Source of the DNA: Candidatus Latescibacterota bacterium
GTDB taxonomy: Bacteria; Latescibacterota; UBA2968; UBA8231
Length of the DNA: 64,000 nucleotides
Reading direction: 5' to 3'
NCBI GenBank assembly: GCA_965248355.1
Contig: OZ252098.1
Span: 4,192,001 to 4,256,000, forward strand
Shown here: piece by piece, positions 1 to 64,000 of the stretch
Layout of the letters: each line of letters begins with the position of its first letter
Position numbering within the stretch: position 1 is the stretch's first letter
The notes under the pieces: model-generated
Told to the model about the DNA's origin: nothing
Databases searched by the model: none
Seen by the model: only the letters and a program-made list of their open reading frames with translations
Program-made: the position numbers and the translations under genes

Positions 1-2
1 AC

Positions 3-689
3 GTCTACCTCCACTACGCCTTCGACCTGTGGGTCCAGGACTGGCGTCGACGGCACGCGCGCGGGGATGTGGTGCTCGTACGCTTCGCCGACGACATCGT
101 CTGCGGGTTTCAGCACCGGTCGGATGCCGAGCGCTTCCAGGCCGAGTTTCGCGCGCGACTGGCGAAGTTCGGTCGGGAACTGAACCCCGAGAAGACGCGC
201 CTGATCGAGTTCGGCCGCTTTGCGGTGGAGAATCGACGACGGCGCGGCGACGGGAAGCCCGAGACCTTCAACTTCCTCGGCTTCACGCACAGCTGCGACA
301 AGACGAGGAAAGGGAAGTTCATCGTGCTTCGGCAGACCCAGAAGAAGCGCATGCGGCGCAAGCTGAGGGAGGTGAAAGCCAGACTTCGGCAACGGCTGCA
401 TGATCCCGTCGAGGAGGTGGGGGTGTACTTGCGCAGCGTGGTGACCGGGCACTTCCGCTACTACGGAGTGCCCCGCAATGGCCCGGCGTTGACCTCGTTC
501 CGGCATGCCGTGGTTCGCCTGTGGGGACGCAGTCTTCAGCGCCGCAGCCAACGCCACCGCTCGCAGCGCAGGCTGCGCCGCCGCTTCTGGCGATGGGTGG
601 ACCGCTTCATCCCTTCGGCGCGTATCCTCCAACCGTATCCCGAGCAGCGCCTGCGAGTCATGACCCAAGGGAGGAGCCCAGTGCGTTAA
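3..689 (+). CDS. ltrA: Group II intron reverse transcriptase/maturase, 5'-partial, no endonuclease domain
   Basis: VYLHYAFDLW, VRFADD (RT5), LNPEKTRLIEFGR, TFNFLGFTH and thumb/X domain GHFRYYGVP; the stop codon lies inside domain V. Confidence 0.93.
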   Translation, partial: VYLHYAFDLWVQDWRRRHARGDVVLVRFADDIVCGFQHRSDAERFQAEFRARLAKFGRELNPEKTRLIEFGRFAVENRRRRGDGKPETFNFLGFTHSCDKTRKGKFIVLRQTQKKRMRRKLREVKARLRQRLHDPVEEVGVYLRSVVTGHFRYYGVPRNGPALTSFRHAVVRLWGRSLQRRSQRHRSQRRLRRRFWRWVDRFIPSARILQPYPEQRLRVMTQGRSPVR

Positions 690-746
690 CCGCGCTCGCT
701 GGGATCTGTGGAGGGGGCTGTGGGTAACCATGGTCCCTACTCCGAC
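671..746 (+). ncRNA. Group II intron catalytic domains V and VI
   Basis: AGC triad at the base of a hairpin (CCCAG...CTGGG), a second hairpin with a bulged A, terminal AC. Confidence 0.85.
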
Positions 747-1825
747 TCGAGGATGAGCAGCCGCCGAACACCTTCCGCAAGCCCCACGGCCATTTCGCCG
801 CCTACGCCGCCATCGACCAGACGGAGGTGGTGGCCGTGGCCGGCCGCCGGCCGGGCCGGCTGAAGATGTTCACCGAGCGCTTCGGCATCGCGAAGACCTA
901 TCTCGATTACCGCGAGATGATCGAGAAGGAGAAGCCGGACATCGTCAGTGTCACCACCCAGGCCCGGTTCCGCGCCGAGGCGATCCTCTTCGCCGTCGAG
1001 CACGGGGTCCGCGGCATCTACGCCGAGAAGGCCCTGTGCGCCTCCCTGGCCGAGGCGGATGCCATCGCCGCGGCCTGCCGCTCGAAGGGGGTGGCCTTCA
1101 ACTTCGGCGCCGAGCGTCGTTACCACGACGGGTACGTGCGTCTGCGCCAGGCCATCGAGCGCGGCGACATCGGCCAGCCGCAGTTCGCCTTCACCTTCTG
1201 GTGCACCGATCTCATGAAGCACCACTCCCACTCCTTCGACACCGTGGCCATGCTCCTCGGGGACCCGGCGCCGGTCTGGGTGGAAGGCCGTCTCGTGGAG
1301 CCGGGCGGTCCCCTCGATCCCGGGCAGAGCCGCATGGGACCCCGCGAAGGGGACGAGATGACCCGCCAGCCCCTGCCGATCCCGGCCTACGATCCGGAGG
1401 GCCACCGCTTCGTTCCCCCGGAGGGCACGCGCTATGCCGAGCCGGTTCTCGAATTCGCCCGCGTGGGCTACGCCGACGGCACCGAGTCCGTCTTCGTGCC
1501 CCGGCTGGGAGCGACCGAGTTCGAGGTTCACGGCGACGAGGGGCGCGTCTGCGCCTGGGACGGCGGCGAGGACTTCCGCGTGCGGCGCAGATCCAATGGC
1601 GGCCACGTGGAGGAGGTGATCCGGCCCGGGGGCGAGAGCCCGACGGTCCTCATCATCCGCGAGATCGTCCGCGAGCTGGAGACGGGGCAGCGCACCAGCG
1701 GCCACATCGACCGCACCCTGCAGTCGGCCGAAGCCGAGTTCGCCGCGGCCCATTCCCACCTGCAGGGCGGCGCCCGGGTCTCGGTGCCCGTGGAGGACCG
1801 CAGCCTTTACATCCCCGGCCATTGA
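747..1825 (+). CDS. Gfo/Idh/MocA family oxidoreductase, 3' exon (interrupted by the intron)
   Basis: Frame open from 749 (EDEQPPNTFRKPHGHFAAY...EVVAVA), DYREMIEKEKPDIVSV, YAEKAL; the N-terminal GxGxxG motif is absent. Confidence 0.85.
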
Positions 1826-1860
1826 CCGCGGTCACTGAACGCCCCACCCCAGGAGAGCAC

Positions 1861-3411
1861 ATGCAGCCTCTGCCGGACTCGGCCTGCCCCCCGCGTCTGA
1901 TCTACTACAGCGACGCCCACCACTTCCACGCCAAGCGCATCGATCCGCCCCTGAGCCTGCACAAGATGCGCTGGCCCATCGACGAGCTCTCCGGCACCGG
2001 CGTGGACCTGCTCGCCTTCGGCCTCGGCTTCGGCGACGTCTACTTCCACCAGACCCGCATCGGGCGCGTCATCGGCCAGGAGCAGGAGGTCTGGGACGAG
2101 TTCATCAACTGGCGCATCATGCGCATGGTCAGGGACGCCGCGGCCCTGGGCACCGACCAGCTGCGGGAGGTGATCCGTCACGGCCGGGAGGCCGGGACCG
2201 GGGTCTTCCCCAGTCTCAAGCTGCAGGATCCGACCCCCCAGGGCGGCGACCGCTGCGGCTGGCTCAAGTGGCGCCGGGGCATGGAGGTCACCCTGGGGAC
2301 GGGGGACGACCGCTTCCCCAATCACCAGACCGAGTGGTGCTACGACTACGCCAACGCCGCCGTCCGCGAGGAGAAGCTCAGCCTGATTCGGGAGGTCCTG
2401 GAGGACTACGAAGCGGACGGCATCGAGCTCGACTTCATGTTCTTCCCCCTCTACTTCCGGCGCTCCGAGACCGAGGCTCACGTGGAGACGATGAACCGCT
2501 TCGTCGCCGACGTGCGGGCCTTGACCCGCGAGATCGGCGAGCGCCAGTCGCGGACGATCCCGGTCATGGCCCGGGTCTGGCACCGGCGCGAGGAGAACCT
2601 GGGCATCGGGCTCGACGTGGAAGCCTGGATCGCCGCCGGCGACGTCGACTTCGTCGTCGGCCAGATCCCCAACCTGTTCCTGGACCCGTGTGTCACGGAC
2701 GGACGCTGGCTGGCCGACGCCGCCAACGCGGCGGGAGTGGCCTCCTACCTGCGGCCGGGGCGCCGGCTGGAGGACCCCCGCGCCTCCATCGCCAACATCG
2801 AGATGTTCCGCGCCTTCGGCGGCACCCTGCGGTGGCAGGGGTTCACCGGGGCCTATCTGGGCTACCTGCCGTGGCCCTTCGCGGATGCGGAGTACCGCAT
2901 TCTGCGCGAGCTGGCCTTCCCCGAAGCGGCCCTGCGCCACGACAAGCGCTACTTCCTGGCGGCGCGGGAGGAACTGCCCCCCTACGTCCGGCCCGACGGC
3001 CGCCGGCTGCCCCTGGTCCTCGAGGAGGGCGCCGCCGAGACCGTCGCCGTCACCGTGGCCGACGAGATCGAGGCGGCCATCGCCGACGACGAGATCCGCG
3101 ACCCCGTGCTCACCCTGACCTTCCAGCAGTTCTGCGTGGAGGACGAGGTGGCTTTCCGCTTCAACGGCAGGGAGCTGGCCGTCGAGGGCAAGGGCACGTA
3201 CGAGCCCCGGCGCGGGCTCTTCTGGCTGCGGTGGACCCTGGACGCGGCAGAGGTCGTGCAGGGCGAGAACAGGGTCGAGCTGGAGATCGTGCGCAAGGAG
3301 AGGACCGCCGGCTTCGAGCGCACCCTCACCGGTGTCGAGATCCACATGCGCTACACCGAGTTCGACCGTCCCGAGGCGCTCGACCCCGTCAAGATTCCGC
3401 CGCCCTCATGA
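1861..3411 (+). CDS. Glycoside hydrolase-like TIM-barrel protein (GHL10-like)
   Basis: ATG with RBS AGGAGAG; YDYANAAVREEKL...DYEADGIELDF motif; paralogue of 52931-54457. Confidence 0.6.
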   Translation: MQPLPDSACPPRLIYYSDAHHFHAKRIDPPLSLHKMRWPIDELSGTGVDLLAFGLGFGDVYFHQTRIGRVIGQEQEVWDEFINWRIMRMVRDAAALGTDQLREVIRHGREAGTGVFPSLKLQDPTPQGGDRCGWLKWRRGMEVTLGTGDDRFPNHQTEWCYDYANAAVREEKLSLIREVLEDYEADGIELDFMFFPLYFRRSETEAHVETMNRFVADVRALTREIGERQSRTIPVMARVWHRREENLGIGLDVEAWIAAGDVDFVVGQIPNLFLDPCVTDGRWLADAANAAGVASYLRPGRRLEDPRASIANIEMFRAFGGTLRWQGFTGAYLGYLPWPFADAEYRILRELAFPEAALRHDKRYFLAAREELPPYVRPDGRRLPLVLEEGAAETVAVTVADEIEAAIADDEIRDPVLTLTFQQFCVEDEVAFRFNGRELAVEGKGTYEPRRGLFWLRWTLDAAEVVQGENRVELEIVRKERTAGFERTLTGVEIHMRYTEFDRPEALDPVKIPPPS

Positions 3412-5342
3412 GACGACCCATCGACATCGACCTGCCCACCGTCACGGCAACGACGGTGACGGCGCCGCCCGAATGGGCCCTGCTGGAGCGGCGGCTCTTC
3501 GAGGTCATGGAAGAGGGGGCCGCCCTCAGGGTGAGCCGCTACTCGCAGCGCGGCGGGGTGCCCTACTACGCCGACGATGTGGACGACCTCTACGAGATGA
3601 TCCACAACTGGGGCCTGTTCTACGCCATGGGCGCGGAGGAGCGGATCCTGGACCTGGCCCTGCAGCACTGGAACGCCGTGACCCGCTTCGGGGACGACAG
3701 CATCGTCAACCGGGTGCACCCCCGCTTCACCCAGCAGGTCCACCGGGAGTACTACGGCCTCGTCCATCCCGGCGACGCGGAGTGGCACCACGCGGGGGAG
3801 GGCAACATGGCCTTCTACCACCTCTGCCTGGCCGATCCGACGATCTCGGAGAACGTGCGCCGGGCGCGGCTCTTCGCCGGGTTCTATCTGGGTGAGGACG
3901 AGAAGGCCCCCAACTTCGATCCGCGCCACAAGGTTCTGCGCTCACCTTTCCAGACGAGCCAGGGCCCCTGGCTGAGGGCCAGTCCCGAGAAGGCCCACGC
4001 CTACCTCTACGGCCCCGCCGAGCTCGGCGGTGAGATCAACTACTACGGCGCCCGCGCCACTCTCTACCCGGTGGTGCCCGACCTGGAGGCGGACTGGTGG
4101 AAGGAGCCCCGGCGCCGGAAGGAGATCGTCGGCCTCTTCGACCACATTGTCCTCAACGCCGACTCACCCAACAACCTGGGAGCGGCGGCGCTGATCACCA
4201 ACGCCTACCTGCATACGGGGGACTCCCGTTACAAGGACTGGGTCGTCGAGTACGTGAACCTGTGGATGGAGCGCATCCGGGCCAACGGCGGCGTCATCCC
4301 CGACAACGTGGGCCCCACCGGGAAGATCGGCGAGCACCGCGAGGGCTGCTGGTGGGGCGGCGTCTACGGCTGGAACAGCTACTGCGGCTTCAACATCCTC
4401 TTCCACTCGCTGACCATCGCCGCCGAGTGCGCCCTGCTGCTCACCGGCGACTACGGCTACCTCGACCTGCTTCGGTCACAGCTGCAGGTCCTCATCGACA
4501 ACGGCATCACCCGGGAGGACGGCCAGTTCCTGCAGGCCGTGCGCCACGGTCCGGAGGGCTGGGGTCACAAGATGTGGCACCCCGTCACCGGGCTCGACCA
4601 GCCGGTGCGCATGAACGAGCTGGCCCACCTCTACCACGGCTCCCTGTCGCGGCAGGACCGCGAGCTGCTCACCTGGGTCAGGGAGCGGGACGTGACCATC
4701 GACTGGAGCGCCAACGAGGTCGAGGGGCCGGACTTCTACAAGGGCGTCCACGAGTACCCGAGGTTCCAGTACTACGACGGGAAGAACCCGGACTGGCCGG
4801 CGGCCATCCTGCGGGCCGAGCTGGAGAGCGCCCTGAAGGTCTACCGCGAGCTGTCCGGGGAGGAGCGCACCGTACAGGAGATCATCGAGGACAACCACCA
4901 TCCCCCGAATCCCGTGCACACCAAGGTCCTCACCAACGTCATGCTGGGCGCGCCGCAACCGGTCTATCACGGCGGCCTGCTGCGGGCGACGGTGCGCTAC
5001 TTCGACCCGGACAACGCCCGCCCCGGCATCCCGCGGGAGGTGGCCGCCCTGGTGGACCAGCTCGAGGCGGACCGCGTCGGCCTGCAACTGGTGAACCTGG
5101 ATCCCGCCGGCAGGCGGCGGGTCGTGGTCCAGGCCGGGGCCTTCGGCGAGCACGATTTCACCGAGGTCCGCGTCGACGCCGGGGAGTCGACCCAGGTCAC
5201 CAAGGTGGAGGGCCGGCATTTCGCCGTGGAGCTGCAGCCGGCGACGGCCATCCGCCTCGAGGCGGGCATGCGCCGCTTCGTCAACGCTCCCTCCCATGCC
5301 TTCCCCTGGCACGGGGACGGGATTCCCGTGCCCTTCCAGTGA
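3408..5342 (+). CDS. Uncharacterised ~644-aa protein, paralogue 1
   Basis: ATGA overlap with the upstream stop; motifs DDLYE, EWHH, IPDNVGP, WWGG, QAGAFGEH shared with two other copies in the window. Confidence 0.8.
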   Translation: MRRPIDIDLPTVTATTVTAPPEWALLERRLFEVMEEGAALRVSRYSQRGGVPYYADDVDDLYEMIHNWGLFYAMGAEERILDLALQHWNAVTRFGDDSIVNRVHPRFTQQVHREYYGLVHPGDAEWHHAGEGNMAFYHLCLADPTISENVRRARLFAGFYLGEDEKAPNFDPRHKVLRSPFQTSQGPWLRASPEKAHAYLYGPAELGGEINYYGARATLYPVVPDLEADWWKEPRRRKEIVGLFDHIVLNADSPNNLGAAALITNAYLHTGDSRYKDWVVEYVNLWMERIRANGGVIPDNVGPTGKIGEHREGCWWGGVYGWNSYCGFNILFHSLTIAAECALLLTGDYGYLDLLRSQLQVLIDNGITREDGQFLQAVRHGPEGWGHKMWHPVTGLDQPVRMNELAHLYHGSLSRQDRELLTWVRERDVTIDWSANEVEGPDFYKGVHEYPRFQYYDGKNPDWPAAILRAELESALKVYRELSGEERTVQEIIEDNHHPPNPVHTKVLTNVMLGAPQPVYHGGLLRATVRYFDPDNARPGIPREVAALVDQLEADRVGLQLVNLDPAGRRRVVVQAGAFGEHDFTEVRVDAGESTQVTKVEGRHFAVELQPATAIRLEAGMRRFVNAPSHAFPWHGDGIPVPFQ

Positions 5343-5353
5343 CAGGAGGACGG

Positions 5354-7345
5354 ATGTCGGCCCCTCTCCAATACGGCCCCTCCATCGCCGCCTCGCAGAT
5401 AGCCTCCCCGCCGGAATGGGCCCGTCTCCAGCGCCGCCTCATCGAGGTGGGCGAGCAGAACGCGGCCCTCATGGTGGAGAAGCACTGCGCTCCGGGCGGC
5501 ATGATGTACTACGTCGACGATATCGACGACTACTACGAGAAGGTGGACAACTGGAGCGTGTTCTACGCCATGGGCGGCGCCCGCAAGGTCTTCGACGACG
5601 CCATGATGATCTGGAACGCGTCGACGCGGACCAACGGCCCCCGGGGCAATCCCGTCTTCGGCTGGATGCTGCCCCAGCTCTACAACGAGTACTACTGCCT
5701 GGGCCGGCAGGAGGAGTCGACCTGGGTTCCGGGGCGCCGCATGGTGAACGAGTGGCACCACCACTCCGAGGGCAACATGGCCTTCTACGGCTTCGGCCTC
5801 GCCGACCCGGAGATCCCCGAGAACGTCGACCGCGCCCGCCGCTTCGCGGACATGTTCATCGGCGCCGACCCGGAGGCCCCGAACTGGGACGCCCGCCACC
5901 GCATCATCCGCTCCCCCTTCCCCACGAGCCGGGGGCCCGTCTTCGAGGTCACCCTGGAAAACGCCATGGCCGAGCTGCACGGCAGCCGCGTCCACGTGGC
6001 CGGGGAGGACTACCTGTTCAAGGAGATGGGCACCAAGACGACCCTGCGGCCCCGCCTCGACAGCCTGGAGGATGGCTGGTGGAAGAAGCCGGCGCGGGCG
6101 GCCGAGGTCCTGAAGCTCTTCAACCACATGGTCCTCGACGGCGACGTGGCCAACAACCTGGCCGCCTGCAGTCTGGTGACCAACGCCTATCTCTACACCG
6201 GCGAGGAGCGGTACAAGAAGTGGGTCCTGGACTACGTCGAGGCGTGGATGGACCGCATCCGGAAAAACGGCGGCATCATCCCCGACAACGTGGGCCCCAA
6301 CGGCATCATCGGCGAGCACCGCGACGGCCAGTGGTGGGGCGGCCTGATGGGCTGGAGCTACTACATGGGCTTCAACATCATCTTCCACGGCCTCATCTCC
6401 GCCGCCGAATGCGCCCAGCTGCTCACCGGCGACGCGGGGTATCTCGACATCCTCCGCTCCCAGCTGAAGGTTGTGGCCGACAACGCCGTCACCGGCCGCG
6501 ACGGACAGCTCCTCGTCCGCTACCGGCACGACCACCGGGGCTGGGTCGACGAGAACGAGTACGGCCATCTCGGCGCCTCGCCGATGCGGGGCAAGGACCT
6601 GGCCCACCTCTGCCACGCCTCCCTCGCTCCGGAGGACTGCGAGTTGTTCAGGCACTTCCGCGACGGCGAGGTCCGGCGCGACTGGAACGAGATGCTCGGG
6701 GCCAGCGAGAAGGACCAGGGCGAGTCGGAGCTGGCCCGCTTCAACTACTACGACGGCCTCAACCCGGACTGGCCGGTGAGGATCCTGCGCCACGAGTTGG
6801 ACGACGCCCTGGGGCGCCGGCAGCGCCTCCTGAGCGAGGACCGCACGCCGCAGGAGCTCGTGGACCAGCACGCCCACCCCGTAAACGGCATCCGCTCGCG
6901 GGCCCTCATCCAGACCATGCTGGGCTGCCCGCAGATGGTCTACAACGGCAGCCTGCTGCGGGCGACGGTGCGCTACTTCGACGCGCGGGCGAAGCGGCCC
7001 GGCCTGCCCGCCGACACGGCCGCCCTCGTGGAGGAGATCCGGCCGGACGGAGCCGCCGTGCGTCTGGTGAATCTGAGCGCCTCCGATGAAGCGGCGATCA
7101 TCGTGCAGGCCGGCGCCTTCGGAGAGCACGCCTTCACCGAGGCGACCTGGCGCGAAGGCGAGGAGACCCGGCAGCGGCCGGTGGAAGGGAGATTCCTGAC
7201 GGTGACGCTGCCCGCGTCGACTTCCATCCGCCTGGACCTGGGGATGGAGCGCTTCGTCAACACCCCGTCGTACGCCCACCCCTGGCACGATGACGGGATC
7301 CAGGCCGCCTCCGAGCCGGAGATGCCGCCCGGCTACCCTTACTGA
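5354..7345 (+). CDS. Uncharacterised ~663-aa protein, paralogue 2
   Basis: RBS AGGAGG before ATG 5354; colinear similarity to 3408-5342. Confidence 0.8.
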   Translation: MSAPLQYGPSIAASQIASPPEWARLQRRLIEVGEQNAALMVEKHCAPGGMMYYVDDIDDYYEKVDNWSVFYAMGGARKVFDDAMMIWNASTRTNGPRGNPVFGWMLPQLYNEYYCLGRQEESTWVPGRRMVNEWHHHSEGNMAFYGFGLADPEIPENVDRARRFADMFIGADPEAPNWDARHRIIRSPFPTSRGPVFEVTLENAMAELHGSRVHVAGEDYLFKEMGTKTTLRPRLDSLEDGWWKKPARAAEVLKLFNHMVLDGDVANNLAACSLVTNAYLYTGEERYKKWVLDYVEAWMDRIRKNGGIIPDNVGPNGIIGEHRDGQWWGGLMGWSYYMGFNIIFHGLISAAECAQLLTGDAGYLDILRSQLKVVADNAVTGRDGQLLVRYRHDHRGWVDENEYGHLGASPMRGKDLAHLCHASLAPEDCELFRHFRDGEVRRDWNEMLGASEKDQGESELARFNYYDGLNPDWPVRILRHELDDALGRRQRLLSEDRTPQELVDQHAHPVNGIRSRALIQTMLGCPQMVYNGSLLRATVRYFDARAKRPGLPADTAALVEEIRPDGAAVRLVNLSASDEAAIIVQAGAFGEHAFTEATWREGEETRQRPVEGRFLTVTLPASTSIRLDLGMERFVNTPSYAHPWHDDGIQAASEPEMPPGYPY

Positions 7346-8495
7346 TGGCCAGCCGGCACAAGTACCGTGTGGCCGTCATCGGCTGCGGCAGCCACGGCAC
7401 GCGCCTGCGCGGACCTTCGATCTGGACCCGCGGTGCCGGGTGGTGTGCGGGGCCAACAGGGGGCGGGAAGGACGGGACCTGTTCTGCGAGCGGTTCGGCG
7501 GCCTGCCCGGTTACCAGGACTACCGGCAGCTGCTCGCCGAGGAGGAGTTCGAGATCGCCCTGCTGGCCCTCCCGGTCTCCGTGAACCCCGAGGTCGTCGC
7601 CGCCTGCGCCGGGAAGGAGGGGGTCGCCGGCATCTTCAGCGAGAAACCGGTGGCTGTCAGTCTCGCCGAAGCCGACGGCGCCGTCGAAGCCTGCGCCGCC
7701 CGCGGCATCCCCTGGTCGGCGGGGGACATGTTTCGCAACGCCCCCGAGATCTGGACCGCCAGGCGCCTGGTCGAGTCCGGCGAGATCGGCGAAGTGCAGT
7801 CGATTGACATCTACGGCTGCGGCGGCAACCAGATGTCGGGCCAGGGCTGCCGGCAGCTCTCCGACGGCTTCATGTTCGCCGGCGACGCGGAGGTCGATTG
7901 GGTGGTGGGAGCCGTCGACGGGGATCCGGCCGACGCCCATCTGGGCCGCATCGACGAGCACAGCGACCATGATCAGGGGATCGCCTTCGGAGTCATCGGG
8001 TTCGCGAACGGCCTCACCGCCCACCTGCACCGGAACGTCTCGGCGAAGAATGGAATCGAGGTGCTGGGTTCCGACGGTGTGTTGTTCATCGGGCAAAGCC
8101 GCGTCGGAGAGATCCGGCGCCGGGACGGGCGCCATCTCAAGCCGGCCCGCAGCCTGTTCCCGCACCCCGACCCGGGGCAGGCCGCCCTCCACCAGTACGA
8201 CGAGGAGGGCTGGGAGATCCCTCGCACGCGCATGAGCGACAGCGTCGCGGCTTTCCTCGACGCCGTCGAGAGCGGGGTTTCCGTGAAGTGCTCGGGCGCC
8301 GACATGCGCAAGGCCCTGGAGGTGGCGGTCGCCATCCGCGAGTCCCATCGGCGCGGCGTCGTCAGGGTGGATCTCCCTCTCCAGGACCGCAGCCTCCGCA
8401 TCATCCCCAGCCTTCGCCGCTACCTCGGACGCCGGGAGTCGGAGGGCACCGAGGCCTTCCTCGCCCACATCCGCGGCCACAAGCGGGACAATTGA
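7345..8495 (+). pseudogene. Gfo/Idh/MocA oxidoreductase with a 1-bp frameshift near 7407 (pseudogene or sequencing error)
   Basis: MASRHKYRVAVIGCGSHG in one frame continues as ARTFDLDPRC...FSEKPVA in another. Confidence 0.8.
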
Positions 8496-9403
8496 TGCCC
8501 TCGTTCCCCAGCTCCGAAATGAGCGCCGTGGCCGGAGACGTTCCCGGCCGCATCGGGTTCTTCGTCAAGGATCTCGAAACCGGGCTGCAGTGCGAATACA
8601 ACGCCGGCGAGCCCCTGCCCACGGCCAGCACCATCAAGGTGGCGGCCCTGATCGAGGTCTTCCGCCAGGCGGAGGAGGGTCTGCTGTCGCTCGATGATCG
8701 GCACCGCGTTCCCCGGACCGTCTCCGCCCAGGGCACCGGGGTGTTGAGCCGGACCCGGGACGATCCGGAGCTGACGGTGCGCGACTACTGCCGGCTCATG
8801 ATGGCCGTCAGCGACAACGTCGCCACCGACACCCTTGTCGGCCTCGTGACTCCCGAAGCCATCAACGCCGCCATGGAGGCCATGGGCTTCCACCACACGC
8901 GCTTTCCCATGCCCATCGGCGTCTGGCACTACCTCATGGAGGGCATCACGGAGACGCCGTCGCGGGAGAACGACGAGCTGAAGCTCGCCGGCCGGCTGAG
9001 CGGCGACGGCGACCGGGACCTGCCCTTCGCCAGCTCTCTCGACAACAACGTCGCCTCCGCCCGCGATCTGGCCCGGATGATGGAGATGATGCATCGGGGG
9101 GAGATCATCAGCTCCGATGCCTGTGCGCAGATGTTGGAGATGATGAAGAAACCGAGGAGCCCGAACCGCATCCGGCAGTACCTCAAGCCGGAGATCGAGG
9201 CGGCGCGCAAGAACGGCGGCAGCGGCCGCATCAAGGCCGACGCCGGCGTCGTCTACCTGCCCTCGGGTCCCCTGGTCATCGCGGCCCTCGCCACCACCGA
9301 CACGCGGGAGGAGTCGCAGATCGGGATGGACGCCATCGGCGAGATCAGCCGGTTGGCGATGGCGGCCCTGTCACCCGGAAGCGTGCTCGAACCAGATGAG
9401 TAG
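8495..9403 (+). CDS. Class A beta-lactamase-like serine hydrolase
   Basis: SxxK (ASTIK), SDN and KNG (KTG-like) motifs; TGATG coupling. Confidence 0.85.
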   Translation: MPSFPSSEMSAVAGDVPGRIGFFVKDLETGLQCEYNAGEPLPTASTIKVAALIEVFRQAEEGLLSLDDRHRVPRTVSAQGTGVLSRTRDDPELTVRDYCRLMMAVSDNVATDTLVGLVTPEAINAAMEAMGFHHTRFPMPIGVWHYLMEGITETPSRENDELKLAGRLSGDGDRDLPFASSLDNNVASARDLARMMEMMHRGEIISSDACAQMLEMMKKPRSPNRIRQYLKPEIEAARKNGGSGRIKADAGVVYLPSGPLVIAALATTDTREESQIGMDAIGEISRLAMAALSPGSVLEPDE

Positions 9404-10433
9404 GAAAGACTCCATGTCCATCGATGCCGCAAAGCTCCACCGCGAGAGTCTCGTGATCGACTCCCACAACGACACCGCAGTCACCCTGATCAGTCACGGG
9501 GATCTGGATCTGGAAGGAAGGCCGCGGAACGATCGCGCCGGCTTCGTGGCCCACCTGAGAAAGCGCCTGCCGGCCGGCACGCGGGGTCCGCAGCTCACCC
9601 TGACCCTGTTGCGCGAAAGCGGTATCGACGTGGCCTTCTTCGCCGTGGACAACACTTCCGCCTGGGGCCACCACCTCCTCTACGTGATGGATGCCCACGG
9701 GTACCTGCTGCGGGAGATTCACGAGCACGACCACTGGATCCGCATCGTCCGGAGCTGCGCCGAGATCGACGCCAACCGGGAGGAAGGCCGTCTTGGCGCG
9801 CTCCTGACCGTCGAGAACTCGGAGGCCCTCGAGGGCTCCCTATACGTCCTCGACGCCCTGTACGAACTGGGTATACGGTCCTTGACCCTGACCCACTCCG
9901 CCCGCACCCGGGCGGGGGATGGTTGCGAGGTGGAAGGCGGCGGCGGCTTGACGGCCTTCGGACGGCAGGTCGTCAGGCGAATGGAGGACTTGGGGATGCT
10001 CGTTGACGTGTCCCACCTGAACGACCGCGGGTTCGAGGACGTCCTCGACGTGGCGAGCCGTCCCGTCATCGCCTCGCACAGTTGCTGCAGGGCCTTGTGC
10101 GGAGACCTCAGGAACCTGACCGACGGACAGCTTCGCCGCCTCGGCGAGACCGGGGGCGTCGTCGGCATCACCTACGTACCCTGGTTCATCGACACGGAAG
10201 ACCCACCGACCCTGGCCCGCCTCGTGGACCACATCCTGCACGCCCTCGAGGTCGCCGGCGAGGATGCGGTCGGCCTGGGATCGGACTTCGACGGCGGTGG
10301 GGACCTGTTCGCCGACGCCTCTCAGGTGCCGTCGATCACCGAAGAGCTCCTACGCCGCGGCGTCGGCGAGGCGGTGGTCGTCAAGGTGCTGGGGGGCAAC
10401 CACCGAAGGCTGCTGGAGACCACCGTCGGGTAG
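9396..10433 (+). CDS. Membrane dipeptidase (peptidase M19) family protein
   Basis: DSHND, VENSE, VDVSH, IASHS, RNLTD, GLGSDFDG motifs. Confidence 0.9.
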   Translation: MSRKDSMSIDAAKLHRESLVIDSHNDTAVTLISHGDLDLEGRPRNDRAGFVAHLRKRLPAGTRGPQLTLTLLRESGIDVAFFAVDNTSAWGHHLLYVMDAHGYLLREIHEHDHWIRIVRSCAEIDANREEGRLGALLTVENSEALEGSLYVLDALYELGIRSLTLTHSARTRAGDGCEVEGGGGLTAFGRQVVRRMEDLGMLVDVSHLNDRGFEDVLDVASRPVIASHSCCRALCGDLRNLTDGQLRRLGETGGVVGITYVPWFIDTEDPPTLARLVDHILHALEVAGEDAVGLGSDFDGGGDLFADASQVPSITEELLRRGVGEAVVVKVLGGNHRRLLETTVG

Positions 10434-10533
10434 TGGGCGACGCCATCCCCGGAAGGCAGCTGCAGCCGCGTCCGGTCGCGGCAGATCGCCGCGGGAGAGG
10501 AAGGCGCCGCGCCCATGCGTGGACCACCCCTGT

Positions 10534-11706
10534 CTACCGGGCGCGCACGGCCCGGCCGATGTTGCGCAGCTGTTCCAGTGTCAGCAGGCCGTAGTTGTAG
10601 AAGGTGACGCCGCCGGCGCCGGCCTCGCGGGCGGCCGCCAGTTGCTCCGCGATCGGCTCCGCCTCGCGCAGGTCTCCGACGGGGCTCAGGAACACCGTCC
10701 CGCCCGGGGCGATCATCCCTTCCAGCTCGCGGACCCGCTCGCCGGGCTCCTCCCCTTCGCGCAGGGTGTAGCTGAGCCGGTCCACCCGCCGGTTGATGAT
10801 CGGGTCGAGATCGTTGGCCAGCGCCCGGTCCGGGCTCGCCAGGTCGGCCTGCACCCTGGCCCCCCGGCTGCGGATCACCTCCGCCACCTGGAGCCACAGA
10901 TCCGTCGTCTGCCGTCGCGAGATCTCGAGATAGCGCTGCAGGCGGCCGTCGAAGGCCTCGGCGATCCAGGCGCCGGTGGCCGGCTCGTCCATGGCGGGAT
11001 CGGCGCCGGCGGCCAGCCGCGGGCGCATCCAGTCCACCAGGTCCCGCCGCAACGGCTCGGCCTCCAGGCCGGCGGCGTCGGCGAAGGCCATGGAGGCCGG
11101 GTTGAAGCAGAGACCCAGGAGGAACCGGCAGCGCTCCGGCATCTCGGCCCGCCTCTTGCCGGGCATGGAGAACCCGCGCCTGGCCAGGGACTCCACCCAC
11201 ACGGCGTCGGGCCGGAAGCGCTCCAGGACCTCTTCGGTGAGGGCCTGGAAGTAGTCCCTCACGTCTTGCGGCGCCGTGCTCAGCGCTCCCACGTGCGGGG
11301 TCCCGAAGGCGTCGTGCCGGGCGAACTCCGGGTAGCGTTCGGACAGGTGGTTCTGAAAGGTGTAGACCATCCAGGCCGAGAACCCGAGGCCCCGCCCGCG
11401 GATGGCCTCCACCATGCGGTCGAACCAGGCGGGGTCCGTGACCTCCCGGCTCACCCGGGGGCTGATGCGCGTCCCCTCGTAGCGGGACAGGTCCGGGGAG
11501 AAGTACACGGCGCCGTTCTCGCCGAAGTAGACGGGCCGCTTGGGGTTGTGGGGCAGATAGTACTCGGAGCGGTGGTAGCAGGGGGTGAGCAGGACCTCGC
11601 CGCAGGCGGCCAGGTCGGCGATGCGGCCCAGGGAAACCTCCAGGCCCTCGTCCGCCAGATCCCAGGGATAGGTGTAGAGGGATACGACGAAGGAGTCCGT
11701 GCTCAC
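10534..11706 (-). CDS. Hypothetical protein, probable TIM-barrel hydrolase-like
   Basis: Long ORF with GC-rich codon bias; YTYPWDL, PCYH and C-terminal VTFYNYGL; GTG start just after the upstream stop. Confidence 0.6.
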   Translation of the reverse strand: MSTDSFVVSLYTYPWDLADEGLEVSLGRIADLAACGEVLLTPCYHRSEYYLPHNPKRPVYFGENGAVYFSPDLSRYEGTRISPRVSREVTDPAWFDRMVEAIRGRGLGFSAWMVYTFQNHLSERYPEFARHDAFGTPHVGALSTAPQDVRDYFQALTEEVLERFRPDAVWVESLARRGFSMPGKRRAEMPERCRFLLGLCFNPASMAFADAAGLEAEPLRRDLVDWMRPRLAAGADPAMDEPATGAWIAEAFDGRLQRYLEISRRQTTDLWLQVAEVIRSRGARVQADLASPDRALANDLDPIINRRVDRLSYTLREGEEPGERVRELEGMIAPGGTVFLSPVGDLREAEPIAEQLAAAREAGAGGVTFYNYGLLTLEQLRNIGRAVRAR

Positions 11707-11710
11707 TTCA

Positions 11711-12826
11711 CTATCCCCCACCCACCGCGGCGCCTCCGATGGGCCTTCCGGCGGCGGACCGGATCTGCTCGGCGTAATGCTCCTCGCCGAAGGTCTCCTT
11801 CTTGTTGAGATAGCGGCTCATGGCCGGGATGATCTTGAGGCTGCGGTCGGCGATGGGGAAGCGGACGGGCGCGTGGTCCTCGCGGTGCGACTGGCGCAGC
11901 CCGATGGAGATCTCGAGGACCTTGCGCATGTTCTGGCCGCTGCAGCGGGGCTCGATGCCCTGGTCGAGGGACTCGACGATCGACTGGATGCCGCCGCGCT
12001 GGCGGGTGCCGCTGGGGTTGATCCAGTCCTCCGGATCGCCGAACTCGGTGAAGAAGTCCTCCTCCTCCACCAGCTTTCCGTGGGGCTCGCCCCGCCAGAG
12101 GTGGCCGCTGGTCCAGTTCGAGTGGTAGACGCCCTTGCTGCACACCACCTCGATGCCCTCCAGGGGTGAGCGCCGGGTGTGGATGAAGGCGTCGACGCCG
12201 TTGGCGAAGCGGATGGCCCCGCCCATGCACTGGTCGTCGTCCGAGAAGGGGTCGCCGAGGCACCAGCCGGTCAGCCACTCGACATCGGCGTCTCCGGCGA
12301 ACAGGCGCAGGACGCTGAGGCCCTGGCAGCCGCCCCCCGAGATCTCGCCCGTCGACTGGTAGAGGTTGATGCTGCACAGCTCTCCCAGGTCGCCGGAGTC
12401 GATGAGCCTCTTCACCTTCCAGTGCTGGGGCATGTTCCGGTAGGCGTCGCCCGAGGCGAAGGCGATGCCCCGCGCTTCGCAGGCGTCGACCATGGCGTCG
12501 GCCTCCTCCAGGCTCGCCGCCATGGGCTTCTCGCAATAGACGGCCTTGACGCCCGCCTCGGCGCAGTCGATGACCACCCGCGGGTTGGGTCTCACCGGCA
12601 GGATCGGGGCGGCGATGTCGATCTCCTCCTGTGCGAGCAGCTCGCGGTAGTCGGCATACCCCGGCAGCGGGAAATGCTCCAGAAAGATCTTCAGATTGTC
12701 GGCGTCCGGATCGGCGGCGGCGACCACCTCGGTCCGCGGGTTGCCGGCGTATCCCCGGGCGTGTCCGTGTCCCTTGCGGCCGCAGCCGATCAAGGCGACG
12801 CGGTAGGTCCTGTGGTCCTGCGTCAT
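11711..12826 (-). CDS. Gfo/Idh/MocA family oxidoreductase
   Basis: YRVALIGCGRKG, YCEKPMA; strong RBS GGAGGAG. Confidence 0.9.
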   Translation of the reverse strand: MTQDHRTYRVALIGCGRKGHGHARGYAGNPRTEVVAAADPDADNLKIFLEHFPLPGYADYRELLAQEEIDIAAPILPVRPNPRVVIDCAEAGVKAVYCEKPMAASLEEADAMVDACEARGIAFASGDAYRNMPQHWKVKRLIDSGDLGELCSINLYQSTGEISGGGCQGLSVLRLFAGDADVEWLTGWCLGDPFSDDDQCMGGAIRFANGVDAFIHTRRSPLEGIEVVCSKGVYHSNWTSGHLWRGEPHGKLVEEEDFFTEFGDPEDWINPSGTRQRGGIQSIVESLDQGIEPRCSGQNMRKVLEISIGLRQSHREDHAPVRFPIADRSLKIIPAMSRYLNKKETFGEEHYAEQIRSAAGRPIGGAAVGGG

Positions 12827-12897
12827 GGTCTCCTCCCTCCTGAGGCGGTAAGCACGGGGATATCGACAGGGTACACAACTTGCCCCTTCTTTGCAGG

Positions 12898-14889
12898 ATG
12901 GACGCCTCCCGCGCCCCACAAGCCGCCGGGCAACCCCGGCTGCGCTTTGGCCGGAGCATCATCGCCGGGGCGCTGCTGTCCCTGATCATCAGCGTCGGCT
13001 TCGCCTACTGCCGGCTGGCCCTGTCCACGGCCGGCATGTCCTCCGACTACATCACCGCCGGGGCCGTGGCCGTCTTCTTCCTCCTCACGGCCCTCCTCAA
13101 CCCGCTCCTCAAGCTCGTGCACCGGCCCTGGGCCTTCCACCGCGCCGAGCTGGCCGTGGTCTACGTGATGCTCATCATCGCCTCGACCATCCCCACCTGG
13201 GGCTTCTCGGCCAACCTCGTCCCCATGCTCCCGGCGGTCTACTACTTCTCCACCCCGGAGAACGACTGGGCCGAGCTGGTCCAGCCCCACATCCACCGCT
13301 GGATGGTGGTCCACGACCACGACGCCGTCACCTACTTCTTCCAGGGCCTGCCCGAAGGGGCGTCGATCCCCTGGGGCCCCTGGGTCGTGCCCCTGGCCGC
13401 GTGGCTCACCTTCATCGTCGCCATCTACCTGATGATGATCTGCCTCATGGTGCTGCTGCGCCGCCAGTGGGTGGAGCACGAGCGCCTGCTCTTCCCCCTC
13501 GTGCAGCTGCCCCTGCAGATGATCGAGGAGGGCCGGCCCGGCGACCGCTTCGGCCCCTTCCTGAAGAGCCCGCTCATGTGGATCGGGTTCCTCGTGCCCT
13601 TCTGCCTGCTGAGCACCTACGGCCTGAACTACTACTTCCCCATCGTCCCCAAGGTCGACCTCTACGCCATCATCGTGCCCTTCCGCGACTGGGGCGCCAT
13701 GGAGATCCTCCTCAGCTTCACGGTCCTCGGCCTGTCCTACTTCCTCAGCTTCGCCCTGTCCTCCAGCCTGTGGCTGTTCCATCTGCTGGCCGACGTGCAG
13801 ATGGGGATCCAGTACACCATCGGCTACCGGCTGTCGGGGGAGATCGAGAAGTTCATGGAGGGGACGTTGATGCTGGCCCACCAGGGCATGGGCGCCATGC
13901 TGGCCGTCATCGCCTACGGCATCTGGACGTCCCGGGGCCACCTCAGGGCGGTGGCCCACAAGGTCTGGCGGTCCGGTCCCGGCACCCTCGACGACAGCGG
14001 CGAGATGCTCTCCTACCGGACCGCCGCCGTGCTGCTGGGACTTTGCAGCCTGTACGTGACCGTCTGGCTCACCCTGTCGGGCGTGCCCCTGTGGGTGACC
14101 ATCGTCTTCCTGCTGGTGGCCTTCGGCGTCTTCCTGTTCATGGCCCGCCTCATCGCCGAGAGCGGCCTGGGTTTCATCCGGCCCCAGATGACGGCCCAGA
14201 CCATCGTCATCAACTTCCTCGGCACCCGCAACGTCACCCCCTCCGGCCTCTTCAGCCTGGCCATGACCTTCAGCTGGGCCGGCAACCTGCGCATCCTGCT
14301 CATGGCCTCGGCCATGAACGGCATGAAGCTGGCCGAGCGCGTCGGCGCCCTGCGCCGCCCCCTGTTCTGGGCCATGGTGGTGGCCATGCTCGTGAGCCTG
14401 CTCTCCTCGGTCTGGCTGGTCATCTACCTGGCCTACGAGCACGGCGGCATCAACCTGGAGCTGTGGGCCTACCAGGCCATGGCCAAGGGCCCCGCCAACC
14501 TCACCGCCTACAAGATCCTGAACCCCGTGAGCCTGCTGGACCCCTTCGACGTGATGGGTCCGCGGCTGCTCTTCACCGGCGTCGGCGGCGCCGTCATGAC
14601 CGCCCTCATCTGGGCCCGACACCACCTGCTGTGGTGGCCCGTGCACTACATCGGCTTCGCCGTGAGCGCCACCAACATGACCTCGGCGAGCTGGTTCAGC
14701 ATCTTCCTGGGATCGATCTTCAAGGCCTTCATCCTCAAGTACGGCGGGGTCCGGCTCTACCGCGCGTTGCGCCCGCTCTTCCTCGGCTTCATCCTGGGCC
14801 AGATCACCTGCTCCGCCTTCTGGCTCGTCGTCGACCTGATCGCCGGCGGCACCGGCAACAAGGTCCCGGTCTTCTCCCACCACTACTAG
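12898..14889 (+). CDS. Polytopic membrane protein, DUF6785/DUF6784-like (putative transporter)
   Basis: Many TM segments; LRRQWVEHERLLFPL, WWPVHYIGF, KYGGVRLYRALRPLFLGFILG. Confidence 0.75.
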   Translation: MDASRAPQAAGQPRLRFGRSIIAGALLSLIISVGFAYCRLALSTAGMSSDYITAGAVAVFFLLTALLNPLLKLVHRPWAFHRAELAVVYVMLIIASTIPTWGFSANLVPMLPAVYYFSTPENDWAELVQPHIHRWMVVHDHDAVTYFFQGLPEGASIPWGPWVVPLAAWLTFIVAIYLMMICLMVLLRRQWVEHERLLFPLVQLPLQMIEEGRPGDRFGPFLKSPLMWIGFLVPFCLLSTYGLNYYFPIVPKVDLYAIIVPFRDWGAMEILLSFTVLGLSYFLSFALSSSLWLFHLLADVQMGIQYTIGYRLSGEIEKFMEGTLMLAHQGMGAMLAVIAYGIWTSRGHLRAVAHKVWRSGPGTLDDSGEMLSYRTAAVLLGLCSLYVTVWLTLSGVPLWVTIVFLLVAFGVFLFMARLIAESGLGFIRPQMTAQTIVINFLGTRNVTPSGLFSLAMTFSWAGNLRILLMASAMNGMKLAERVGALRRPLFWAMVVAMLVSLLSSVWLVIYLAYEHGGINLELWAYQAMAKGPANLTAYKILNPVSLLDPFDVMGPRLLFTGVGGAVMTALIWARHHLLWWPVHYIGFAVSATNMTSASWFSIFLGSIFKAFILKYGGVRLYRALRPLFLGFILGQITCSAFWLVVDLIAGGTGNKVPVFSHHY

Positions 14890-14905
14890 TCGAACAAGGA
14901 GGTTC

Positions 14906-15799
14906 ATGGTGGCCAGGTACAGTTTGACTTCAGGGCTTTTCTCTCTGGACGAAGAGAGCGCAGCAAAGGATGATCTCGCAGCGACACTCGAGTCGATTGC
15001 CGCCGCCGGTTTCAGCGAAACGGAACTGATGGCGGAGGGCGAAGAGTGGCAGAGACCAGGGCCGCACGACGCGGGACCGTGCCGCCGGGCACTGGAGCGA
15101 TGGGGGATCTATCCGCACACCATACACACGCCCATGACGGACGTGAACCTGGCAAGCTCGATCGAGGCGATTCGGCGTGACAGCGTCGCGCGCATCGGGG
15201 ATGCGATGCGGTTTCTCGGGGAGGTCGGCGGACGCACCGCCATCGTGCATCCAACAGGCCACCCCACCCCTGAAGAGCAGCCCCTTGCATTGGAGAACAG
15301 GGGTGCGGCGGTGGAGCGCAGCCACCGCTCCGTGAGTGAGCTGGTCGCGGTTGCGGCGGAGACCGGGGTCCGTATCGCGCTGGAGAACCTGGGGACTACA
15401 AGGAGCCCGCATCGTCCACTGCCGTCCATGCAGGAGCTGCGCGCCTTCATCGCCGGCTTTCCGCCGGAACACGTAGGGCTCTGCCTGGACGCGGGGCACG
15501 CCTGCATCAGCGGACTCGATCCAGCCGAGCAGGCGCGAGTCGCCTCGGAGCGGCTCTACGCGCTGCACATACAGGATGTGGACGGAAAGAGCGACTGCCA
15601 CTGGGTTCCGGGGCGCGGCGTCATCGACTGGTCCGCCCTGGGGGAGGCGCTTGCGGCCATCGACTTTGATGGTGCGTGGACGATAGAGGCCATGACGGGA
15701 GGCACGGAGGCGACGGCAGAGCAGGTCGCCGCCGAGTGCACTGCGTTGTCCGAACGCTGGGAAGCAGGAGGAATGTCGAATCCGGGGCCGCGCGGCTGA
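14906..15799 (+). CDS. Sugar phosphate isomerase/epimerase (xylose isomerase-like TIM barrel)
   Basis: IALENL, CLDAGHA, LHIQD, HWVPGRGVIDW, WTIE metal-binding motifs. Confidence 0.85.
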   Translation: MVARYSLTSGLFSLDEESAAKDDLAATLESIAAAGFSETELMAEGEEWQRPGPHDAGPCRRALERWGIYPHTIHTPMTDVNLASSIEAIRRDSVARIGDAMRFLGEVGGRTAIVHPTGHPTPEEQPLALENRGAAVERSHRSVSELVAVAAETGVRIALENLGTTRSPHRPLPSMQELRAFIAGFPPEHVGLCLDAGHACISGLDPAEQARVASERLYALHIQDVDGKSDCHWVPGRGVIDWSALGEALAAIDFDGAWTIEAMTGGTEATAEQVAAECTALSERWEAGGMSNPGPRG

Positions 15800-15837
15800 T
15801 CCGGCTTCAGGCCGGCAGCCACGTTGGCTTGCCGGTC

Positions 15838-17622
15838 CTACAGGCGTATGGCGATCTGGTCCAGCAGCAGCAGGACGCCCAGGGGGAGGAAGTCGCCGAG
15901 GATGAGCCCAAGGAAGAAGGGCCGCATCCGGGTGAAGAGGCGGGGGCCGCCGTATCCCAGGATCAGGGTCTTCAGCAGCCAGGCCACCATCACCGTGAAG
16001 AACATCTTGTGGATCACCAGGCTGATGGGAAGCCGATGGGGTGCAGGGGCCACCAGATGAGTTGCTGGCGCAGGAGCATGAGTCCGGCCATGATGCCGCC
16101 GCCGATGGCCATGTAGCCCCAGTATTCCCACTTCGGCCCCACGGAGGAGCGCACCCGCGCCAGGGCGTCCTGCCAGGGATACTGCGTCTGCTCGAGGAAG
16201 TAGTGGGAGGTGTTCAGCCCGCCGTGCTCGTAGGCGATGGAAAGCATCATCCAGGCGGAGCTGCCCATGGTGACGACCAGGGCCACCACCATGCTCGGGA
16301 AGATCAACCGCCGTCCCCGCTTGACGTGCTCCTCGATGATCTTGAGCCCGTTGGAGCAGGAGACCATGACGAAGGTGATGATGTCGCTGGCCCACATGTA
16401 GGTGAGGGAGAGGGCCGCGATGCCGGTCAGTCCCAGGGCCCGGGTGCCGATCCCCCCGATCACCACGTCGGAGGCCACCATGGGCGTCACCAGGTAGGGC
16501 AGTCCTCCTTCGGAGATGATCCGCGTGATGCCCAGAAAGAGGACGAAGGCCAGGAAGAGGAAGACCGCCGTGATCCACGCCGGCATCCCCGCCTGCCACA
16601 GCCAGAAGCACATGAAGCCCAGACAAGCAAGAAGCAGCAGCACCGACCCCCGGTAGGAGAGGATCTCGTCGCCGTCGTCCATCCGCCGGCCTCGGCCGAA
16701 GGCATGGGCAAAGACCCTGCCGATGTGGCGGCGGCCGTTCCACAGGCTGAAGAGGGCGAGGACGACGAAGGCGCCGAACCCCTGGTGGGAGGCGATGGTG
16801 CCGCCCTGGGACCAGGGGCTGAAGAGGGGATCGATGCGCTCCACTCCCAGGCTGATCATCGCCGCTTCCTGGGCGAAGTTGATGATGGCGAAGACCCAGA
16901 AGCCGAGGGAGACCTCGCGCCGCACCAGGTAGGTGAAGCCGATCATCATGAAGTTGATGCCGATGCGCAGGCGCAGCTGGTCTTCGAAGAAGTGGAGGTA
17001 GTACCCCCCGATGGGGATGATGGGCAGGAAGTAGAAGTGGCGGTTGACGCCGTTGTAGCACTGGATGAAGAAGGGGATGGCGAAACCGAGCCAGAAGAGC
17101 CAGCTCTTGAAGAGGGGCTTGATCAGCCCCGGGGAGTCGCCATCGTCGATCATGGAGATGGGCAGCTGGGTCATGGGGAAGATCAGGCGCTCGTGGTGGA
17201 CCCATTGCCTCCGCAGGATGACCATGATGGCGATCATGGCCAGGTGCAGGGAGAGGGCGAGCGGCAGCCAGTGGAGCAGAGGCGGCAGCCAGATCCCCCA
17301 GGGCACGCCCCCGCCGGGGGCGCCCTCGTAGAAGTCCTTGATCTCGCCGAACTCCTTGGTGGGGATGGCCCAGTCCGGGATCAGGGGCAGCACCTCGTAG
17401 CCCCAGTTGTTCTCCGGACTGGCGTAGTAGACGGCGGCGGTCAGTATCGGCAGCAGGTAGGAGACGATGCCGCAGGTGGCCACCGCCGAGCCGATGATCC
17501 ACATGACGTACATCTGCGCCAGCTCGGCGGGGGAGAGCATCCACTTCCGGCGCATGAGGCCGGCGAGGGGGTTGCCCACCAGGATGACCGCGAAGAGGAT
17601 GATCAGCGCTCCCGGCGTGTGC
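15838..17622 (-). pseudogene. Second DUF6785/DUF6784-like membrane protein, 5'-truncated and frameshifted near 16028
   Basis: ILRRQWVHHERLIFP, WWPLHPIGF, then ISLVIHKMFF...RPFFLGLILG in another frame; homology to 12898-14889 ends at about 17620 with no start codon. Confidence 0.8.
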
Positions 17623-18651
17623 GCGACGGCCAGTGGTGGGGCGGGCTGCACGGCTGGAGCAGCAGCGAGAGCGCCGCCGACCGGCTCTTCCTCGGGCTCA
17701 TCGTGGGGCCCCAGTGCGCCCATCTGCTCAGCGGCGACGACGGCTACCTGGAGGTCCTGCGCTCGCAGGTCGTGGCCCTCCTCGATCGCGCGGATCGAGA
17801 ACGGCCGGCTGGTCGTGCCCAAGAGCCACGGCCCCGAGGGCTGGACCGGCTACGACGAGTTCAGCATCCGCGGCGGCCCCACCCACCTGGTCAACCTGTG
17901 GCACGAGTCCATGTCGCCTGGCGACCACGAGCTCGTCACCAGGGTGCGGGACGGCGGCGGCACCGACTGGAACGAGCTGCCGGCCATCGGCGACCGCGGC
18001 GGCGCCCGCACCGAGTTCGCCCGATTCCAGTACTACGACGGCAGGAATCCAGGCTGGCCGGTGCAGTGCCTGCAGGCCGACTACGGTCAGGTGGCCGCCT
18101 ACCTCGAGGGCATGAACCGCGACACCCGCACCGTGCAGCAGATCATCGACGACAACGCCTGGCCGCCGAACCCCGTGATCGTCAAGGGCCTGGTGCAGAC
18201 CACCATGGGCTGCCCCGGCCAGCTCTACAACGGGGGCATCCTGCGGGCCACGGTGCGCTACTTCGACGCCGCCGCGGCCCGGCCGGGCCTGCCGCCGGAC
18301 GTGGCCGCCCTCGTGGACGACCTCTCCGCCGGCGGCTGCGGGATCCAGCTGGTGAACACCAGCCACAGCGACAGCCGCAACCTCATCGTCCAGTCCGGGG
18401 CCTTCGGCGAGCACTCCTTCACCGAGGTGGGGTTCACGGGGACGGCCGTCGGCAGCGACGAGCCCAACCCCAACACCCGCGTGCGCGCCGACAGGACGGC
18501 CACGGCGGCCACCGTCCAGGTCGACGGCCGGCACTTCAGCGTGACCCTGCCGCCCATGACCTCCGTGCGTCTCACCTGCGGCCTGAGGCGGTTCGCCAAC
18601 GACCCGAGCTACGCCTTCCCCTGGCACGGCGGCCAGGTGCCCGTCGAGTAG
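17622..18651 (+). pseudogene. C-terminal half of a third paralogue of the ~650-aa family, 5'-deleted, frameshift near 17790
   Basis: RDGQWWGGLHGW...YLEVLRSQ, then FQYYDG, ILRATVRYFD, QSGAFGEH, PSYAFPWH. Confidence 0.85.
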
Positions 18652-18669
18652 CCCCTGGCCCGAGGACTG

Positions 18670-19391
18670 ATGACGACCGGCCGCGCCCGCCCGGCCCCGA
18701 CCGCCAGGACGGGGTTGATCGAACGGGCCCGCCGCGTGATCCCCGGTTGCTCCCAGGCCTTCAGCAAGGGCCTGGACCAGTATCCCGGATCCCTCGGTCC
18801 CCACTACCTCGTGCGCGGCAGCGGGGCGGAGGACTTCACCATGGGGTTGTGTCCCGTCGTTCTGGGATATGCCGATCCCGAGGTGAACGAGGCCGTCCGC
18901 CGGCAGCGGGAGGGACCGGATCGCCTGCTGCGGCTATCACGGCTGGCACGACTGGTACATCGGGACGACCCCGCGCGATCTCGGGGTCCCGCGCCAGGTG
19001 GCCGATCTCACCCACACCTTTCCCTACGGGGACGTGGCCGGCCTCGCGCAGTTGCTGCAGAGCCGCTCGGCGCACGGCGGCGCGGTTCGGGCTCGGGGAC
19101 CGGCTGCGCTGCGTCGGGTGCGGCCCCCGAAGCGTGCTGCGGTTCACCGGGCCCGACGGCGGCGAAGATCCAGACATGCGCCGCGGCATCCTCACGGCGA
19201 ACTGCCACAACATGTGCCTGGCCCACACGCCCGAGGTCGTGGACCGGCTGCTCGCCGTGTACGGCGAGGTGATGGAGATGATCTCCGGTCTTCTGCGGCG
19301 CGGCGAGAACCTGCGCGCCCAAGTGGAGGGTGAGCTGGTACGGCCGGTCTTCCGGCGCCCCCTCCCCGGCTTCCAGCGGGCCCTCTCCTGA
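18670..19391 (+). pseudogene. Class III aminotransferase (glutamate-1-semialdehyde aminomutase-like) remnant with several internal deletions
   Basis: IPGCSQAFSK, MGLCPVVLGYADPEVNEAV, ACCGYHGWHDWYIG and a C-terminal HNMCLAH block across different frames; the PLP-Lys region is missing. Confidence 0.75.
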
Positions 19392-19402
19392 GCCTCGACG
19401 AC

Positions 19403-21850
19403 ATGCCCGGAGGGCCCGCCCGGGGCCTGCCCCCGATGGGCCGGGTCGTCCCCTGCCTGTTCTTCCTGTCCGGGGCCTGCGGCCTCGTCTACCAGGTCGT
19501 CTGGGCCCGCATGCTCGTCGTCGTCTTCGGGGCCACCGTGCTCGCCGTGAGCACGGTGCTGAGCGCCTTCATGGCCGGCCTCGCCCTGGGCAGCTTCCTC
19601 TTCGGGCGTTACGTCGACCGGCGCGGCGCCGGCGGCCTCCGCCGGCCGCTGCGCATCTTCGCCCTGCTCGAAGCCGGCGTCGGCCTCTACGCCCTGCTCT
19701 TTCCGGCCCTGGCCCGGGAGATCGGCTCGTCGGCGGCCATGCTGCAGGCCCTCGGCCCCGAAGGCGGCGCCCTCTCCCCGGTCCTGCGCTTCCTCATCAC
19801 CTTCCTGCTCCTGCTCGTGCCCACGACCCTGATGGGCGCCACCCTGCCGGTGCTGTCGAAGTTCGTCGTGCGCCGGCTGGCGGGCGCGGGCCCGGGGGTC
19901 GGCCTGCTCTACGGGATCAACACCCTGGGCGCCGTGGCCGGCGTCGTCCTGGTCACCTTCTTCCTCATGGAAGCCCTCGGGCTGCAGGGCAGCATCTGGG
20001 TGGTGGCCGCCGCCAACTTCACCGTCGCCGCCCTCGCCATGCTGGCCGACAGGAAGCTGGCGGCCCCCGCGGCTGACCCGTCTCCCGACACCGGCCTCGA
20101 ACCAGCCGGGGACCCGAAGGTCTCTCCCTCGTCGGCTGCGGCGGGCGAGCCGGTCCCGCGCCACCTCGTCACCGCCGTCATCGCCGCCTTCGGCCTCTCC
20201 GGCTTCGCCGCCCTCGGCTACGAGGTCGCTTGGCTGCGCCTCTTCTTCGTCTCCTTCGGCGTCAACACCCACTACGAGTTCAGCATCATCCTCATCGCCT
20301 TCCTGCTGGGGATCTCCCTGGGCAGCCTCGCCTGCGGCCGCTATCTCCGGGCGGAGAGGGACCTGCCCGCCCTCTTCGGGACGATGGAGGTCCTCATCGG
20401 CCTGGTGGGCCTCTGCTCCGTCTTCCTCTTCGTCTGGTGGCCGGAGTGGAGCGGCTGGATCCAGGGGGCCGGCACGTGGTGGGGCCACCGCCTGGGCGTC
20501 TTCGCGGTCTCCTTCGTCATCATGCTCGTGCCCACCCTGCTCATGGGCGCCCTCTTCCCGGTGGTGAGCCGCATCAACACCCCCCGCCTCGGCCGGCTCG
20601 GGCGCGGCGTGGGAGACGCCTACGCGGTCAACAGCCTCGGCGCCATCGCCGGCTCGGCCGCCACCGGTTTCCTCCTCCTCCCCGTCCTCGGCACGGAAGG
20701 CGCCTTCAAGGCCCTGGGCCTCGTCAACGTGACCGCCGGCCTCGTGGTCCTGGCGCTGCACCAGCGCCACCGCCCCCTCCGGCGCAACAAGGCGGTGGCC
20801 GCCGGCGCCCTGGCCCTCACCCTCCTCGCCCTGGCCCTGGCTCCGGGGGACGTCCTTAGGAGGATCGTCGAGCCGCGCACGCCGCGGGCCGAGCTGGTGT
20901 TCTACCGGGAGGGCCGCGAGGGGGTGGTCACCGTCGTGGCCGAGCCGGGATACCGCGTGATGAAGTTCAACCGGGGCAGCCAGGTGCCCACCGACTACGG
21001 CTCCTTCCAGGTCTTCCGGCTCCTCGGCCACCTGCCCCTGCTGCTGCACGATGCCCCGCGCGAGGTCCTCGTCGTCGCCCTCGGGGGCGGCCTCGCCCTG
21101 GGGGCGGTGGCCCAGCACGACGTGACCCGTGTCGAGTGCGTGGAGATCGTGCCCGACGTGCTGGCCGCGGCCCGGCAGGAGTACGGGCCCTTCAACCATC
21201 ACGTCCTCGACCGACTGGACGAGCACCCCATCCACATCTCCTTCGACGACGGCCGCAACCACCTGCTGTCGTCGGAGCGCCGGTACGACGTGATCACGGG
21301 CGACGCCACCCATCCCTCCAGCACCGACAGCTGGATCCTCTACACCCGCGACTTCTACGAGCTGTGCCGGTCCCGTCTGAAGGAGGGGGGCATCTTCGTG
21401 CAGTGGCTGCCCTTCCACGGCCTCCTCGTGGACGACTTCAGGACCGTGCTGCGCACCTTCGGGAGCGTCTTCGAGCACGCCACCCTGTGGCGCACCAACC
21501 ACTTCTCCGTCATGGTGGGCACCACCGGGCCCCTGCGCGTGGACCTGGCGGAGCTGGAGGCGAGGTTCGATCGCCGCTCCGTGCGCGAGAGCCTCGAGGA
21601 GGCGGACCTGGGGAACCCCCTCGACGTGCTGAGCTGCTTCCTCCTCGACGAGGACTCCTTCGCCGCGTACGTGGGGGAGGGGCCCGTCAATACCGACGAT
21701 CACCCGCACCTGAGCTTCGCCAGCCGCCGCGGCTATGGCGCCGAGGTGTGGCGCGTCCTGGCCGATCTGGACCGCCACCTCGAGGAGCATCCCCCGGCCC
21801 TCGGGCCCTGGCTCGAGTATCCGGACGAGGAGGCGCGTCTGGAGATGTAG
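19403..21850 (+). CDS. Fused membrane (MFS-like)/spermidine synthase-like SAM-binding protein
   Basis: FFLSGACGLVYQVVW, PTTLMGATLP, LYGINTLGA, VLVVALGGG, DDGRNHL, YDVITGD. Confidence 0.88.
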   Translation: MPGGPARGLPPMGRVVPCLFFLSGACGLVYQVVWARMLVVVFGATVLAVSTVLSAFMAGLALGSFLFGRYVDRRGAGGLRRPLRIFALLEAGVGLYALLFPALAREIGSSAAMLQALGPEGGALSPVLRFLITFLLLLVPTTLMGATLPVLSKFVVRRLAGAGPGVGLLYGINTLGAVAGVVLVTFFLMEALGLQGSIWVVAAANFTVAALAMLADRKLAAPAADPSPDTGLEPAGDPKVSPSSAAAGEPVPRHLVTAVIAAFGLSGFAALGYEVAWLRLFFVSFGVNTHYEFSIILIAFLLGISLGSLACGRYLRAERDLPALFGTMEVLIGLVGLCSVFLFVWWPEWSGWIQGAGTWWGHRLGVFAVSFVIMLVPTLLMGALFPVVSRINTPRLGRLGRGVGDAYAVNSLGAIAGSAATGFLLLPVLGTEGAFKALGLVNVTAGLVVLALHQRHRPLRRNKAVAAGALALTLLALALAPGDVLRRIVEPRTPRAELVFYREGREGVVTVVAEPGYRVMKFNRGSQVPTDYGSFQVFRLLGHLPLLLHDAPREVLVVALGGGLALGAVAQHDVTRVECVEIVPDVLAAARQEYGPFNHHVLDRLDEHPIHISFDDGRNHLLSSERRYDVITGDATHPSSTDSWILYTRDFYELCRSRLKEGGIFVQWLPFHGLLVDDFRTVLRTFGSVFEHATLWRTNHFSVMVGTTGPLRVDLAELEARFDRRSVRESLEEADLGNPLDVLSCFLLDEDSFAAYVGEGPVNTDDHPHLSFASRRGYGAEVWRVLADLDRHLEEHPPALGPWLEYPDEEARLEM

Positions 21851-22075
21851 CCGCGGCTGCGGGCCTGGTTCGAGGGCAAGCGCCACGTGCTGAAGGGGGA
21901 CATGCTGCGCCTGAGTGAAGACTGGTCGGGGGCGCTGGCCGCCTACGCACGGGCCCTGGAGGCGAACCCCCGGGAGCTGACGGCCCGCCACTACCAGGAG
22001 GAACTGGAGGGTCCCCTGCGCGAGTACAACCGCCGGCTCCGGGAGCGCCTGCCGCAGGTGGGAGGCCACCATTGA
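21851..22075 (+). pseudogene. In-frame TPR-like C-terminal extension separated from the upstream gene by a TAG
   Basis: Same frame as 19403-21850; GDMLRLSEDWSGALAAYARALEANP resembles a TPR. Confidence 0.55.
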
Positions 22076-22146
22076 GCGGTTGCCCCGCCGGCGGGTCCCA
22101 TGCGATGATTAGGCGATCCCCCGATCCGGCCGTCGAGGAGAGCTGT

Positions 22147-23280
22147 ATGAAGATCACGGCGTCAGGCTGCGTTCACGATGGGCGTGAAGGGCCGGCGCAC
22201 CGCAGGTCCTGCGCCTTCACCACGGTCTACCTCGCCCGGGACGGAACCCTCTACGTCACCGGGCGCTTTGGCAGCGACCGCGAGTCCCTCGACGGCCATC
22301 CCTGCGTCTTCGCCAGCCGCGACCTCGGCGAGACCTGGGAGATGCGCCACGACGGCCACGGCCGCTGGGACTGGGACGGCGGTCCCGGCGAGAACAAGTG
22401 CCTGGCCCTCACCGAGGTGACCCCGGGCGAGTTCATCTCCACCTCCCTGATCGTGGACCGCTCCCGCCCCGAGCTGCCCTTCGTCAACCCCCGGACCCAG
22501 GGACTGCTGCCCATGCGGGTGGTGCACGCCACCTCCACCGACGGGGGGCGCACCTGGAGCCCGCCCCGGCCGATGGAGACGAGTCCCCATCCGGCGGCGT
22601 CCACCTGCACCCACGCCGTCATGGCCATGCCCGGCGGCGTCCTCGCCCAGCCGTACGAACACTGGAAGGAGTACGACGACCCCACCCCGGGGAAGCCCGG
22701 CGCCCTCCTGCGCTTCTCCTTCGACGGCGGCGCCACCTGGCCCGAGTTCGCCACCGTGGCCCGGCATCCGGAGCACCGCATGGCCTACTGGGACCAGCGG
22801 CTGGAGGCTCATCCGGAGACCGGCCGCCTGGTGGCCATGTTCTGGACCCACGACTTCGACGCCGGCCAGGACGTGGACGCCCACATCGCCTGGGGGTCGG
22901 CGGACGGCCGCCAGTGGTCGGAACCGCGGTCCGCCGGCCTGCCGGGACAGCATTGTCAGCCCCTGTCCCTCGGCGGCGACCGCCTGCTGGCCGCGTACCC
23001 GCGCCGCCGGGACCCGCCCGGCATCGTCCTCTCCCTCAGCGAGGATTTCGGCTGCACCTGGGACCGGTCCCGCGACCTGGTGGTCTATGACAGCACCGAG
23101 GGCACGGAGGCTGGGGCCGGGGACGCGCGGTTCGACGCCGATCTGTGGAGCGACATGGAGAGCTGGCGTTTCGGCCATCCCCGCGCGGCCCTGCTGCCGA
23201 AGGGGGAGGTCTTCGTCGTCTACTACGCGGGTGGCCGCGGGGTCAAGAGCGCCCGCTGGGCCAGGGTTTCGGTGGAGTAG
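22147..23280 (+). CDS. Sialidase-like/BNR (Asp-box) beta-propeller protein
   Basis: Five Asp-boxes: SRDLGETW, STDGGRTW, SFDGGATW, SADGRQW, SEDFGCTW. Confidence 0.85.
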   Translation: MKITASGCVHDGREGPAHRRSCAFTTVYLARDGTLYVTGRFGSDRESLDGHPCVFASRDLGETWEMRHDGHGRWDWDGGPGENKCLALTEVTPGEFISTSLIVDRSRPELPFVNPRTQGLLPMRVVHATSTDGGRTWSPPRPMETSPHPAASTCTHAVMAMPGGVLAQPYEHWKEYDDPTPGKPGALLRFSFDGGATWPEFATVARHPEHRMAYWDQRLEAHPETGRLVAMFWTHDFDAGQDVDAHIAWGSADGRQWSEPRSAGLPGQHCQPLSLGGDRLLAAYPRRRDPPGIVLSLSEDFGCTWDRSRDLVVYDSTEGTEAGAGDARFDADLWSDMESWRFGHPRAALLPKGEVFVVYYAGGRGVKSARWARVSVE

Positions 23281-23286
23281 AAACCG

Positions 23287-23955
23287 ATGATGAGCGACTA
23301 CGACCTGAGGCTGGTGGAGGACGAGCTGGCCCCCGGCGGCCGGATCGCAATCCCGGCGCTGACCGGTTTCCGGATCATCTACGTGGGCAGGGGCCGTGCG
23401 GAGGTCGCGCCCGCGGGCGGCGGCCAGCAGGAGCTGGGGGAGAACACGGCGCGCTTCGGCGCGGAGGCCTGCTCCGTGAAGGCCGGCGCCGACGGCGCCA
23501 CCCTGTGGCGCTGGGAGATGATGCGGGGCGAGGGCGGCTGGCGCGCCGAGGGCGAGGAGGCGAGCTGCCTCCTCAAGGCGTCGCACGGCCTGCAGTTGGA
23601 CCCGGGAGAGGAGTGGATGATGCGCTGCGACCGCGTCGACTTCCCGCCCGGGGGCATCGCCTACACCCACGTCCACTCGGGCCCGGGGTTGCGCTGCCTG
23701 CTGCGGGGCGAGCTCATGGTCCGGGTGGAGGACAGCAAGGAGTGGATCGTGCGGCCCGGGGAGACCTGGTTCGAGCGTGGTCCCGACCCGATCTACGCCC
23801 GCGCCTCGGACGAGCCGACGAGTTTCGTCCGCGCCATGGTGGTGCCCCGGTCCTACAAGGGACGCACCACCATCACCTACGTGAAGGCCGAGGACGCGGA
23901 CAAGCCGAAGCCGCAGCAGTACACCCGGTTCGTCGACGAGTTCATCGACCCATGA
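23287..23955 (+). CDS. Cupin domain protein
   Basis: HVHSGPGLRCLLRGEL...VRPGETWFE cupin motifs. Confidence 0.75.
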   Translation: MMSDYDLRLVEDELAPGGRIAIPALTGFRIIYVGRGRAEVAPAGGGQQELGENTARFGAEACSVKAGADGATLWRWEMMRGEGGWRAEGEEASCLLKASHGLQLDPGEEWMMRCDRVDFPPGGIAYTHVHSGPGLRCLLRGELMVRVEDSKEWIVRPGETWFERGPDPIYARASDEPTSFVRAMVVPRSYKGRTTITYVKAEDADKPKPQQYTRFVDEFIDP

Positions 23956-24554
23956 CCGGCCTGGTGCTGCAAGGAAGGGTCAACTGGTCCGGCGAGCACT
24001 GGATCAGCTATCTGCGCCCGCCGGGCGCCTCGGCGGACACCGGCATGGTCAGCCTCTACAACATGCGCTACACCGAGGCCGGCCACGGCTTCGTCGCCTT
24101 CGTCGTCATCGACGACGAAGGCGGTCCGGCCTTCAAGGGCCTGTGCACGGACAACCGGGGGCTGGTGGATTTCGTCCGCGAGCGGGTCCTCCACCAAGCC
24201 AGCCATCCGCCCTACGACGAAGAGCTGCCGGTGATGGAGGCCCACTTCACCCAGGCCGGACACGTGGCCCGCGACCCCTCGTGGACGATCGCCGCCGCCG
24301 GGCGAGAGATCACGGCCCGGTGGGGGCGGATCCAGCCGGTGGTCATCGCCGCCGGCCCCTGGCCGGGCGCCGGCCCGAGCAACTACGTCTGCTCCCTGCT
24401 TCACTTCGCCGAGGAGTCCTCCATCACCCTGGACGGGCGCGCCGTGGCAGGAAGGCCCTATCCGCGGGACATCTGGAGGCCCTCCATCGGCGGCGACCGC
24501 AGCTCCTGCGTCTTCGCCATCTCGGAGAGCCTGCTGACGGTGGAGCTGGACTGA
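23952..24554 (+). CDS. Hypothetical protein
   Basis: ATGA coupling with the cupin gene; typical codon bias. Confidence 0.65.
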   Translation: MTGLVLQGRVNWSGEHWISYLRPPGASADTGMVSLYNMRYTEAGHGFVAFVVIDDEGGPAFKGLCTDNRGLVDFVRERVLHQASHPPYDEELPVMEAHFTQAGHVARDPSWTIAAAGREITARWGRIQPVVIAAGPWPGAGPSNYVCSLLHFAEESSITLDGRAVAGRPYPRDIWRPSIGGDRSSCVFAISESLLTVELD

Positions 24555-24602
24555 GCGGGTACGCCAGGAAACGAAGCTCCTGACAGGTTCTTTTATTCGC
24601 AG

Positions 24603-24794
24603 CTATCGAAAGGAACCGGGGAGTCGCTGCGCATGGGGCTGGTAGCGGGGGAAGTGGTGAACCTTTTGGCCGTTCTCGCTCCACCGGGTAGCCACGCACA
24701 GGGCGCCGGGGCGGGCGCCACAGACGGGACACTCGACGGCCAGGTCGTCACTGTGGGCCCGGGCCGTCGTTCGGCGCCTCTCGGTCTCGGTCAT
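24603..24794 (-). CDS. Small phage-type zinc-finger protein
   Basis: MTETERRR...VECPVCGARPGALC...PHAQR (CPxCGAxPGxxC...H); purine-rich RBS upstream. Confidence 0.55.
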   Translation of the reverse strand: MTETERRRTTARAHSDDLAVECPVCGARPGALCVATRWSENGQKVHHFPRYQPHAQRLPGSFR

Positions 24795-24982
24795 CGGATC
24801 GCGCTTTCCCTCTCCGGGGTTCCCCGGCTCCTCGCTGGAGCCGGGCCGCACACAACCACCGCGAAGCCCGGCATTTCCCCGGGTATCGAACACGGAGGGA
24901 GCGCACGTTAGCAGAAACTAACCCCCGGCGCCTTCGACCGCCGCGGCGCCCGATCCGAGCCCTGGCGCAGCCCGGCGAGCAA

Positions 24983-25900
24983 ATGGCCCTGTTCCACCTA
25001 CCCCCGGACGTGGAATGCCTGTCCTGGCTGCTCAACGCCTACGACCAGTCCGGAGGCGAGGCCATGACCAAGGGCCGGGGCGCCCCTTGGGACCTGCGCC
25101 TATGGGTGGCCTTCATGCTGCACCTTTTCCATCGAGGACAGAGACGGACAGCTACACGGCTGCCGCTTCGCAGAGGCCCGCGTTATCCGATGGCTGCACC
25201 CGGACGGGTGGGCAACCGCCGCGGCGACTGGCACCGCTTCCCGGAGGCCCTGCGCCGCGTCTCCGGCCTGACAACCCCCTTCGGCAATTGGGACGTTCCG
25301 CTTATCACCGTCCAAGCCTTCCCCCGCGAGTACGACCCGGACGCCTGGATCCCCGTCAACCAAGTGTGCCCGCCGACCGCCGCCCGGGGCGCCCCCGTCG
25401 ACTTCGACCGCCTGACCCGCTACGGCACCGAGTCCGCCACCCTGTACCGCGCCTACCTGTCCGCCGTCGCCTGGATGGACCGGAGCGCCCGCCAAGGCCG
25501 AGCCCTCACCGCCGCCGACGGCGAGGCCCTGGCCCGCTTCAACCGGCCCCTCACAGCGGACGGCCTGGCCCGGCTGGCCGGCCTGGACCCCAAGGCCAAC
25601 CGCACGAACCGCCGCCGCTCCCTGGCCGCCTTCGAGCGCCTGGCCGACGACGGTATGCTCGACCTGGTGACCGATGGCCGCTCCCGGTTCCGCCTGCTTG
25701 GCCCGTGTCAACCGGGTACACTCGCCGCCGTAAGTGACTGTCCCGCAACGGTTCCCATTTTAGCCCGAGCAGTACCCGAACAACGCCGCTCTAGCGAGCG
25801 AGCTTGTACTGCTACCGCACCGACAAGAACCCCACCCCCAAACCCAACAGCAGCAGCGAGGCGCCCCGGGGTTCTGCAACCCCTGACCCGCGAAGCCTAG
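24983..25900 (+). CDS. Hypothetical protein, possibly a replication initiator with a C-terminal winged helix; probably degenerate
   Basis: Protein-like blocks (APWDLRLWV, LYRAYL, LARLAGL...AFERLADDGMLDL); apparent compensating frameshifts at about 25127-25210; the end after about 25710 is uncertain. Confidence 0.45.
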   Translation: MALFHLPPDVECLSWLLNAYDQSGGEAMTKGRGAPWDLRLWVAFMLHLFHRGQRRTATRLPLRRGPRYPMAAPGRVGNRRGDWHRFPEALRRVSGLTTPFGNWDVPLITVQAFPREYDPDAWIPVNQVCPPTAARGAPVDFDRLTRYGTESATLYRAYLSAVAWMDRSARQGRALTAADGEALARFNRPLTADGLARLAGLDPKANRTNRRRSLAAFERLADDGMLDLVTDGRSRFRLLGPCQPGTLAAVSDCPATVPILARAVPEQRRSSERACTATAPTRTPPPNPTAAARRPGVLQPLTREA

Positions 25901-26820
25901 ACACAACCCCCGGAACCATGGCGCGTATGCGCGGCTGTTGGCGCATACGAGGGCAGCCAGCACGACCCCCGTACCATGGCGGAATATTCCGTAGCGTAGC
26001 CCCTAAGGCGCAGCGTCAAACGGAATATCTCTGCCAGGCACATAGCCCTCCTTCTCACTGCTGCGCCCCACGGGCGCCCTCACCGGTAGCGGTACAGCAC
26101 GAGCCAGCAGATACGAGACAACGGCGTACGCCATCAACAGCCGTCCGGCCGTTGATGGCCTAACAGTGCCGAGAAGGCCACGCTTACCGCTTCGCCCTTG
26201 AGGGGCTACGCTGCTGAATATTCCCGCCCCTGATACCTGATTGCAGACAGGCCCGGCACCCCGGATGCAGCAACAGCAAGATGGCAAGGGAACAGCAACA
26301 GCGCCGGACTCAAGCCACGGTTGACGCAGCTTGGGAAGGGCTGCCCGGGGTCCGTATCGTGAGCCGCGACGCCCGCGACGCCGACACTGGGGAGCGCGGA
26401 TGGATTGTGGTTCCAGAGGATGCCGCCGCCGCCATCGAGGCCCGATAAGGGGATTTGCCGCCAACCGGCGACGAAAACGGCCGTAAGTTGTTGTTTTTTC
26501 CCCATTATGCACCTCCCTCGACCCCGACAAGGAAGGGAAGGGGGGGGAGAAGGAACGGGCCGGGACGGCCTGACGGGCCGCCCTCCCGTCCTTCCTGCCC
26601 AAGAGCAACATGCAACAGCCTACCCCACCCCCACCCCCACCCCCACCGCCCCCACGCCCGTCAACAGCCGTCCGGCCATTGACGGCCTAACGGAGCCCGT
26701 CGCCACCCACGCCAGCCGAGCCCCAGGCACCGGCACATCGAGGCCCTGCAAGACAGGCCCGGCACCCTTCATGCAGCAGCAGCAGGGAAGGGTGTCCAAC
26801 GGTTTGACGCCCTGGGGAGC
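25845..26820. repeat. Cluster of direct repeats, inverted repeats and hairpins (putative origin, packaging site or structured RNA)
   Basis: IR 25978-26010/26193-26228; DR 25902-25923/25961-25981; duplicated hairpin 26130-26159/26658-26685; DR 26245-26261/26751-26767; seven CAACAGC copies. Confidence 0.8.
26281..26448 (+). CDS. Small hypothetical protein (55 aa, below the ORF-track cutoff)
   Basis: MAREQQQRRTQATVDAAWEGLPGVRIVSRDARDADTGERGWIVVPEDAAAAIEAR. Confidence 0.35.
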   Translation: MAREQQQRRTQATVDAAWEGLPGVRIVSRDARDADTGERGWIVVPEDAAAAIEAR

Positions 26821-26835
26821 AACAGATACCCTCTA

Positions 26836-28006
26836 GTGTCGCGTCCGACAAATGAGTTGTAAAAACAGAGTCAAGGCCTTATCTTCAGGCCATGGCCCGC
26901 CCGGTGTCCCGCCTTGAGTTGACCGCGTCCGAGCGACAGGAGTTGGAGCGTCGCGTCAGGGCCCCCTCCGCGTCCCAGCGCGACAGCCTGCGCGCGGCCA
27001 TCGTCCTGCGCCGGGCCGAAGGGATCAAGCAGGTGCAGGTGGCCGCCGAGTTGGGCGCCAGTGTGGCGTGTGTGAACAAGTGGTCGCAACGCTTTGATCG
27101 CGAGGGTTTGGCGGGACTGAACGACGCCAAGGGCCGGGGCCGGCCGGCGAGCTTGCCGGCGGACAAGGTCGAGCAGGTCCTCACCGCGGTCACGCAGCCG
27201 CCGAAGCCGCGCACGCGCTGGAGCGTGCGCTCGATGGCCCAGGCGGCGGGGATGTCGCCGGACAGCGTGCACCGGATCTGGAAGGCCAACGACATCAAGC
27301 CCCATTTGACCAAGACCTTCAAGGTCTCCACGGACCCGCACTTCGAGGAAAAATTCTGGGACGTGATCGGGCTCTACCTGGATCCCCCCGAGCGCGCGCT
27401 GGTGCTGTGCTGTGACGAGAAGAGCCAGTGCCAGGCGCTGGAACGGACCCAGCCGGGCTTGCCGCTGGGGATCGGCGACATCCGCACCCGGACCCACGAT
27501 TACAAGCGCCACGGTACGATCACCTTGTTCGCCGCGCTCAACTACCTCGACGGCAAGCTCATCGCGCGTCTGGAGGCGCGTCATACCCACGTCGAATGGC
27601 TCCGCTTTCTCAAGCAGATCGACCGCGAGACGCCCAAGAACCTGTCGCTGCACCTGATCGTGGACAACGCCGGCCCCCACAAGGAGGAGAGCGTGCAGCA
27701 TTGGTTGTCTCGGCATCGGCGCTTCCATGTCCATTTCATCCCCACCAGTTCCTCCTGGATGAACTTGGTCGAACGGTTCTTCGGCGAGCTGACGCAGGAT
27801 GTGATTCGGGACGGCAGCTTTGCCAGCGTCGGGGAGTTGGTGCGCGACATCGAAGCCTACTTGGCGCAGCGGAACTTGGCCCCCAAACCCTACCGCTGGA
27901 AGGCCGACGGCGAGACCATCCTGCGCAAGATCCAGCGCGCTCGGGAGACGGTGGCGGCGACATCGGACAGCCCTTGTTGATTCTTCTTAATTCTCGGACG
28001 GGACAC
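26836..28006 (+). mobile_element. IS630 family insertion sequence
   Basis: Terminal IRs GTGTCGCGTCCGACAAAT / ATTCTCGGACGGGACAC with TA on both flanks (26834-35, 28007-08). Confidence 0.92.
26892..27980 (+). CDS. IS630 family transposase
   Basis: HTH, CCDEKSQCQAL, THDYKRHGT, IVDN, WMNLVERFF DDE motifs. Confidence 0.95.
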   Translation: MARPVSRLELTASERQELERRVRAPSASQRDSLRAAIVLRRAEGIKQVQVAAELGASVACVNKWSQRFDREGLAGLNDAKGRGRPASLPADKVEQVLTAVTQPPKPRTRWSVRSMAQAAGMSPDSVHRIWKANDIKPHLTKTFKVSTDPHFEEKFWDVIGLYLDPPERALVLCCDEKSQCQALERTQPGLPLGIGDIRTRTHDYKRHGTITLFAALNYLDGKLIARLEARHTHVEWLRFLKQIDRETPKNLSLHLIVDNAGPHKEESVQHWLSRHRRFHVHFIPTSSSWMNLVERFFGELTQDVIRDGSFASVGELVRDIEAYLAQRNLAPKPYRWKADGETILRKIQRARETVAATSDSPC

Positions 28007-28008
28007 TA

Positions 28009-29313
28009 GTGGCCGCCATCTTTCTCGCCTACCTGGTGGGACCCCTGAACGAACGCGGCTGGCGTGGTCTGGTGGCGAGCCTCACCGGACGCCTGGCCGG
28101 CGAGCTGCGAGAGGCCACCCGCGACACGGCCCTTGTCTCCGGTCTCCAGGTCCACCGGCGGCTGAGTCCTCCCCCGGGCCGCCTCACTGGGGAGAACGGC
28201 GCCACGGTCGACTTCCTGGCCGCCGACCGCGCCGGAGCTCATGCCATGGGCGCCGACCTGGCCGTCGTCGACGAGGCCGGCCTTCTGCAGGAACGTGACC
28301 GCCCTTTGTGGGATTCGGTGGTGTCGTGTCTTGGAGGCCGCAACGGGCGGCTGCTTTGCATCTCGATTCAAGGCCGCGGTCCGATGTTCGCCGAGATGAA
28401 GGCGCGCCGGAAGGACCCGGCCGTAGTGTATCACGAGTACGCCGCCGAGCCGGAGGATGACCCCGCTTCGGAAGCGACGTGGCACAAGGCGAATCCCGGC
28501 CTGAAGTCTGGCGTCAAGAGCATCGAGCACATGCGACGGGCCGCCCGCCGCGCCCTGGGCGCCCCGGAGGCCATGCCCGGCTTTCTGAGCTACGAGTTGA
28601 ACATGCCGACGGACCCGGCTATGCAGACCATCGTCTCCGTGGACGAATGGCTACCGCTCTACGAGGCCGAGGTCCCGGAGCGCGACGACGACGTTACGAT
28701 TGGCGTCGACCTGGGCGGCAGCACGTCGATGACCGCCGCCGCGTTGTACTTCCCGCGCACCGGGCGGCTGGAGGTCCTGTCAGCCTTCCCCTCTACCCCG
28801 GACCTGCGGGAGCGAGGCCGCGCCGATGGCGTTGGTAGCCTCTACGAGACCCTGCGAGACACTGGGGAGTTGCTTGTGCTGCCGGGCCGCGTCACCCCGG
28901 TTGACGAGTTCCTGGCGAGAGTGGGCGAAGAGGTGGCCGACCTGCGAGTTGTGTCCGCCGGCGCCGACCGCTTCCGCCGGGCCGAGTTCGAGCAGGCCGT
29001 TGAGAACGCCGGTCTCCAGTGGCGTCTGGAGTGGCGCGGTTCCGGCGCCCACGGCACCACCGAGGCCGCCCACGACGTTCGAGCCTTTCAGCGCGCCGTC
29101 AGAACCCGGGCCCTGTTCCCTCACCGGCACCCGTGTCTTGCCCTGGAGAGCGCCATAGCCGCCTCGACTCTGACGTTCGACGTGGACGGAAACCCCCGCC
29201 TCGACCGGCGTACTCGCCGGGGACGAATCGACCCGTTGAGCGCGACCGTGATCGCCTGCGGTCTGGGCGAGCTGGCCCGGCCGAGGCTCGACCGCCGTTT
29301 CCTCATCCGATGA
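28009..29313 (+). CDS. terL: Phage terminase large subunit, N-terminally truncated (Walker A missing)
   Basis: Walker B LAVVDEAG, ISIQG, WHKANPGL, nuclease IGVDLGG and RIDPLSA. Confidence 0.88.
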   Translation: MAAIFLAYLVGPLNERGWRGLVASLTGRLAGELREATRDTALVSGLQVHRRLSPPPGRLTGENGATVDFLAADRAGAHAMGADLAVVDEAGLLQERDRPLWDSVVSCLGGRNGRLLCISIQGRGPMFAEMKARRKDPAVVYHEYAAEPEDDPASEATWHKANPGLKSGVKSIEHMRRAARRALGAPEAMPGFLSYELNMPTDPAMQTIVSVDEWLPLYEAEVPERDDDVTIGVDLGGSTSMTAAALYFPRTGRLEVLSAFPSTPDLRERGRADGVGSLYETLRDTGELLVLPGRVTPVDEFLARVGEEVADLRVVSAGADRFRRAEFEQAVENAGLQWRLEWRGSGAHGTTEAAHDVRAFQRAVRTRALFPHRHPCLALESAIAASTLTFDVDGNPRLDRRTRRGRIDPLSATVIACGLGELARPRLDRRFLIR

Positions 29314-29365
29314 CAACCCCCTCAAATCGCCCGTATCGGGCGTTTTCACCGAAGGAGCACCACCC

Positions 29366-30573
29366 ATGTTGAAGTCACAGAAGGCCGCCCTCGCACTCTC
29401 CAAGCTGCGCGAGCGCGCCGCGATCCTCACCGGGCAGGAGACCGCACCGCCGAGGAGGACACCGAGCTGCAGGCCTTGCCCGGCCAGGTCGCCGAGGCGG
29501 AGAAGCAGTACCGCACCGCCGTCGAGGCGGAGGACGCGGAGAACCGCCGTGAGCCCGACGGCGAGGTCCGCGAGCTGGCCGGCCTACAGTCGCGCGCCAG
29601 TGTCGCCGAGATCGTGGCCGGCGCCATGTCCGGAGGACAGCCCGAGGGCGCCACCCGGGAGCTGCAGAAGCACCACAACCTGGCCGGCAACCAGGTTCCG
29701 CTTTCCCTGTTGGTCGACCGCCAGCAGCCCGAGGACCCGGACCTGCAGAAGCGCACGTCCGGGGTCACCCCGGGGCCCACGTCCGGGCCGGCCATGCAAC
29801 AGCCGGTGATCCCCTTCGTGTTCCCGGAGTCCGCCGCCGCCTTCCTGCAGATCCCGCAGCCGACCGTCCCGGCCGGCGAAGCCGTCTACACCGTGGTCAG
29901 CACCGCAGCGACCCCGGGCAAGCCCGCCGAGGGTGCCGACCAGGACCACAGCGCCGGAGCCCTCACCGCGTCGGTTCTCACCCCGTCGAGGATCCAGGCC
30001 TCGTTGTTCTTCAGCATCGAGGACCGCGCCCGGGTGCCGCAGCTCGACGCGGCGTTGAGGGAGAACCTGTCCGCCGCCCTGGCGGATGAGCTGGATGAGA
30101 CCGTGATCGACGACCTGCTGACGGGCTCCACCCTGTCGCAGATCGACGCCAGCGCGGCCGACACCTTCGAGACCTACCGCTCCCGGTTCGCCTTCCTTCG
30201 CGTGGATGGCACGTACGCGAGCGACACCGAGGCCCTGCGCCTGGTGATCGGTTCGGCAACCCTGGCCTCCATGGCCGCCAAGTTCCGCGGCACCGCCTCC
30301 GACGTGGACGCCTACATGAGCCTGAAGGAGATCACCGCCGGGGTGCGGGTGTCCGCGCACGTCCCGGGCGTTACCAGCAACAAGCAGCCCGGCGTGGTCC
30401 GCCGAGGATCGAGGATGGACGCCGTGACTGCCATGTGGCAAGGCGTCGAGCTTTTGGAGGACAGGTATACGCAGACCAAGGCCGGGGAGGTGGTCCTGAC
30501 CGCGACCATGTTGTACGCGCACCAGGTACTCCGCACCGCCGGCTTCCCCCGCGTCGAGGCGCAGCACGCATAG
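29366..30573 (+). CDS. Phage major capsid protein (HK97-like) with coiled-coil N-terminus; 1-bp frameshift near 29442
   Basis: RBS AAGGAG, MLKSQKAAL..., then EEDTELQ...LTPSRIQASLFFSIED...LAD...GEVVLTATM; located between terL and the protease. Confidence 0.75.
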
Positions 30574-30578
30574 GCCAC

Positions 30579-30607
30579 GGGCCCGGGGGTTCAACACTCC
30601 CGGGCCC
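30579..30607 (+). terminator. GC-rich hairpin after the capsid gene (attenuator or mRNA-stabilising stem)
   Basis: GGGCCCGGGGGT-TCAAC-ACTCCCGGGCCC, 12-bp stem with one G-U pair, weak U tail. Confidence 0.55.
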
Positions 30608-30627
30608 CTTCAGAGAAGGAATCCAAG

Positions 30628-31137
30628 ATGCAGCCGGAGAAGCGATACAGGTACGCGCCCCTCACGTTGCGCCAGGATGGCGACGGCCGGCGGCTGGAGG
30701 GCGTGCTCGTTCTGTATTCCGAGATCGCCCCGGCCTTCGGGAAGAGGATCGAGCCGGGCGCCTTCGGTGACGTGGGCCAGGTCGACGCGATCTTGAACCT
30801 GCAGCACGACAGGAGACGACCTCTCGCCCGATCCGGTGCCGGTCTCGACCTGGTGGACACCGCCGAGAACCTGCAGGTCCGCGCCGAGCTGCCGGATACC
30901 ACCGACGGCAACGACGCCCTGACCCTGGTCAAGGCCGGAGTGCTGCGAGGCCTGAGCGCGGAGTTCTTCGTCCGAGAGGCGCACACAAGCCCGGAGGGCG
31001 TCGAGGTCGTGACCGGCGCCGAGCTGGTAGGTGTCGGCCTGGTCGACCGCCCGGCCTATCCGAGCGCGACCGTGGAGGCCCGCCAGGAGGCGCAGAGACG
31101 CCGCCTGAGCCGTTCGGCCGCCGGGGTGTGGTTCTGA
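30628..31137 (+). CDS. HK97 family phage prohead protease
   Basis: IEPGAF, NLQHD (His), GLSAEF (Ser), VGLVDRPAYP. Confidence 0.9.
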   Translation: MQPEKRYRYAPLTLRQDGDGRRLEGVLVLYSEIAPAFGKRIEPGAFGDVGQVDAILNLQHDRRRPLARSGAGLDLVDTAENLQVRAELPDTTDGNDALTLVKAGVLRGLSAEFFVREAHTSPEGVEVVTGAELVGVGLVDRPAYPSATVEARQEAQRRRLSRSAAGVWF

Positions 31138-32177
31138 TGGGGTGGCCCTTCCGAAAGCGAGAGGCGCCCGTCAGGGTGGACTACACATCCCAACGGATCG
31201 CCGAGATCCTGAGCCGGGCCAACGCCCCGGAGGTGGACGCGGCCGCCGTCAGCGCGGTGGCTATCGCCTCCAGCCTCTACGAGTCCGCCGTCGTGGCCGC
31301 CACCTTCACCGCGGAGGGCGTCGACTTCCCGGCCTGGTGGAGAGCCCTACTCGGCCGCGCCCTGATCGAGCGAGGCGAGTTCGTGTCCGTGATCGACGTG
31401 GAGGACGGAGGGCTGGACCTGCTGCCCTGCACCTCGTGGGATGTGACCGGACGCGCCCGGCCCTCCGAATGGCGCTATCGCTGCGACGTGGCTTCGCCGT
31501 CCAGAACCTTCACAAGACGGGTGCCGGCCGAAGGCGTGGTCCATGTGAGACTACACGCCTCCGCCTCCGCTCCCTGGAAGGGCCGCGCCCCGTGGGCCGT
31601 GGCGTCCAGAACATCGGCCCTGGCCGGCCGCATCGAGACGGCCCTCGAGCGCGAGGCCGTCTTGCCCTCCGGCACACTGACGAGCTTCCAGGACCTGACC
31701 GCCGTGCAGATGGATCAACTTGAATCCCGCTTCAAGACCGGAGGCCACACCGCTGTCAGCTCTGGAGGCCCCGCCTCTCAAGTCTCCAGTGCGCCGACCC
31801 GCTTCGGACCGGCCCCCGCCTCGGCGATGGTTTCGCTTCGTGAGCAGGTCCAGGGTGACGTTCTGAGCGCCTGCGGTATCGTCCGCGAGCTGGTGCAGTC
31901 CGGCCAAGGGACCAACGCCCGCGAGGTGACGCGACGGTGGAGGACTCTGCACCTGGAGGCCGTCGGCGACCGCATCCGCGAAGAGCTGGAGGCGAAGCTG
32001 GACCGCGAGGTCCGCCTTGACTGGAACCAGGTCGAGACCCCGGACTCCCTGGCGCAGCGCGCCCGCGTCGTGAAGGACCTGACGGGCGCCGGGGTGGACC
32101 TGAGCGAGGCCCGCGCCGTGGCCGGGCTGTCCGCGCCGGAGGTCCTGCCCCCGGATTCTGAGGCCCCCGCTCGCTGA
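31137..32177 (+). CDS. Phage portal protein
   Basis: TGATG coupling; ALIERGEFV, VPAEGVVHVR, PWKGRAP, VLSACGI portal-like blocks. Confidence 0.75.
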   Translation: MGWPFRKREAPVRVDYTSQRIAEILSRANAPEVDAAAVSAVAIASSLYESAVVAATFTAEGVDFPAWWRALLGRALIERGEFVSVIDVEDGGLDLLPCTSWDVTGRARPSEWRYRCDVASPSRTFTRRVPAEGVVHVRLHASASAPWKGRAPWAVASRTSALAGRIETALEREAVLPSGTLTSFQDLTAVQMDQLESRFKTGGHTAVSSGGPASQVSSAPTRFGPAPASAMVSLREQVQGDVLSACGIVRELVQSGQGTNAREVTRRWRTLHLEAVGDRIREELEAKLDREVRLDWNQVETPDSLAQRARVVKDLTGAGVDLSEARAVAGLSAPEVLPPDSEAPAR

Positions 32178-32313
32178 TTCCGGGGCGCGCCGGCCCGATC
32201 TCCCCCGGGCCCGTGTCCCACACCCGGAGCCTTCCAAAGGCCGTCAGACGGCGCCTGAGCGCCCCGGAGCCCTTAACCTTCCCGGCCTCTCCCCCCACGA
32301 AACGGAGGCCGAA

Positions 32314-32910
32314 ATGACCACCAAGATCCGCTTTGCTCTCGTATGGGCTGGGGCCCTCTTGGTTGTGCTCTGCTTCGACGGGCGGCTGGCCGGAGAGACT
32401 CCCACGGCCGAGAAGCCCGTTCCGCCCGCCGCCGGCTTGGAAGCCCAGGTCGACTCTATCCTGAGCACCTTAGTGCGGGGGCAGCCATGCCTGGCCGCCG
32501 GCAACTCATCCCACGACTGCTTCCAACTCTGGAGCGCGTGCCGGCCGTTGGATCTGATCGTTGAAGGCCTGCCCGAAGACGCGGAGGAGATCGGGCTGAC
32601 GAGGGAACGCATCCAGACGGCGGCGGAAAGCCGGTTGCGGGCCGCGCGGCTGTACGACGCGGAGGCGGGCCACTACCTGTATGTCAACGTCAACGTTGTA
32701 GGGCGCGCGTTCTCAACCGGCGTCGGATACAACAAATTGCTGCATGACGAGGCGTTGGGTATAGGCGGGCGGGCTCAGACCTGGCATGTCGGGGCCGCCG
32801 GGACGCACGGAGGCGACGCGGGCTACATCCTGCAAGACGTGTCCGAGCAAATGGACCGCTCTGTTGTCGAGTACCTGCGCGTGAACGAAAGCGCCTGCGC
32901 CGGGCCCTGA
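32314..32910 (+). CDS. Putative secreted hypothetical protein
   Basis: RBS GGAGG; signal-peptide-like N-terminus; GLTRERIQTAAESRLRAARLY. Confidence 0.65.
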   Translation: MTTKIRFALVWAGALLVVLCFDGRLAGETPTAEKPVPPAAGLEAQVDSILSTLVRGQPCLAAGNSSHDCFQLWSACRPLDLIVEGLPEDAEEIGLTRERIQTAAESRLRAARLYDAEAGHYLYVNVNVVGRAFSTGVGYNKLLHDEALGIGGRAQTWHVGAAGTHGGDAGYILQDVSEQMDRSVVEYLRVNESACAGP

Positions 32911-33049
32911 CGGCGCCGCCGTCGCAGTTTCGATAATCGCAGATAGACATAGACGCTCTCTTCGAATGGACTCTGTGTCATTTCGACACTGTAAGTCCGC
33001 CGAGTCCTGTCACAGACATTACCTTGGAAGGAAATTGCCAATGAACCAA

Positions 33050-33903
33050 GAACCTATCTCAAAATCACTACACATAACCTTGAGTTCTGATTGCTGATGA
33101 TGTACCATTACTGTATGGTTACTCTGACCGACCAGCAATGGGAACGGATCCGTCATCACTTTCCTGAGGAGCATCGCCCCGGGAGCCATCCGGGTCGTAA
33201 ACCGATTGCCACCCGTGACGTTCTTGAAGCTGTGCTTTGGATTCTCAATACCGGGGCTCAATGGCATATGTTGCCGCAGTGCTATCCGAACTACAAAACC
33301 GTGCATCGCCGTTTTCAAAATTGGTGTCGTCAAGGGGTGTTACGCGAAGTTCTCGTGGACCTGGCCCAGACTCTTCACGAGCAAGGGGACTTGGACGAAT
33401 CGGAAGCTTTCATTGATGGCATGTTCTCGGCGGCCAAGGGTGGAGGTGCCGATATCGGCCACACCAAGCGAGGCAAGGGCGTACGAGTCATGGGGATCGT
33501 GGACCGCCATGGGCTTCCCTTGTCGGTGAGCACGCATGCAGCGAACCATCATGAAGTGACGCTGGTTCAGTTGACGTTTGACTTCTACCTGATCGAAGAC
33601 AAACCCAAGAACTTGATTGGAGACAAAGCCTACGACAGCGACCCGTTAGATGAGGAGCTGAAGAAAGAAGGGGCCGAGATGATCGCTCCCCATCGCCAGA
33701 ACCGAACCAAGAAAAAGACTCAGGACGGACGCCGATTGCGTCGCTATGTGCGGCGTTGGATGGTGGAGAGATTCTTCGCTTGGCTTCAATGGCAGCGTCG
33801 AGTGATCACTCGCTGGGAATTGTATCCGGAGAATTTTCTTGGCTTCGTCCAACTTGCCTCCATCCTGATTTTACTTAAGCAATTTCAATTTTGAGATAGG
33901 TTC
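33050..33903 (+). mobile_element. IS5 family insertion sequence
   Basis: Perfect 16-bp IR GAACCTATCTCAAAAT (33050-65) / ATTTTGAGATAGGTTC (33888-903), AA on both flanks. Confidence 0.93.
33115..33894 (+). CDS. IS5 family transposase (single ORF)
   Basis: LTDQQW, LNTGAQW, TVHRRFQNW, FIDG, GDKAYDS, RWMVERFFAWL. Confidence 0.93.
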   Translation: MVTLTDQQWERIRHHFPEEHRPGSHPGRKPIATRDVLEAVLWILNTGAQWHMLPQCYPNYKTVHRRFQNWCRQGVLREVLVDLAQTLHEQGDLDESEAFIDGMFSAAKGGGADIGHTKRGKGVRVMGIVDRHGLPLSVSTHAANHHEVTLVQLTFDFYLIEDKPKNLIGDKAYDSDPLDEELKKEGAEMIAPHRQNRTKKKTQDGRRLRRYVRRWMVERFFAWLQWQRRVITRWELYPENFLGFVQLASILILLKQFQF

Positions 33904-33930
33904 AAGATAGTAGAGAAGGCCATAAAGAGC

Positions 33931-35996
33931 ATGAAAGGGATTGATGACGGGATGCGCACGTGCCTGGTACTGACTTGGGTTTTCGCAGGGCCGATCCCCG
34001 ACGCTCTCACTGCAGAGAGCCCAGCCAAGATTTACGCCTCGGGTCCGAGTGGCATTGTCCGCATGAACTTGGACGGCTCCGAGTTCGAGGTTCTGATTGA
34101 TGCCGACGGGAGACGCCCTGGCGATTTGGCGATAGACTGGATGGAGAGCAAGCTCTACTGGAGTGACGGGTGGAAGATCCACCGTTCCAATTACGATGGT
34201 TCCCAGTTGGAATCATACGTTGATATGCACCCGAGTACATGGTTATCGGCGCATCGTGATGACTTGACCGGGTTCTCCATGGATATCCACTCCGAGGATC
34301 GGCTACTGCTGTTCACGGCCAGTTTCAGTTATCATTACGAAACCAACCAACTGGCTTTTGTGAACATCGACGATGGGCTGGGTTCAGTCTCTGATGTGGA
34401 GTTCGATGATGAGAGCAACGCCTACATCAGTGGGGCCGCCATAGTATCTACTGACAGTAGTCGCGTTCTGATGTGCTACGCTCTAGAAGCTACAGAAGAA
34501 GGAGTTCTCGTTCCGTCGTGTTATTCGCATGAGTGGAGGGACAAGGGAAACGGATACAACTATCTGGCGAGCCACGGCCAAGACTGGGAATTCCTTGAAG
34601 ACTATCACTACTTCGTGGAGGAGGGCGGGAATCATTGGATCAGACGGAATAACTACAACGAGGACATCCTGCTTGTAGAGAAGCAGTTGTTCTCATGCGG
34701 GTTTGACCAGTCCACATTCGATCCGCCGCCTCAAATGGCTATGGACACGCGCCAAGGAGTCATGTATGTAAACTCATCCGAGGGACGAATTGCCGGATCG
34801 TTCTGCAACGACGCCGGAAAGTTGGAATCCAAGGAGATCTTTCTCGGCGTACAGGATCCTCCCCAGATGGTTGATATGGCAGCTCATGATGGCAATGTCT
34901 TCTGGTCCGACGTTCAAGGGGAGATCTGGCGTTGGCATGACGATGGTAGCGAAGGTGGCTCACTGGAGAAGGTATTCGCCCCTGTCGTTCGTAGGCCCAG
35001 AGGACTCTTCGTGGACCATCAAGCTGGCAGGATTCTCTGGGCAGATCCCTTGGCACGGACTGTCATGCAGGCCGACCTGAAGGGTGCGAGTGTCGAAGTG
35101 ATTGCCGAGGGAGAGGGGGATGTGCATGACGTCCTTGTGGCGGAGGGTAGGCTCTACTGGTCTGAACCAGAAGTGAGCACCATCAAATCAGCGAATCGGG
35201 ATGGTTCGGATGCAAAGGAGATTCTTGATTTGCAGGGTGGCTATTTTCCGACCGATCTCGACTACGAACCAATGAGCAAAAAGCTGTACTGGACGTCCTT
35301 CGGATATATAGGGAGATGCAACCTCGACGGATCAGAGATCGAAGTCGTGAGGACTACGATACGCGTTGAAGACATTGCCGTTGATGGAAATGAAGGAGTC
35401 ATCTATTATGACTGGGTCCGGTAGCGGAGGCGAGACAGAGGACGGGTATCCCGGTGTATGGAAGTTTCATTTCGATACGCAACACGCCGTACCAATGTAC
35501 CATGGCTACTATCCGGCACAATCCATTGATGTGCTGGGCGATAGAGTATTCTGGTCCGTACCGGAGTTAGGTTACTATCCTTGGGCATTCATTTATCACT
35601 CCGACAAGGCAACTGCAGAACAGTCATACACACATGGTCGCTACAGAGAAGTGGAACGCATTGCCATATACCGCCCGGAGGGGGTGGCAACCGCACTTGA
35701 GGATCCAGATCTCCCAGTCCCCGGCGCGACGTCTCTGCATTCCAACTACCCGAACCCCTTCAACAGTAGCACGAGGATCCCCTACACGGTGGCTCAGGGG
35801 CGGTCATGTGTCGCTGACCATTCACAACGCCATGGGCCAGCCAGTCGCCTCTCTGGTGGACGAGGTGCACGAAGCGGGAATTTACGAGGTCGTCTGGAGC
35901 ACGGAGGGAGAAGAGGTTCTGGCCAGCGGAGTCTATATGGTCCGTTTGAAGACAGGAGACGCTGTGAGGGTAAGGAAGCTTACTCTGCTCCGGTGA
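33931..35996 (+). pseudogene. Secreted YWTD/LDL-receptor class B repeat beta-propeller protein with C-terminal T9SS-type-A/FlgD-like domain; frameshifts near 35415 and 35800
   Basis: KLYWSD, ILWADP, LYWSEP, KLYWTS repeats with NLDGS; SNYPNPFNSST...ASGVYMVRL...KLTLLR spread over three frames; visibly lower GC. Confidence 0.8.
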
Positions 35997-36094
35997 GTTG
36001 GATCGCCGCAGACGGGGGAGTGGGAGTCTCTAACGGCCGCTATGGTGCTCAGGGTCCGGCTCCTTGAGGCTGTCGTAGGTATTGCCGTATAGCT

Positions 36095-36372
36095 GCAGGT
36101 GGGTCGCCTTCGCCCGGCCCACGATCCGGCGGCTCCAGGCGTCCAGATAAGGAATCCTGCTCCCGTTCGGATGTAGGTGAGGTCCGCGATCCACAACTCG
36201 TTCGGACCGGCGGCCGAGAAGACTCGACGGACCAGGTCGTAGGCGACTGGGCCGCGGGGACGGCGACGGGTCGTGGCGAACCGACGCCGTCGGCAGACGC
36301 CGCGTACCCCGAGCTCGAGCATCAACCGGGCGACGCGCTTGCGACTGACGCTGCGCCCCTGCTCGGCCTGGC
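36095..36372 (-). pseudogene. IS3 family transposase (OrfB) remnant
   Basis: SRKRVARLM...DLVRRVFSAAGPNELWIADLTYI...DAWSRRIVG. Confidence 0.85.
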
Positions 36373-36379
36373 GGATTCC

Positions 36380-37954
36380 TCACACCTGCGCGTGTAGCCT
36401 CTCCAGCGCCCGATACCTCTCCAGCAACCCGTCGTAGATCCCCCGGGTCGCCGGGTCCGGCTCGACCGGCGCGGCAGCCTGCAGCCGCATGAAGGGCTCC
36501 GTCACCTCCGCCCAGGAACGCTCCTCCCCCGAGCCTCTGGCGTGGCCGTGGGCGGCCATCAGTGCGGCGCCCCGGGCGGCGGCGTTCGTGGTGCGCAGGC
36601 GCTGCACGGGGCAGCCGTGGACGTCGGCGAAGACTCGCAGGATCTCCTCGTTCTCAGAGGCGCCGCCGGTGACCCGCAGGGAGCGGATCTCCACCCCCAT
36701 CCACTCGGAGTGGATCCTCGACGACAAGGCCTGGGCCTCGATGACGGAGCGGGCGTTGGCCGCGGCGTCGGCCTCGTCCAGGTCCTGGCGCACGACGCCG
36801 GGTTGGGTCACGCGGGGGACGATTTCCTCGTCGAACCAGGGCAGCATGAGGGCGCCGCCGTTGCCGGGGGGCGTGGCGGCCAGCCCCTCGGAGAAGCCGG
36901 ACCAGTCCAGGCCGTAGCGGTCGCGCACGGCCTCGCGCGCCAGGCTGCCGTTGAGGAAGCAGGTGAGCGCCATGTAGTGGTCCCCGTCGGGAGAGGCGAA
37001 GAGGGCGCCCTCGCCGGTGACGGGTAGACGGGGCTCGTCCAGGCAGGCGAAGAGGGTGTCGCTGGTGCCCAGGCTCAGGGCCGCCTGGCCCGGCTGCAGC
37101 AGTCCGAGGCCGATGAGGCTGCAGGGGTTGTCGCCGGAGAAGGGCAGCACCCGGCACTCGGGGGAGAACCCGAAGCGGCCGGTCCAGAAGGGGCTCAGGG
37201 CGCCGGCCACCACACCAGAGGGGATGACGGGCAGCAGCCGGCGGCCCAGGTCCGGCGCCGTGGCCTCCAGGGCGTCTCCGCTCCAGCGGCGTGTCCGGAT
37301 GTCCATCAGGTTCGTTCCGCTGCCGTCGCCGGGGTCGACGGGGACCAGCCGCCCGGCGAGGAGGCTGGCCACGAAGGAGCTGACCAGGCAGATGCAGCCG
37401 GTGCGCGCGTAGGCCTCTGGCTCGGTCTGCCAGAAGCGGCGGATCTGGGGGCCGCTGAAGCGCTCGAAGGCGGTGTTGCCGGTCAGCTCCAGCAGCTTGC
37501 TCCGGCCGCCGACGCCGGCCTCGATCTGCCGGCACTGCTCGCTCGTGGAGGTGTCCATCCAGATCGGGGCCGTGGGCCGCGAGAACACCTCGCCGAGCTG
37601 GTCCGCCAGGTCGTGGTCGGGGTCGAGGCCGCCGAAGGCGCCGGCGGCGCCCTCGTTGAGGTAGACGGTGCCGTGTTGCTGGCCGCTGCCGGCGATGGCC
37701 TCGATCCCCCCGAGGTCGACGCCGGCGTCGCGCAGGCGCGCGCACAGAAGCTCCAGGGCCTCCGCCCACATCAGGGGAGGGGCGTGGATCCGGCCGCCGC
37801 CGAGGTCCAGCACTCCCTTGTCGACGCCGTAGCGGCCCGCGAAGTGCTCGTCGAAGCCGATCGACTCCTCGGCCAGGAGAGCGCCGCCGGCCGTGTCGAT
37901 GACCAGGCCGGTCATCGACTGGGTGCTGCAGTCCACACCGAGGAAGTTGCCCAT
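36380..37954 (-). CDS. xylB: Xylulokinase (FGGY family, eukaryote-like subtype)
   Basis: LGVDCSTQS, SGQQHG, WMDTST, ERFSGPQI, LVSSF, SGDNP, SLGTSDT, TGGAS. Confidence 0.85.
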   Translation of the reverse strand: MGNFLGVDCSTQSMTGLVIDTAGGALLAEESIGFDEHFAGRYGVDKGVLDLGGGRIHAPPLMWAEALELLCARLRDAGVDLGGIEAIAGSGQQHGTVYLNEGAAGAFGGLDPDHDLADQLGEVFSRPTAPIWMDTSTSEQCRQIEAGVGGRSKLLELTGNTAFERFSGPQIRRFWQTEPEAYARTGCICLVSSFVASLLAGRLVPVDPGDGSGTNLMDIRTRRWSGDALEATAPDLGRRLLPVIPSGVVAGALSPFWTGRFGFSPECRVLPFSGDNPCSLIGLGLLQPGQAALSLGTSDTLFACLDEPRLPVTGEGALFASPDGDHYMALTCFLNGSLAREAVRDRYGLDWSGFSEGLAATPPGNGGALMLPWFDEEIVPRVTQPGVVRQDLDEADAAANARSVIEAQALSSRIHSEWMGVEIRSLRVTGGASENEEILRVFADVHGCPVQRLRTTNAAARGAALMAAHGHARGSGEERSWAEVTEPFMRLQAAAPVEPDPATRGIYDGLLERYRALERLHAQV

Positions 37955-38032
37955 GTACCTACCCCTGGTTAGTTTCGCGCCGCCATCCGATTCGAGAAGC
38001 TACGTCCAGGCCCGGGATCCCGGAAAACGCCC

Positions 38033-39304
38033 ATGCCCGCGCTGCACGAGTGCGATCCCGAGGTCGCCGGGATCATCGCCGCCGAGAACGCCCGCCAGCA
38101 CGCCAAGATCCGCCTGATCCCCTCGGAGAACTACGCCAGCCGGGCGGTGCTGGAAGCGACCGGCTCCATCCTGACCAACAAGTACTCCGAGGGTTACGCC
38201 GGCCAGCGCTACTACGAGGGCCAGCAGGAGATCGACCGGCTGGAGGAGCTGGCCGTGGAGCGGGCCCGGCAGCTCTTCGGCGCCGAGCACGTGAACGTGC
38301 AGCCCTACTCCGGCTCGCCGGCGAACCAGGCCGTCTACCTGGCGCTGGCCGATCCGGGCGACACCGTCATGGGCATGGCCCTCGACCAGGGCGGACACCT
38401 GACCCACGGCGCCGCCGTGAGCGTCTCCGGCCGGCACTACCAGGCGGTCCAGTACGGCGTCGATCCCGCCACGGGCCGCCTCGACTACGACGCCATCGAG
38501 GCCCTGGCCCTGCGGCACCGGCCGAAGCTGCTGTTCTGCGGCGCCACGGCCTATCCCCGGGTCATCGACTTCGAGCGCTTCGGGGCCATCGGCCGCCGCA
38601 CGGGGGCCGTGGTGGTGGCCGACATGGCCCACATCTGCGGGCTCGTGGCCGCCGGGGTGCACCCGAGCCCGGTGCCGCACGTGGACGTGGTGACCACCAC
38701 CACCCACAAGTCGCTGCGCGGCCCCCGGGGCGGCATGATCCTGTGCCGGAAGCCCTGCGCCGAGGTCCTGGACAAGGCCGTCTTCCCCGGCCTGCAGGGA
38801 GGCCCCCACAACCACACGACGGCGGCCATCGCCGTGGCCCTCAAGGAGGCCGGCACCGGGGAATTCCGGGCCTACGCGCAGGCCATCGTCGACAACGCCA
38901 GCGCCCTGGCGGAGGCCCTGGCCGGCCGCGGCTTCGACCTGGTCTCGGGGGGCACCGACAACCACCTGCTGCTCGTCGACCTGCGCGGCAAGGGGGTCAC
39001 CGGCTACCAGATGGCCAAGGCCCTGGACGCGGCCGGCATCGTCTGCAACTACAACCTGATCCCGGGGGACCCGAAGCCGGCGCGCCGGCCCAGCGGCATC
39101 CGCCTGGGGACGCCGGCCGTCACCAGCCGCGGTTTCGGCGGGCCCGAGATGGTGCAGCTGGCGGAGTGGATGGACCGCGTGGCCGGGATCCGCGCCGACG
39201 AGGGCCTCGACCGCAAGGCGCGCTCCGCCGCCTACCGGCGGATCGCCGGCGAGGTCCGCGACCTGTGCCGCCGCTTTCCCGCGCCCGGACTGGCACAGGT
39301 CTGA
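38033..39304 (+). CDS. glyA: Serine hydroxymethyltransferase
   Basis: LIPSENY, NKYSEGY, GGHLTHG, TTTTHKSLRGPRGG, GGTDNH, SGIRLGT. Confidence 0.98.
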   Translation: MPALHECDPEVAGIIAAENARQHAKIRLIPSENYASRAVLEATGSILTNKYSEGYAGQRYYEGQQEIDRLEELAVERARQLFGAEHVNVQPYSGSPANQAVYLALADPGDTVMGMALDQGGHLTHGAAVSVSGRHYQAVQYGVDPATGRLDYDAIEALALRHRPKLLFCGATAYPRVIDFERFGAIGRRTGAVVVADMAHICGLVAAGVHPSPVPHVDVVTTTTHKSLRGPRGGMILCRKPCAEVLDKAVFPGLQGGPHNHTTAAIAVALKEAGTGEFRAYAQAIVDNASALAEALAGRGFDLVSGGTDNHLLLVDLRGKGVTGYQMAKALDAAGIVCNYNLIPGDPKPARRPSGIRLGTPAVTSRGFGGPEMVQLAEWMDRVAGIRADEGLDRKARSAAYRRIAGEVRDLCRRFPAPGLAQV

Positions 39305-39308
39305 ACCC

Positions 39309-40400
39309 ATGAAGATCACCCGCGTCGTCGTCCACGTGGTCAACGTGCCCGAGACCCGCTGGTGGTGGTCGGACGACGAGCACGGACAGCCCGGCCACCA
39401 GCGCGACGAGCACGCCGTCGCCGAGGTCGAGACCGACCAGGGGCTCACCGGCCTGACCCAGATCGGCCGCTACACCACGCGGGAGGCGGTGGAGGAGGGC
39501 ATGAGGAGCTGGCTCGGCCAGGACGTGCTGGCCGTGAACCTGGCCGAGCCCTGGCCCCTGGCCTCGGCCTTCGAGCAGGCCGTCCTCGACCTGCGGGGCC
39601 AGGCCCTGGGCGTGCCCGTCCACCAGCTTCTCGGGGGCCGGCGGCGGGACCGCGTCCCGGTCACCATGTGCACCGGCTACAAGACGCCGGCCCACACCGC
39701 CGAGCAGGCGGCGCGGGGCTGGGAGCAGGGGTTCTGCTGGTACAAGATGAAGTGCTGCACGTCCCGCGACACCACGCCCGAGGCCCGTCTCCGCCACATC
39801 GTCGACCGCTGCCGGGCCATCCACGAAGCCGTCCCCGGCATGGGCATCCGCCCCGACATCCGCTGGCGCCTCGAGGAGGTGTGGGTGGCCCGGGAGCTGT
39901 CCCGCCGGCTGGAGGGGCTTCCCATGGAGTCGCTGGAGAGCCCCATCGCCAAGGCCGCCCACGGGGGGACCCATTCCGAGTGGCGGCGGCTGCGCTACTC
40001 CATCGGCCATCCGGTGGCCGACCACGTGGGCGGCGCCGCGGACCTGATCCAGCGCAGCCGGGCCGAAGCCCTGGACTACGCCATCCTCGGGGGCAGCCAC
40101 CTGGAGCTGCTCCGGCTGTCGGAGCTGTCCCATGAGCTCGGCCTGGGCGGGTGGTCCCAGTGCGTCGCCTACGGCCCCGGCGCCGCCATGGCCCTGCACG
40201 TGGCCGCCTGCATGGCCAACCTCACCCAGCCCTACGACATGGTCGGTCCCCTCGCCTGGGAGCACGACCTGACCAACGAGCCCTTCGAGCTGGTCGACGG
40301 AGGCCTCGTCGTCCCCTCGCGTCCGGGTCTGGGATTCACCCTCGACCACGGCGCGGTGGGCCGTTACCTCGTAAACCGATACGTGTACGAAAGGGAGTAG
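39309..40400 (+). CDS. Mandelate racemase/muconate lactonizing enzyme family protein (divergent)
   Basis: VETDQGLTG, DLRGQALGVPVHQLLGG, YKMK, PGLGFTLD. Confidence 0.85.
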   Translation: MKITRVVVHVVNVPETRWWWSDDEHGQPGHQRDEHAVAEVETDQGLTGLTQIGRYTTREAVEEGMRSWLGQDVLAVNLAEPWPLASAFEQAVLDLRGQALGVPVHQLLGGRRRDRVPVTMCTGYKTPAHTAEQAARGWEQGFCWYKMKCCTSRDTTPEARLRHIVDRCRAIHEAVPGMGIRPDIRWRLEEVWVARELSRRLEGLPMESLESPIAKAAHGGTHSEWRRLRYSIGHPVADHVGGAADLIQRSRAEALDYAILGGSHLELLRLSELSHELGLGGWSQCVAYGPGAAMALHVAACMANLTQPYDMVGPLAWEHDLTNEPFELVDGGLVVPSRPGLGFTLDHGAVGRYLVNRYVYERE

Positions 40401-40407
40401 AGATCCG

Positions 40408-41613
40408 ATGAGCGGCGTGTACCAGCGCTTCGGCGTGCGCACCATCATCAACGCCTCCGGACCGGCCACACGACTGAGCGGATCGATCATGGCGCCGGAG
40501 GTGGCCGAGGCCATGGCCGAGGCCGGGCGGTCGTGCGTCGACATCGCCGAGCTGCAGGCGGCGGCGAGCACCGTCATCGCCCGGCACACCGGCGCCGAGG
40601 CCGGGTACGTCACCAGCGGCGCCGCCGCCGGCCTGCTGCTGGGCACGGCGGCCTGCGTCACCGGCCTCGACCCGACCCGCATGAACCGGCTCCCCGACAC
40701 GACGGGCATGAAGCGCCGGGTGGTCATGGCCCGCAGCCACCGCAACTTCTACGACCACGCCGTGCGCTCCGTGGGCATCGAGCTGGTGGAGATCGGCATC
40801 GCCGACCGCTTCAGCGGCGCCGGCGTGCGCGACGCCGAGCCGTGGGAGTACGCCGCCGCCATCGACGAGGAGACGGCGGCCGTCGTCTACGTCGCCTATG
40901 CCCACACCCAGCCGGAGCTGTCCGCCGTGGCCGAGGTCGCCCACGCCGCCTCGGTGCCCGTCATCGTCGACGCCGCCGGACAGCTGCCCCCGGCCTCCAA
41001 CCTCAAGCGCTTCCTCTCCGAGGGCGCCGACCTCGTCGCCTTCTCGGGCGGCAAGGCGATCGCCGGCCCCCAGTCCTCCGGCATCCTGGCCGGCCGCCGG
41101 GAGCTGATCCAGGCCGCCGCCCTGCAGCACCTCGACCTCGACATCCTCTGGGACCAGTGGAACCCGCCGGCGGGCCTGATCGACAAGAGCCGCCTGCCCG
41201 GGGCGCCCCACCACGGCATCGGCCGGCCCTGCAAGGTCGGCAAGGAGGAGATCGTCGGCCTCTTGACGGCGCTGGAGCGCTTCGTGGAAGAGGGCGACGA
41301 GGCGAGGCGCGCCCGCTGGCTCGAGCACATGAGGCAGCTGGCCGAGGCCGCCGGCTCGATGGCGGGCGCCGAAGTCGAGTTGCGCGACGACCCCAAGCGG
41401 GTGGCGATCCCCGCCGTGCACGTGCAGATCGACGAGGCCGCCTGCGGCATGACCGCCCTCGACGTCGTGCGCGCCCTGCAGGACGGGGACCCGAGCGTGC
41501 ACGCCAACCCCAGCCACGTGCGCGAGGGCGTCGTCGCCTTCGGCCCCATGTGCCTGAAGGAGGGGGAGCCGGAGGTGGTCGGCCGGCGACTGCGCGAGGT
41601 GCTGGGGGGCTAA
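40408..41613 (+). CDS. SelA/DgaE-like PLP-dependent enzyme
   Basis: IINASG..T.LSGS, VIVDAAG, FSGGKAIAGPQSSG (PLP Lys), IGRPCKVGKEEIVGL. Confidence 0.85.
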   Translation: MSGVYQRFGVRTIINASGPATRLSGSIMAPEVAEAMAEAGRSCVDIAELQAAASTVIARHTGAEAGYVTSGAAAGLLLGTAACVTGLDPTRMNRLPDTTGMKRRVVMARSHRNFYDHAVRSVGIELVEIGIADRFSGAGVRDAEPWEYAAAIDEETAAVVYVAYAHTQPELSAVAEVAHAASVPVIVDAAGQLPPASNLKRFLSEGADLVAFSGGKAIAGPQSSGILAGRRELIQAAALQHLDLDILWDQWNPPAGLIDKSRLPGAPHHGIGRPCKVGKEEIVGLLTALERFVEEGDEARRARWLEHMRQLAEAAGSMAGAEVELRDDPKRVAIPAVHVQIDEAACGMTALDVVRALQDGDPSVHANPSHVREGVVAFGPMCLKEGEPEVVGRRLREVLGG

Positions 41614-41661
41614 GAGACCTGAAGCCTTAGCGAGGTGTGATCTGGAAGCCGCTGGGTGCCC

Positions 41662-42159
41662 ATGTCTTCCTTACTGAATGAGCCAGAGCGAAAAGAAGCG
41701 CTGTCACGGGCCTATGTGCACGCCGTCGCTGCGCGGGCAGGTTATATTACAGCCGTCTACGGAGAGGATCGGGACGGTATCGATCTTCGTATTCAAGCGG
41801 GTGGTGCGATGCGTCCCGCGCTTGAATTGCAGTTGAAAGCGACCGTAAACTTGGGTGAAGTAAAGGATGGCTGTTTTCATTTCCCACTGAAGCGCAGGAA
41901 TTACGACTTGCTTCGTATCGAAACGCAGACGCCCAGACTGCTTGTAGTGCTTGATCTGCCGAAGGATGAGAGAAAGTGGGTGACGATCACCGAGGATGAG
42001 CTTGTGATGAGGCGTCGGGCCTATTGGTTGAACCTAAAGGGTTTTGAGGAGACGGAAAATCGATCGTCCGTCACGGTCCGAATTCCGGCAGGTAACCTGT
42101 TTGACGTCGCGAAGCTGAATACGCTGATGGAGCAGTCAAGAGAAGGGAGAATCCAATGA
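41662..42159 (+). CDS. DUF4365-like (PD-(D/E)xK fold) protein
   Basis: EALSRAYVHAVAA, DRDGIDL, LELQLKAT, NYDLLR, AYWLNL; lower GC. Confidence 0.75.
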   Translation: MSSLLNEPERKEALSRAYVHAVAARAGYITAVYGEDRDGIDLRIQAGGAMRPALELQLKATVNLGEVKDGCFHFPLKRRNYDLLRIETQTPRLLVVLDLPKDERKWVTITEDELVMRRRAYWLNLKGFEETENRSSVTVRIPAGNLFDVAKLNTLMEQSREGRIQ

Positions 42160-43316
42160 GGGTAAGCATCTGGGACAAAGAACCCTTGCTTGAAATTTCG
42201 CCTGCGGCCTTGTCTGCCTACGCTCGTTCTGCGGGTTGGAGAAGGACGGACAGCTATGGCAACTCGTCAGATGTTTATGTATCTGAGGAGCGACCAGAGA
42301 TCATCTTGCCTCGGACCCAACGGTTGGGTGATTACGCCAATGTTGTATCTCAATTGATCGAGATATTCGCGGAGGCGGCCGATACCGACGAGCTTTCGCT
42401 CTATCGCGACTTGGTTACAGCGGATCGGGATGTAATTCGCGTGCGAGCCTCGGAAGACAACGATGGCGCGGTTCGAATAAGCGATGGGATCGACCTTGTG
42501 TGCGGAGCGCACGATATGGTCTTGGCTGCAGTCTGTTCGCTAGGTGCACCGCGACCCGTATATCGCGCGGGTGCCAATAAGGAGGCCATGGACTATGTGG
42601 GCAATATCCGCATGGGGCAGACCGAGCAGGGCAGCTTCGTGGTCACTCTGTTGACCCCTGTTGTTTGTCCGCCCATGCAAGAGGTCCTCTGGTCAGACGT
42701 GGCGCGGAACGACGATCCAATTGAGCGGCAGATGACAAAGCGTCTAGCTTCTGCTCTGCGAGCTACCCGGGAAGCGGCTGAAAGAGTGGTGGGGGGGGAC
42801 GCCGACGCGTTCTCGGAGGCCGTGGAAAGGGGCGCAAGCGCCAATTTGTGCGAAGCGCTGGTGAGGTTGATCGAGCCATTTCCAACATTGGATGTCAGTC
42901 TGACGTGGGCCCGAACGCATCCGATGAACAGGGTCCGGGATGTAGTTCGCTTTGGCAAGGGAGACGCTCCGATTCTGCGTGAGGCCGCGCGGCTGTTTCG
43001 TGATCGGAGTCCGCGAGCGGATGTCCATGTCGTTGGCTTTGTGCACAGGCTGAAGCGGGAGGAGGGGGAAGTGGATGGGAGTATCACCTTGCGAGCATAC
43101 ATTGACGGCGAGCAGGGACAGGAGTTGTCAGTTTCGGCCGTCTTGTCCCAAGAAGACTACGAGCGCGCCATCCAGGCACACAAGGAAAGGGCGCTGGTTG
43201 TCGCACAGGGTGACCTGGAGAGATACGGTCAGCGCTGGAGGCTGCTCAATCCTCGCATTGAGGCCCTTGTCCCTGTGCCAGAAGAGACAGAAGAGACAGC
43301 GGAGGAAGAAGATTAG
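42156..43316 (+). CDS. Hypothetical protein translationally coupled to the DUF4365-like gene
   Basis: ATGA overlap; MGQTEQGSFVV, GASANLCEAL; C-terminal OB-fold-like strands. Confidence 0.75.
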   Translation: MRVSIWDKEPLLEISPAALSAYARSAGWRRTDSYGNSSDVYVSEERPEIILPRTQRLGDYANVVSQLIEIFAEAADTDELSLYRDLVTADRDVIRVRASEDNDGAVRISDGIDLVCGAHDMVLAAVCSLGAPRPVYRAGANKEAMDYVGNIRMGQTEQGSFVVTLLTPVVCPPMQEVLWSDVARNDDPIERQMTKRLASALRATREAAERVVGGDADAFSEAVERGASANLCEALVRLIEPFPTLDVSLTWARTHPMNRVRDVVRFGKGDAPILREAARLFRDRSPRADVHVVGFVHRLKREEGEVDGSITLRAYIDGEQGQELSVSAVLSQEDYERAIQAHKERALVVAQGDLERYGQRWRLLNPRIEALVPVPEETEETAEEED

Positions 43317-43665
43317 TGATCGATCCCATCCCTTCGTTGCCATTTTCGATTGAGGCTCCCTGACGTTCGCTGTTTTGGACTGAGGGCGTCAGTGCGCCAA
43401 GGAGCCCGGGAGTCAGCCAGCCCTGGGCACTGTCTTCAGCGACATCGTCGATCTCATGCAGGGCGTCTCCGAAGGAGATCGTCCGGCGTCAGTTAATGCA
43501 GTTCAAGCTCGTGCATCCGGAGTACGAGGAAGGTGAGGGCCATGTCGCCGCGCGGGCATGGTCGTCACCTGAAGCACATCGGTTGTAAGGCTGATAACCC
43601 CGCGTTCGGGATGGTTCCACGGAGCGCGGGGTTTCGCATTGTGGCCGAAACCGGAGGAGCCCGGC

Positions 43666-44994
43666 GTGATTATCGTCGAGGGATACACCGATCAGCTGAG
43701 CTACCAGGCGGGCGACACAGTGCGCTTCCACGTGTCCACCAGCGCGCAGGCGTATGCGCTGGAAGTGGCGCGGACAGGTGCCGGCCGCGAGGTCGTATGG
43801 CGGCAGGACCTGCCCGGAGCGAACCATCCGGTCCCTGAAGACGCCTCCTCCCATGGCTGCCGCTGGCCGGTCTCCCACTCCCTGGAAGTGCCGGCCGCCT
43901 GGCGCAGCGGCTACTACGAGTTCGCCCTGCGCGCCGAGGACGAGGGCGGCAAGTTCGTGCGCCGCGGGCGGCGCACGGCCGAGAGCCGGGGCTTCTTCAT
44001 CGTCCGTCCCTCGGGCCCCACCGACGCCCGCATCCTCCTCCAGCTGGCTACCAATACCTACAGCGCCTACAACAACTGGGGCGGGTACAGCCTCTACGCC
44101 TATCACGGCCGCGGCGGGCTGCAGGGGCATCGGGTCTCCTTCGACCGGCCGCTGGCCGGGCTCTTCGACCGCTGGGAGCGGGACTTCGTCGAGTGGGCGG
44201 AGGCCGCCGGATACGTCCTCGACTACTGCGCCAACTCCGATCTCGAACGCCACCCCGAGCTGCTGAACGACTACCGCCTCGTGCTCAGCGTGGGGCACGA
44301 CGAGTACTGGTCCGGACCCATGCGCGATCACCTCGAGGCCTACATCGCCGCCGGGGGCAACGCCGCCTTCTTCAGCGGCAACTCCGTGTGCTGGCAGGTG
44401 CGCGGCGAGGACGAGGGCCGCGCCCTCGTGTGCTGGAAGCAGCAGTTCAACATGGATCCGGCCTGGGCCGCCGGGGACCACGCGAGCCTGTCAACCCTGT
44501 GGAGTCACCACCTCGTGGGCCGGCCGGAGAACGAGCTGACCGGGGTCGGCTTCCTCTACGGCGGGTATCACCTGAGCCACGAGCAGTACATGGACGGGTC
44601 CGGGGCGTTCACCGTCCATCGCCCGGAGCACTGGGTCCTGGCGGGCACGGGCCTGCGGCGCGGCGACAGCTTCGGCGGCGAGCACACCATCGTCGGCTAT
44701 GAGTGCGACGGCTGCGAGTACGTGATGGAAGACGGCCTGCCGGTGCCCAGGGGGACCCATGGCACGCCGGCGGACTTCACCATCCTGTGCACGGCGCCGG
44801 CTCGGTGGCACCCCGACGACAGCGAGTGGTACGAGCGCTGGGAGAAGGGCCGGGAGGGGGCCGCGGTCATGGGCCTGTACACCCGGGGCGGCATTGTCTT
44901 CACCGCCGGGACGACCGACTGGTCCCACGGCCTCAAGGGTGACGAGGCCGTCGCCCGGATCACCCGCAATGTCCTGGATCGGTTGAGCCGGTAG
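43666..44994 (+). CDS. N,N-dimethylformamidase beta-subunit-like protein
   Basis: EGYTDQLSY, TNTYSAYNNWGGYSLY, VSFDRP, SVGHDEYWS, FFSGN, GYECDG. Confidence 0.85.
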   Translation: MIIVEGYTDQLSYQAGDTVRFHVSTSAQAYALEVARTGAGREVVWRQDLPGANHPVPEDASSHGCRWPVSHSLEVPAAWRSGYYEFALRAEDEGGKFVRRGRRTAESRGFFIVRPSGPTDARILLQLATNTYSAYNNWGGYSLYAYHGRGGLQGHRVSFDRPLAGLFDRWERDFVEWAEAAGYVLDYCANSDLERHPELLNDYRLVLSVGHDEYWSGPMRDHLEAYIAAGGNAAFFSGNSVCWQVRGEDEGRALVCWKQQFNMDPAWAAGDHASLSTLWSHHLVGRPENELTGVGFLYGGYHLSHEQYMDGSGAFTVHRPEHWVLAGTGLRRGDSFGGEHTIVGYECDGCEYVMEDGLPVPRGTHGTPADFTILCTAPARWHPDDSEWYERWEKGREGAAVMGLYTRGGIVFTAGTTDWSHGLKGDEAVARITRNVLDRLSR

Positions 44995-45031
44995 TGGGCG
45001 GGACTCCTACGGCCGTTACGGTCTGACGGTT

Positions 45032-45751
45032 CTACAGCAGGTCCCGGGAACGGAACCGCCACAGCGCCAGCAGCAGGAAGATGACGGTAACATCCAGTGC
45101 GTAGAGAGTGAGGATGAGGAGATCCTCCAGGGGGATCGGCCGATTCTGCAGGAGGTCGACACCAAAGCGGTCGTAGCTCGGAAGGATGAAGTAGAGGGGG
45201 TTGGGCGGTGAGAACAGGCGGGCGCTGGCGAGGAAGGCGGCCACTCCGGCGAGGGCTGGATGCATCAGGAGGGAGAGCAGCAGGGCCGCGGAGCCCAGCA
45301 TGAGGTTCTCGCAGAACATCAGCCAGGGAGCACATGCGGCGGCCAGTGTCGGATTCTCACCACGACCGAGCGTGTAGATCACGAAGGCGATTCCCGCCGC
45401 CAGGGAATAGGCGAAGATCGCCGCTGCGGCGGCGCAGAACTTCCCCAGAAGGAACTGGGACCGGGACACGGGACCGGAGAGGATCTGTCGGATGGTGCCC
45501 CGGCGGATGTCGGCGGCCACGGCGGAGCAGCAGATCAGCAGGGTGACCAGGTTGCCGACGTGGGTTGTGAGCGCGCTGAGCGCCGCCAGGATGATGGTTT
45601 CCACATCGAACGTGGACGGATCCGTCGGAGTGAGGGCCACCGAGAAGAGCGAGGCCAGTACCGGCAGGCCGAGGAGGAGAGCCAGGAGCAGGCGATTGTG
45701 CGCCACCAGGGCGCGAAGGCTGTCGCCGGCGATCCTGAGGATGGGGCTCAC
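45032..45751 (-). CDS. ABC-2 type transporter permease subunit
   Basis: DIRRGTIRQILSGPVSRSQFLLGKF, about 6 TM segments, FRSRDL C-terminus. Confidence 0.8.
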   Translation of the reverse strand: MSPILRIAGDSLRALVAHNRLLLALLLGLPVLASLFSVALTPTDPSTFDVETIILAALSALTTHVGNLVTLLICCSAVAADIRRGTIRQILSGPVSRSQFLLGKFCAAAAAIFAYSLAAGIAFVIYTLGRGENPTLAAACAPWLMFCENLMLGSAALLLSLLMHPALAGVAAFLASARLFSPPNPLYFILPSYDRFGVDLLQNRPIPLEDLLILTLYALDVTVIFLLLALWRFRSRDLL

Positions 45752-46329
45752 TGCCTCTCCTGCGACAGGGCCTCCTGCGGCGGGGCCTCCTGGGTCAGGC
45801 GCTCCAGCAGCCGGCGCAGATCATGCTTCATGCCCGGACTGTAACCGACCTGGATCGACTCCAGGAGGCCCTCCCGGTTCACCACTACCTGGGCGGGAAT
45901 GCCGCTGACTCCGAAGAGACCGCCGATGGCCAGGTCCTGATCCGCCACGACGGGGAAGGTGTACCCGTTCTCTTCCAGGAAGCCCTGGATCTGCTCGCGG
46001 CCCTCCCCCAGGTTGACGGCCAGGACCTCCACGCCCCGTCCGCTGAACTCCTCGTAGACCTCCTGCAACCCCGGCATGGCCAGCAGGCAGGGCCCGCACC
46101 AGGTGGCCCAGAAGTCCACCACCACCACCTTGTGGTCGAGGAGCTCCGAGAGGGTGACCTGACGGCCCTGCAGGTCGGTGGCGCTGAAGTCGGGCGACTC
46201 GCTTCCCACCTCGAGGTTGCCGAGCCGGCCGGCCATCGCCGATCCGGCGCCGACTCCCTCGATCTTGACCTGGTGGTGGATCGCCACGCTGCCGATGGCG
46301 AAGAGAATCCCGACCACGATCCACATCAT
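45748..46329 (-). CDS. TlpA/ResA-like thiol-disulfide oxidoreductase
   Basis: N-terminal TM anchor, PDFSATDLQG, DFWATWCGPC. Confidence 0.9.
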   Translation of the reverse strand: MMWIVVGILFAIGSVAIHHQVKIEGVGAGSAMAGRLGNLEVGSESPDFSATDLQGRQVTLSELLDHKVVVVDFWATWCGPCLLAMPGLQEVYEEFSGRGVEVLAVNLGEGREQIQGFLEENGYTFPVVADQDLAIGGLFGVSGIPAQVVVNREGLLESIQVGYSPGMKHDLRRLLERLTQEAPPQEALSQERQ

Positions 46330-46344
46330 GGTTCTGCCATTCCC

Positions 46345-46620
46345 CTTCCCTGCCATCCGAGGCGCACCTCGTAGGGGTTGTTCTCCACGTCCATGTCCTG
46401 GCCGTAGGAGAGGATTCCCGCCTCCAGCCGGCGGATGTGGCTCGGCGCGATGACGCCCAGGTTGAACTCCCGCCCCTGCTCCAGGATGCACGGCCAGACG
46501 TCATCGGCGTGGAGCATGGCGTCGTGGAGGTAGATCTCGAACCCCACCACGCGCAGCAGCACCGGGTCGTTGATCAGGCCGCCGTACTGGTTGCAGAGGA
46601 TCACGTAGCGGGCCTGCATG
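46345..46620 (-). pseudogene. GcvT/DmdA-like aminomethyltransferase remnant
   Basis: YVILCNQYGGLINDPVLLR joined directly to GFEIYL...HIRRLEAGILSYGQDMD...NPYEV. Confidence 0.7.
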
Positions 46621-47301
46621 GGCCTCAGCAGGCTGTGGCCTTCGGGGTCGTACAGAGGCTCCTCTGCAACCGTCGCCGCCAGGCGCTCCCCGAAGTATAG
46701 CACCTCGACCCTCGTCCCGACCCTGGTGTACGGGACCGGCAGGTAGCCGTAGACGATGCTGCGGCCGATGCAGGTCCCGCGGGCTGGCGAGTTGCTGGCG
46801 CGGATGGATGATGTCGTAGACCTCGCGGTACTGCTGCGCCGCCCGGGCCCGCACGTAGGGGCGCGTGTACGAGTGAGGGTGGAAGCGCCGGATGTCGCAC
46901 TCCCGCAGGTCGAGGGTCGGTTCGCCGTTGACCAGCCACTCCCCCACCTGGCGGAAGTACATGGCCTCGTCCTGGTGGCGCAGGATCGGCTGGGTGATCT
47001 CCCCGTCCGCGCCGGCCAGCTCCGGGAGCGGTGTCGTGACGGCATAGAGGTGCTGCATCGGCGACAGCGGAATGGGGACTCCGGCCAGCCCGCCCAGCTT
47101 GGGAGCCCAGATCCCGGCGGCGGCCACCACGACCTCCGTCCGGATCTCTCCATGATTGGTATGGACAGCGGTGATCCGCCCGCCGGCGATGTCGAAGCCG
47201 GTGATCTTCACGCCGCCGTGGAAGGTGGCACCGCTGCGCTCGGCCTGCCGGGCCATCGCCTCGGCCGGGCTGAGCAGATGGGCCTCGAGGCCCCAGCTCA
47301 T
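46620..47301 (-). pseudogene. FAD-dependent oxidoreductase/GcvT fusion (dimethylglycine dehydrogenase-like) remnant with multiple internal deletions
   Basis: VVVAAAGIWA, PMQHLY, LRHQD..MYFRQ, EWLVNGEP..D...DIRRF, YREVYDIIHP, YGYLP...EPLYDPEG. Confidence 0.8.
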
Positions 47302-47496
47302 GGCGTACCCGGCCCGGGAGGGGGGTGGACATTCCCGGATCTCCAGATCAATCGGAGGCTTGTTCGAGTCCGGTGTTGCTTTACGAGCGGCACCGGGCTT
47401 TTCATACGCCTGAACACCTCGCCCTGAATACTATGGGTCGGGGTCTGGCAGCGCGACGGGACTCAAGATTCCAGGCCGAGCCAAACAGGAGACGAA

Positions 47497-48387
47497 ATGC
47501 ACCCTTCAATTCGCAGGTCCCGCTTGACCCCCTTCCTCGGCGTCGCTCTCAGTGTCGCTCTTGTGCCTCGAGCCGCCGATGCGGGAGCCTGGACGCTTGG
47601 AAAGGGCAATATGTGGAGCAAAATCACCTTCATGACCCAAGCGACCGATCAGCACTATGACGGCGAGGGAAATGCGGTCGAAATACCCTGGGATGCCCGC
47701 TACCAGTCCCGGCAGGTCTATCTCGACCTGTTCTACGGCGTGAAGGACGGCGTGGATGTCGGCCTGCAGGTCCCGTTTGTCAGCAGCAAGTTCGTCGACA
47801 GGGATGAAGGCAATGATGTAGGGACCCCTCCGCCGGCTCTTGAAACCGAATCGGGTCTGGGAGACCTGCGCGGATACGCCAAGATCAAGCTTCTGGACCA
47901 ATCCCAACTCGTCGGCACCCTGAAACTGGGATTCAAGACCCCGTTAGGGGAGTATCGGCCCGTGCCCGAGGCTCTTTCCGTCACCGATGGTCAATGGGAT
48001 CTTGAGGTTGTGGGGCAGATCGGCCGCTCCTTCTGGCCTACCCCCGTATACGCGAATCTCGACCTCGGGTATCGAATGCGCGGTGAATACAAGGACACCG
48101 ACGACATGGAACCCGACCGCAGCTATACTCCCGGCGCAGAGTTGGTTTTCGGCGCCGAGGCAGGCTACAGCCCCCTGGACAGGCTCGTCGTTGCCCTCAA
48201 GTTCGAAGGCCTTTCGGGAGCGGAGTACGATGCCTTGAGCAACCCGGGTGAGCCGGAGACGCTCAGCCAGAGCGTGACCAACCTCGTTCCTACGGTACTG
48301 GTCGACCAGAATCCCAAGCTGAGTCTCGAGGCCTCGGCGCGCCTGACCACCAGCGGCAACAGGTACTTCGCCGGGCCTACCTGGTAG
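47497..48387 (+). CDS. Putative outer-membrane beta-barrel protein (last strand cut by a TAG)
   Basis: Signal peptide, amphipathic strands, SGLGDL, FKTPLG.Y; LGLSYTG continues in frame after the stop. Confidence 0.6.
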   Translation: MHPSIRRSRLTPFLGVALSVALVPRAADAGAWTLGKGNMWSKITFMTQATDQHYDGEGNAVEIPWDARYQSRQVYLDLFYGVKDGVDVGLQVPFVSSKFVDRDEGNDVGTPPPALETESGLGDLRGYAKIKLLDQSQLVGTLKLGFKTPLGEYRPVPEALSVTDGQWDLEVVGQIGRSFWPTPVYANLDLGYRMRGEYKDTDDMEPDRSYTPGAELVFGAEAGYSPLDRLVVALKFEGLSGAEYDALSNPGEPETLSQSVTNLVPTVLVDQNPKLSLEASARLTTSGNRYFAGPTW

Positions 48388-48448
48388 CTCGGGCTCTCCT
48401 ACACGGGAAGCCTGGTCGAGTAGCTGCTTCACCAGGCATCAGGCTCAC

Positions 48449-49603
48449 ATGACAAGCCCATGGGACCGCAGCAAGGACGAGATCCTCGCCACCCTGCAGG
48501 ACGTGGTGGCCATCGAGAGCGTGAACCCCTCGCTGCCCGGGGGCCGGGCCGGGGAGGGGGGGATGGTGGAGTACCTCTCCGCCTTCTTCGAGGGCCTCGG
48601 ACTGCCCGTGGAGTTGTCGGAGGCGCTGCCGGGACGCCACAACCTCGTGGCCAGGCTGGAGGGGGAGGATCCGAACCGCGCCGTGCTTTTCGAGTGCCAC
48701 ATGGACACGGCCTCCGTCGAGGTAATGTCGATTCCGCCCTTCGAGCCGCACATCCGCGACGGGCTAATGTACGGACGGGGTTCGGCCGACACCAAGGCCG
48801 GGGGGGTGGCGATGATGCACGCCATGAAGCGCCTCGTGGAGGCGGGGGTGAAGCCGCCGCGGACGATCCTCTACGCCGGCTCCGTGGACGAGGAGTACCT
48901 CATGCGGGGGGCCCGCCATCTCGCCCCCCGGATCGAGGTCGAAGCCGCCGTCATCGCCGAGCCGACGGACCTGGCCGTGATCCGCGGCCACAAGGGGGTG
49001 GTCCGCTTCCACGTCGCCGTCGAGGGGAAGGCCGCCCACAGCTCCAAGCCGTGGCTGGGGGTCAACGCCATCTCCGGGATGGCGCGGCTGGTGACCCGCA
49101 TCGAGGATGTGGTCGGCGCCGACTACGCCTCCCGGGAGGATCCCCTCCTCGGCCATCCGACCATGAACATCGGCGTCATCGAGGGCGGCATGCAGGTCAA
49201 CTTCGTGCCCGACCGCTGCAGGATCGACGTCGACGTGCGCACCATCCCGGGGCAGACGGCCGACGAGGTGACGGCGCAGTTCGCCGCCGTCATCGCCGAG
49301 GAGAAGGGGGTCGACGCCGTGCTCGAGGATCCCTACATCACCCTGACCGCCGTCGGCACCGGCGAGGAGGCGGAGATCGTCCAGAGCGCCGCCGCCGCCT
49401 GCCGCGAGGTCCTGGGAGAGGCGGTGATCGGCGGCGTGCCCTATGGCACGGACGGCAGTCCCTTCGCCGACCGCGGGGTGCCGACGATCATCCTGGGCCC
49501 CGGCAGCATCGACCAGGCCCACGGCGCCGTGGAGTGGATCGAGTGCCGGCAGGTGACTCAGGCGGTGGACGTGTACCAGCGGATCATGCTGAGCCCGGGG
49601 TGA
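48449..49603 (+). CDS. M20 family metallopeptidase (ArgE/DapE-like)
   Basis: ECHMDT, YGRGSADTKAG, VDEE, AEPT, GKAAHSS, GPGSIDQAH. Confidence 0.92.
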   Translation: MTSPWDRSKDEILATLQDVVAIESVNPSLPGGRAGEGGMVEYLSAFFEGLGLPVELSEALPGRHNLVARLEGEDPNRAVLFECHMDTASVEVMSIPPFEPHIRDGLMYGRGSADTKAGGVAMMHAMKRLVEAGVKPPRTILYAGSVDEEYLMRGARHLAPRIEVEAAVIAEPTDLAVIRGHKGVVRFHVAVEGKAAHSSKPWLGVNAISGMARLVTRIEDVVGADYASREDPLLGHPTMNIGVIEGGMQVNFVPDRCRIDVDVRTIPGQTADEVTAQFAAVIAEEKGVDAVLEDPYITLTAVGTGEEAEIVQSAAAACREVLGEAVIGGVPYGTDGSPFADRGVPTIILGPGSIDQAHGAVEWIECRQVTQAVDVYQRIMLSPG

Positions 49604-50696
49604 CCCTCTTGCGGCGCAGGGTCCGCTCGGCGAGCAGCTCCGGGTCGGGGGCCGGCAGGCCGCCCGTGAAGGGCTTGAAGGCGCAGCCCTCGGCCAGCTC
49701 CAGGGCCGGCTCCGACAGGTCCCGCCGGTAGAAGCGGGACGAGGGGAACAGGTCCCCCGGGTAGGTGAAGTTCTCCAGCGTCGCCAGCTCCACGCAGATC
49801 GCGCCCCCGAGGGCGCTCTCCAGCATGCCCCCTACCCACACGGGGATGCCGTCGTCCCGGGCCATGTCGTGCACGACCAGGGCGTTGCCCAGGCCGCCGA
49901 TGCGGCCCGGCTTGATGTTGATGTAGCGGCAGGCTCCGACTCGGAGCGCCTGCTCGGCGGAGCGGATGTCGACGATGCTCTCGTCGAGGCAGATGGGGGT
50001 CTCGATCCGCCCGGCCAGCTCGGCGTGATCGAGCAGGTCGTTGTAGTGGAGGGGCTGCTCGATGAAGGCCAGCCCCAGGCCGTCGATGGCCTGGAAGAAG
50101 GGCAGGTCGTCGAGGCTGTACCCGGAGTTGCAGTCGATGTGGAAGGTCGTCTCCGGGAAGGTTCCGGTGACGACTTGCAGCATCTCCAGGTCCCAGCCCC
50201 GCGCCACTTTCAGCTTGACCCGCGGGAAGCCGGCGTCGACGGCCTTCTGGATGTTCCCGAGGAGCATGTCGTACGAGTCCTGGATGCCGAAGTCGGCCCC
50301 GGCCGGCACGTCGCGGGTCCGTCCGCCCAGCAGCCGGTGCAGGGGCGTCCCGGTGATGCGGCTCTGCAGCGTCCACCAGCCGATCTCGATGGCCGCCTTG
50401 GCGAAGCTGTTGCCCTTGAAGATCGCCAGCCGCTCGTTGAGCTCGGCCGCGGTGTCGTACTCGCGCCCGGCCACCCAGGGGCCCATGACCTCCGACACGT
50501 GGTAGAAGACCGAGCCGGCGCTCTCGTTGAGATAGGTGGGCGCGAAGAAGGGGGTGCTCTCCGACCAGGCCACGTGCCCGCCGCTGGTGAAGCGGACGAG
50601 GACGGAGTGGATGTCGGCGTCCTCGCCGTAGGCCGTGCGCCAGGGATAGATCAGCGGCATGACCACGTAGTGGACGTCGAGCTCGTCGATCCGCAT
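49584..50696 (-). CDS. menC: o-Succinylbenzoate synthase/N-acylamino acid racemase family protein
   Basis: VKLKV, IDCNSGY, IEQP, CLDESI, NIKPGRIGG, WVGGMLES, PGDL. Confidence 0.85.
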   Translation of the reverse strand: MRIDELDVHYVVMPLIYPWRTAYGEDADIHSVLVRFTSGGHVAWSESTPFFAPTYLNESAGSVFYHVSEVMGPWVAGREYDTAAELNERLAIFKGNSFAKAAIEIGWWTLQSRITGTPLHRLLGGRTRDVPAGADFGIQDSYDMLLGNIQKAVDAGFPRVKLKVARGWDLEMLQVVTGTFPETTFHIDCNSGYSLDDLPFFQAIDGLGLAFIEQPLHYNDLLDHAELAGRIETPICLDESIVDIRSAEQALRVGACRYINIKPGRIGGLGNALVVHDMARDDGIPVWVGGMLESALGGAICVELATLENFTYPGDLFPSSRFYRRDLSEPALELAEGCAFKPFTGGLPAPDPELLAERTLRRKRVTPGSA

Positions 50697-50700
50697 CAGC

Positions 50701-51753
50701 TCACGCCCGCTTCAGAGTCCTGCCGGTGTACCGCAGGATTTCATGTCCGGGAGGATGGTAGAAGCACCCCACCTCCTTCACGACTTCGCCTTTGCGCCGC
50801 ATGCATTCCCCTTCCGGGAGAGTGAGAACGATGTCCTCGACATCGTGCGGTCCAATGCGCCAGTGGCCGCACACGGCTCCGCTCAACTCTCCGTCGATGA
50901 GCAGGTAAGCGAGCACTTCCAGCCCTTCGAAGCGCTCCTTGAGTTCGACTGTATGGGGGATGACGAGAGGATCTCCCCGGTGAAGCATGAATACGCCTGC
51001 GTCCATTGGAGCCGGGTCCAGGTTGCGGTCTTCAACGCAGGTCCATCCCTCTCCCAGGCCTTCCACCCGAACGGGTGAGAGCCCTTCCTTTTCGAACCGG
51101 GTCAGAACCGTCGTCAGCCCTCGTTTGGTGAATCCCGACCAGCTCTTCAGCTCCTCGAAGGTGGCGAACACGTGGCTATGAAGAAAGCGTCTGATCACAG
51201 TCGTGGCCGCTTCCTCCCACGACAGACGACCCAGGTCAACCTCCGGAAGCGCCGAATCCAGCAGGGACCAGAGCCGGTCCCAACCCCCATCGCTCTGATC
51301 TTCGAACACCAGGAACGCCTCCTGCAGGCGATGCAGCGCCGGCATCAGCTTCTTGTGCTGAATCTCCATCTCCTGCCGCAGCTGGCGCGGGGACAGTCCG
51401 TCGTGGTAGCTCAAGACCTGAAGGACTCGATCCTGTACGCTGTTGAGGGCTTTCAGCGGCCGGCGCAAGGCCGTGGCGTAGAGCTCGAAATCCGCGGCCA
51501 GCACATAGCCGATCCTGCCGCCGGAGAACCGGCCTTTCAGCAGGTCCTGACGGGCCCGCAATCCGTCGGCCAGAACCTGGTCGTCCCCGAGGCAGCGGTG
51601 CATGAGCCGGGGAGGCGCGCCCGGCATGTCCCGGGCTACGGGAGTCACGGGCTGCAGTCTCCTGACCAGCTCGAGGTATTCCCCCTCGTCGCGGGCAGGC
51701 GATAACAGCCCGTGGCGCCTGAGGCGGTGGGCGAGGATGGATTCCTTTCTCAT
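50701..51753 (-). CDS. Winged-helix AlkZ/YcaQ-like (HTH_42) protein
   Basis: RFLHSHVFATFEELKSWSG, LLIDGELSG..GHW, central HTH. Confidence 0.55.
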   Translation of the reverse strand: MRKESILAHRLRRHGLLSPARDEGEYLELVRRLQPVTPVARDMPGAPPRLMHRCLGDDQVLADGLRARQDLLKGRFSGGRIGYVLAADFELYATALRRPLKALNSVQDRVLQVLSYHDGLSPRQLRQEMEIQHKKLMPALHRLQEAFLVFEDQSDGGWDRLWSLLDSALPEVDLGRLSWEEAATTVIRRFLHSHVFATFEELKSWSGFTKRGLTTVLTRFEKEGLSPVRVEGLGEGWTCVEDRNLDPAPMDAGVFMLHRGDPLVIPHTVELKERFEGLEVLAYLLIDGELSGAVCGHWRIGPHDVEDIVLTLPEGECMRRKGEVVKEVGCFYHPPGHEILRYTGRTLKRA

Positions 51754-51914
51754 TTGCCGGGGACTCAGAGCGGGCCTCTGTACTCGGCCCTGGCTTCTTC
51801 TTGTCTGGTGCGCAACGACCGCTCTCTCGTGCCCGAATATATGCCGGAACAGCCGTAGCGCATCCATCCCCCGCGTCCTATGTTCCCGCGCGCACTTCAC
51901 CGGGAGAATCGATC

Positions 51915-52916
51915 ATGCGCATCGGCATCATGGGCGTCCACTACGGCCACATCGGCGGCATGATCCAGTCCGCCTTGCAGGCATCCAACGGCGAGGTCGT
52001 CGGCCTGGTGGAAGAAGACGACGCGCTCTGCGCGCGCCATGCATCCATCCCCCGCTTCGCCACCCTGGAGGAGATGATCGACCGCGCCCGGCCCGAGCTG
52101 ATCCTCGAAGGCTTGATCCACCACGAGAAGACCGCGCTCGTGGAGACCTGCGCCGGCGCTGGCATTCACCTGCTCCTCGACAAACCCATGTGCCGCACCC
52201 TCGACGACTGGGAGCGCATGCGCCGCGCCGTCGCCGCCAGCTCGATCCACGTGACCATGTGGTTCACCTCGCGCAGCTATCCGCCGTTCATCGCCCTGCG
52301 CCAGGCCATTCTCGACGGAACCCTCGGGACCATCGCCAGCCTCGTGTCCACCCATCCGCACAAGATCCGCCGCTCCACGGCCCCGGCCTGGTACTTCGAC
52401 CCGCAGCAGTACACCGGCACCTTCCACGACCTCGCCTGCCACGGTGTCGATCAAGTCCGCTGGCTCACCGGCGCCGAATGCGTCGGCGTCCACGCCCTCG
52501 CCACCTGCAGGCGATTCACCGATGAACCGCGCCTGGAGGACCACGTGCAGGCTTCCTTCGCGCTGTCCGACGGCTCGCTGGCAACCCTCACCGCCGACTG
52601 GCTCACGCCGCAAGCCTCGCCCGCCTTTGGCGACACTCGCGTCATCATCATGGGCACGGCCGGCTCGGCGCACCTGCGCGCCTATGCCGGCGATCACCTG
52701 CTCATCGCCACCAACGAGGGCGACCCGTACACACCCGATCTGCCCGAGGGCCGCAGTGATGAGTTTGTCGCCGACCTGATCGACGCACTTGAACGTGGTA
52801 ACGACCTGTTCATTCCCACCCGCTCGGTCTTCGCCGCGGCCCAGGCCTGCCTGCTGGCCCAGGAATCGGCCCGGCAAGGAGGCGCGTTCCTCCCCATTCC
52901 GTCGTTTACGCTATAA
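51915..52916 (+). CDS. Gfo/Idh/MocA family oxidoreductase
   Basis: MRIGIMG, LLDKPM, GTFHDLACHGVD. Confidence 0.85.
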   Translation: MRIGIMGVHYGHIGGMIQSALQASNGEVVGLVEEDDALCARHASIPRFATLEEMIDRARPELILEGLIHHEKTALVETCAGAGIHLLLDKPMCRTLDDWERMRRAVAASSIHVTMWFTSRSYPPFIALRQAILDGTLGTIASLVSTHPHKIRRSTAPAWYFDPQQYTGTFHDLACHGVDQVRWLTGAECVGVHALATCRRFTDEPRLEDHVQASFALSDGSLATLTADWLTPQASPAFGDTRVIIMGTAGSAHLRAYAGDHLLIATNEGDPYTPDLPEGRSDEFVADLIDALERGNDLFIPTRSVFAAAQACLLAQESARQGGAFLPIPSFTL

Positions 52917-52930
52917 AGAGGAGCATTGGA

Positions 52931-54457
52931 ATGAGCCCGGACTTCCCCCGACTGATCTTCAATTCCGACGGCGACTCGACCACGTACATCGCCTTCGAAC
53001 CGCCGATCACACCGGAGCAGGCCTGCCGCGATATCGAGGAGATCGCCGGCACCAAGGTCGAGGTGTTCACCAACTCCATGGGCCGCGGCGACGAAACCTT
53101 TTCCCACCCCACCCGGTTCGGCGAAATCTACGGCTCCAACGTCAGCGAATGGCCGCAAGCCGAGGGCCTGGAATACGTGCGCTGGATGGCCGACAGCACC
53201 AAGGCGCTGCTCGATCAGGGCGTCAACATCATCGAGCTGCTGGCGGCGCGAGCACACGAGCGGGAGATGCGGTTCTGGCCCGCTCTGCGGATGAACGACA
53301 TCCACGAGGACGACACCGGGCGCTGGAGCGCCCTTCGGAGCACGTTCAAGAAAGAGCACCCGGAGCTGCTGATCGGGTCGCCCTACCCGAAAGTGTCCGG
53401 ATACCGCGGCTACCGGCAGGACGACTTCACCTGGGCCTTCAACTTCGCCCGCGAGGAGGTGCGCGAGCGCAAACTCGGCCTGATCCTGGAGACCTGCGAG
53501 CGTTACGACATCGACGGATTCGAGCTGGATTTCCAGCGCGGACGCTGGTACTTCAAGCAGGGAGAAGAAGCGGAGGGCATGCCGCTGATGACCGACTTCA
53601 TGCGCAAGGTCAGAGCCGGCACCGCGGAGATCGCGAAAGAGAAAGGGCGGCCGTTCACCCTGATGCTGCGGGTCCCGCCAACTCGCGAGCGCTGTCTGGG
53701 CACCGGGCTGGACGTTCCCACCTGGATCCGGGAGGAGCTGGCCGACCTGTTCATCCCCATGGACAACGCGTACCTCGACATGGGGGCCGAGATTGCCGCG
53801 TTCAAGGAACTGGCCAAGGGAACCTCCTGCCGGATCGGCGGCGGCCTGGAGCGCCTCTCCAAGGCCTACGGCTACGCCGGCAACGACATGCTGTACGCCG
53901 CGGCATCGAGCTTCTGGTATCAGGGGGCCAGCTGCATCTATCTGTTCAACTACGACTGCCATCGGCTGCCGAGGACCGGCAGCGAGTGCTACACCCCGGA
54001 CGAGATCCAGTTGCTCCGCGAGATCCACGACCCGCGACGGATCGCCCGCCGGAACAAGCGCTACACCGTGAGCGTGGACATGCAACTGAATACTCCCGAT
54101 CAGGGCGGCGAGATGCCCCTCCCCTGTGAGATCGCGGAGGCCGGCCAGAGTCAGGCCTTTGCGATCGTGGTCGGGGACGATATCGAATCCGCGCGACGAG
54201 AGCAGGCCGTAGCCGATACCTGGCTGCGGATCACCTATCGAGAGTGCGACCCCGCCCTGGTGGAGGCATCGGTCTCCTTGAACGGCCACCTCCTGGATTC
54301 AGGACATCGGATCGAATTGCCGTCCGGCACGACCGTGACCTTTCGCGACATCCCGGTCGTACAGGGAACCAACCGAATCGACGTAGCACTCAATCGGATG
54401 AACGGTCAGGACGGCCTGCGCATCGAAGGAATCGAACTGGTAATCGCCTATTCGTGA
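52931..54457 (+). CDS. Glycoside hydrolase-like TIM-barrel protein (GHL10-like)
   Basis: IFNSDG, LRMNDIH, FNFAREEVR, YDIDGFELDFQR, IYLFNY. Confidence 0.65.
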   Translation: MSPDFPRLIFNSDGDSTTYIAFEPPITPEQACRDIEEIAGTKVEVFTNSMGRGDETFSHPTRFGEIYGSNVSEWPQAEGLEYVRWMADSTKALLDQGVNIIELLAARAHEREMRFWPALRMNDIHEDDTGRWSALRSTFKKEHPELLIGSPYPKVSGYRGYRQDDFTWAFNFAREEVRERKLGLILETCERYDIDGFELDFQRGRWYFKQGEEAEGMPLMTDFMRKVRAGTAEIAKEKGRPFTLMLRVPPTRERCLGTGLDVPTWIREELADLFIPMDNAYLDMGAEIAAFKELAKGTSCRIGGGLERLSKAYGYAGNDMLYAAASSFWYQGASCIYLFNYDCHRLPRTGSECYTPDEIQLLREIHDPRRIARRNKRYTVSVDMQLNTPDQGGEMPLPCEIAEAGQSQAFAIVVGDDIESARREQAVADTWLRITYRECDPALVEASVSLNGHLLDSGHRIELPSGTTVTFRDIPVVQGTNRIDVALNRMNGQDGLRIEGIELVIAYS

Positions 54458-54485
54458 GGAGACAGCAACTTGGAAAGGGACGCCA

Positions 54486-55625
54486 TTGAAGATCACGGAA
54501 GTCCAAACCGCTGAAGTGCGCATGCAGGTCAACGGCCAACCCCGCTACCTCTACCACTACGTCCGCATCCACACCGACGAGGGCCTCTACGGCACCGGCG
54601 AGGCCAGCCACGTCGATGGCGGCTGGCGCGGTTCCACCCGGACCATGGCCACCCAGCTCATCGGCAAGGACCCGCGCGATGTCGATGCGCTTTTTGAAGG
54701 CATTCGCCGCAGCTACATCTTCCGCGGGGGCATGTCGGGCCTGGCGATTTCGGCCTTGACCGGTCTGGAGATCGCCCTTTGGGATCTGGCTGGGAAGGCC
54801 CAGGGTGTACCCGTCTACCGGCTCCTGGGCGGCAAGTTCCGCGACCGGGTGCGCCTGTACGTCGACAGCGCCCATTCGGACTACAAGCAGCGCGCCGAGG
54901 AGGCGCGCGCAAGAGGCTTCACCGCGATCAAGTTCGACCTCGACGATGCGGGCCACCCGGAGAAGCTCGATCCCTGGAACTGGTCGGTGGCCCCCGCCGA
55001 GCTGGAGGATCTGGTCGACCGGGCGCACCGGATCCGCGAGGCCGTCGGCCCCCACATGGACCTGGCCCTTGATCTGCACGGGCGCTACGACGTCACCGCC
55101 GGGATGAAGTTCGCCCACGCTTTCGAGGGCCTGAACCTGATGTGGCTCGAGGAGCCGGTGCCGCCCGAGAATATCGATGCCCTCAAGCGCATCACCGACT
55201 CGACCCGCACCCCGATCTGCGCCGGCGAGAACGCCTATCTGCGCTACGGTTTCCGCGACATGATCGAGCAGCAGGCGGTCGATATCATCATGCCCGACAT
55301 CTCCAAGTGCGGCGGCCTGTCCGAGTCTCGCAAGATCGCCAACATGGCCGAGACCTGGTACATCCCCTTGGCCCCGCACAACAATTCCAGCGCCCTGAGC
55401 ACGGTGGCCGACGCCCACGTCTGCGCCAGTGTGCCCAATTTCCTCGCCCTGGAGTTCCATCGCTACGACGATCCGACCTGGAGCGATGTGCTGATCTCCG
55501 ACGAGCCGGTGATTCAGGATGGGCACGTTGTGCTGAGCGAGAAGCCGGGCCTGGGGGTGGAGTTGAACGAGGGGTTCCTGCAGAGCATGCTGGACGGGAA
55601 GGCGCTCTGGCAGCCAGGCACGTAA
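54486..55625 (+). CDS. Mandelate racemase-family acid-sugar dehydratase (DgoD-like)
   Basis: IALWDLAGKAQGVPVYRLLGG, IKFD, DLHG, WLEEP, AGEN, APHN, LEFH. Confidence 0.9.
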   Translation: MKITEVQTAEVRMQVNGQPRYLYHYVRIHTDEGLYGTGEASHVDGGWRGSTRTMATQLIGKDPRDVDALFEGIRRSYIFRGGMSGLAISALTGLEIALWDLAGKAQGVPVYRLLGGKFRDRVRLYVDSAHSDYKQRAEEARARGFTAIKFDLDDAGHPEKLDPWNWSVAPAELEDLVDRAHRIREAVGPHMDLALDLHGRYDVTAGMKFAHAFEGLNLMWLEEPVPPENIDALKRITDSTRTPICAGENAYLRYGFRDMIEQQAVDIIMPDISKCGGLSESRKIANMAETWYIPLAPHNNSSALSTVADAHVCASVPNFLALEFHRYDDPTWSDVLISDEPVIQDGHVVLSEKPGLGVELNEGFLQSMLDGKALWQPGT

Positions 55626-55650
55626 GCCGCCGCGTCATTTCCGGCCCGCG

Positions 55651-56403
55651 CTATATCGAGATTCGCTTCTCGGGCGGGAGGGTCTTGTCGCCCTCGACAA
55701 CGCCTTCCCGGTGCTCACCGCGCTCGACCATGACCTGCCGGGCGGCGATGCGCATGCGGTCCTCGTGGGAGAGGGATTTCTGCACCTTCCAGATGAATTC
55801 CGACAGCGTTTCCCCGGGGGAGAGATCGGAGTTGTCAATGACGAACTTCCTGCGGATCAGCGACGACGAGAACTCCTCCTGGAACCTCTCAAGGACGTGC
55901 TCGACGTCCTCCTCGCGGAGGACTCCCGGCCGCCTTCCCTTCTGGTCGCGGGGCATGGGGTCACGGCGCATCCGCTCCGTGATCGCCTCCGGGCGGGCGG
56001 TGATCAGTACCATGATGGTGTCCGGGGCCTCCTTCATGATGTCGTGCTCCATACGCCGGGCCAGGGCCGAGCGGTCCGCATACTGGCCGCGTCCACCGTA
56101 GCCGTAGTACAGCGGCGCAAAGACCGCCTCCTCGATGTGGTACCCGACCAGAAGGTGATCGGCTTCCGACAGGAAAGCGCCCCTGCCATGGTAGGCCATC
56201 TGGTAGCGCTGGAACCGTTCCTTGAAGGCAGGACTCATGCGCATGAAAAGCTCGCGGTCCTCGCCGGCCACCTCCGAGGACGGGAGGGTGAAGTGGTCGT
56301 GAAACGACCTGCTGTACCCCGTAAGGTCCGCGAGCCATCGCGATACGCCGCCGGCCAGGGTCGTCTTTCCAACGTGCTCGCAGCCGGTAATGATCAGTCT
56401 CAT
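55651..56403 (-). CDS. Hypothetical P-loop (nucleotide kinase-like) protein
   Basis: N-terminal Walker A-like GCEHVGKTT. Confidence 0.65.
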   Translation of the reverse strand: MRLIITGCEHVGKTTLAGGVSRWLADLTGYSRSFHDHFTLPSSEVAGEDRELFMRMSPAFKERFQRYQMAYHGRGAFLSEADHLLVGYHIEEAVFAPLYYGYGGRGQYADRSALARRMEHDIMKEAPDTIMVLITARPEAITERMRRDPMPRDQKGRRPGVLREEDVEHVLERFQEEFSSSLIRRKFVIDNSDLSPGETLSEFIWKVQKSLSHEDRMRIAARQVMVERGEHREGVVEGDKTLPPEKRISI

Positions 56404-56490
56404 GGTCCCCTCCTCCGGGTTTCTGCGCTACAGAGTACAGGTGTCGCATCGCATGGACAACTGTTTCTTCACCGCTGACAGGAGCCGAAC

Positions 56491-57621
56491 ATGAAGATCG
56501 TCGACATCGGAGCCGTCCTGCTTCAACCGACCCCGTGGGTGCTGGTGAAGGTGCGCACCGACGAGGGGATCACCGGCATCGGCGAGGCCTACCACGGAGC
56601 CGGCGTCCACCACATCGCCGTGGACGAGCGCCTCACCCGGGGCGCCCTCATCGGCCAGGACCCGCGCAACGTGGACAGGCTCTTCCGCGACATGAAGAGC
56701 TCCATGTCGGCTTCGGGGTACTACCAGGGAGCGGTGATGAGCGCCATCAGCGGCATCGAGATGGCCCTGTGGGACATCACCGGGCAGGCCCTCGGAGTGC
56801 CGATCTGGCAACTGCTCGGGGGGGCCTGGCGCGACTCCATCCGCCTCTACAACGACTGCCACGCCGGGGAAGACGAGGCGGATCCCGCTTCCTGGGCGGC
56901 CAAGGCGAAGGCGGTGGAGGCGCGCGGCTTCGACGCCGTCAAGTTCGACATCGATCCGCGCCCCGACCGGCGCGACCGCTACAACCGCACCATGAGCAAC
57001 CGCGACATCGCCTTCCACATCGAGGTGGTCACGGGGATCCGCGAGGCCCTTGAGCCGAATACGGATCTGCTCATCGACGCCCACTGGGCCTACGCCCCCC
57101 ACGACATCCTCAAGGTCGCCTACGCCTTCGAGGAGCTGGACCTGATGTGGCTGGAAGATCCGATTCCCGCCGAGAACGTGGCCGCCCTCAGGGAGGTGAA
57201 GGCGGCGACACGGGTGCCGATCTGCACGGGGGAGAACCTGTACACGCGGCACGGGTTCCGCGAGCTGGTCGAGACCCAGGCGACCGACATCATCTCGCCC
57301 GACCTCGCCAAGGCGGGCGGCCTTTCGGAGGGGCGGCGCATCGCCGACCTCGCCGACATCTACTACATGCCGATCTCACCGCACAACATCTGCGGGCCCA
57401 TCGGCACGATGGCGATGGTCCACGTCTGCGCCGCTTCCCCCAACTTCCAGGTACTCGAGTTCCACCACCTCGACAACGAGCTGTGGAACAGCCTCACGGT
57501 GGAGCGCGACCTGATCGTCGGCGGGCACATCCCCCTGCCGCGCGCTCCCGGTCTCGGCGTCACCCTCGACGAGGAGACGGCGCGCCGAGCCGCACGGGAG
57601 GACCTGCGGTTCTTCGAATGA
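56491..57621 (+). CDS. Mandelate racemase-family acid-sugar dehydratase (DgoD-like)
   Basis: EMALWDITG, VKFD, DAHW, WLEDP, TGEN, SPHN, LEFH. Confidence 0.9.
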   Translation: MKIVDIGAVLLQPTPWVLVKVRTDEGITGIGEAYHGAGVHHIAVDERLTRGALIGQDPRNVDRLFRDMKSSMSASGYYQGAVMSAISGIEMALWDITGQALGVPIWQLLGGAWRDSIRLYNDCHAGEDEADPASWAAKAKAVEARGFDAVKFDIDPRPDRRDRYNRTMSNRDIAFHIEVVTGIREALEPNTDLLIDAHWAYAPHDILKVAYAFEELDLMWLEDPIPAENVAALREVKAATRVPICTGENLYTRHGFRELVETQATDIISPDLAKAGGLSEGRRIADLADIYYMPISPHNICGPIGTMAMVHVCAASPNFQVLEFHHLDNELWNSLTVERDLIVGGHIPLPRAPGLGVTLDEETARRAAREDLRFFE

Positions 57622-57659
57622 GGCACACCAATGGTTGACGAAGGACTGGCATACGCACC

Positions 57660-57757
57660 CGCCAGCGGCGCGGCGGCCGCTGTAGCGGCCTGCCTGTGCC
57701 CCGCCGCGACCGGGAGCGACGGCGGAGGATCTCTGCGCATACCCGCCAACTTCTGCC
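57660..57757 (+). pseudogene. Amidase-signature fragment
   Basis: SGAAAAVAACLCPAATGSDGGGSLRIPANFC only; the rest of the enzyme is absent. Confidence 0.75.
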
Positions 57758-57780
57758 CGATTTCCTGGCCGCAACCGGGC

Positions 57781-57951
57781 GAGGCATCGACCCACCCGTG
57801 CGGCCGGGGCCGGAGGCGGGTCGAGAGGGCAGGTTGGGCCGCGAACTCGAACTGCGCCTGCGGCGGGACCCCGTCTATCCCGATGGCCGCAGAGTGGCGC
57901 GCTCGAATCGCATGCCGCCGTGGGCGGCTCCGCCAACCGGCTTCGCCGGCA
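57781..57951 (+). repeat. Diverged ~170-bp direct repeat, copy 1
   Basis: Blocks CCCACCCGT, GCCGGAGGCGGGTCGAGAGG, GCGAACTCGAAC, GGCGGCTCCGC, AACCGGCT recur in the same order at 59848-60021. Confidence 0.8.
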
Positions 57952-58020
57952 CGGCTGCCCCTTCTCGAGTAGTGCCAAGGGGCGAGCAGGAGATGGCTCG
58001 TCCCATCCGAATCATTCCAC

Positions 58021-58059
58021 TTGACAGCCCGCGGCAAGATCGTTACCCTATGCGTAACG
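58021..58059 (+). promoter_or_regulatory. Sigma70-like promoter with overlapping palindromic operator
   Basis: TTGACA-N17-TACCCT; CGTTAC-N7-GTAACG (58041-58059) overlaps the -10 box. Confidence 0.55.
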
Positions 58060-58101
58060 CTTTTGATCCCTTCTGCGAAACGCGTTGCGAAAGGCAGGCA
58101 A

Positions 58102-58227
58102 ATGCCAACTACTCCAAGAGATTCCGTCACCTATGACCTCAAGCAAGGCCGCAGAGTCGCTTATCGTGGAACAACCAACGATCCGGATAGACGAGAGCAG
58201 GAACACAACGAGGACCAAGACGGCTGA
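58102..58227 (+). pseudogene. Small GIY-YIG-like nuclease fragment
   Basis: TYDLKQGRRVAYRGTTNDPDRREQEH matches the Y-x9-Y.G.T....R...H pattern; only 41 aa. Confidence 0.55.
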
Positions 58228-58302
58228 TTCCTGCCTACTCACATGGTCTGCCGAGTCTACCTTGCGTGCATACTGGCATGATCGTGCGGGAGGCTTCTCC
58301 CT

Positions 58303-58638
58303 TTGGAAATCGCATTCAAGACCGGAACGCTGGAGAAGACCTTCAATAAGGAGAAGGCCCTAAAAAGGAAGTACGGCGTCAGAGCTGCCAAGGCCATAAT
58401 GATGCGACTTGCCCTCCTCAAGAACGCCCCATCCCTGTCCCTTGTACCCGTCACTCCTCCCGAGAGACGTCACCAACTAATAGGGAACCGCAAGGGACAG
58501 TATGCGGTGGATCTCAATCAGTCTCTTAGACTGATCTTTGAGCCAAATCACGACCCGGTTCCTAGTCTTGCGGATGGAGGCATCGACCTTGAACGTGTGA
58601 CCGCTATCACGGTCATTGACGTGTTCGACTATCACTGA
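58303..58638 (+). CDS. higB: HigB-like (RelE/ParE superfamily) toxin
   Basis: MEIAFKT..LEK, RHQLIGNRKGQYAVDL, RLIFEP, DYH C-terminus; toxin-first order. Confidence 0.88.
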   Translation: MEIAFKTGTLEKTFNKEKALKRKYGVRAAKAIMMRLALLKNAPSLSLVPVTPPERRHQLIGNRKGQYAVDLNQSLRLIFEPNHDPVPSLADGGIDLERVTAITVIDVFDYH

Positions 58639-58654
58639 GTGAGGACAGGAGACA

Positions 58655-59743
58655 GTGACGGTGACCAACCAGTACCAACCCGACTATGCCGTGCCGCCCG
58701 GATGGCTCCTTGAGGAAAGGCTCTCCGAGCAGGCAATCTCCCACGCTGAGTTCGCTCGAAGGTGCGGCCGCTCGGCAAAGCTCATCAGCGAGATCATCTC
58801 TGGGAAGGCGCCAATCGAGCCGACGACCGCCCTTCAGTTCGAGAAGGTCTTGGGAGTCGATGCTAGTATCTGGCTTGGAATTGAGGCGGACTATCGGTTG
58901 CGCCAGACTCGCGAAGCGGAAATCAAGATTTCACGACAGGCGGCGGCGTGGTCGAAGACCTTCCCTATAGCTCAACTAGTAGAGAGAGAGGTGATTGGTC
59001 AGCCCTCGTCCACTGGCGAGGCAGTGACAAAGCTCCTTTCCTTCTTTGGGGTGGCCTCCATTGAGGCATGGAACAGGAGATATGGCATGAGTCATGTCGC
59101 CTATCGACATTCCGTGAGCTTCCAGAGTAACGAGTCCTCTCTGGCATCTTGGCGGCGGATCGCTGAGATCTACGCAGGAATGCAGAGGTGCCAGGACTAT
59201 GTGGATTCGGCCTTCAGGAAGGCACTAGCCCCGATACGCGCATTAACTCGGGCGCCGGTGGAAGAAGCCCTGGAGAGAGCAGAGGAACACTGCAATAGTG
59301 CTGGCGTTGCTCTAGCCTTGATAAGGCCGTTGCCGAAGGCCCGATTGAGCGGAGCAGCTTGGTGGATTTCGTCCCGCAAACCAGTCATCGCGTTGAGCGC
59401 GCGGCCCAAGACGGACGATCACCTTTGGTTTAGCTTTTTCCATGAGGCAGCCCATATCCTTCTGCATGGCAAGAGGAACGTGTTCGTCGACGATGCCAAC
59501 TACGAGGCGGATGATCTTGAGGCGGAAGCGAACAATTGGGCAGCAGACTTCCTTGTTGCCAAGTCGGACTGGAGACACTTCGTTGCCACAGATGCCTACA
59601 GCCCAATGGATGTTCGCGACTTCGCTGACGAACAGGAAATAGCGCCCGGAATCGTCGTGGGAAGACTCCAGTTTGAAAAGCGGCTACCTTGGAATAGTCG
59701 GCTGAACAAGCTTAAGAAGCAGCTCAAATGGAGTGATGACTAA
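58655..59743 (+). CDS. higA: HigA antitoxin: XRE HTH fused to an ImmA/IrrE-like metallopeptidase domain
   Basis: AVPPGWLLEE, ISEIISGKAPI, TALQFEKVLG, WFSFFHEAAHILLH (HExxH). Confidence 0.88.
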   Translation: MTVTNQYQPDYAVPPGWLLEERLSEQAISHAEFARRCGRSAKLISEIISGKAPIEPTTALQFEKVLGVDASIWLGIEADYRLRQTREAEIKISRQAAAWSKTFPIAQLVEREVIGQPSSTGEAVTKLLSFFGVASIEAWNRRYGMSHVAYRHSVSFQSNESSLASWRRIAEIYAGMQRCQDYVDSAFRKALAPIRALTRAPVEEALERAEEHCNSAGVALALIRPLPKARLSGAAWWISSRKPVIALSARPKTDDHLWFSFFHEAAHILLHGKRNVFVDDANYEADDLEAEANNWAADFLVAKSDWRHFVATDAYSPMDVRDFADEQEIAPGIVVGRLQFEKRLPWNSRLNKLKKQLKWSDD

Positions 59744-59847
59744 GGATGACTGACTCGTCCGCTGATGCACGCGATCTCCTCGGGCGCCTCGAGCCCGACA
59801 TGGCGCGTGAGGAGTGGTCGGACCGCGCATCGGCCGTGAGAGACCGT

Positions 59848-60021
59848 GAGGGCACGCCCACCCGTACGCAGGCGCCGGAGGCGGGTCGAGAGGCAGTCAG
59901 GCGGCGAACTCGAACCGCGGGGGCGGGCCGGTAAACCGACCCCGCTTTCGTCAATCGCCTCAGGGAGGACCGCTCGCATCGCAGTCCGCAGCCGGCGGCT
60001 CCGCAACCGGCTGCGCCGACA
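59848..60021 (+). repeat. Diverged ~170-bp direct repeat, copy 2
   Basis: Colinear similarity to 57781-57951. Confidence 0.8.
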
Positions 60022-60245
60022 TGATGCGGTCCAGGTCCCGGGCCCGGGGGGCTCCAGAACACCTCGGTAGCGTAGGAGATGGGACCGGGGGAGGGACCAG
60101 AGCCGCCAGCTTTTCCGTGAACACGGACGCGCACGGGCATGAACACGATGGGTGGAACTACGACGAATTACAGGCGTGACACGACCTCGAGGTCTGCCGC
60201 CTGCGGGGTTCCCAACCGTGGACCAAACAATCGCCCCGGGGACGT

Positions 60246-61286
60246 TCAGGCAACGTCCGGGCTGGCTATCGCCGCCTCCTCGCCACGGAGCTGTTGAAGG
60301 CCAAAGCTCTCCTGCGGGATGCGCAGTCCTTCAGCCCAGAGTTCGCCCAGCGCGTCGGCGATGCGGGCGGGAAACACCTCGCCGAGACAGGTGGCCAAAC
60401 CGTCCCTGGGCGCCTTGTCCAACGGTCGCCGACAGCCATGCGCCAGCAGCCATCCATAGAGGCCGCAATGGGGTTGCACCAGGATCAGTCCCTCTGCCCG
60501 CCGACGATTGTTGACACCGAGCAGGATGTCGATTCCAGCAGGATCGAGATCACCGACATAGAAGGCGCCATCAGCGGCAGTGCGAGCGATCAGTTCGTCG
60601 AGATTGCCGGCTCCCTGCCTGAACGCATTGCCTCCACCGTAAGCGACTGCGGCGTACAGCGCCGCCTCCCGGTTCCAACGCTGGAAGCTGTCGTAGGAAT
60701 GATAGTTCTCCAGCACAAGCACGGGCCGTCCGGCCGAAGGGCTTTCAGGCGTTTCGTATGGCAACGGTGGTGCGACCGGATAGCAGTGGAGATCGTCGAG
60801 CGAGATACGTCCATCGAACAGGGTTGTTTCACCCTTGCGGATATCGTCGAGCCGCTTCTCGTCCCCGAAGATCTGCAGTGAGCGCTCCCGCGTCGGCACC
60901 GGGCAGAGACTCCTGTCGCGCACGGACACCAAGAACGCGTTGATGGTTTGAAGGTTCTCCCGGCGGACGGGATGGCGCTCGTCCGCCGCGAAAGCAAGAG
61001 CCGGCAGCCAGGCGTGCGCCTCTGGGGTACGCTTGGAGCGTGCCACGTCACGGAGACTCGCAGTCCGTGGAAGTGCGGGAGAGCCGGACGTGTCCCACCT
61101 CGTTCCGAGTGCCGGAAGGTCGGCCACTTCGTCACGCTCCAGCCTGCGCAGCGCGTCGAGGAGAAGCCGGCGCAGGTCCGGCGCATTGAGGGCGTCCGGG
61201 TGGGCGCGAAGATATGCGTCGCGAAGCTCGGGCAAGCGGATCCGGCGCTTGCCGAGGGCGAGGAGCTCTTCTTCGAAGGTGGGCAC
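60246..61286 (-). CDS. jetD: Wadjet JetD-like TOPRIM nuclease (DUF2220-like)
   Basis: RERSLQIFGDEKRL, VLENYHSY, YGGG, YVGDLDPAG (DxD), IPQE; directly downstream of the SMC-like gene. Confidence 0.8.
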   Translation of the reverse strand: MPTFEEELLALGKRRIRLPELRDAYLRAHPDALNAPDLRRLLLDALRRLERDEVADLPALGTRWDTSGSPALPRTASLRDVARSKRTPEAHAWLPALAFAADERHPVRRENLQTINAFLVSVRDRSLCPVPTRERSLQIFGDEKRLDDIRKGETTLFDGRISLDDLHCYPVAPPLPYETPESPSAGRPVLVLENYHSYDSFQRWNREAALYAAVAYGGGNAFRQGAGNLDELIARTAADGAFYVGDLDPAGIDILLGVNNRRRAEGLILVQPHCGLYGWLLAHGCRRPLDKAPRDGLATCLGEVFPARIADALGELWAEGLRIPQESFGLQQLRGEEAAIASPDVA

Positions 61287-61287
61287 G

Positions 61288-63999
61288 CTATTCGGCGGTC
61301 GCCTCGGCGGGCGCGGCCACGGAGGGCTCGGAGTCCGTGTTCCTGTCGATGTGCGCGCGCATGGCCTCTACCTCCACATGGATGCGGCGCGTGGCTTGGG
61401 ACTGCCGAATGCGGCGCAGCCTCACGATGTTCTGGAATGCACCAAGCGCGCTCGTGTCCTGAACGCCGGTCGCGTAGAAGAGCTGGATTCCCATTGCGTC
61501 CGCAAGTCCGATCTGCGTCTTCAACAGCAGCGCCTTGTTGGCCTTTCCCAATGGGTTGTCCAGGATCAGCACGCCGGCTTCTCCCGTGCCTTCGTGCATC
61601 GCGTCCGCGCGCAGCCTCGCGATCACGAGGTAGATCATCATCGCGGCGGTGAGCAGCTCTCCGCCGGAAACGGTCACTCGCTCGATGGGCATGTGCTCGG
61701 TGTCGCCCTCCCCTTTCGGCTTGAGGAGTCGGATGTCCAGCGTGCTCCTGCCGAGGGCCGGCGTCATGTATTCAACCATCTCCGCGGCGATGTCCTGGCC
61801 CCTTTCAGGTACCCGGTCGGCCTCCACCAGATCGGTGATGTAGCTGCGCAGAATCTCCCTGCGTTGCGTAGCTGGGATACGGGAGAGGTCCGCACCGATG
61901 CGGAACACGGACTGGCCGCCGAATCGTGGTACATCGCCCGGAATCCGTCCGTCGCGGACCATGCGGCGCACGATATGCAAGGCCGTACGCAATAGATGGT
62001 CCAGCTCATCGATGCACCCCTGGAGATCGTCGTCGAGTCGTGACAGGTCGTGCTCGATGCTCTTCAGGCGATCGTCGATCAGCGCCGCCGTTCCCGGTGC
62101 GTGGGCAGCGACGTCCAGAGGATCATTTGCGCTCAGGTGCAAGGCGACCTCGCGTTCCTCTTCCAGCCGGCTGAAGGTGGGGGAGTTCATAAACCTCCGG
62201 ATCTCGTCGTAGCTGCCGTAGACCCGCTTGTGCGCTTCGCTCAACGCGGCTCGCGCTCGGCCGAGCCCGGACACGGTGTCGTTGACAACAGTCGCTACCT
62301 TTTGGTGACGCGGGAGTTCGATCCGTTCCGGTGAAGTGGACTCGCCGTGCAGCACGCCATCCAGCGTAGCCGCCCAGTTCATGTACTCCTTTGCGGTGCG
62401 TTCGTTCCGTGCCGCCTCCTGGCGGGTCCGCTCCGCCGCCTGCGCCTCCCGTGTTCCGAGAGCCTCTTGCTGGACGATGGTCTCCTCCGCCCGCGACGCT
62501 ATACCGGCCAAGTCCTCCCGTTCGTGGGCACGGAGATCAATGAAAGCGTCCGGCTTGATCTCAGTAGCGCGCCGGTCTCTCTCGGATAGGTAATCTCTCT
62601 CCGCGCCCATTGCATCGGCGCGGGCGCTCGAAGCACTGGTACGGGCGGTGTCGAGTTCCTCATCGGCGGAGGCGGCAGCCTCTAAAACGCCGTCACGCGC
62701 GGCTTCGGCTTCGACCTTCGTTCGGTCGAGTTCGCCGAACTCCTGTCCGAAGCGGTCTTCCTTCCCGTTCAGAGCCCGTTGGATCTCCTGTAGCTGCCCG
62801 AGCAGATGGTCGACCCGCTCCTGCTCCAGGTTCTTCAACGTATCCAGGTGCTGGCCGTAGTTGCGGCGCAGGGCCTCGAGATCCTCCGATATCCGTCCGC
62901 CGGGTGCCGTGTACTCGATGTCTACGCTCTCGCGTTGCATGTCTGCGGCCCGACTCGCCTCCTCCTTCGCGTCCTGTTCGCAAGTGCGGGCTTCGACCTC
63001 CAGCAAGTCCCGCTTCGCCTGCCACTCCCCGGCGCTCGCCTCGGCGGCGTGCGCCGCTTGCGCGTGGCGAAGGCGCTCCAACTGCCAATCCTCTACGCGC
63101 GACTCCCATTGCGCGTGATGCTCACCGGCACGGCGGGCACGTTCAGAGCAGGCGTGGGCCTGCTTGTCGCATTCGCGTGCACGGTCACGGCAAAGCCTGG
63201 CATCGCCCTCATCGGTTTCGATCCGCTTCGACAGCGCGTCGAGTCCTGCTCCGATTTCCTCGTTGCGCACCTCATTCTTCTTGATGGACTGTCGCACTGC
63301 GTCAAGCCGACCGCCGCCGAACCGTTCGCGCCAGGTTTTCAAATTCTGAAGCGTGGACTCCAACCCCTCCAACCGCCTCCGTACTGCGTCGATCGATTCC
63401 CCGATTCGGGCGAGATCGTCCTCGATGCGCTGTTGCAGCTCTCTTGCGGCCCCTCCGTCGTAGGCGGCCGCGTCGTCGACCGCCAGGACGAACCGATCTC
63501 CCGGGGTCTCTCCGGGTACGTCGCCGGCAATCGCGACGGTCACCGCCCGGCTCAGGGGCGGAGCGGACTTAAGCACCCGGCGCGCCTCGCTCAGCGCCTT
63601 CCGATTGGGGACTGCAACGCCGGCGAAGCGGGCAGGGTCGAGCTCGGCGAAACGGCGCACCTCGTCGGGCGAGCGCAGAATCTCGCACAGGTAGGCGGCA
63701 TAGGGTTGGACGTCCACCATGCCGGAGTCACTGAGCTGCTCGGTGACGGCACGTACATCCTTGTCGATTGAGGCAAGTCCCGTGGCTTCGAGAGACTCGC
63801 GACCGGCTTCGAGCAGCTCTTGGCGCCGCTCGTTATCGCGGAGCGTCGCGGCGCACTCGCCCTTGGCATTCGCAAGCACCCGGTCGACTGCGTCCGAGTC
63901 CGGATCGACTTCGCTCTCGCCGGTCAGCTCGAGAATGGTCGAATCAAAGGCCAGAGAACGGCGTTTCTCCTCGCCTTCCCGAACGGTTTCCTGCAAGGA
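61288..63999 (-). CDS. jetC: SMC-like ATPase (Wadjet JetC-like), 5'-partial
   Basis: Long coiled coil, signature VSGGE, Walker B LILDNPLG, QLFYATG. Confidence 0.8.
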   Translation of the reverse strand, partial: SLQETVREGEEKRRSLAFDSTILELTGESEVDPDSDAVDRVLANAKGECAATLRDNERRQELLEAGRESLEATGLASIDKDVRAVTEQLSDSGMVDVQPYAAYLCEILRSPDEVRRFAELDPARFAGVAVPNRKALSEARRVLKSAPPLSRAVTVAIAGDVPGETPGDRFVLAVDDAAAYDGGAARELQQRIEDDLARIGESIDAVRRRLEGLESTLQNLKTWRERFGGGRLDAVRQSIKKNEVRNEEIGAGLDALSKRIETDEGDARLCRDRARECDKQAHACSERARRAGEHHAQWESRVEDWQLERLRHAQAAHAAEASAGEWQAKRDLLEVEARTCEQDAKEEASRAADMQRESVDIEYTAPGGRISEDLEALRRNYGQHLDTLKNLEQERVDHLLGQLQEIQRALNGKEDRFGQEFGELDRTKVEAEAARDGVLEAAASADEELDTARTSASSARADAMGAERDYLSERDRRATEIKPDAFIDLRAHEREDLAGIASRAEETIVQQEALGTREAQAAERTRQEAARNERTAKEYMNWAATLDGVLHGESTSPERIELPRHQKVATVVNDTVSGLGRARAALSEAHKRVYGSYDEIRRFMNSPTFSRLEEEREVALHLSANDPLDVAAHAPGTAALIDDRLKSIEHDLSRLDDDLQGCIDELDHLLRTALHIVRRMVRDGRIPGDVPRFGGQSVFRIGADLSRIPATQRREILRSYITDLVEADRVPERGQDIAAEMVEYMTPALGRSTLDIRLLKPKGEGDTEHMPIERVTVSGGELLTAAMMIYLVIARLRADAMHEGTGEAGVLILDNPLGKANKALLLKTQIGLADAMGIQLFYATGVQDTSALGAFQNIVRLRRIRQSQATRRIHVEVEAMRAHIDRNTDSEPSVAAPAEATAE

Positions 64000-64000
64000 T

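Follow-up and report, generated by a model that had tools for sequence, protein, structure and literature searches.

The window analyzed here is a 64,000-nucleotide stretch of the genome of a Candidatus Latescibacterota bacterium (contig OZ252098.1, positions 4,192,001 to 4,256,000). Between 24560 and 32940 it carries genes for a terminase large subunit (TerL), an HK97-type capsid protein, a prohead protease, and a portal protein, all co-oriented, with a Zn-finger ORF, a Rep-like gene, and repeats on their 5′ side and a gene for a secreted protein on their 3′ side (Table 1). The four head genes lie on the + strand within 28009–32177 (4.2 kb), and the order terminase-capsid-protease-portal given for them in the initial annotation was borne out by Pfam and PHROG matches and by capsid homologues. 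The features placed before them in that annotation were likewise recovered (a PF24623 match for the Zn-finger ORF, a π-like fold for the Rep-like gene, and the repeat blocks), and the secreted protein described directly after them corresponds to ORF 32314–32910, whose N-terminal hydrophobic, signal-like segment was read by eye from the translation. The element measures ≈8.4 kb in total and ≈7.2 kb without its insertion sequence, matching the earlier estimate of ≈7 kb. As also claimed, no integrase, neck or head-tail connector, tail, or lysis family was found in 24560–36377 with Pfam and PHROG profiles, an Ad1-domain HMM, and tblastn searches with 13 family integrases, none of which matched.

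Table 1. Features of the capsid-encoding element and its borders (window coordinates).
Feature	Position	Strand	Evidence
Left junction of inserted segment	24560..24602	.	Same-genus synteny stops at 24559; second-copy homology begins at 24594
Small Zn-finger (CxxC) DNA-binding-type ORF	24603..24893	-	PF24623, E 3e-6; 61% identity to the ORF of the second copy
Rep-like gene, dual winged-helix iteron-initiator fold class, probable pseudogene	24983..25900	+	Fold of a homologue; frame analysis
Noncoding repeat region, candidate origin or packaging site	25901..26835	.	Two diverged repeat blocks, inverted repeat, purine/pyrimidine runs
IS630-family insertion sequence	26836..28006	+	Transposase 26892–27980; PF13358 DDE_3 and HTH domains; TA at both junctions
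Terminase large subunit remnant	28009..29313	+	Pfam TerL_nuclease, E 2e-10; PHROG 9, E 1e-38
HK97-type major capsid gene, frameshifted	29366..30573	+	PHROG 617, E 0.002; PF05065-bearing homologues
Prohead serine protease (S78), intact ORF	30628..31137	+	PF04586, E 9e-17; PHROG 80
Portal protein, intact ORF	31128..32177	+	PF04860, E 4e-10
198-aa protein with N-terminal signal-like segment, accessory (cargo) gene	32314..32910	+	Follows the portal gene in both genome copies
IS5-family insertion sequence, bounding the element at right, outside it	33049..33900	+	Transposase 33091–33894; PF13340/PF01609

The terminase gene is a remnant that keeps the Walker B motif and the nuclease domain. Approximately 106 N-terminal residues, including Walker A, are absent, such that the alignment begins at residue 99–107 of the intact proteins of two related loci (L002 and L010); the truncated 5′ end abuts the IS630 element, and the missing piece occurs nowhere in the 5.5-Mb genome. 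The capsid protein of the window has no Pfam match of its own, and many of its 132 homologues at E ≤ 1e-3 bear PF05065. The nearest of these (55–60% identity) are ENA entries known as proteins only. The capsid frame shifts near 29430–29450, the ATG at 29366 and its ribosome-binding site lying in one frame and the remainder in the frame of 29476–30573, and the sequence of the frameshift is identical, with no indel, in two other contigs, one of 4315 nt from run X1 and one of 8192 nt from run X5, which belongs to a different study. The portal protein matches PF04860 at 40.0 bits against a cutoff of 39.1. The 5′ end of its gene overlaps the stop of the protease ORF, no adaptor gene separates the two, and neither Pfam and PHROG profiles nor the Ad1-domain HMM, which was built from four relatives, detected a connector in the window.

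Upstream, the Rep-like ORF at 24983–25900 has no Pfam or PHROG match, and no Pfam family matches 20 of its 21 homologues. Most homologues carry an N-terminal part of ≈270 residues that the window gene lacks. The model of one homologue, P0126 (pLDDT ≈85–97 at residues 290–510), aligns over residues 237–510 with π (2nra_C) with Z 10.7 and an rmsd of 3.8 over 204 residues; the next match is RctB (Z 6.9), with RepA WH1 at 4.8 and unrelated rows at up to 5.8, and Foldseek by itself gave no match at E ≤ 0.001 for the Rep family model. As modeled, the Rep-like family folds like the R6K iteron-binding initiator π, with two winged-helix domains. In the window, two frame breaks, recognized by GC3 profiling and by comparison with the consensus of the family, leave the gene out of frame between ≈25125 and 25215, and its coding signal fades beyond ≈25650, so that it is probably a pseudogene. 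No primase is present in the window, this broken gene of the iteron-initiator fold standing there instead; the relatives carry a D5 primase, a primase-helicase, or a replication initiator. Next to the Rep-like gene lie two diverged blocks of 30–40 nt, their repeats ≈510–530 nt apart (26131–26170/26658–26697 and 26245–26278/26751–26784) and each with a hairpin, together with an inverted repeat (25981–26011/26194–26224) and purine/pyrimidine runs. This arrangement is unlike a classic iteron array and has no Rfam match in 25901–26835, and it may represent an origin or a packaging site.

The Zn-finger ORF, whose true start is likely the Met at residue 34, is conserved in a second, diverged copy of the element in the same genome, which runs protease-portal-ORF198-Zn-finger and has no tail gene. 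Identities between the two copies are 69% for the protease, 58.5% for the portal protein, and 77–81% for ORF198; all four ORFs are open in both copies, and the other genes are lost or broken. The insertion sequence inside the element shows the IS630 family traits (a DDE_3 transposase, terminal inverted repeats read from the sequence, a TA target, and multiple copies), with at least 14 near-identical full copies (99.7–100%) in the genome, and the IS5 element at the right has at least six other copies.

The flanks of the element are syntenic at ≈88–92% identity in four of nine same-genus genomes (G002, G004, G006, and G007). In three of these, both flanks fall on one contig and are separated by 2.5–6.4 kb, versus 11.8 kb in the window, and at the same site G007 holds an integrase fragment of the type carried by related islands. 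The insertion site is a hotspot, and the window copy, in which neither an att repeat nor an integrase was found, may itself have entered by way of an integrase. Neither the capsid gene nor the portal gene was found in any of the nine same-genus genomes; the capsid gene is present in 4 of 101 relatives, the source genome included, and across the phylum 6 of 168 genomes have a portal homologue.

The head-gene arrangement recurs well beyond this genome. Gene calls for the related loci came from a home-made ORF and GC3 picker, with many small ORFs left unannotated, and each locus was scanned with Pfam or PHROGs, some with both. The order terL-capsid-portal was present in 13 of 18 genome-contig loci, and the full layout of the family is terL-(HNH)-capsid-protease-(adaptor)-portal. 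Loci with this order come from metagenome-assembled genomes of Alphaproteobacteria, Chloroflexota/Dehalococcoidia, Binatia, Acidobacteriota, and Thermodesulfobacteriota and from four genomes of the host's own family; among six viral contigs it is complete in two and partial in two more. An integrase accompanies the genes in 9 of the 18 genome loci, three of the six viral contigs, and two same-family islands. The related islands, of ≈9.5–10 kb, also contain AlpA, primase, or Rep genes (AlpA or an excisionase in L003, L004, L008, L010, L013, and L020), most have an HNH gene after TerL, and the host genes that bound them are 9.5–10.7 kb apart. Of 15 loci scanned, five (L003, L006, L008, L011, and L013) have a tRNA gene ≈400 nt or less from the outermost gene of the island. 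Circular forms, for which the initial annotation proposed a search, and concatemeric ones are indicated by a 99-bp terminal overlap in L022, closing a circle of ≈9.4 kb, and by contigs C12 and C9 of G056, each consisting of ≈2.1 tandem units of 10.4–10.5 kb; L016 and L024, of 9.5–9.9 kb, are colinear over their whole length.

None of the annotated loci gave a match to a tail tube, tape-measure, sheath, or baseplate family, no tail-category match fell below E 1e-4 in the annotated relatives, and no locus matched a small terminase (TerS) family. One family member carries an endolysin. An Ad1-type head-tail adaptor domain sits between protease and portal in 22 related loci, many of which also have Hc1 or Neck1 genes, and is absent from only five evaluable copies, the window's among them. 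Against 50,697 phage records, the capsid and portal proteins gave no match at E ≤ 1e-3, and the best TerL matches, at ≈25% identity, were to HK022-like phages. The suggestion of a possibly undescribed family of tail-less capsid elements in non-model lineages is sustained by this recurrence and by the literature searched, which yielded no description of a family of ≈10-kb capsid-encoding elements. The compact form does not make one clade on the TerL tree, and with an adaptor in 22 loci, minimal and connector-less is no trait of the family.

Taken together, the data make it quite probable that 24560–32940 is a nonfunctional copy, in decay, of a small mobile element that encodes a capsid and whose intact relatives live as satellite-like islands. 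The damage noted initially (the IS630 insertion and frameshifts) extends to a truncated TerL and broken capsid and Rep-like frames. TerL lacks its Walker A end, frame breaks disrupt both the capsid gene and the Rep-like gene, and neither an integrase nor an att pair is left. The copy is thus defunct, and with three of its genes broken, the working tail-less gene-transfer particle envisaged earlier finds no support here. The gene content of the intact relatives suggests that a tyrosine integrase would install them in the chromosome, in many cases next to a tRNA gene, or that they would persist as a circle or concatemer of 9.4–10.5 kb, that an AlpA-type excisionase would release them, and that their own initiator (Rep, D5-type primase, or primase-helicase) would replicate them. 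An HK97-fold procapsid would be built from their own capsid protein, S78 protease, and portal, filled with DNA by their own TerL, in most members with an HNH nuclease too, and completed by their own adaptor and neck proteins. They have no tail tube, tape measure, or baseplate, and tails would most likely come from a helper phage; helper dependence and tail capture are proposed here from genes and by analogy with phage-inducible chromosomal islands that form capsids (cf-PICIs). In the lineage of the window, a plasmid-type Rep and the repeat region replace the primase, the encoded proteins include one with a Zn finger and a secreted one as cargo, and there is no adaptor gene. Some relatives carry an endolysin and a 600–870-aa adaptor-fusion protein and could be autonomous.

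Extended to the whole family, that observation would make its members autonomous miniature viruses in need of no helper tail, and the window a remnant of one, an account that we consider unlikely. Members of 9.4–10.5 kb would on this account combine a head, a neck, an adaptor fused to a long fiber-like adsorption arm, and an endolysin, and the colinearity of L016 and L024 speaks for it. In the G056 unit (L037), which has no integrase, a GH108 endolysin is encoded together with TerL, capsid, protease, an 870-aa protein, a 141-aa ORF, and portal. The TerL of this unit is the nearest relative of the window's, with 51% identity by tblastn, and the TerL tree places it as the sister (support 99/97). 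The 600–870-aa proteins have in common an Ad1-adaptor-like N-terminal domain of ≈100 residues with divergent C termini. However, reading these as fibers depends on a weak language-model lead (ESM-Atlas, viral LamG-type proteins at a score of 0.88, short of the acceptance line of 0.9), no replication, tail tube, or DNA-ejection gene was recognized in these units, and most family members are integrase-bearing islands with neck genes only, as in cf-PICIs. Both the fusion protein and a lysin are missing from the lineage of the window.

An ordinary tailed prophage reduced by deletion to a stump, its tail, lysis, and lysogeny modules gone, would fit the heavy damage, the two flanking IS elements, the loss of the TerL 5′ end, which shows that deletions did happen here, and the capsid homologues of unseen context, which may sit in larger phages. 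We nevertheless regard it as very improbable: the intact relatives lie between host genes or tRNAs 9.5–10.7 kb apart, the gene order is unlike that of HK022 (terS-terL-portal-protease-capsid-adaptors-tail), the capsid and portal proteins match none of the phage records, and the diverged second copy is equally tail-less. No related locus annotated has a tail module or proved to be a full tailed prophage, where the initial annotation had said the closest homologues of a deletion remnant should lie. The four ORFs kept open in both copies while others were lost might instead have been retained to serve the host itself, for instance by interference with phage assembly, but the absence of capsid and portal from all nine same-genus genomes and the portal's presence in so few genomes of the phylum make this highly implausible, and 5′ deletions predict retention of the 3′ block equally well. 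Gene transfer agents of the RcGTA type are vertically kept head-plus-tail clusters common to a host clade; this identity was rejected on the distribution of capsid (0/9 same-genus genomes, 4/101 relatives) and portal (6/168) and on the lack of tail genes.

On the preferred reading, the window copy is the remnant of a widespread family of ≈10-kb elements in uncultured bacteria. A broader and distinctly speculative proposal is that these 9.4–10.5 kb replicons of uncultured phyla, each with a complete HK97-type head and packaging machine, make up a continuum. At one point of it would stand satellites that bear an integrase, target tRNAs, and have a neck of their own; at a second, four-gene cassettes (TerL, capsid, protease, and portal) that lack the adaptor; and at a third, circular or linear genomes devoid of an integrase, their portal adaptor being fused to a 500–750-residue arm beside an endolysin. 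If so, the cassettes would have to borrow even the neck from a helper or would release tail-less DNA-filled heads, and the third form would be the smallest known tailed-virus-like entities that are self-sufficient, or else satellites equipped with an adsorption organ of their own.

Among known systems, temperate siphoviruses of the HK97/HK022 type have the same folds and families of TerL, portal (PF04860), protease (PF04586), and capsid (PF05065), but differ in that their genomes, of ≈40 kb, run terS-terL-portal-protease-capsid and then continue into a complete tail module; the HK022 record agrees with the canonical terminase-portal-protease-capsid order cited in the initial annotation. Marine VEIMEs and PICMIs are likewise small satellites of uncultured or marine bacteria seen as concatemers, but in the available text of their descriptions VEIMEs encode no major capsid gene (PMC9618062) and PICMIs no capsid-remodeling genes (PMC10803314). 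The Streptomyces satellites MulchRoom and MiniFlayer are closer in encoding terminase, portal, capsid, and a head-to-tail adaptor, and one has lost its integration module and has extra adsorption-type genes, paralleling the integrase-less adaptor-fusion members here. They are set apart, in the portions of PMC10690885 available, by a terS-terL-portal-capsid order, low GC, direct terminal repeats, and virulent helpers, and are described there as having no sequence relationship to cf-PICIs.

Of the systems already known, the closest is the cf-PICI, from which the family is distinguished by separate sequence lineages and a different layout. We judged membership against the SatelliteFinder core set, as given in the accessible part of PMC10085698, which with that of bioRxiv 10.1101/2025.02.11.637232 includes connectors in the cf-PICI gene content. 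The window has its own capsid (frameshifted), protease, and portal, its own TerL (5′-truncated), and no tail or holin genes; it lacks an integrase at one end, a connector, an HNH nuclease and small terminase (by Pfam and PHROG), and an AlpA, MerR, or Stl-type regulator, Pfam finding only the PF24623 Zn-finger ORF. Compared with cf-PICIs, the window lineage also differs in its plasmid-type Rep. Like the prototype cf-PICI, EcCIEDL933 of E. coli O157:H7 EDL933, the family consists of small integrative islands (about 10–15 kb) that carry an integrase, AlpA, and a replication module. Both also have their own HK97-type capsid, S78 protease, and portal, a head-tail adaptor or connector, an HNH gene, and TerL, and neither has tail or lysis genes. 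The capsid-protease-portal order, initially attributed to cf-PICIs and confirmed in the annotated EDL933 record, is common to both. In the family, however, TerL (with HNH) precedes the capsid gene rather than lying at the far end, the adaptor gene is located between those for protease and portal rather than after portal, a separate TerS is unrecognized, and the hosts belong to uncultured, non-enteric phyla. By tblastn against EcCIEDL933, TerL shows 20% identity (E 5e-7) and the protease 34% over 96 residues, and capsid and portal gave no detectable match.

The initial annotation described four co-oriented head genes in the order terL-capsid-protease-portal, and Pfam/PHROG scans together with homologues of the capsid bear this out for the window, which is part of a single-contig 5.5-Mb genome, has a G+C content of ≈67 to 70%, and carries no tRNA genes. 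The capsid ORF has 132 homologues at E ≤ 1e-3 (of 8000 candidates scored), each of ≈400 residues and many of them matching PF05065; the closest (P0003-P0014) are 55 to 60% identical to it. Around the head genes, an Rfam search of 24400-33200 returned nothing at E ≤ 1, and hairpins in the upstream repeat blocks fold just modestly better than shuffles (z of -2.6 and -1.5).

Features of the window copy and of the second copy in the same genome (window positions unless a locus is named)
Feature	Position	Strand	Basis or remark
Small Zn-finger ORF	5' of head genes	-	PF24623
305-codon ORF	5' of head genes		No family match
0.9-kb repeat stretch	5' of head genes		No convincing ORFs; two diverged repeat blocks and an inverted repeat
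IS630	26836-28006		TA at each junction
Four head/packaging genes	28009-32177	+	Pfam/PHROG scans and homologues
Terminase large subunit (TerL) remnant	begins at IS630 junction	+	Pfam TerL_nuclease, E 2e-10; PHROG 9, E 1e-38
HK97-type capsid gene	ATG 29366	+	No Pfam match of its own; homologues, many with PF05065
S78 prohead protease	between capsid and portal	+	PF04586, E 9e-17
Portal	last of four, ending 32177	+	PF04860, E 4e-10
198-codon ORF (ORF198)	32314-32910, 3' of portal	+	Product N terminus hydrophobic, signal-like
IS5-family element	33049-33900, 3' of ORF198		Low-G+C stretch after
Second, diverged partial copy	G000:C1:2743345-2745908 (L052 7330-9909)		Protease-portal-ORF198, then convergent Zn-finger ORF

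Synteny with same-genus genomes, at ≈88 to 92% identity, runs as far as 24559 on the left and resumes at 36377 on the right; in three such genomes with both flanks on one contig, the filler between them measures 2.5 to 6.4 kb versus 11.8 kb in the window. The second copy, which sits among unrelated genes (a HEPN_Swt1/DUF499 gene on one side, HEAT/PhyH genes on the other), has all four ORFs open but no capsid gene or TerL, and is identical to the window at 69% in the protease, 58.5% in the portal, 77 to 81% in ORF198, and 61 to 68% in the Zn-finger ORF. Because ORF198 and the Zn-finger gene both recur there beside protease and portal, they are parts of the element, and because the Zn-finger ORF is convergent with ORF198 and directly adjoins it, window position 32940 meets 24594 on a circular map. 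Flank synteny within the genus and the layout of the second copy place the limits at 24560/24594-32940, giving 8.4 kb, or 7.2 kb minus the IS, close to the ≈7 kb first estimated. ORF198 was considered as a neck protein and rejected: its N terminus is signal-like, 18 of the phylum's 168 genomes carry a similar protein, a single genus contributing 13 of its 15 genomes, and no portal lies beside its homologues in nine other loci examined. We read it as captured cargo.

Two other patches of the window differ in composition. Between the IS5-family element and a conserved FGGY kinase gene, a low-G+C stretch (33931-36067; 52-55%) looks like a separate foreign insertion; it codes for a 497-aa protein that matches the LDL-receptor class B repeat and has a 233-aa ORF without matches. 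The second patch, 41656-43316 (57-63%), encodes a DUF4365 protein, contains a 386-aa ORF lacking a Pfam match, and is possibly a small acquired island.

The copy had been judged damaged by the IS630 and by frameshifts, and the TerL 5' end is indeed gone, with the capsid gene and the 305-codon ORF out of frame. The TerL remnant retains Walker B and the nuclease domain, but its alignment to intact relatives starts at their residue 99-107, just beyond their Walker A, and tblastn with four intact relatives as queries finds the N-terminal piece nowhere in the genome. Both IS elements look recent and active, the IS630 having at least 14 full genomic copies at 99.7 to 100% identity and the IS5-family element at least six further copies at 99.7 to 99.9%. 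Because an IS insertion alone would leave neighboring sequence undeleted, and given these near-identical IS630 copies, the TerL 5' end was likely lost through a secondary IS-linked deletion or rearrangement.

The capsid gene has a ribosome-binding site and, from its ATG, ≈25 codons resembling the family N terminus before it continues in a different frame. A 4315-nt contig from sequencing run X1, which may be the source sample, spans 28010-32294 with zero differences, and an 8192-nt contig from the independent run X5 of another study spans 28572-33040 with 11 substitutions and one indel far off at 32714. Neither contig has an indel at the break, which therefore cannot be put down to an assembly slip in this one record. 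No RNA data set is listed among the sequencing runs. In the 305-codon ORF, the third-position G+C signal departs from the ORF frame at ≈25125-25215, where the family consensus fits another frame. The window copy is thus a dead copy, ordinary genomic debris, chiefly of interest as a trace of earlier infection and of IS-driven decay. Transposases often strike relatives too (L010 14192-15994, L015 13576-14595, L018, and L019 3944-10495, where ≈5.5 kb of IS genes split the capsid gene), and decay by IS insertion seems common for the family.

The main interest lies in the family behind this copy. Among one-genome-per-species contigs, 18 loci were confirmed with a capsid alignment, and 13 of these carry TerL, capsid, and portal in the window order on one strand; tblastn places the protease between the last two of these genes in 10 of the loci, and family scans do so in three more (L003, L006, and L011). 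The other five are L009, with no portal match by tblastn; L014, which reads capsid-portal-adaptor-Hc1 without a TerL match and whose adaptor, after the portal, is of another family; and the fragments L005, L017, and L018. Six viral contigs of 4.8 to 12.4 kb were also confirmed, with the full order in L024 and L025 and part of it in L020 and L022, whereas two metagenome-contig scans, one with an ORF198 alignment and one with an alignment of the closest capsids, yielded no confirmed relative. The host's own bacterial family holds integrated islands (genomes G025 and G040), a compact cassette (G161), and multi-copy contigs (G056). In an alphaproteobacterial MAG, two related elements stand in tandem behind one integrase (L004 4618-20849), the second beginning with TerL at 15443.

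A tail-less cassette could be the deletion stump of a tailed prophage, with its homologues in full prophages of the same local order. We annotated ORFs of L002-L020, L022-L025, L035-L037, and L075 (L021 was left out) with Pfam or PHROGs per locus, some ORFs with both. Recurrent integration and replication genes are a tyrosine integrase, AlpA/excisionase, and a D5 primase, primase-helicase, or replication initiator; recurrent head genes are TerL, HNH, capsid, protease, small neck genes (Ad1, Hc1, Neck1/gp10-like), and portal. Tail tube, tape measure, sheath, and baseplate had no Pfam or PHROGs match in these loci, the single "tail"-category row being phrog_1756 (E 1.8e-4, no stretch passing alone), and none of the annotated relatives is a full tailed prophage. 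Host genes or tRNAs bound the islands 9.5 to 10.7 kb apart (e.g., L008, L011, L013, L036, and L003, from the integrase at 4008 to a tRNA-Asn at 14014), a span too short to hold a tail module as well. Capsid and portal have no match at E ≤ 1e-3 in a set of 50,697 phage records, of which TerL matches 85, all below 60% identity, the best being HK022-like at ≈25%. The recurring order, the lack of tail genes, the ≈10-kb bounds, and a capsid and portal without phage-record matches rule against a stump. The family is uniform in size, at ≈10 kb, keeps a gene arrangement of its own, and appears to be a lineage across at least five phyla, mostly of uncultured bacteria, that is unrelated in sequence to known capsid-forming satellites. 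A Pfam search of the window's own genome for PF05065, PF04860, and PF10145 found nothing; it also missed the two known portal copies and so is uninformative on helper prophages.

The initial annotation's view of the element as connector-less holds for a subset and not for the family at large. An adaptor HMM was built from the first 115 to 125 residues of 600- to 870-aa proteins between protease and portal (L007, L022, L024, and L037). In most other loci it matches small ORFs in the equivalent place, that of L011 being head-tail adaptor Ad1 by PHROGs. By this HMM the domain is present in 22 distinct loci and absent in five evaluable copies: the window, the second copy, L002, L010, and L075. Because L002 and L010 have all four genes intact plus an integrase (L010 additionally has AlpA and a D5 primase), decay alone does not account for the adaptor-less form. 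The large proteins keep the adaptor-like N terminus and diverge beyond it. A language-model comparison links them, weakly (0.88), to viral LamG-type proteins. In a TerL tree of 25 rows, the compact copies are not monophyletic. The window TerL and that of the G056 episome are sisters (support 99/97) inside an eight-member clade (99/99) with L002, L010, L035, L036, and L016/L024; L075 falls elsewhere, and EcCIEDL933, the prototype capsid-forming PICI (cf-PICI), enters just as a very long branch.

Free forms, which the initial annotation had suggested looking for as circles, are present. Viral contig L022 has a 99-bp terminal overlap that closes a circle of ≈9.4 kb. Contigs C12 (L037) and C9 (L038) of G056, ≈22 kb each, contain ≈2.1 tandem units of 10.4 to 10.5 kb, with between-unit identities of 99.98% and 99.2%, respectively, consistent with either a concatemer or the double assembly of a small circle. 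The unit encodes a GH108 endolysin, TerL, capsid, protease, an 870-aa adaptor-fusion protein, and portal, with no integrase; the G056 bin holds at least three sequence variants (L037, L038, and L039, which is C6). L016 (9925 bp, Chloroflexota MAG) and L024 (9543 bp) are colinear end to end at 76 to 91% identity; their termini almost coincide and lack a terminal repeat, and they may represent a complete linear genome of ≈9.5 to 9.9 kb.

At the window's insertion site we found no att-like repeat: a comparison of the final 490 nt of left flank with 24640-37000 gave just 12-nt chance matches. At the same site in G002 (C9; L041 ≈6505-6582 and 7421-7498), the 3' end of the left-flank gene forms a direct repeat of 78 nt (up to 93-94 nt by another comparison), 96% identical and 823 nt apart, that looks like an att-type scar. 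In G007 (C1; L076 6117-6777), a fragmented C-terminal half of a tyrosine integrase, 44 to 55% identical in pieces to integrases of family islands, abuts the conserved right flank; the filler there is 6.35 kb, its remainder lower in G+C. The repeat and the integrase fragment mark the site as an integration hotspot, and integrase-borne arrival of the window copy is plausible.

The 305-codon ORF had been called Rep-like, a label that a structural match of a homologue now upholds. A language-model look-up returned plasmid initiators (scores 0.91-0.93), and a search with the intact C-terminal part gave 205 homologues at E ≤ 1e-3, the majority of them 450 to 550 residues long and matching at their C-terminal halves; 20 of 21 scanned Rep-like homologues have no Pfam family. 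The AlphaFold model of homologue P0126 is confident at residues 290-510. Foldseek against the PDB gave nothing at E ≤ 0.001, and a wide VIA-align search placed the R6K pi initiator on iteron DNA at the top (Z 10.7, rmsd 3.8, 204 residues, model residues 237-510), clear of RctB (6.9) and unrelated helical rows (≤5.8); RepA WH1 is among the matches too (4.8). By this match the gene family has the two-winged-helix initiator fold, and the neighboring repeats could be the origin at which the protein acts.

Together, these data confirm the initial observation and show the locus to be a defunct member of a widespread family of small capsid-encoding elements with cf-PICI-like organization. Most likely this is a satellite family with an adaptor-less subset that includes the window lineage. 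If so, the family is evidence that the "make your own head, borrow a tail" strategy arose independently and repeatedly, and it extends the known host range of that strategy. The adaptor-less cassettes and the adaptor-fusion/lysin genomes (9.4-10.5 kb) are testable surprises that probe the minimal needs of a DNA-packaging particle.

The capsid-forming satellites characterized so far come from enterobacteria and Firmicutes, plus a single separate family from Streptomyces, and a limited full-text literature search found no description of such elements in the present lineages. PMC10690885 presents the Streptomyces satellites MulchRoom and MiniFlayer as a further independent capsid-encoding family, and PMC9618062 describes marine VEIMEs without capsid genes. 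HK022 runs terS, terL, portal, protease, capsid, adaptors, tail. The annotated record of EcCIEDL933 (E. coli O157:H7 EDL933), from which we took the cf-PICI gene order, lists integrase, regulator, primase, capsid, protease, portal, head closure, connector, HNH, TerS, and TerL, and the core set described in PMC10085698 and bioRxiv 10.1101/2025.02.11.637232 agrees with this layout. Capsid similarity to EcCIEDL933 or to phage records was not detectable, and the family's proteins are remotely or not detectably similar to those of EcCIEDL933. The present family shares with cf-PICIs a common logic and the capsid-protease-portal order but, unlike them, has TerL and HNH ahead of the capsid gene and the adaptor ahead of the portal.
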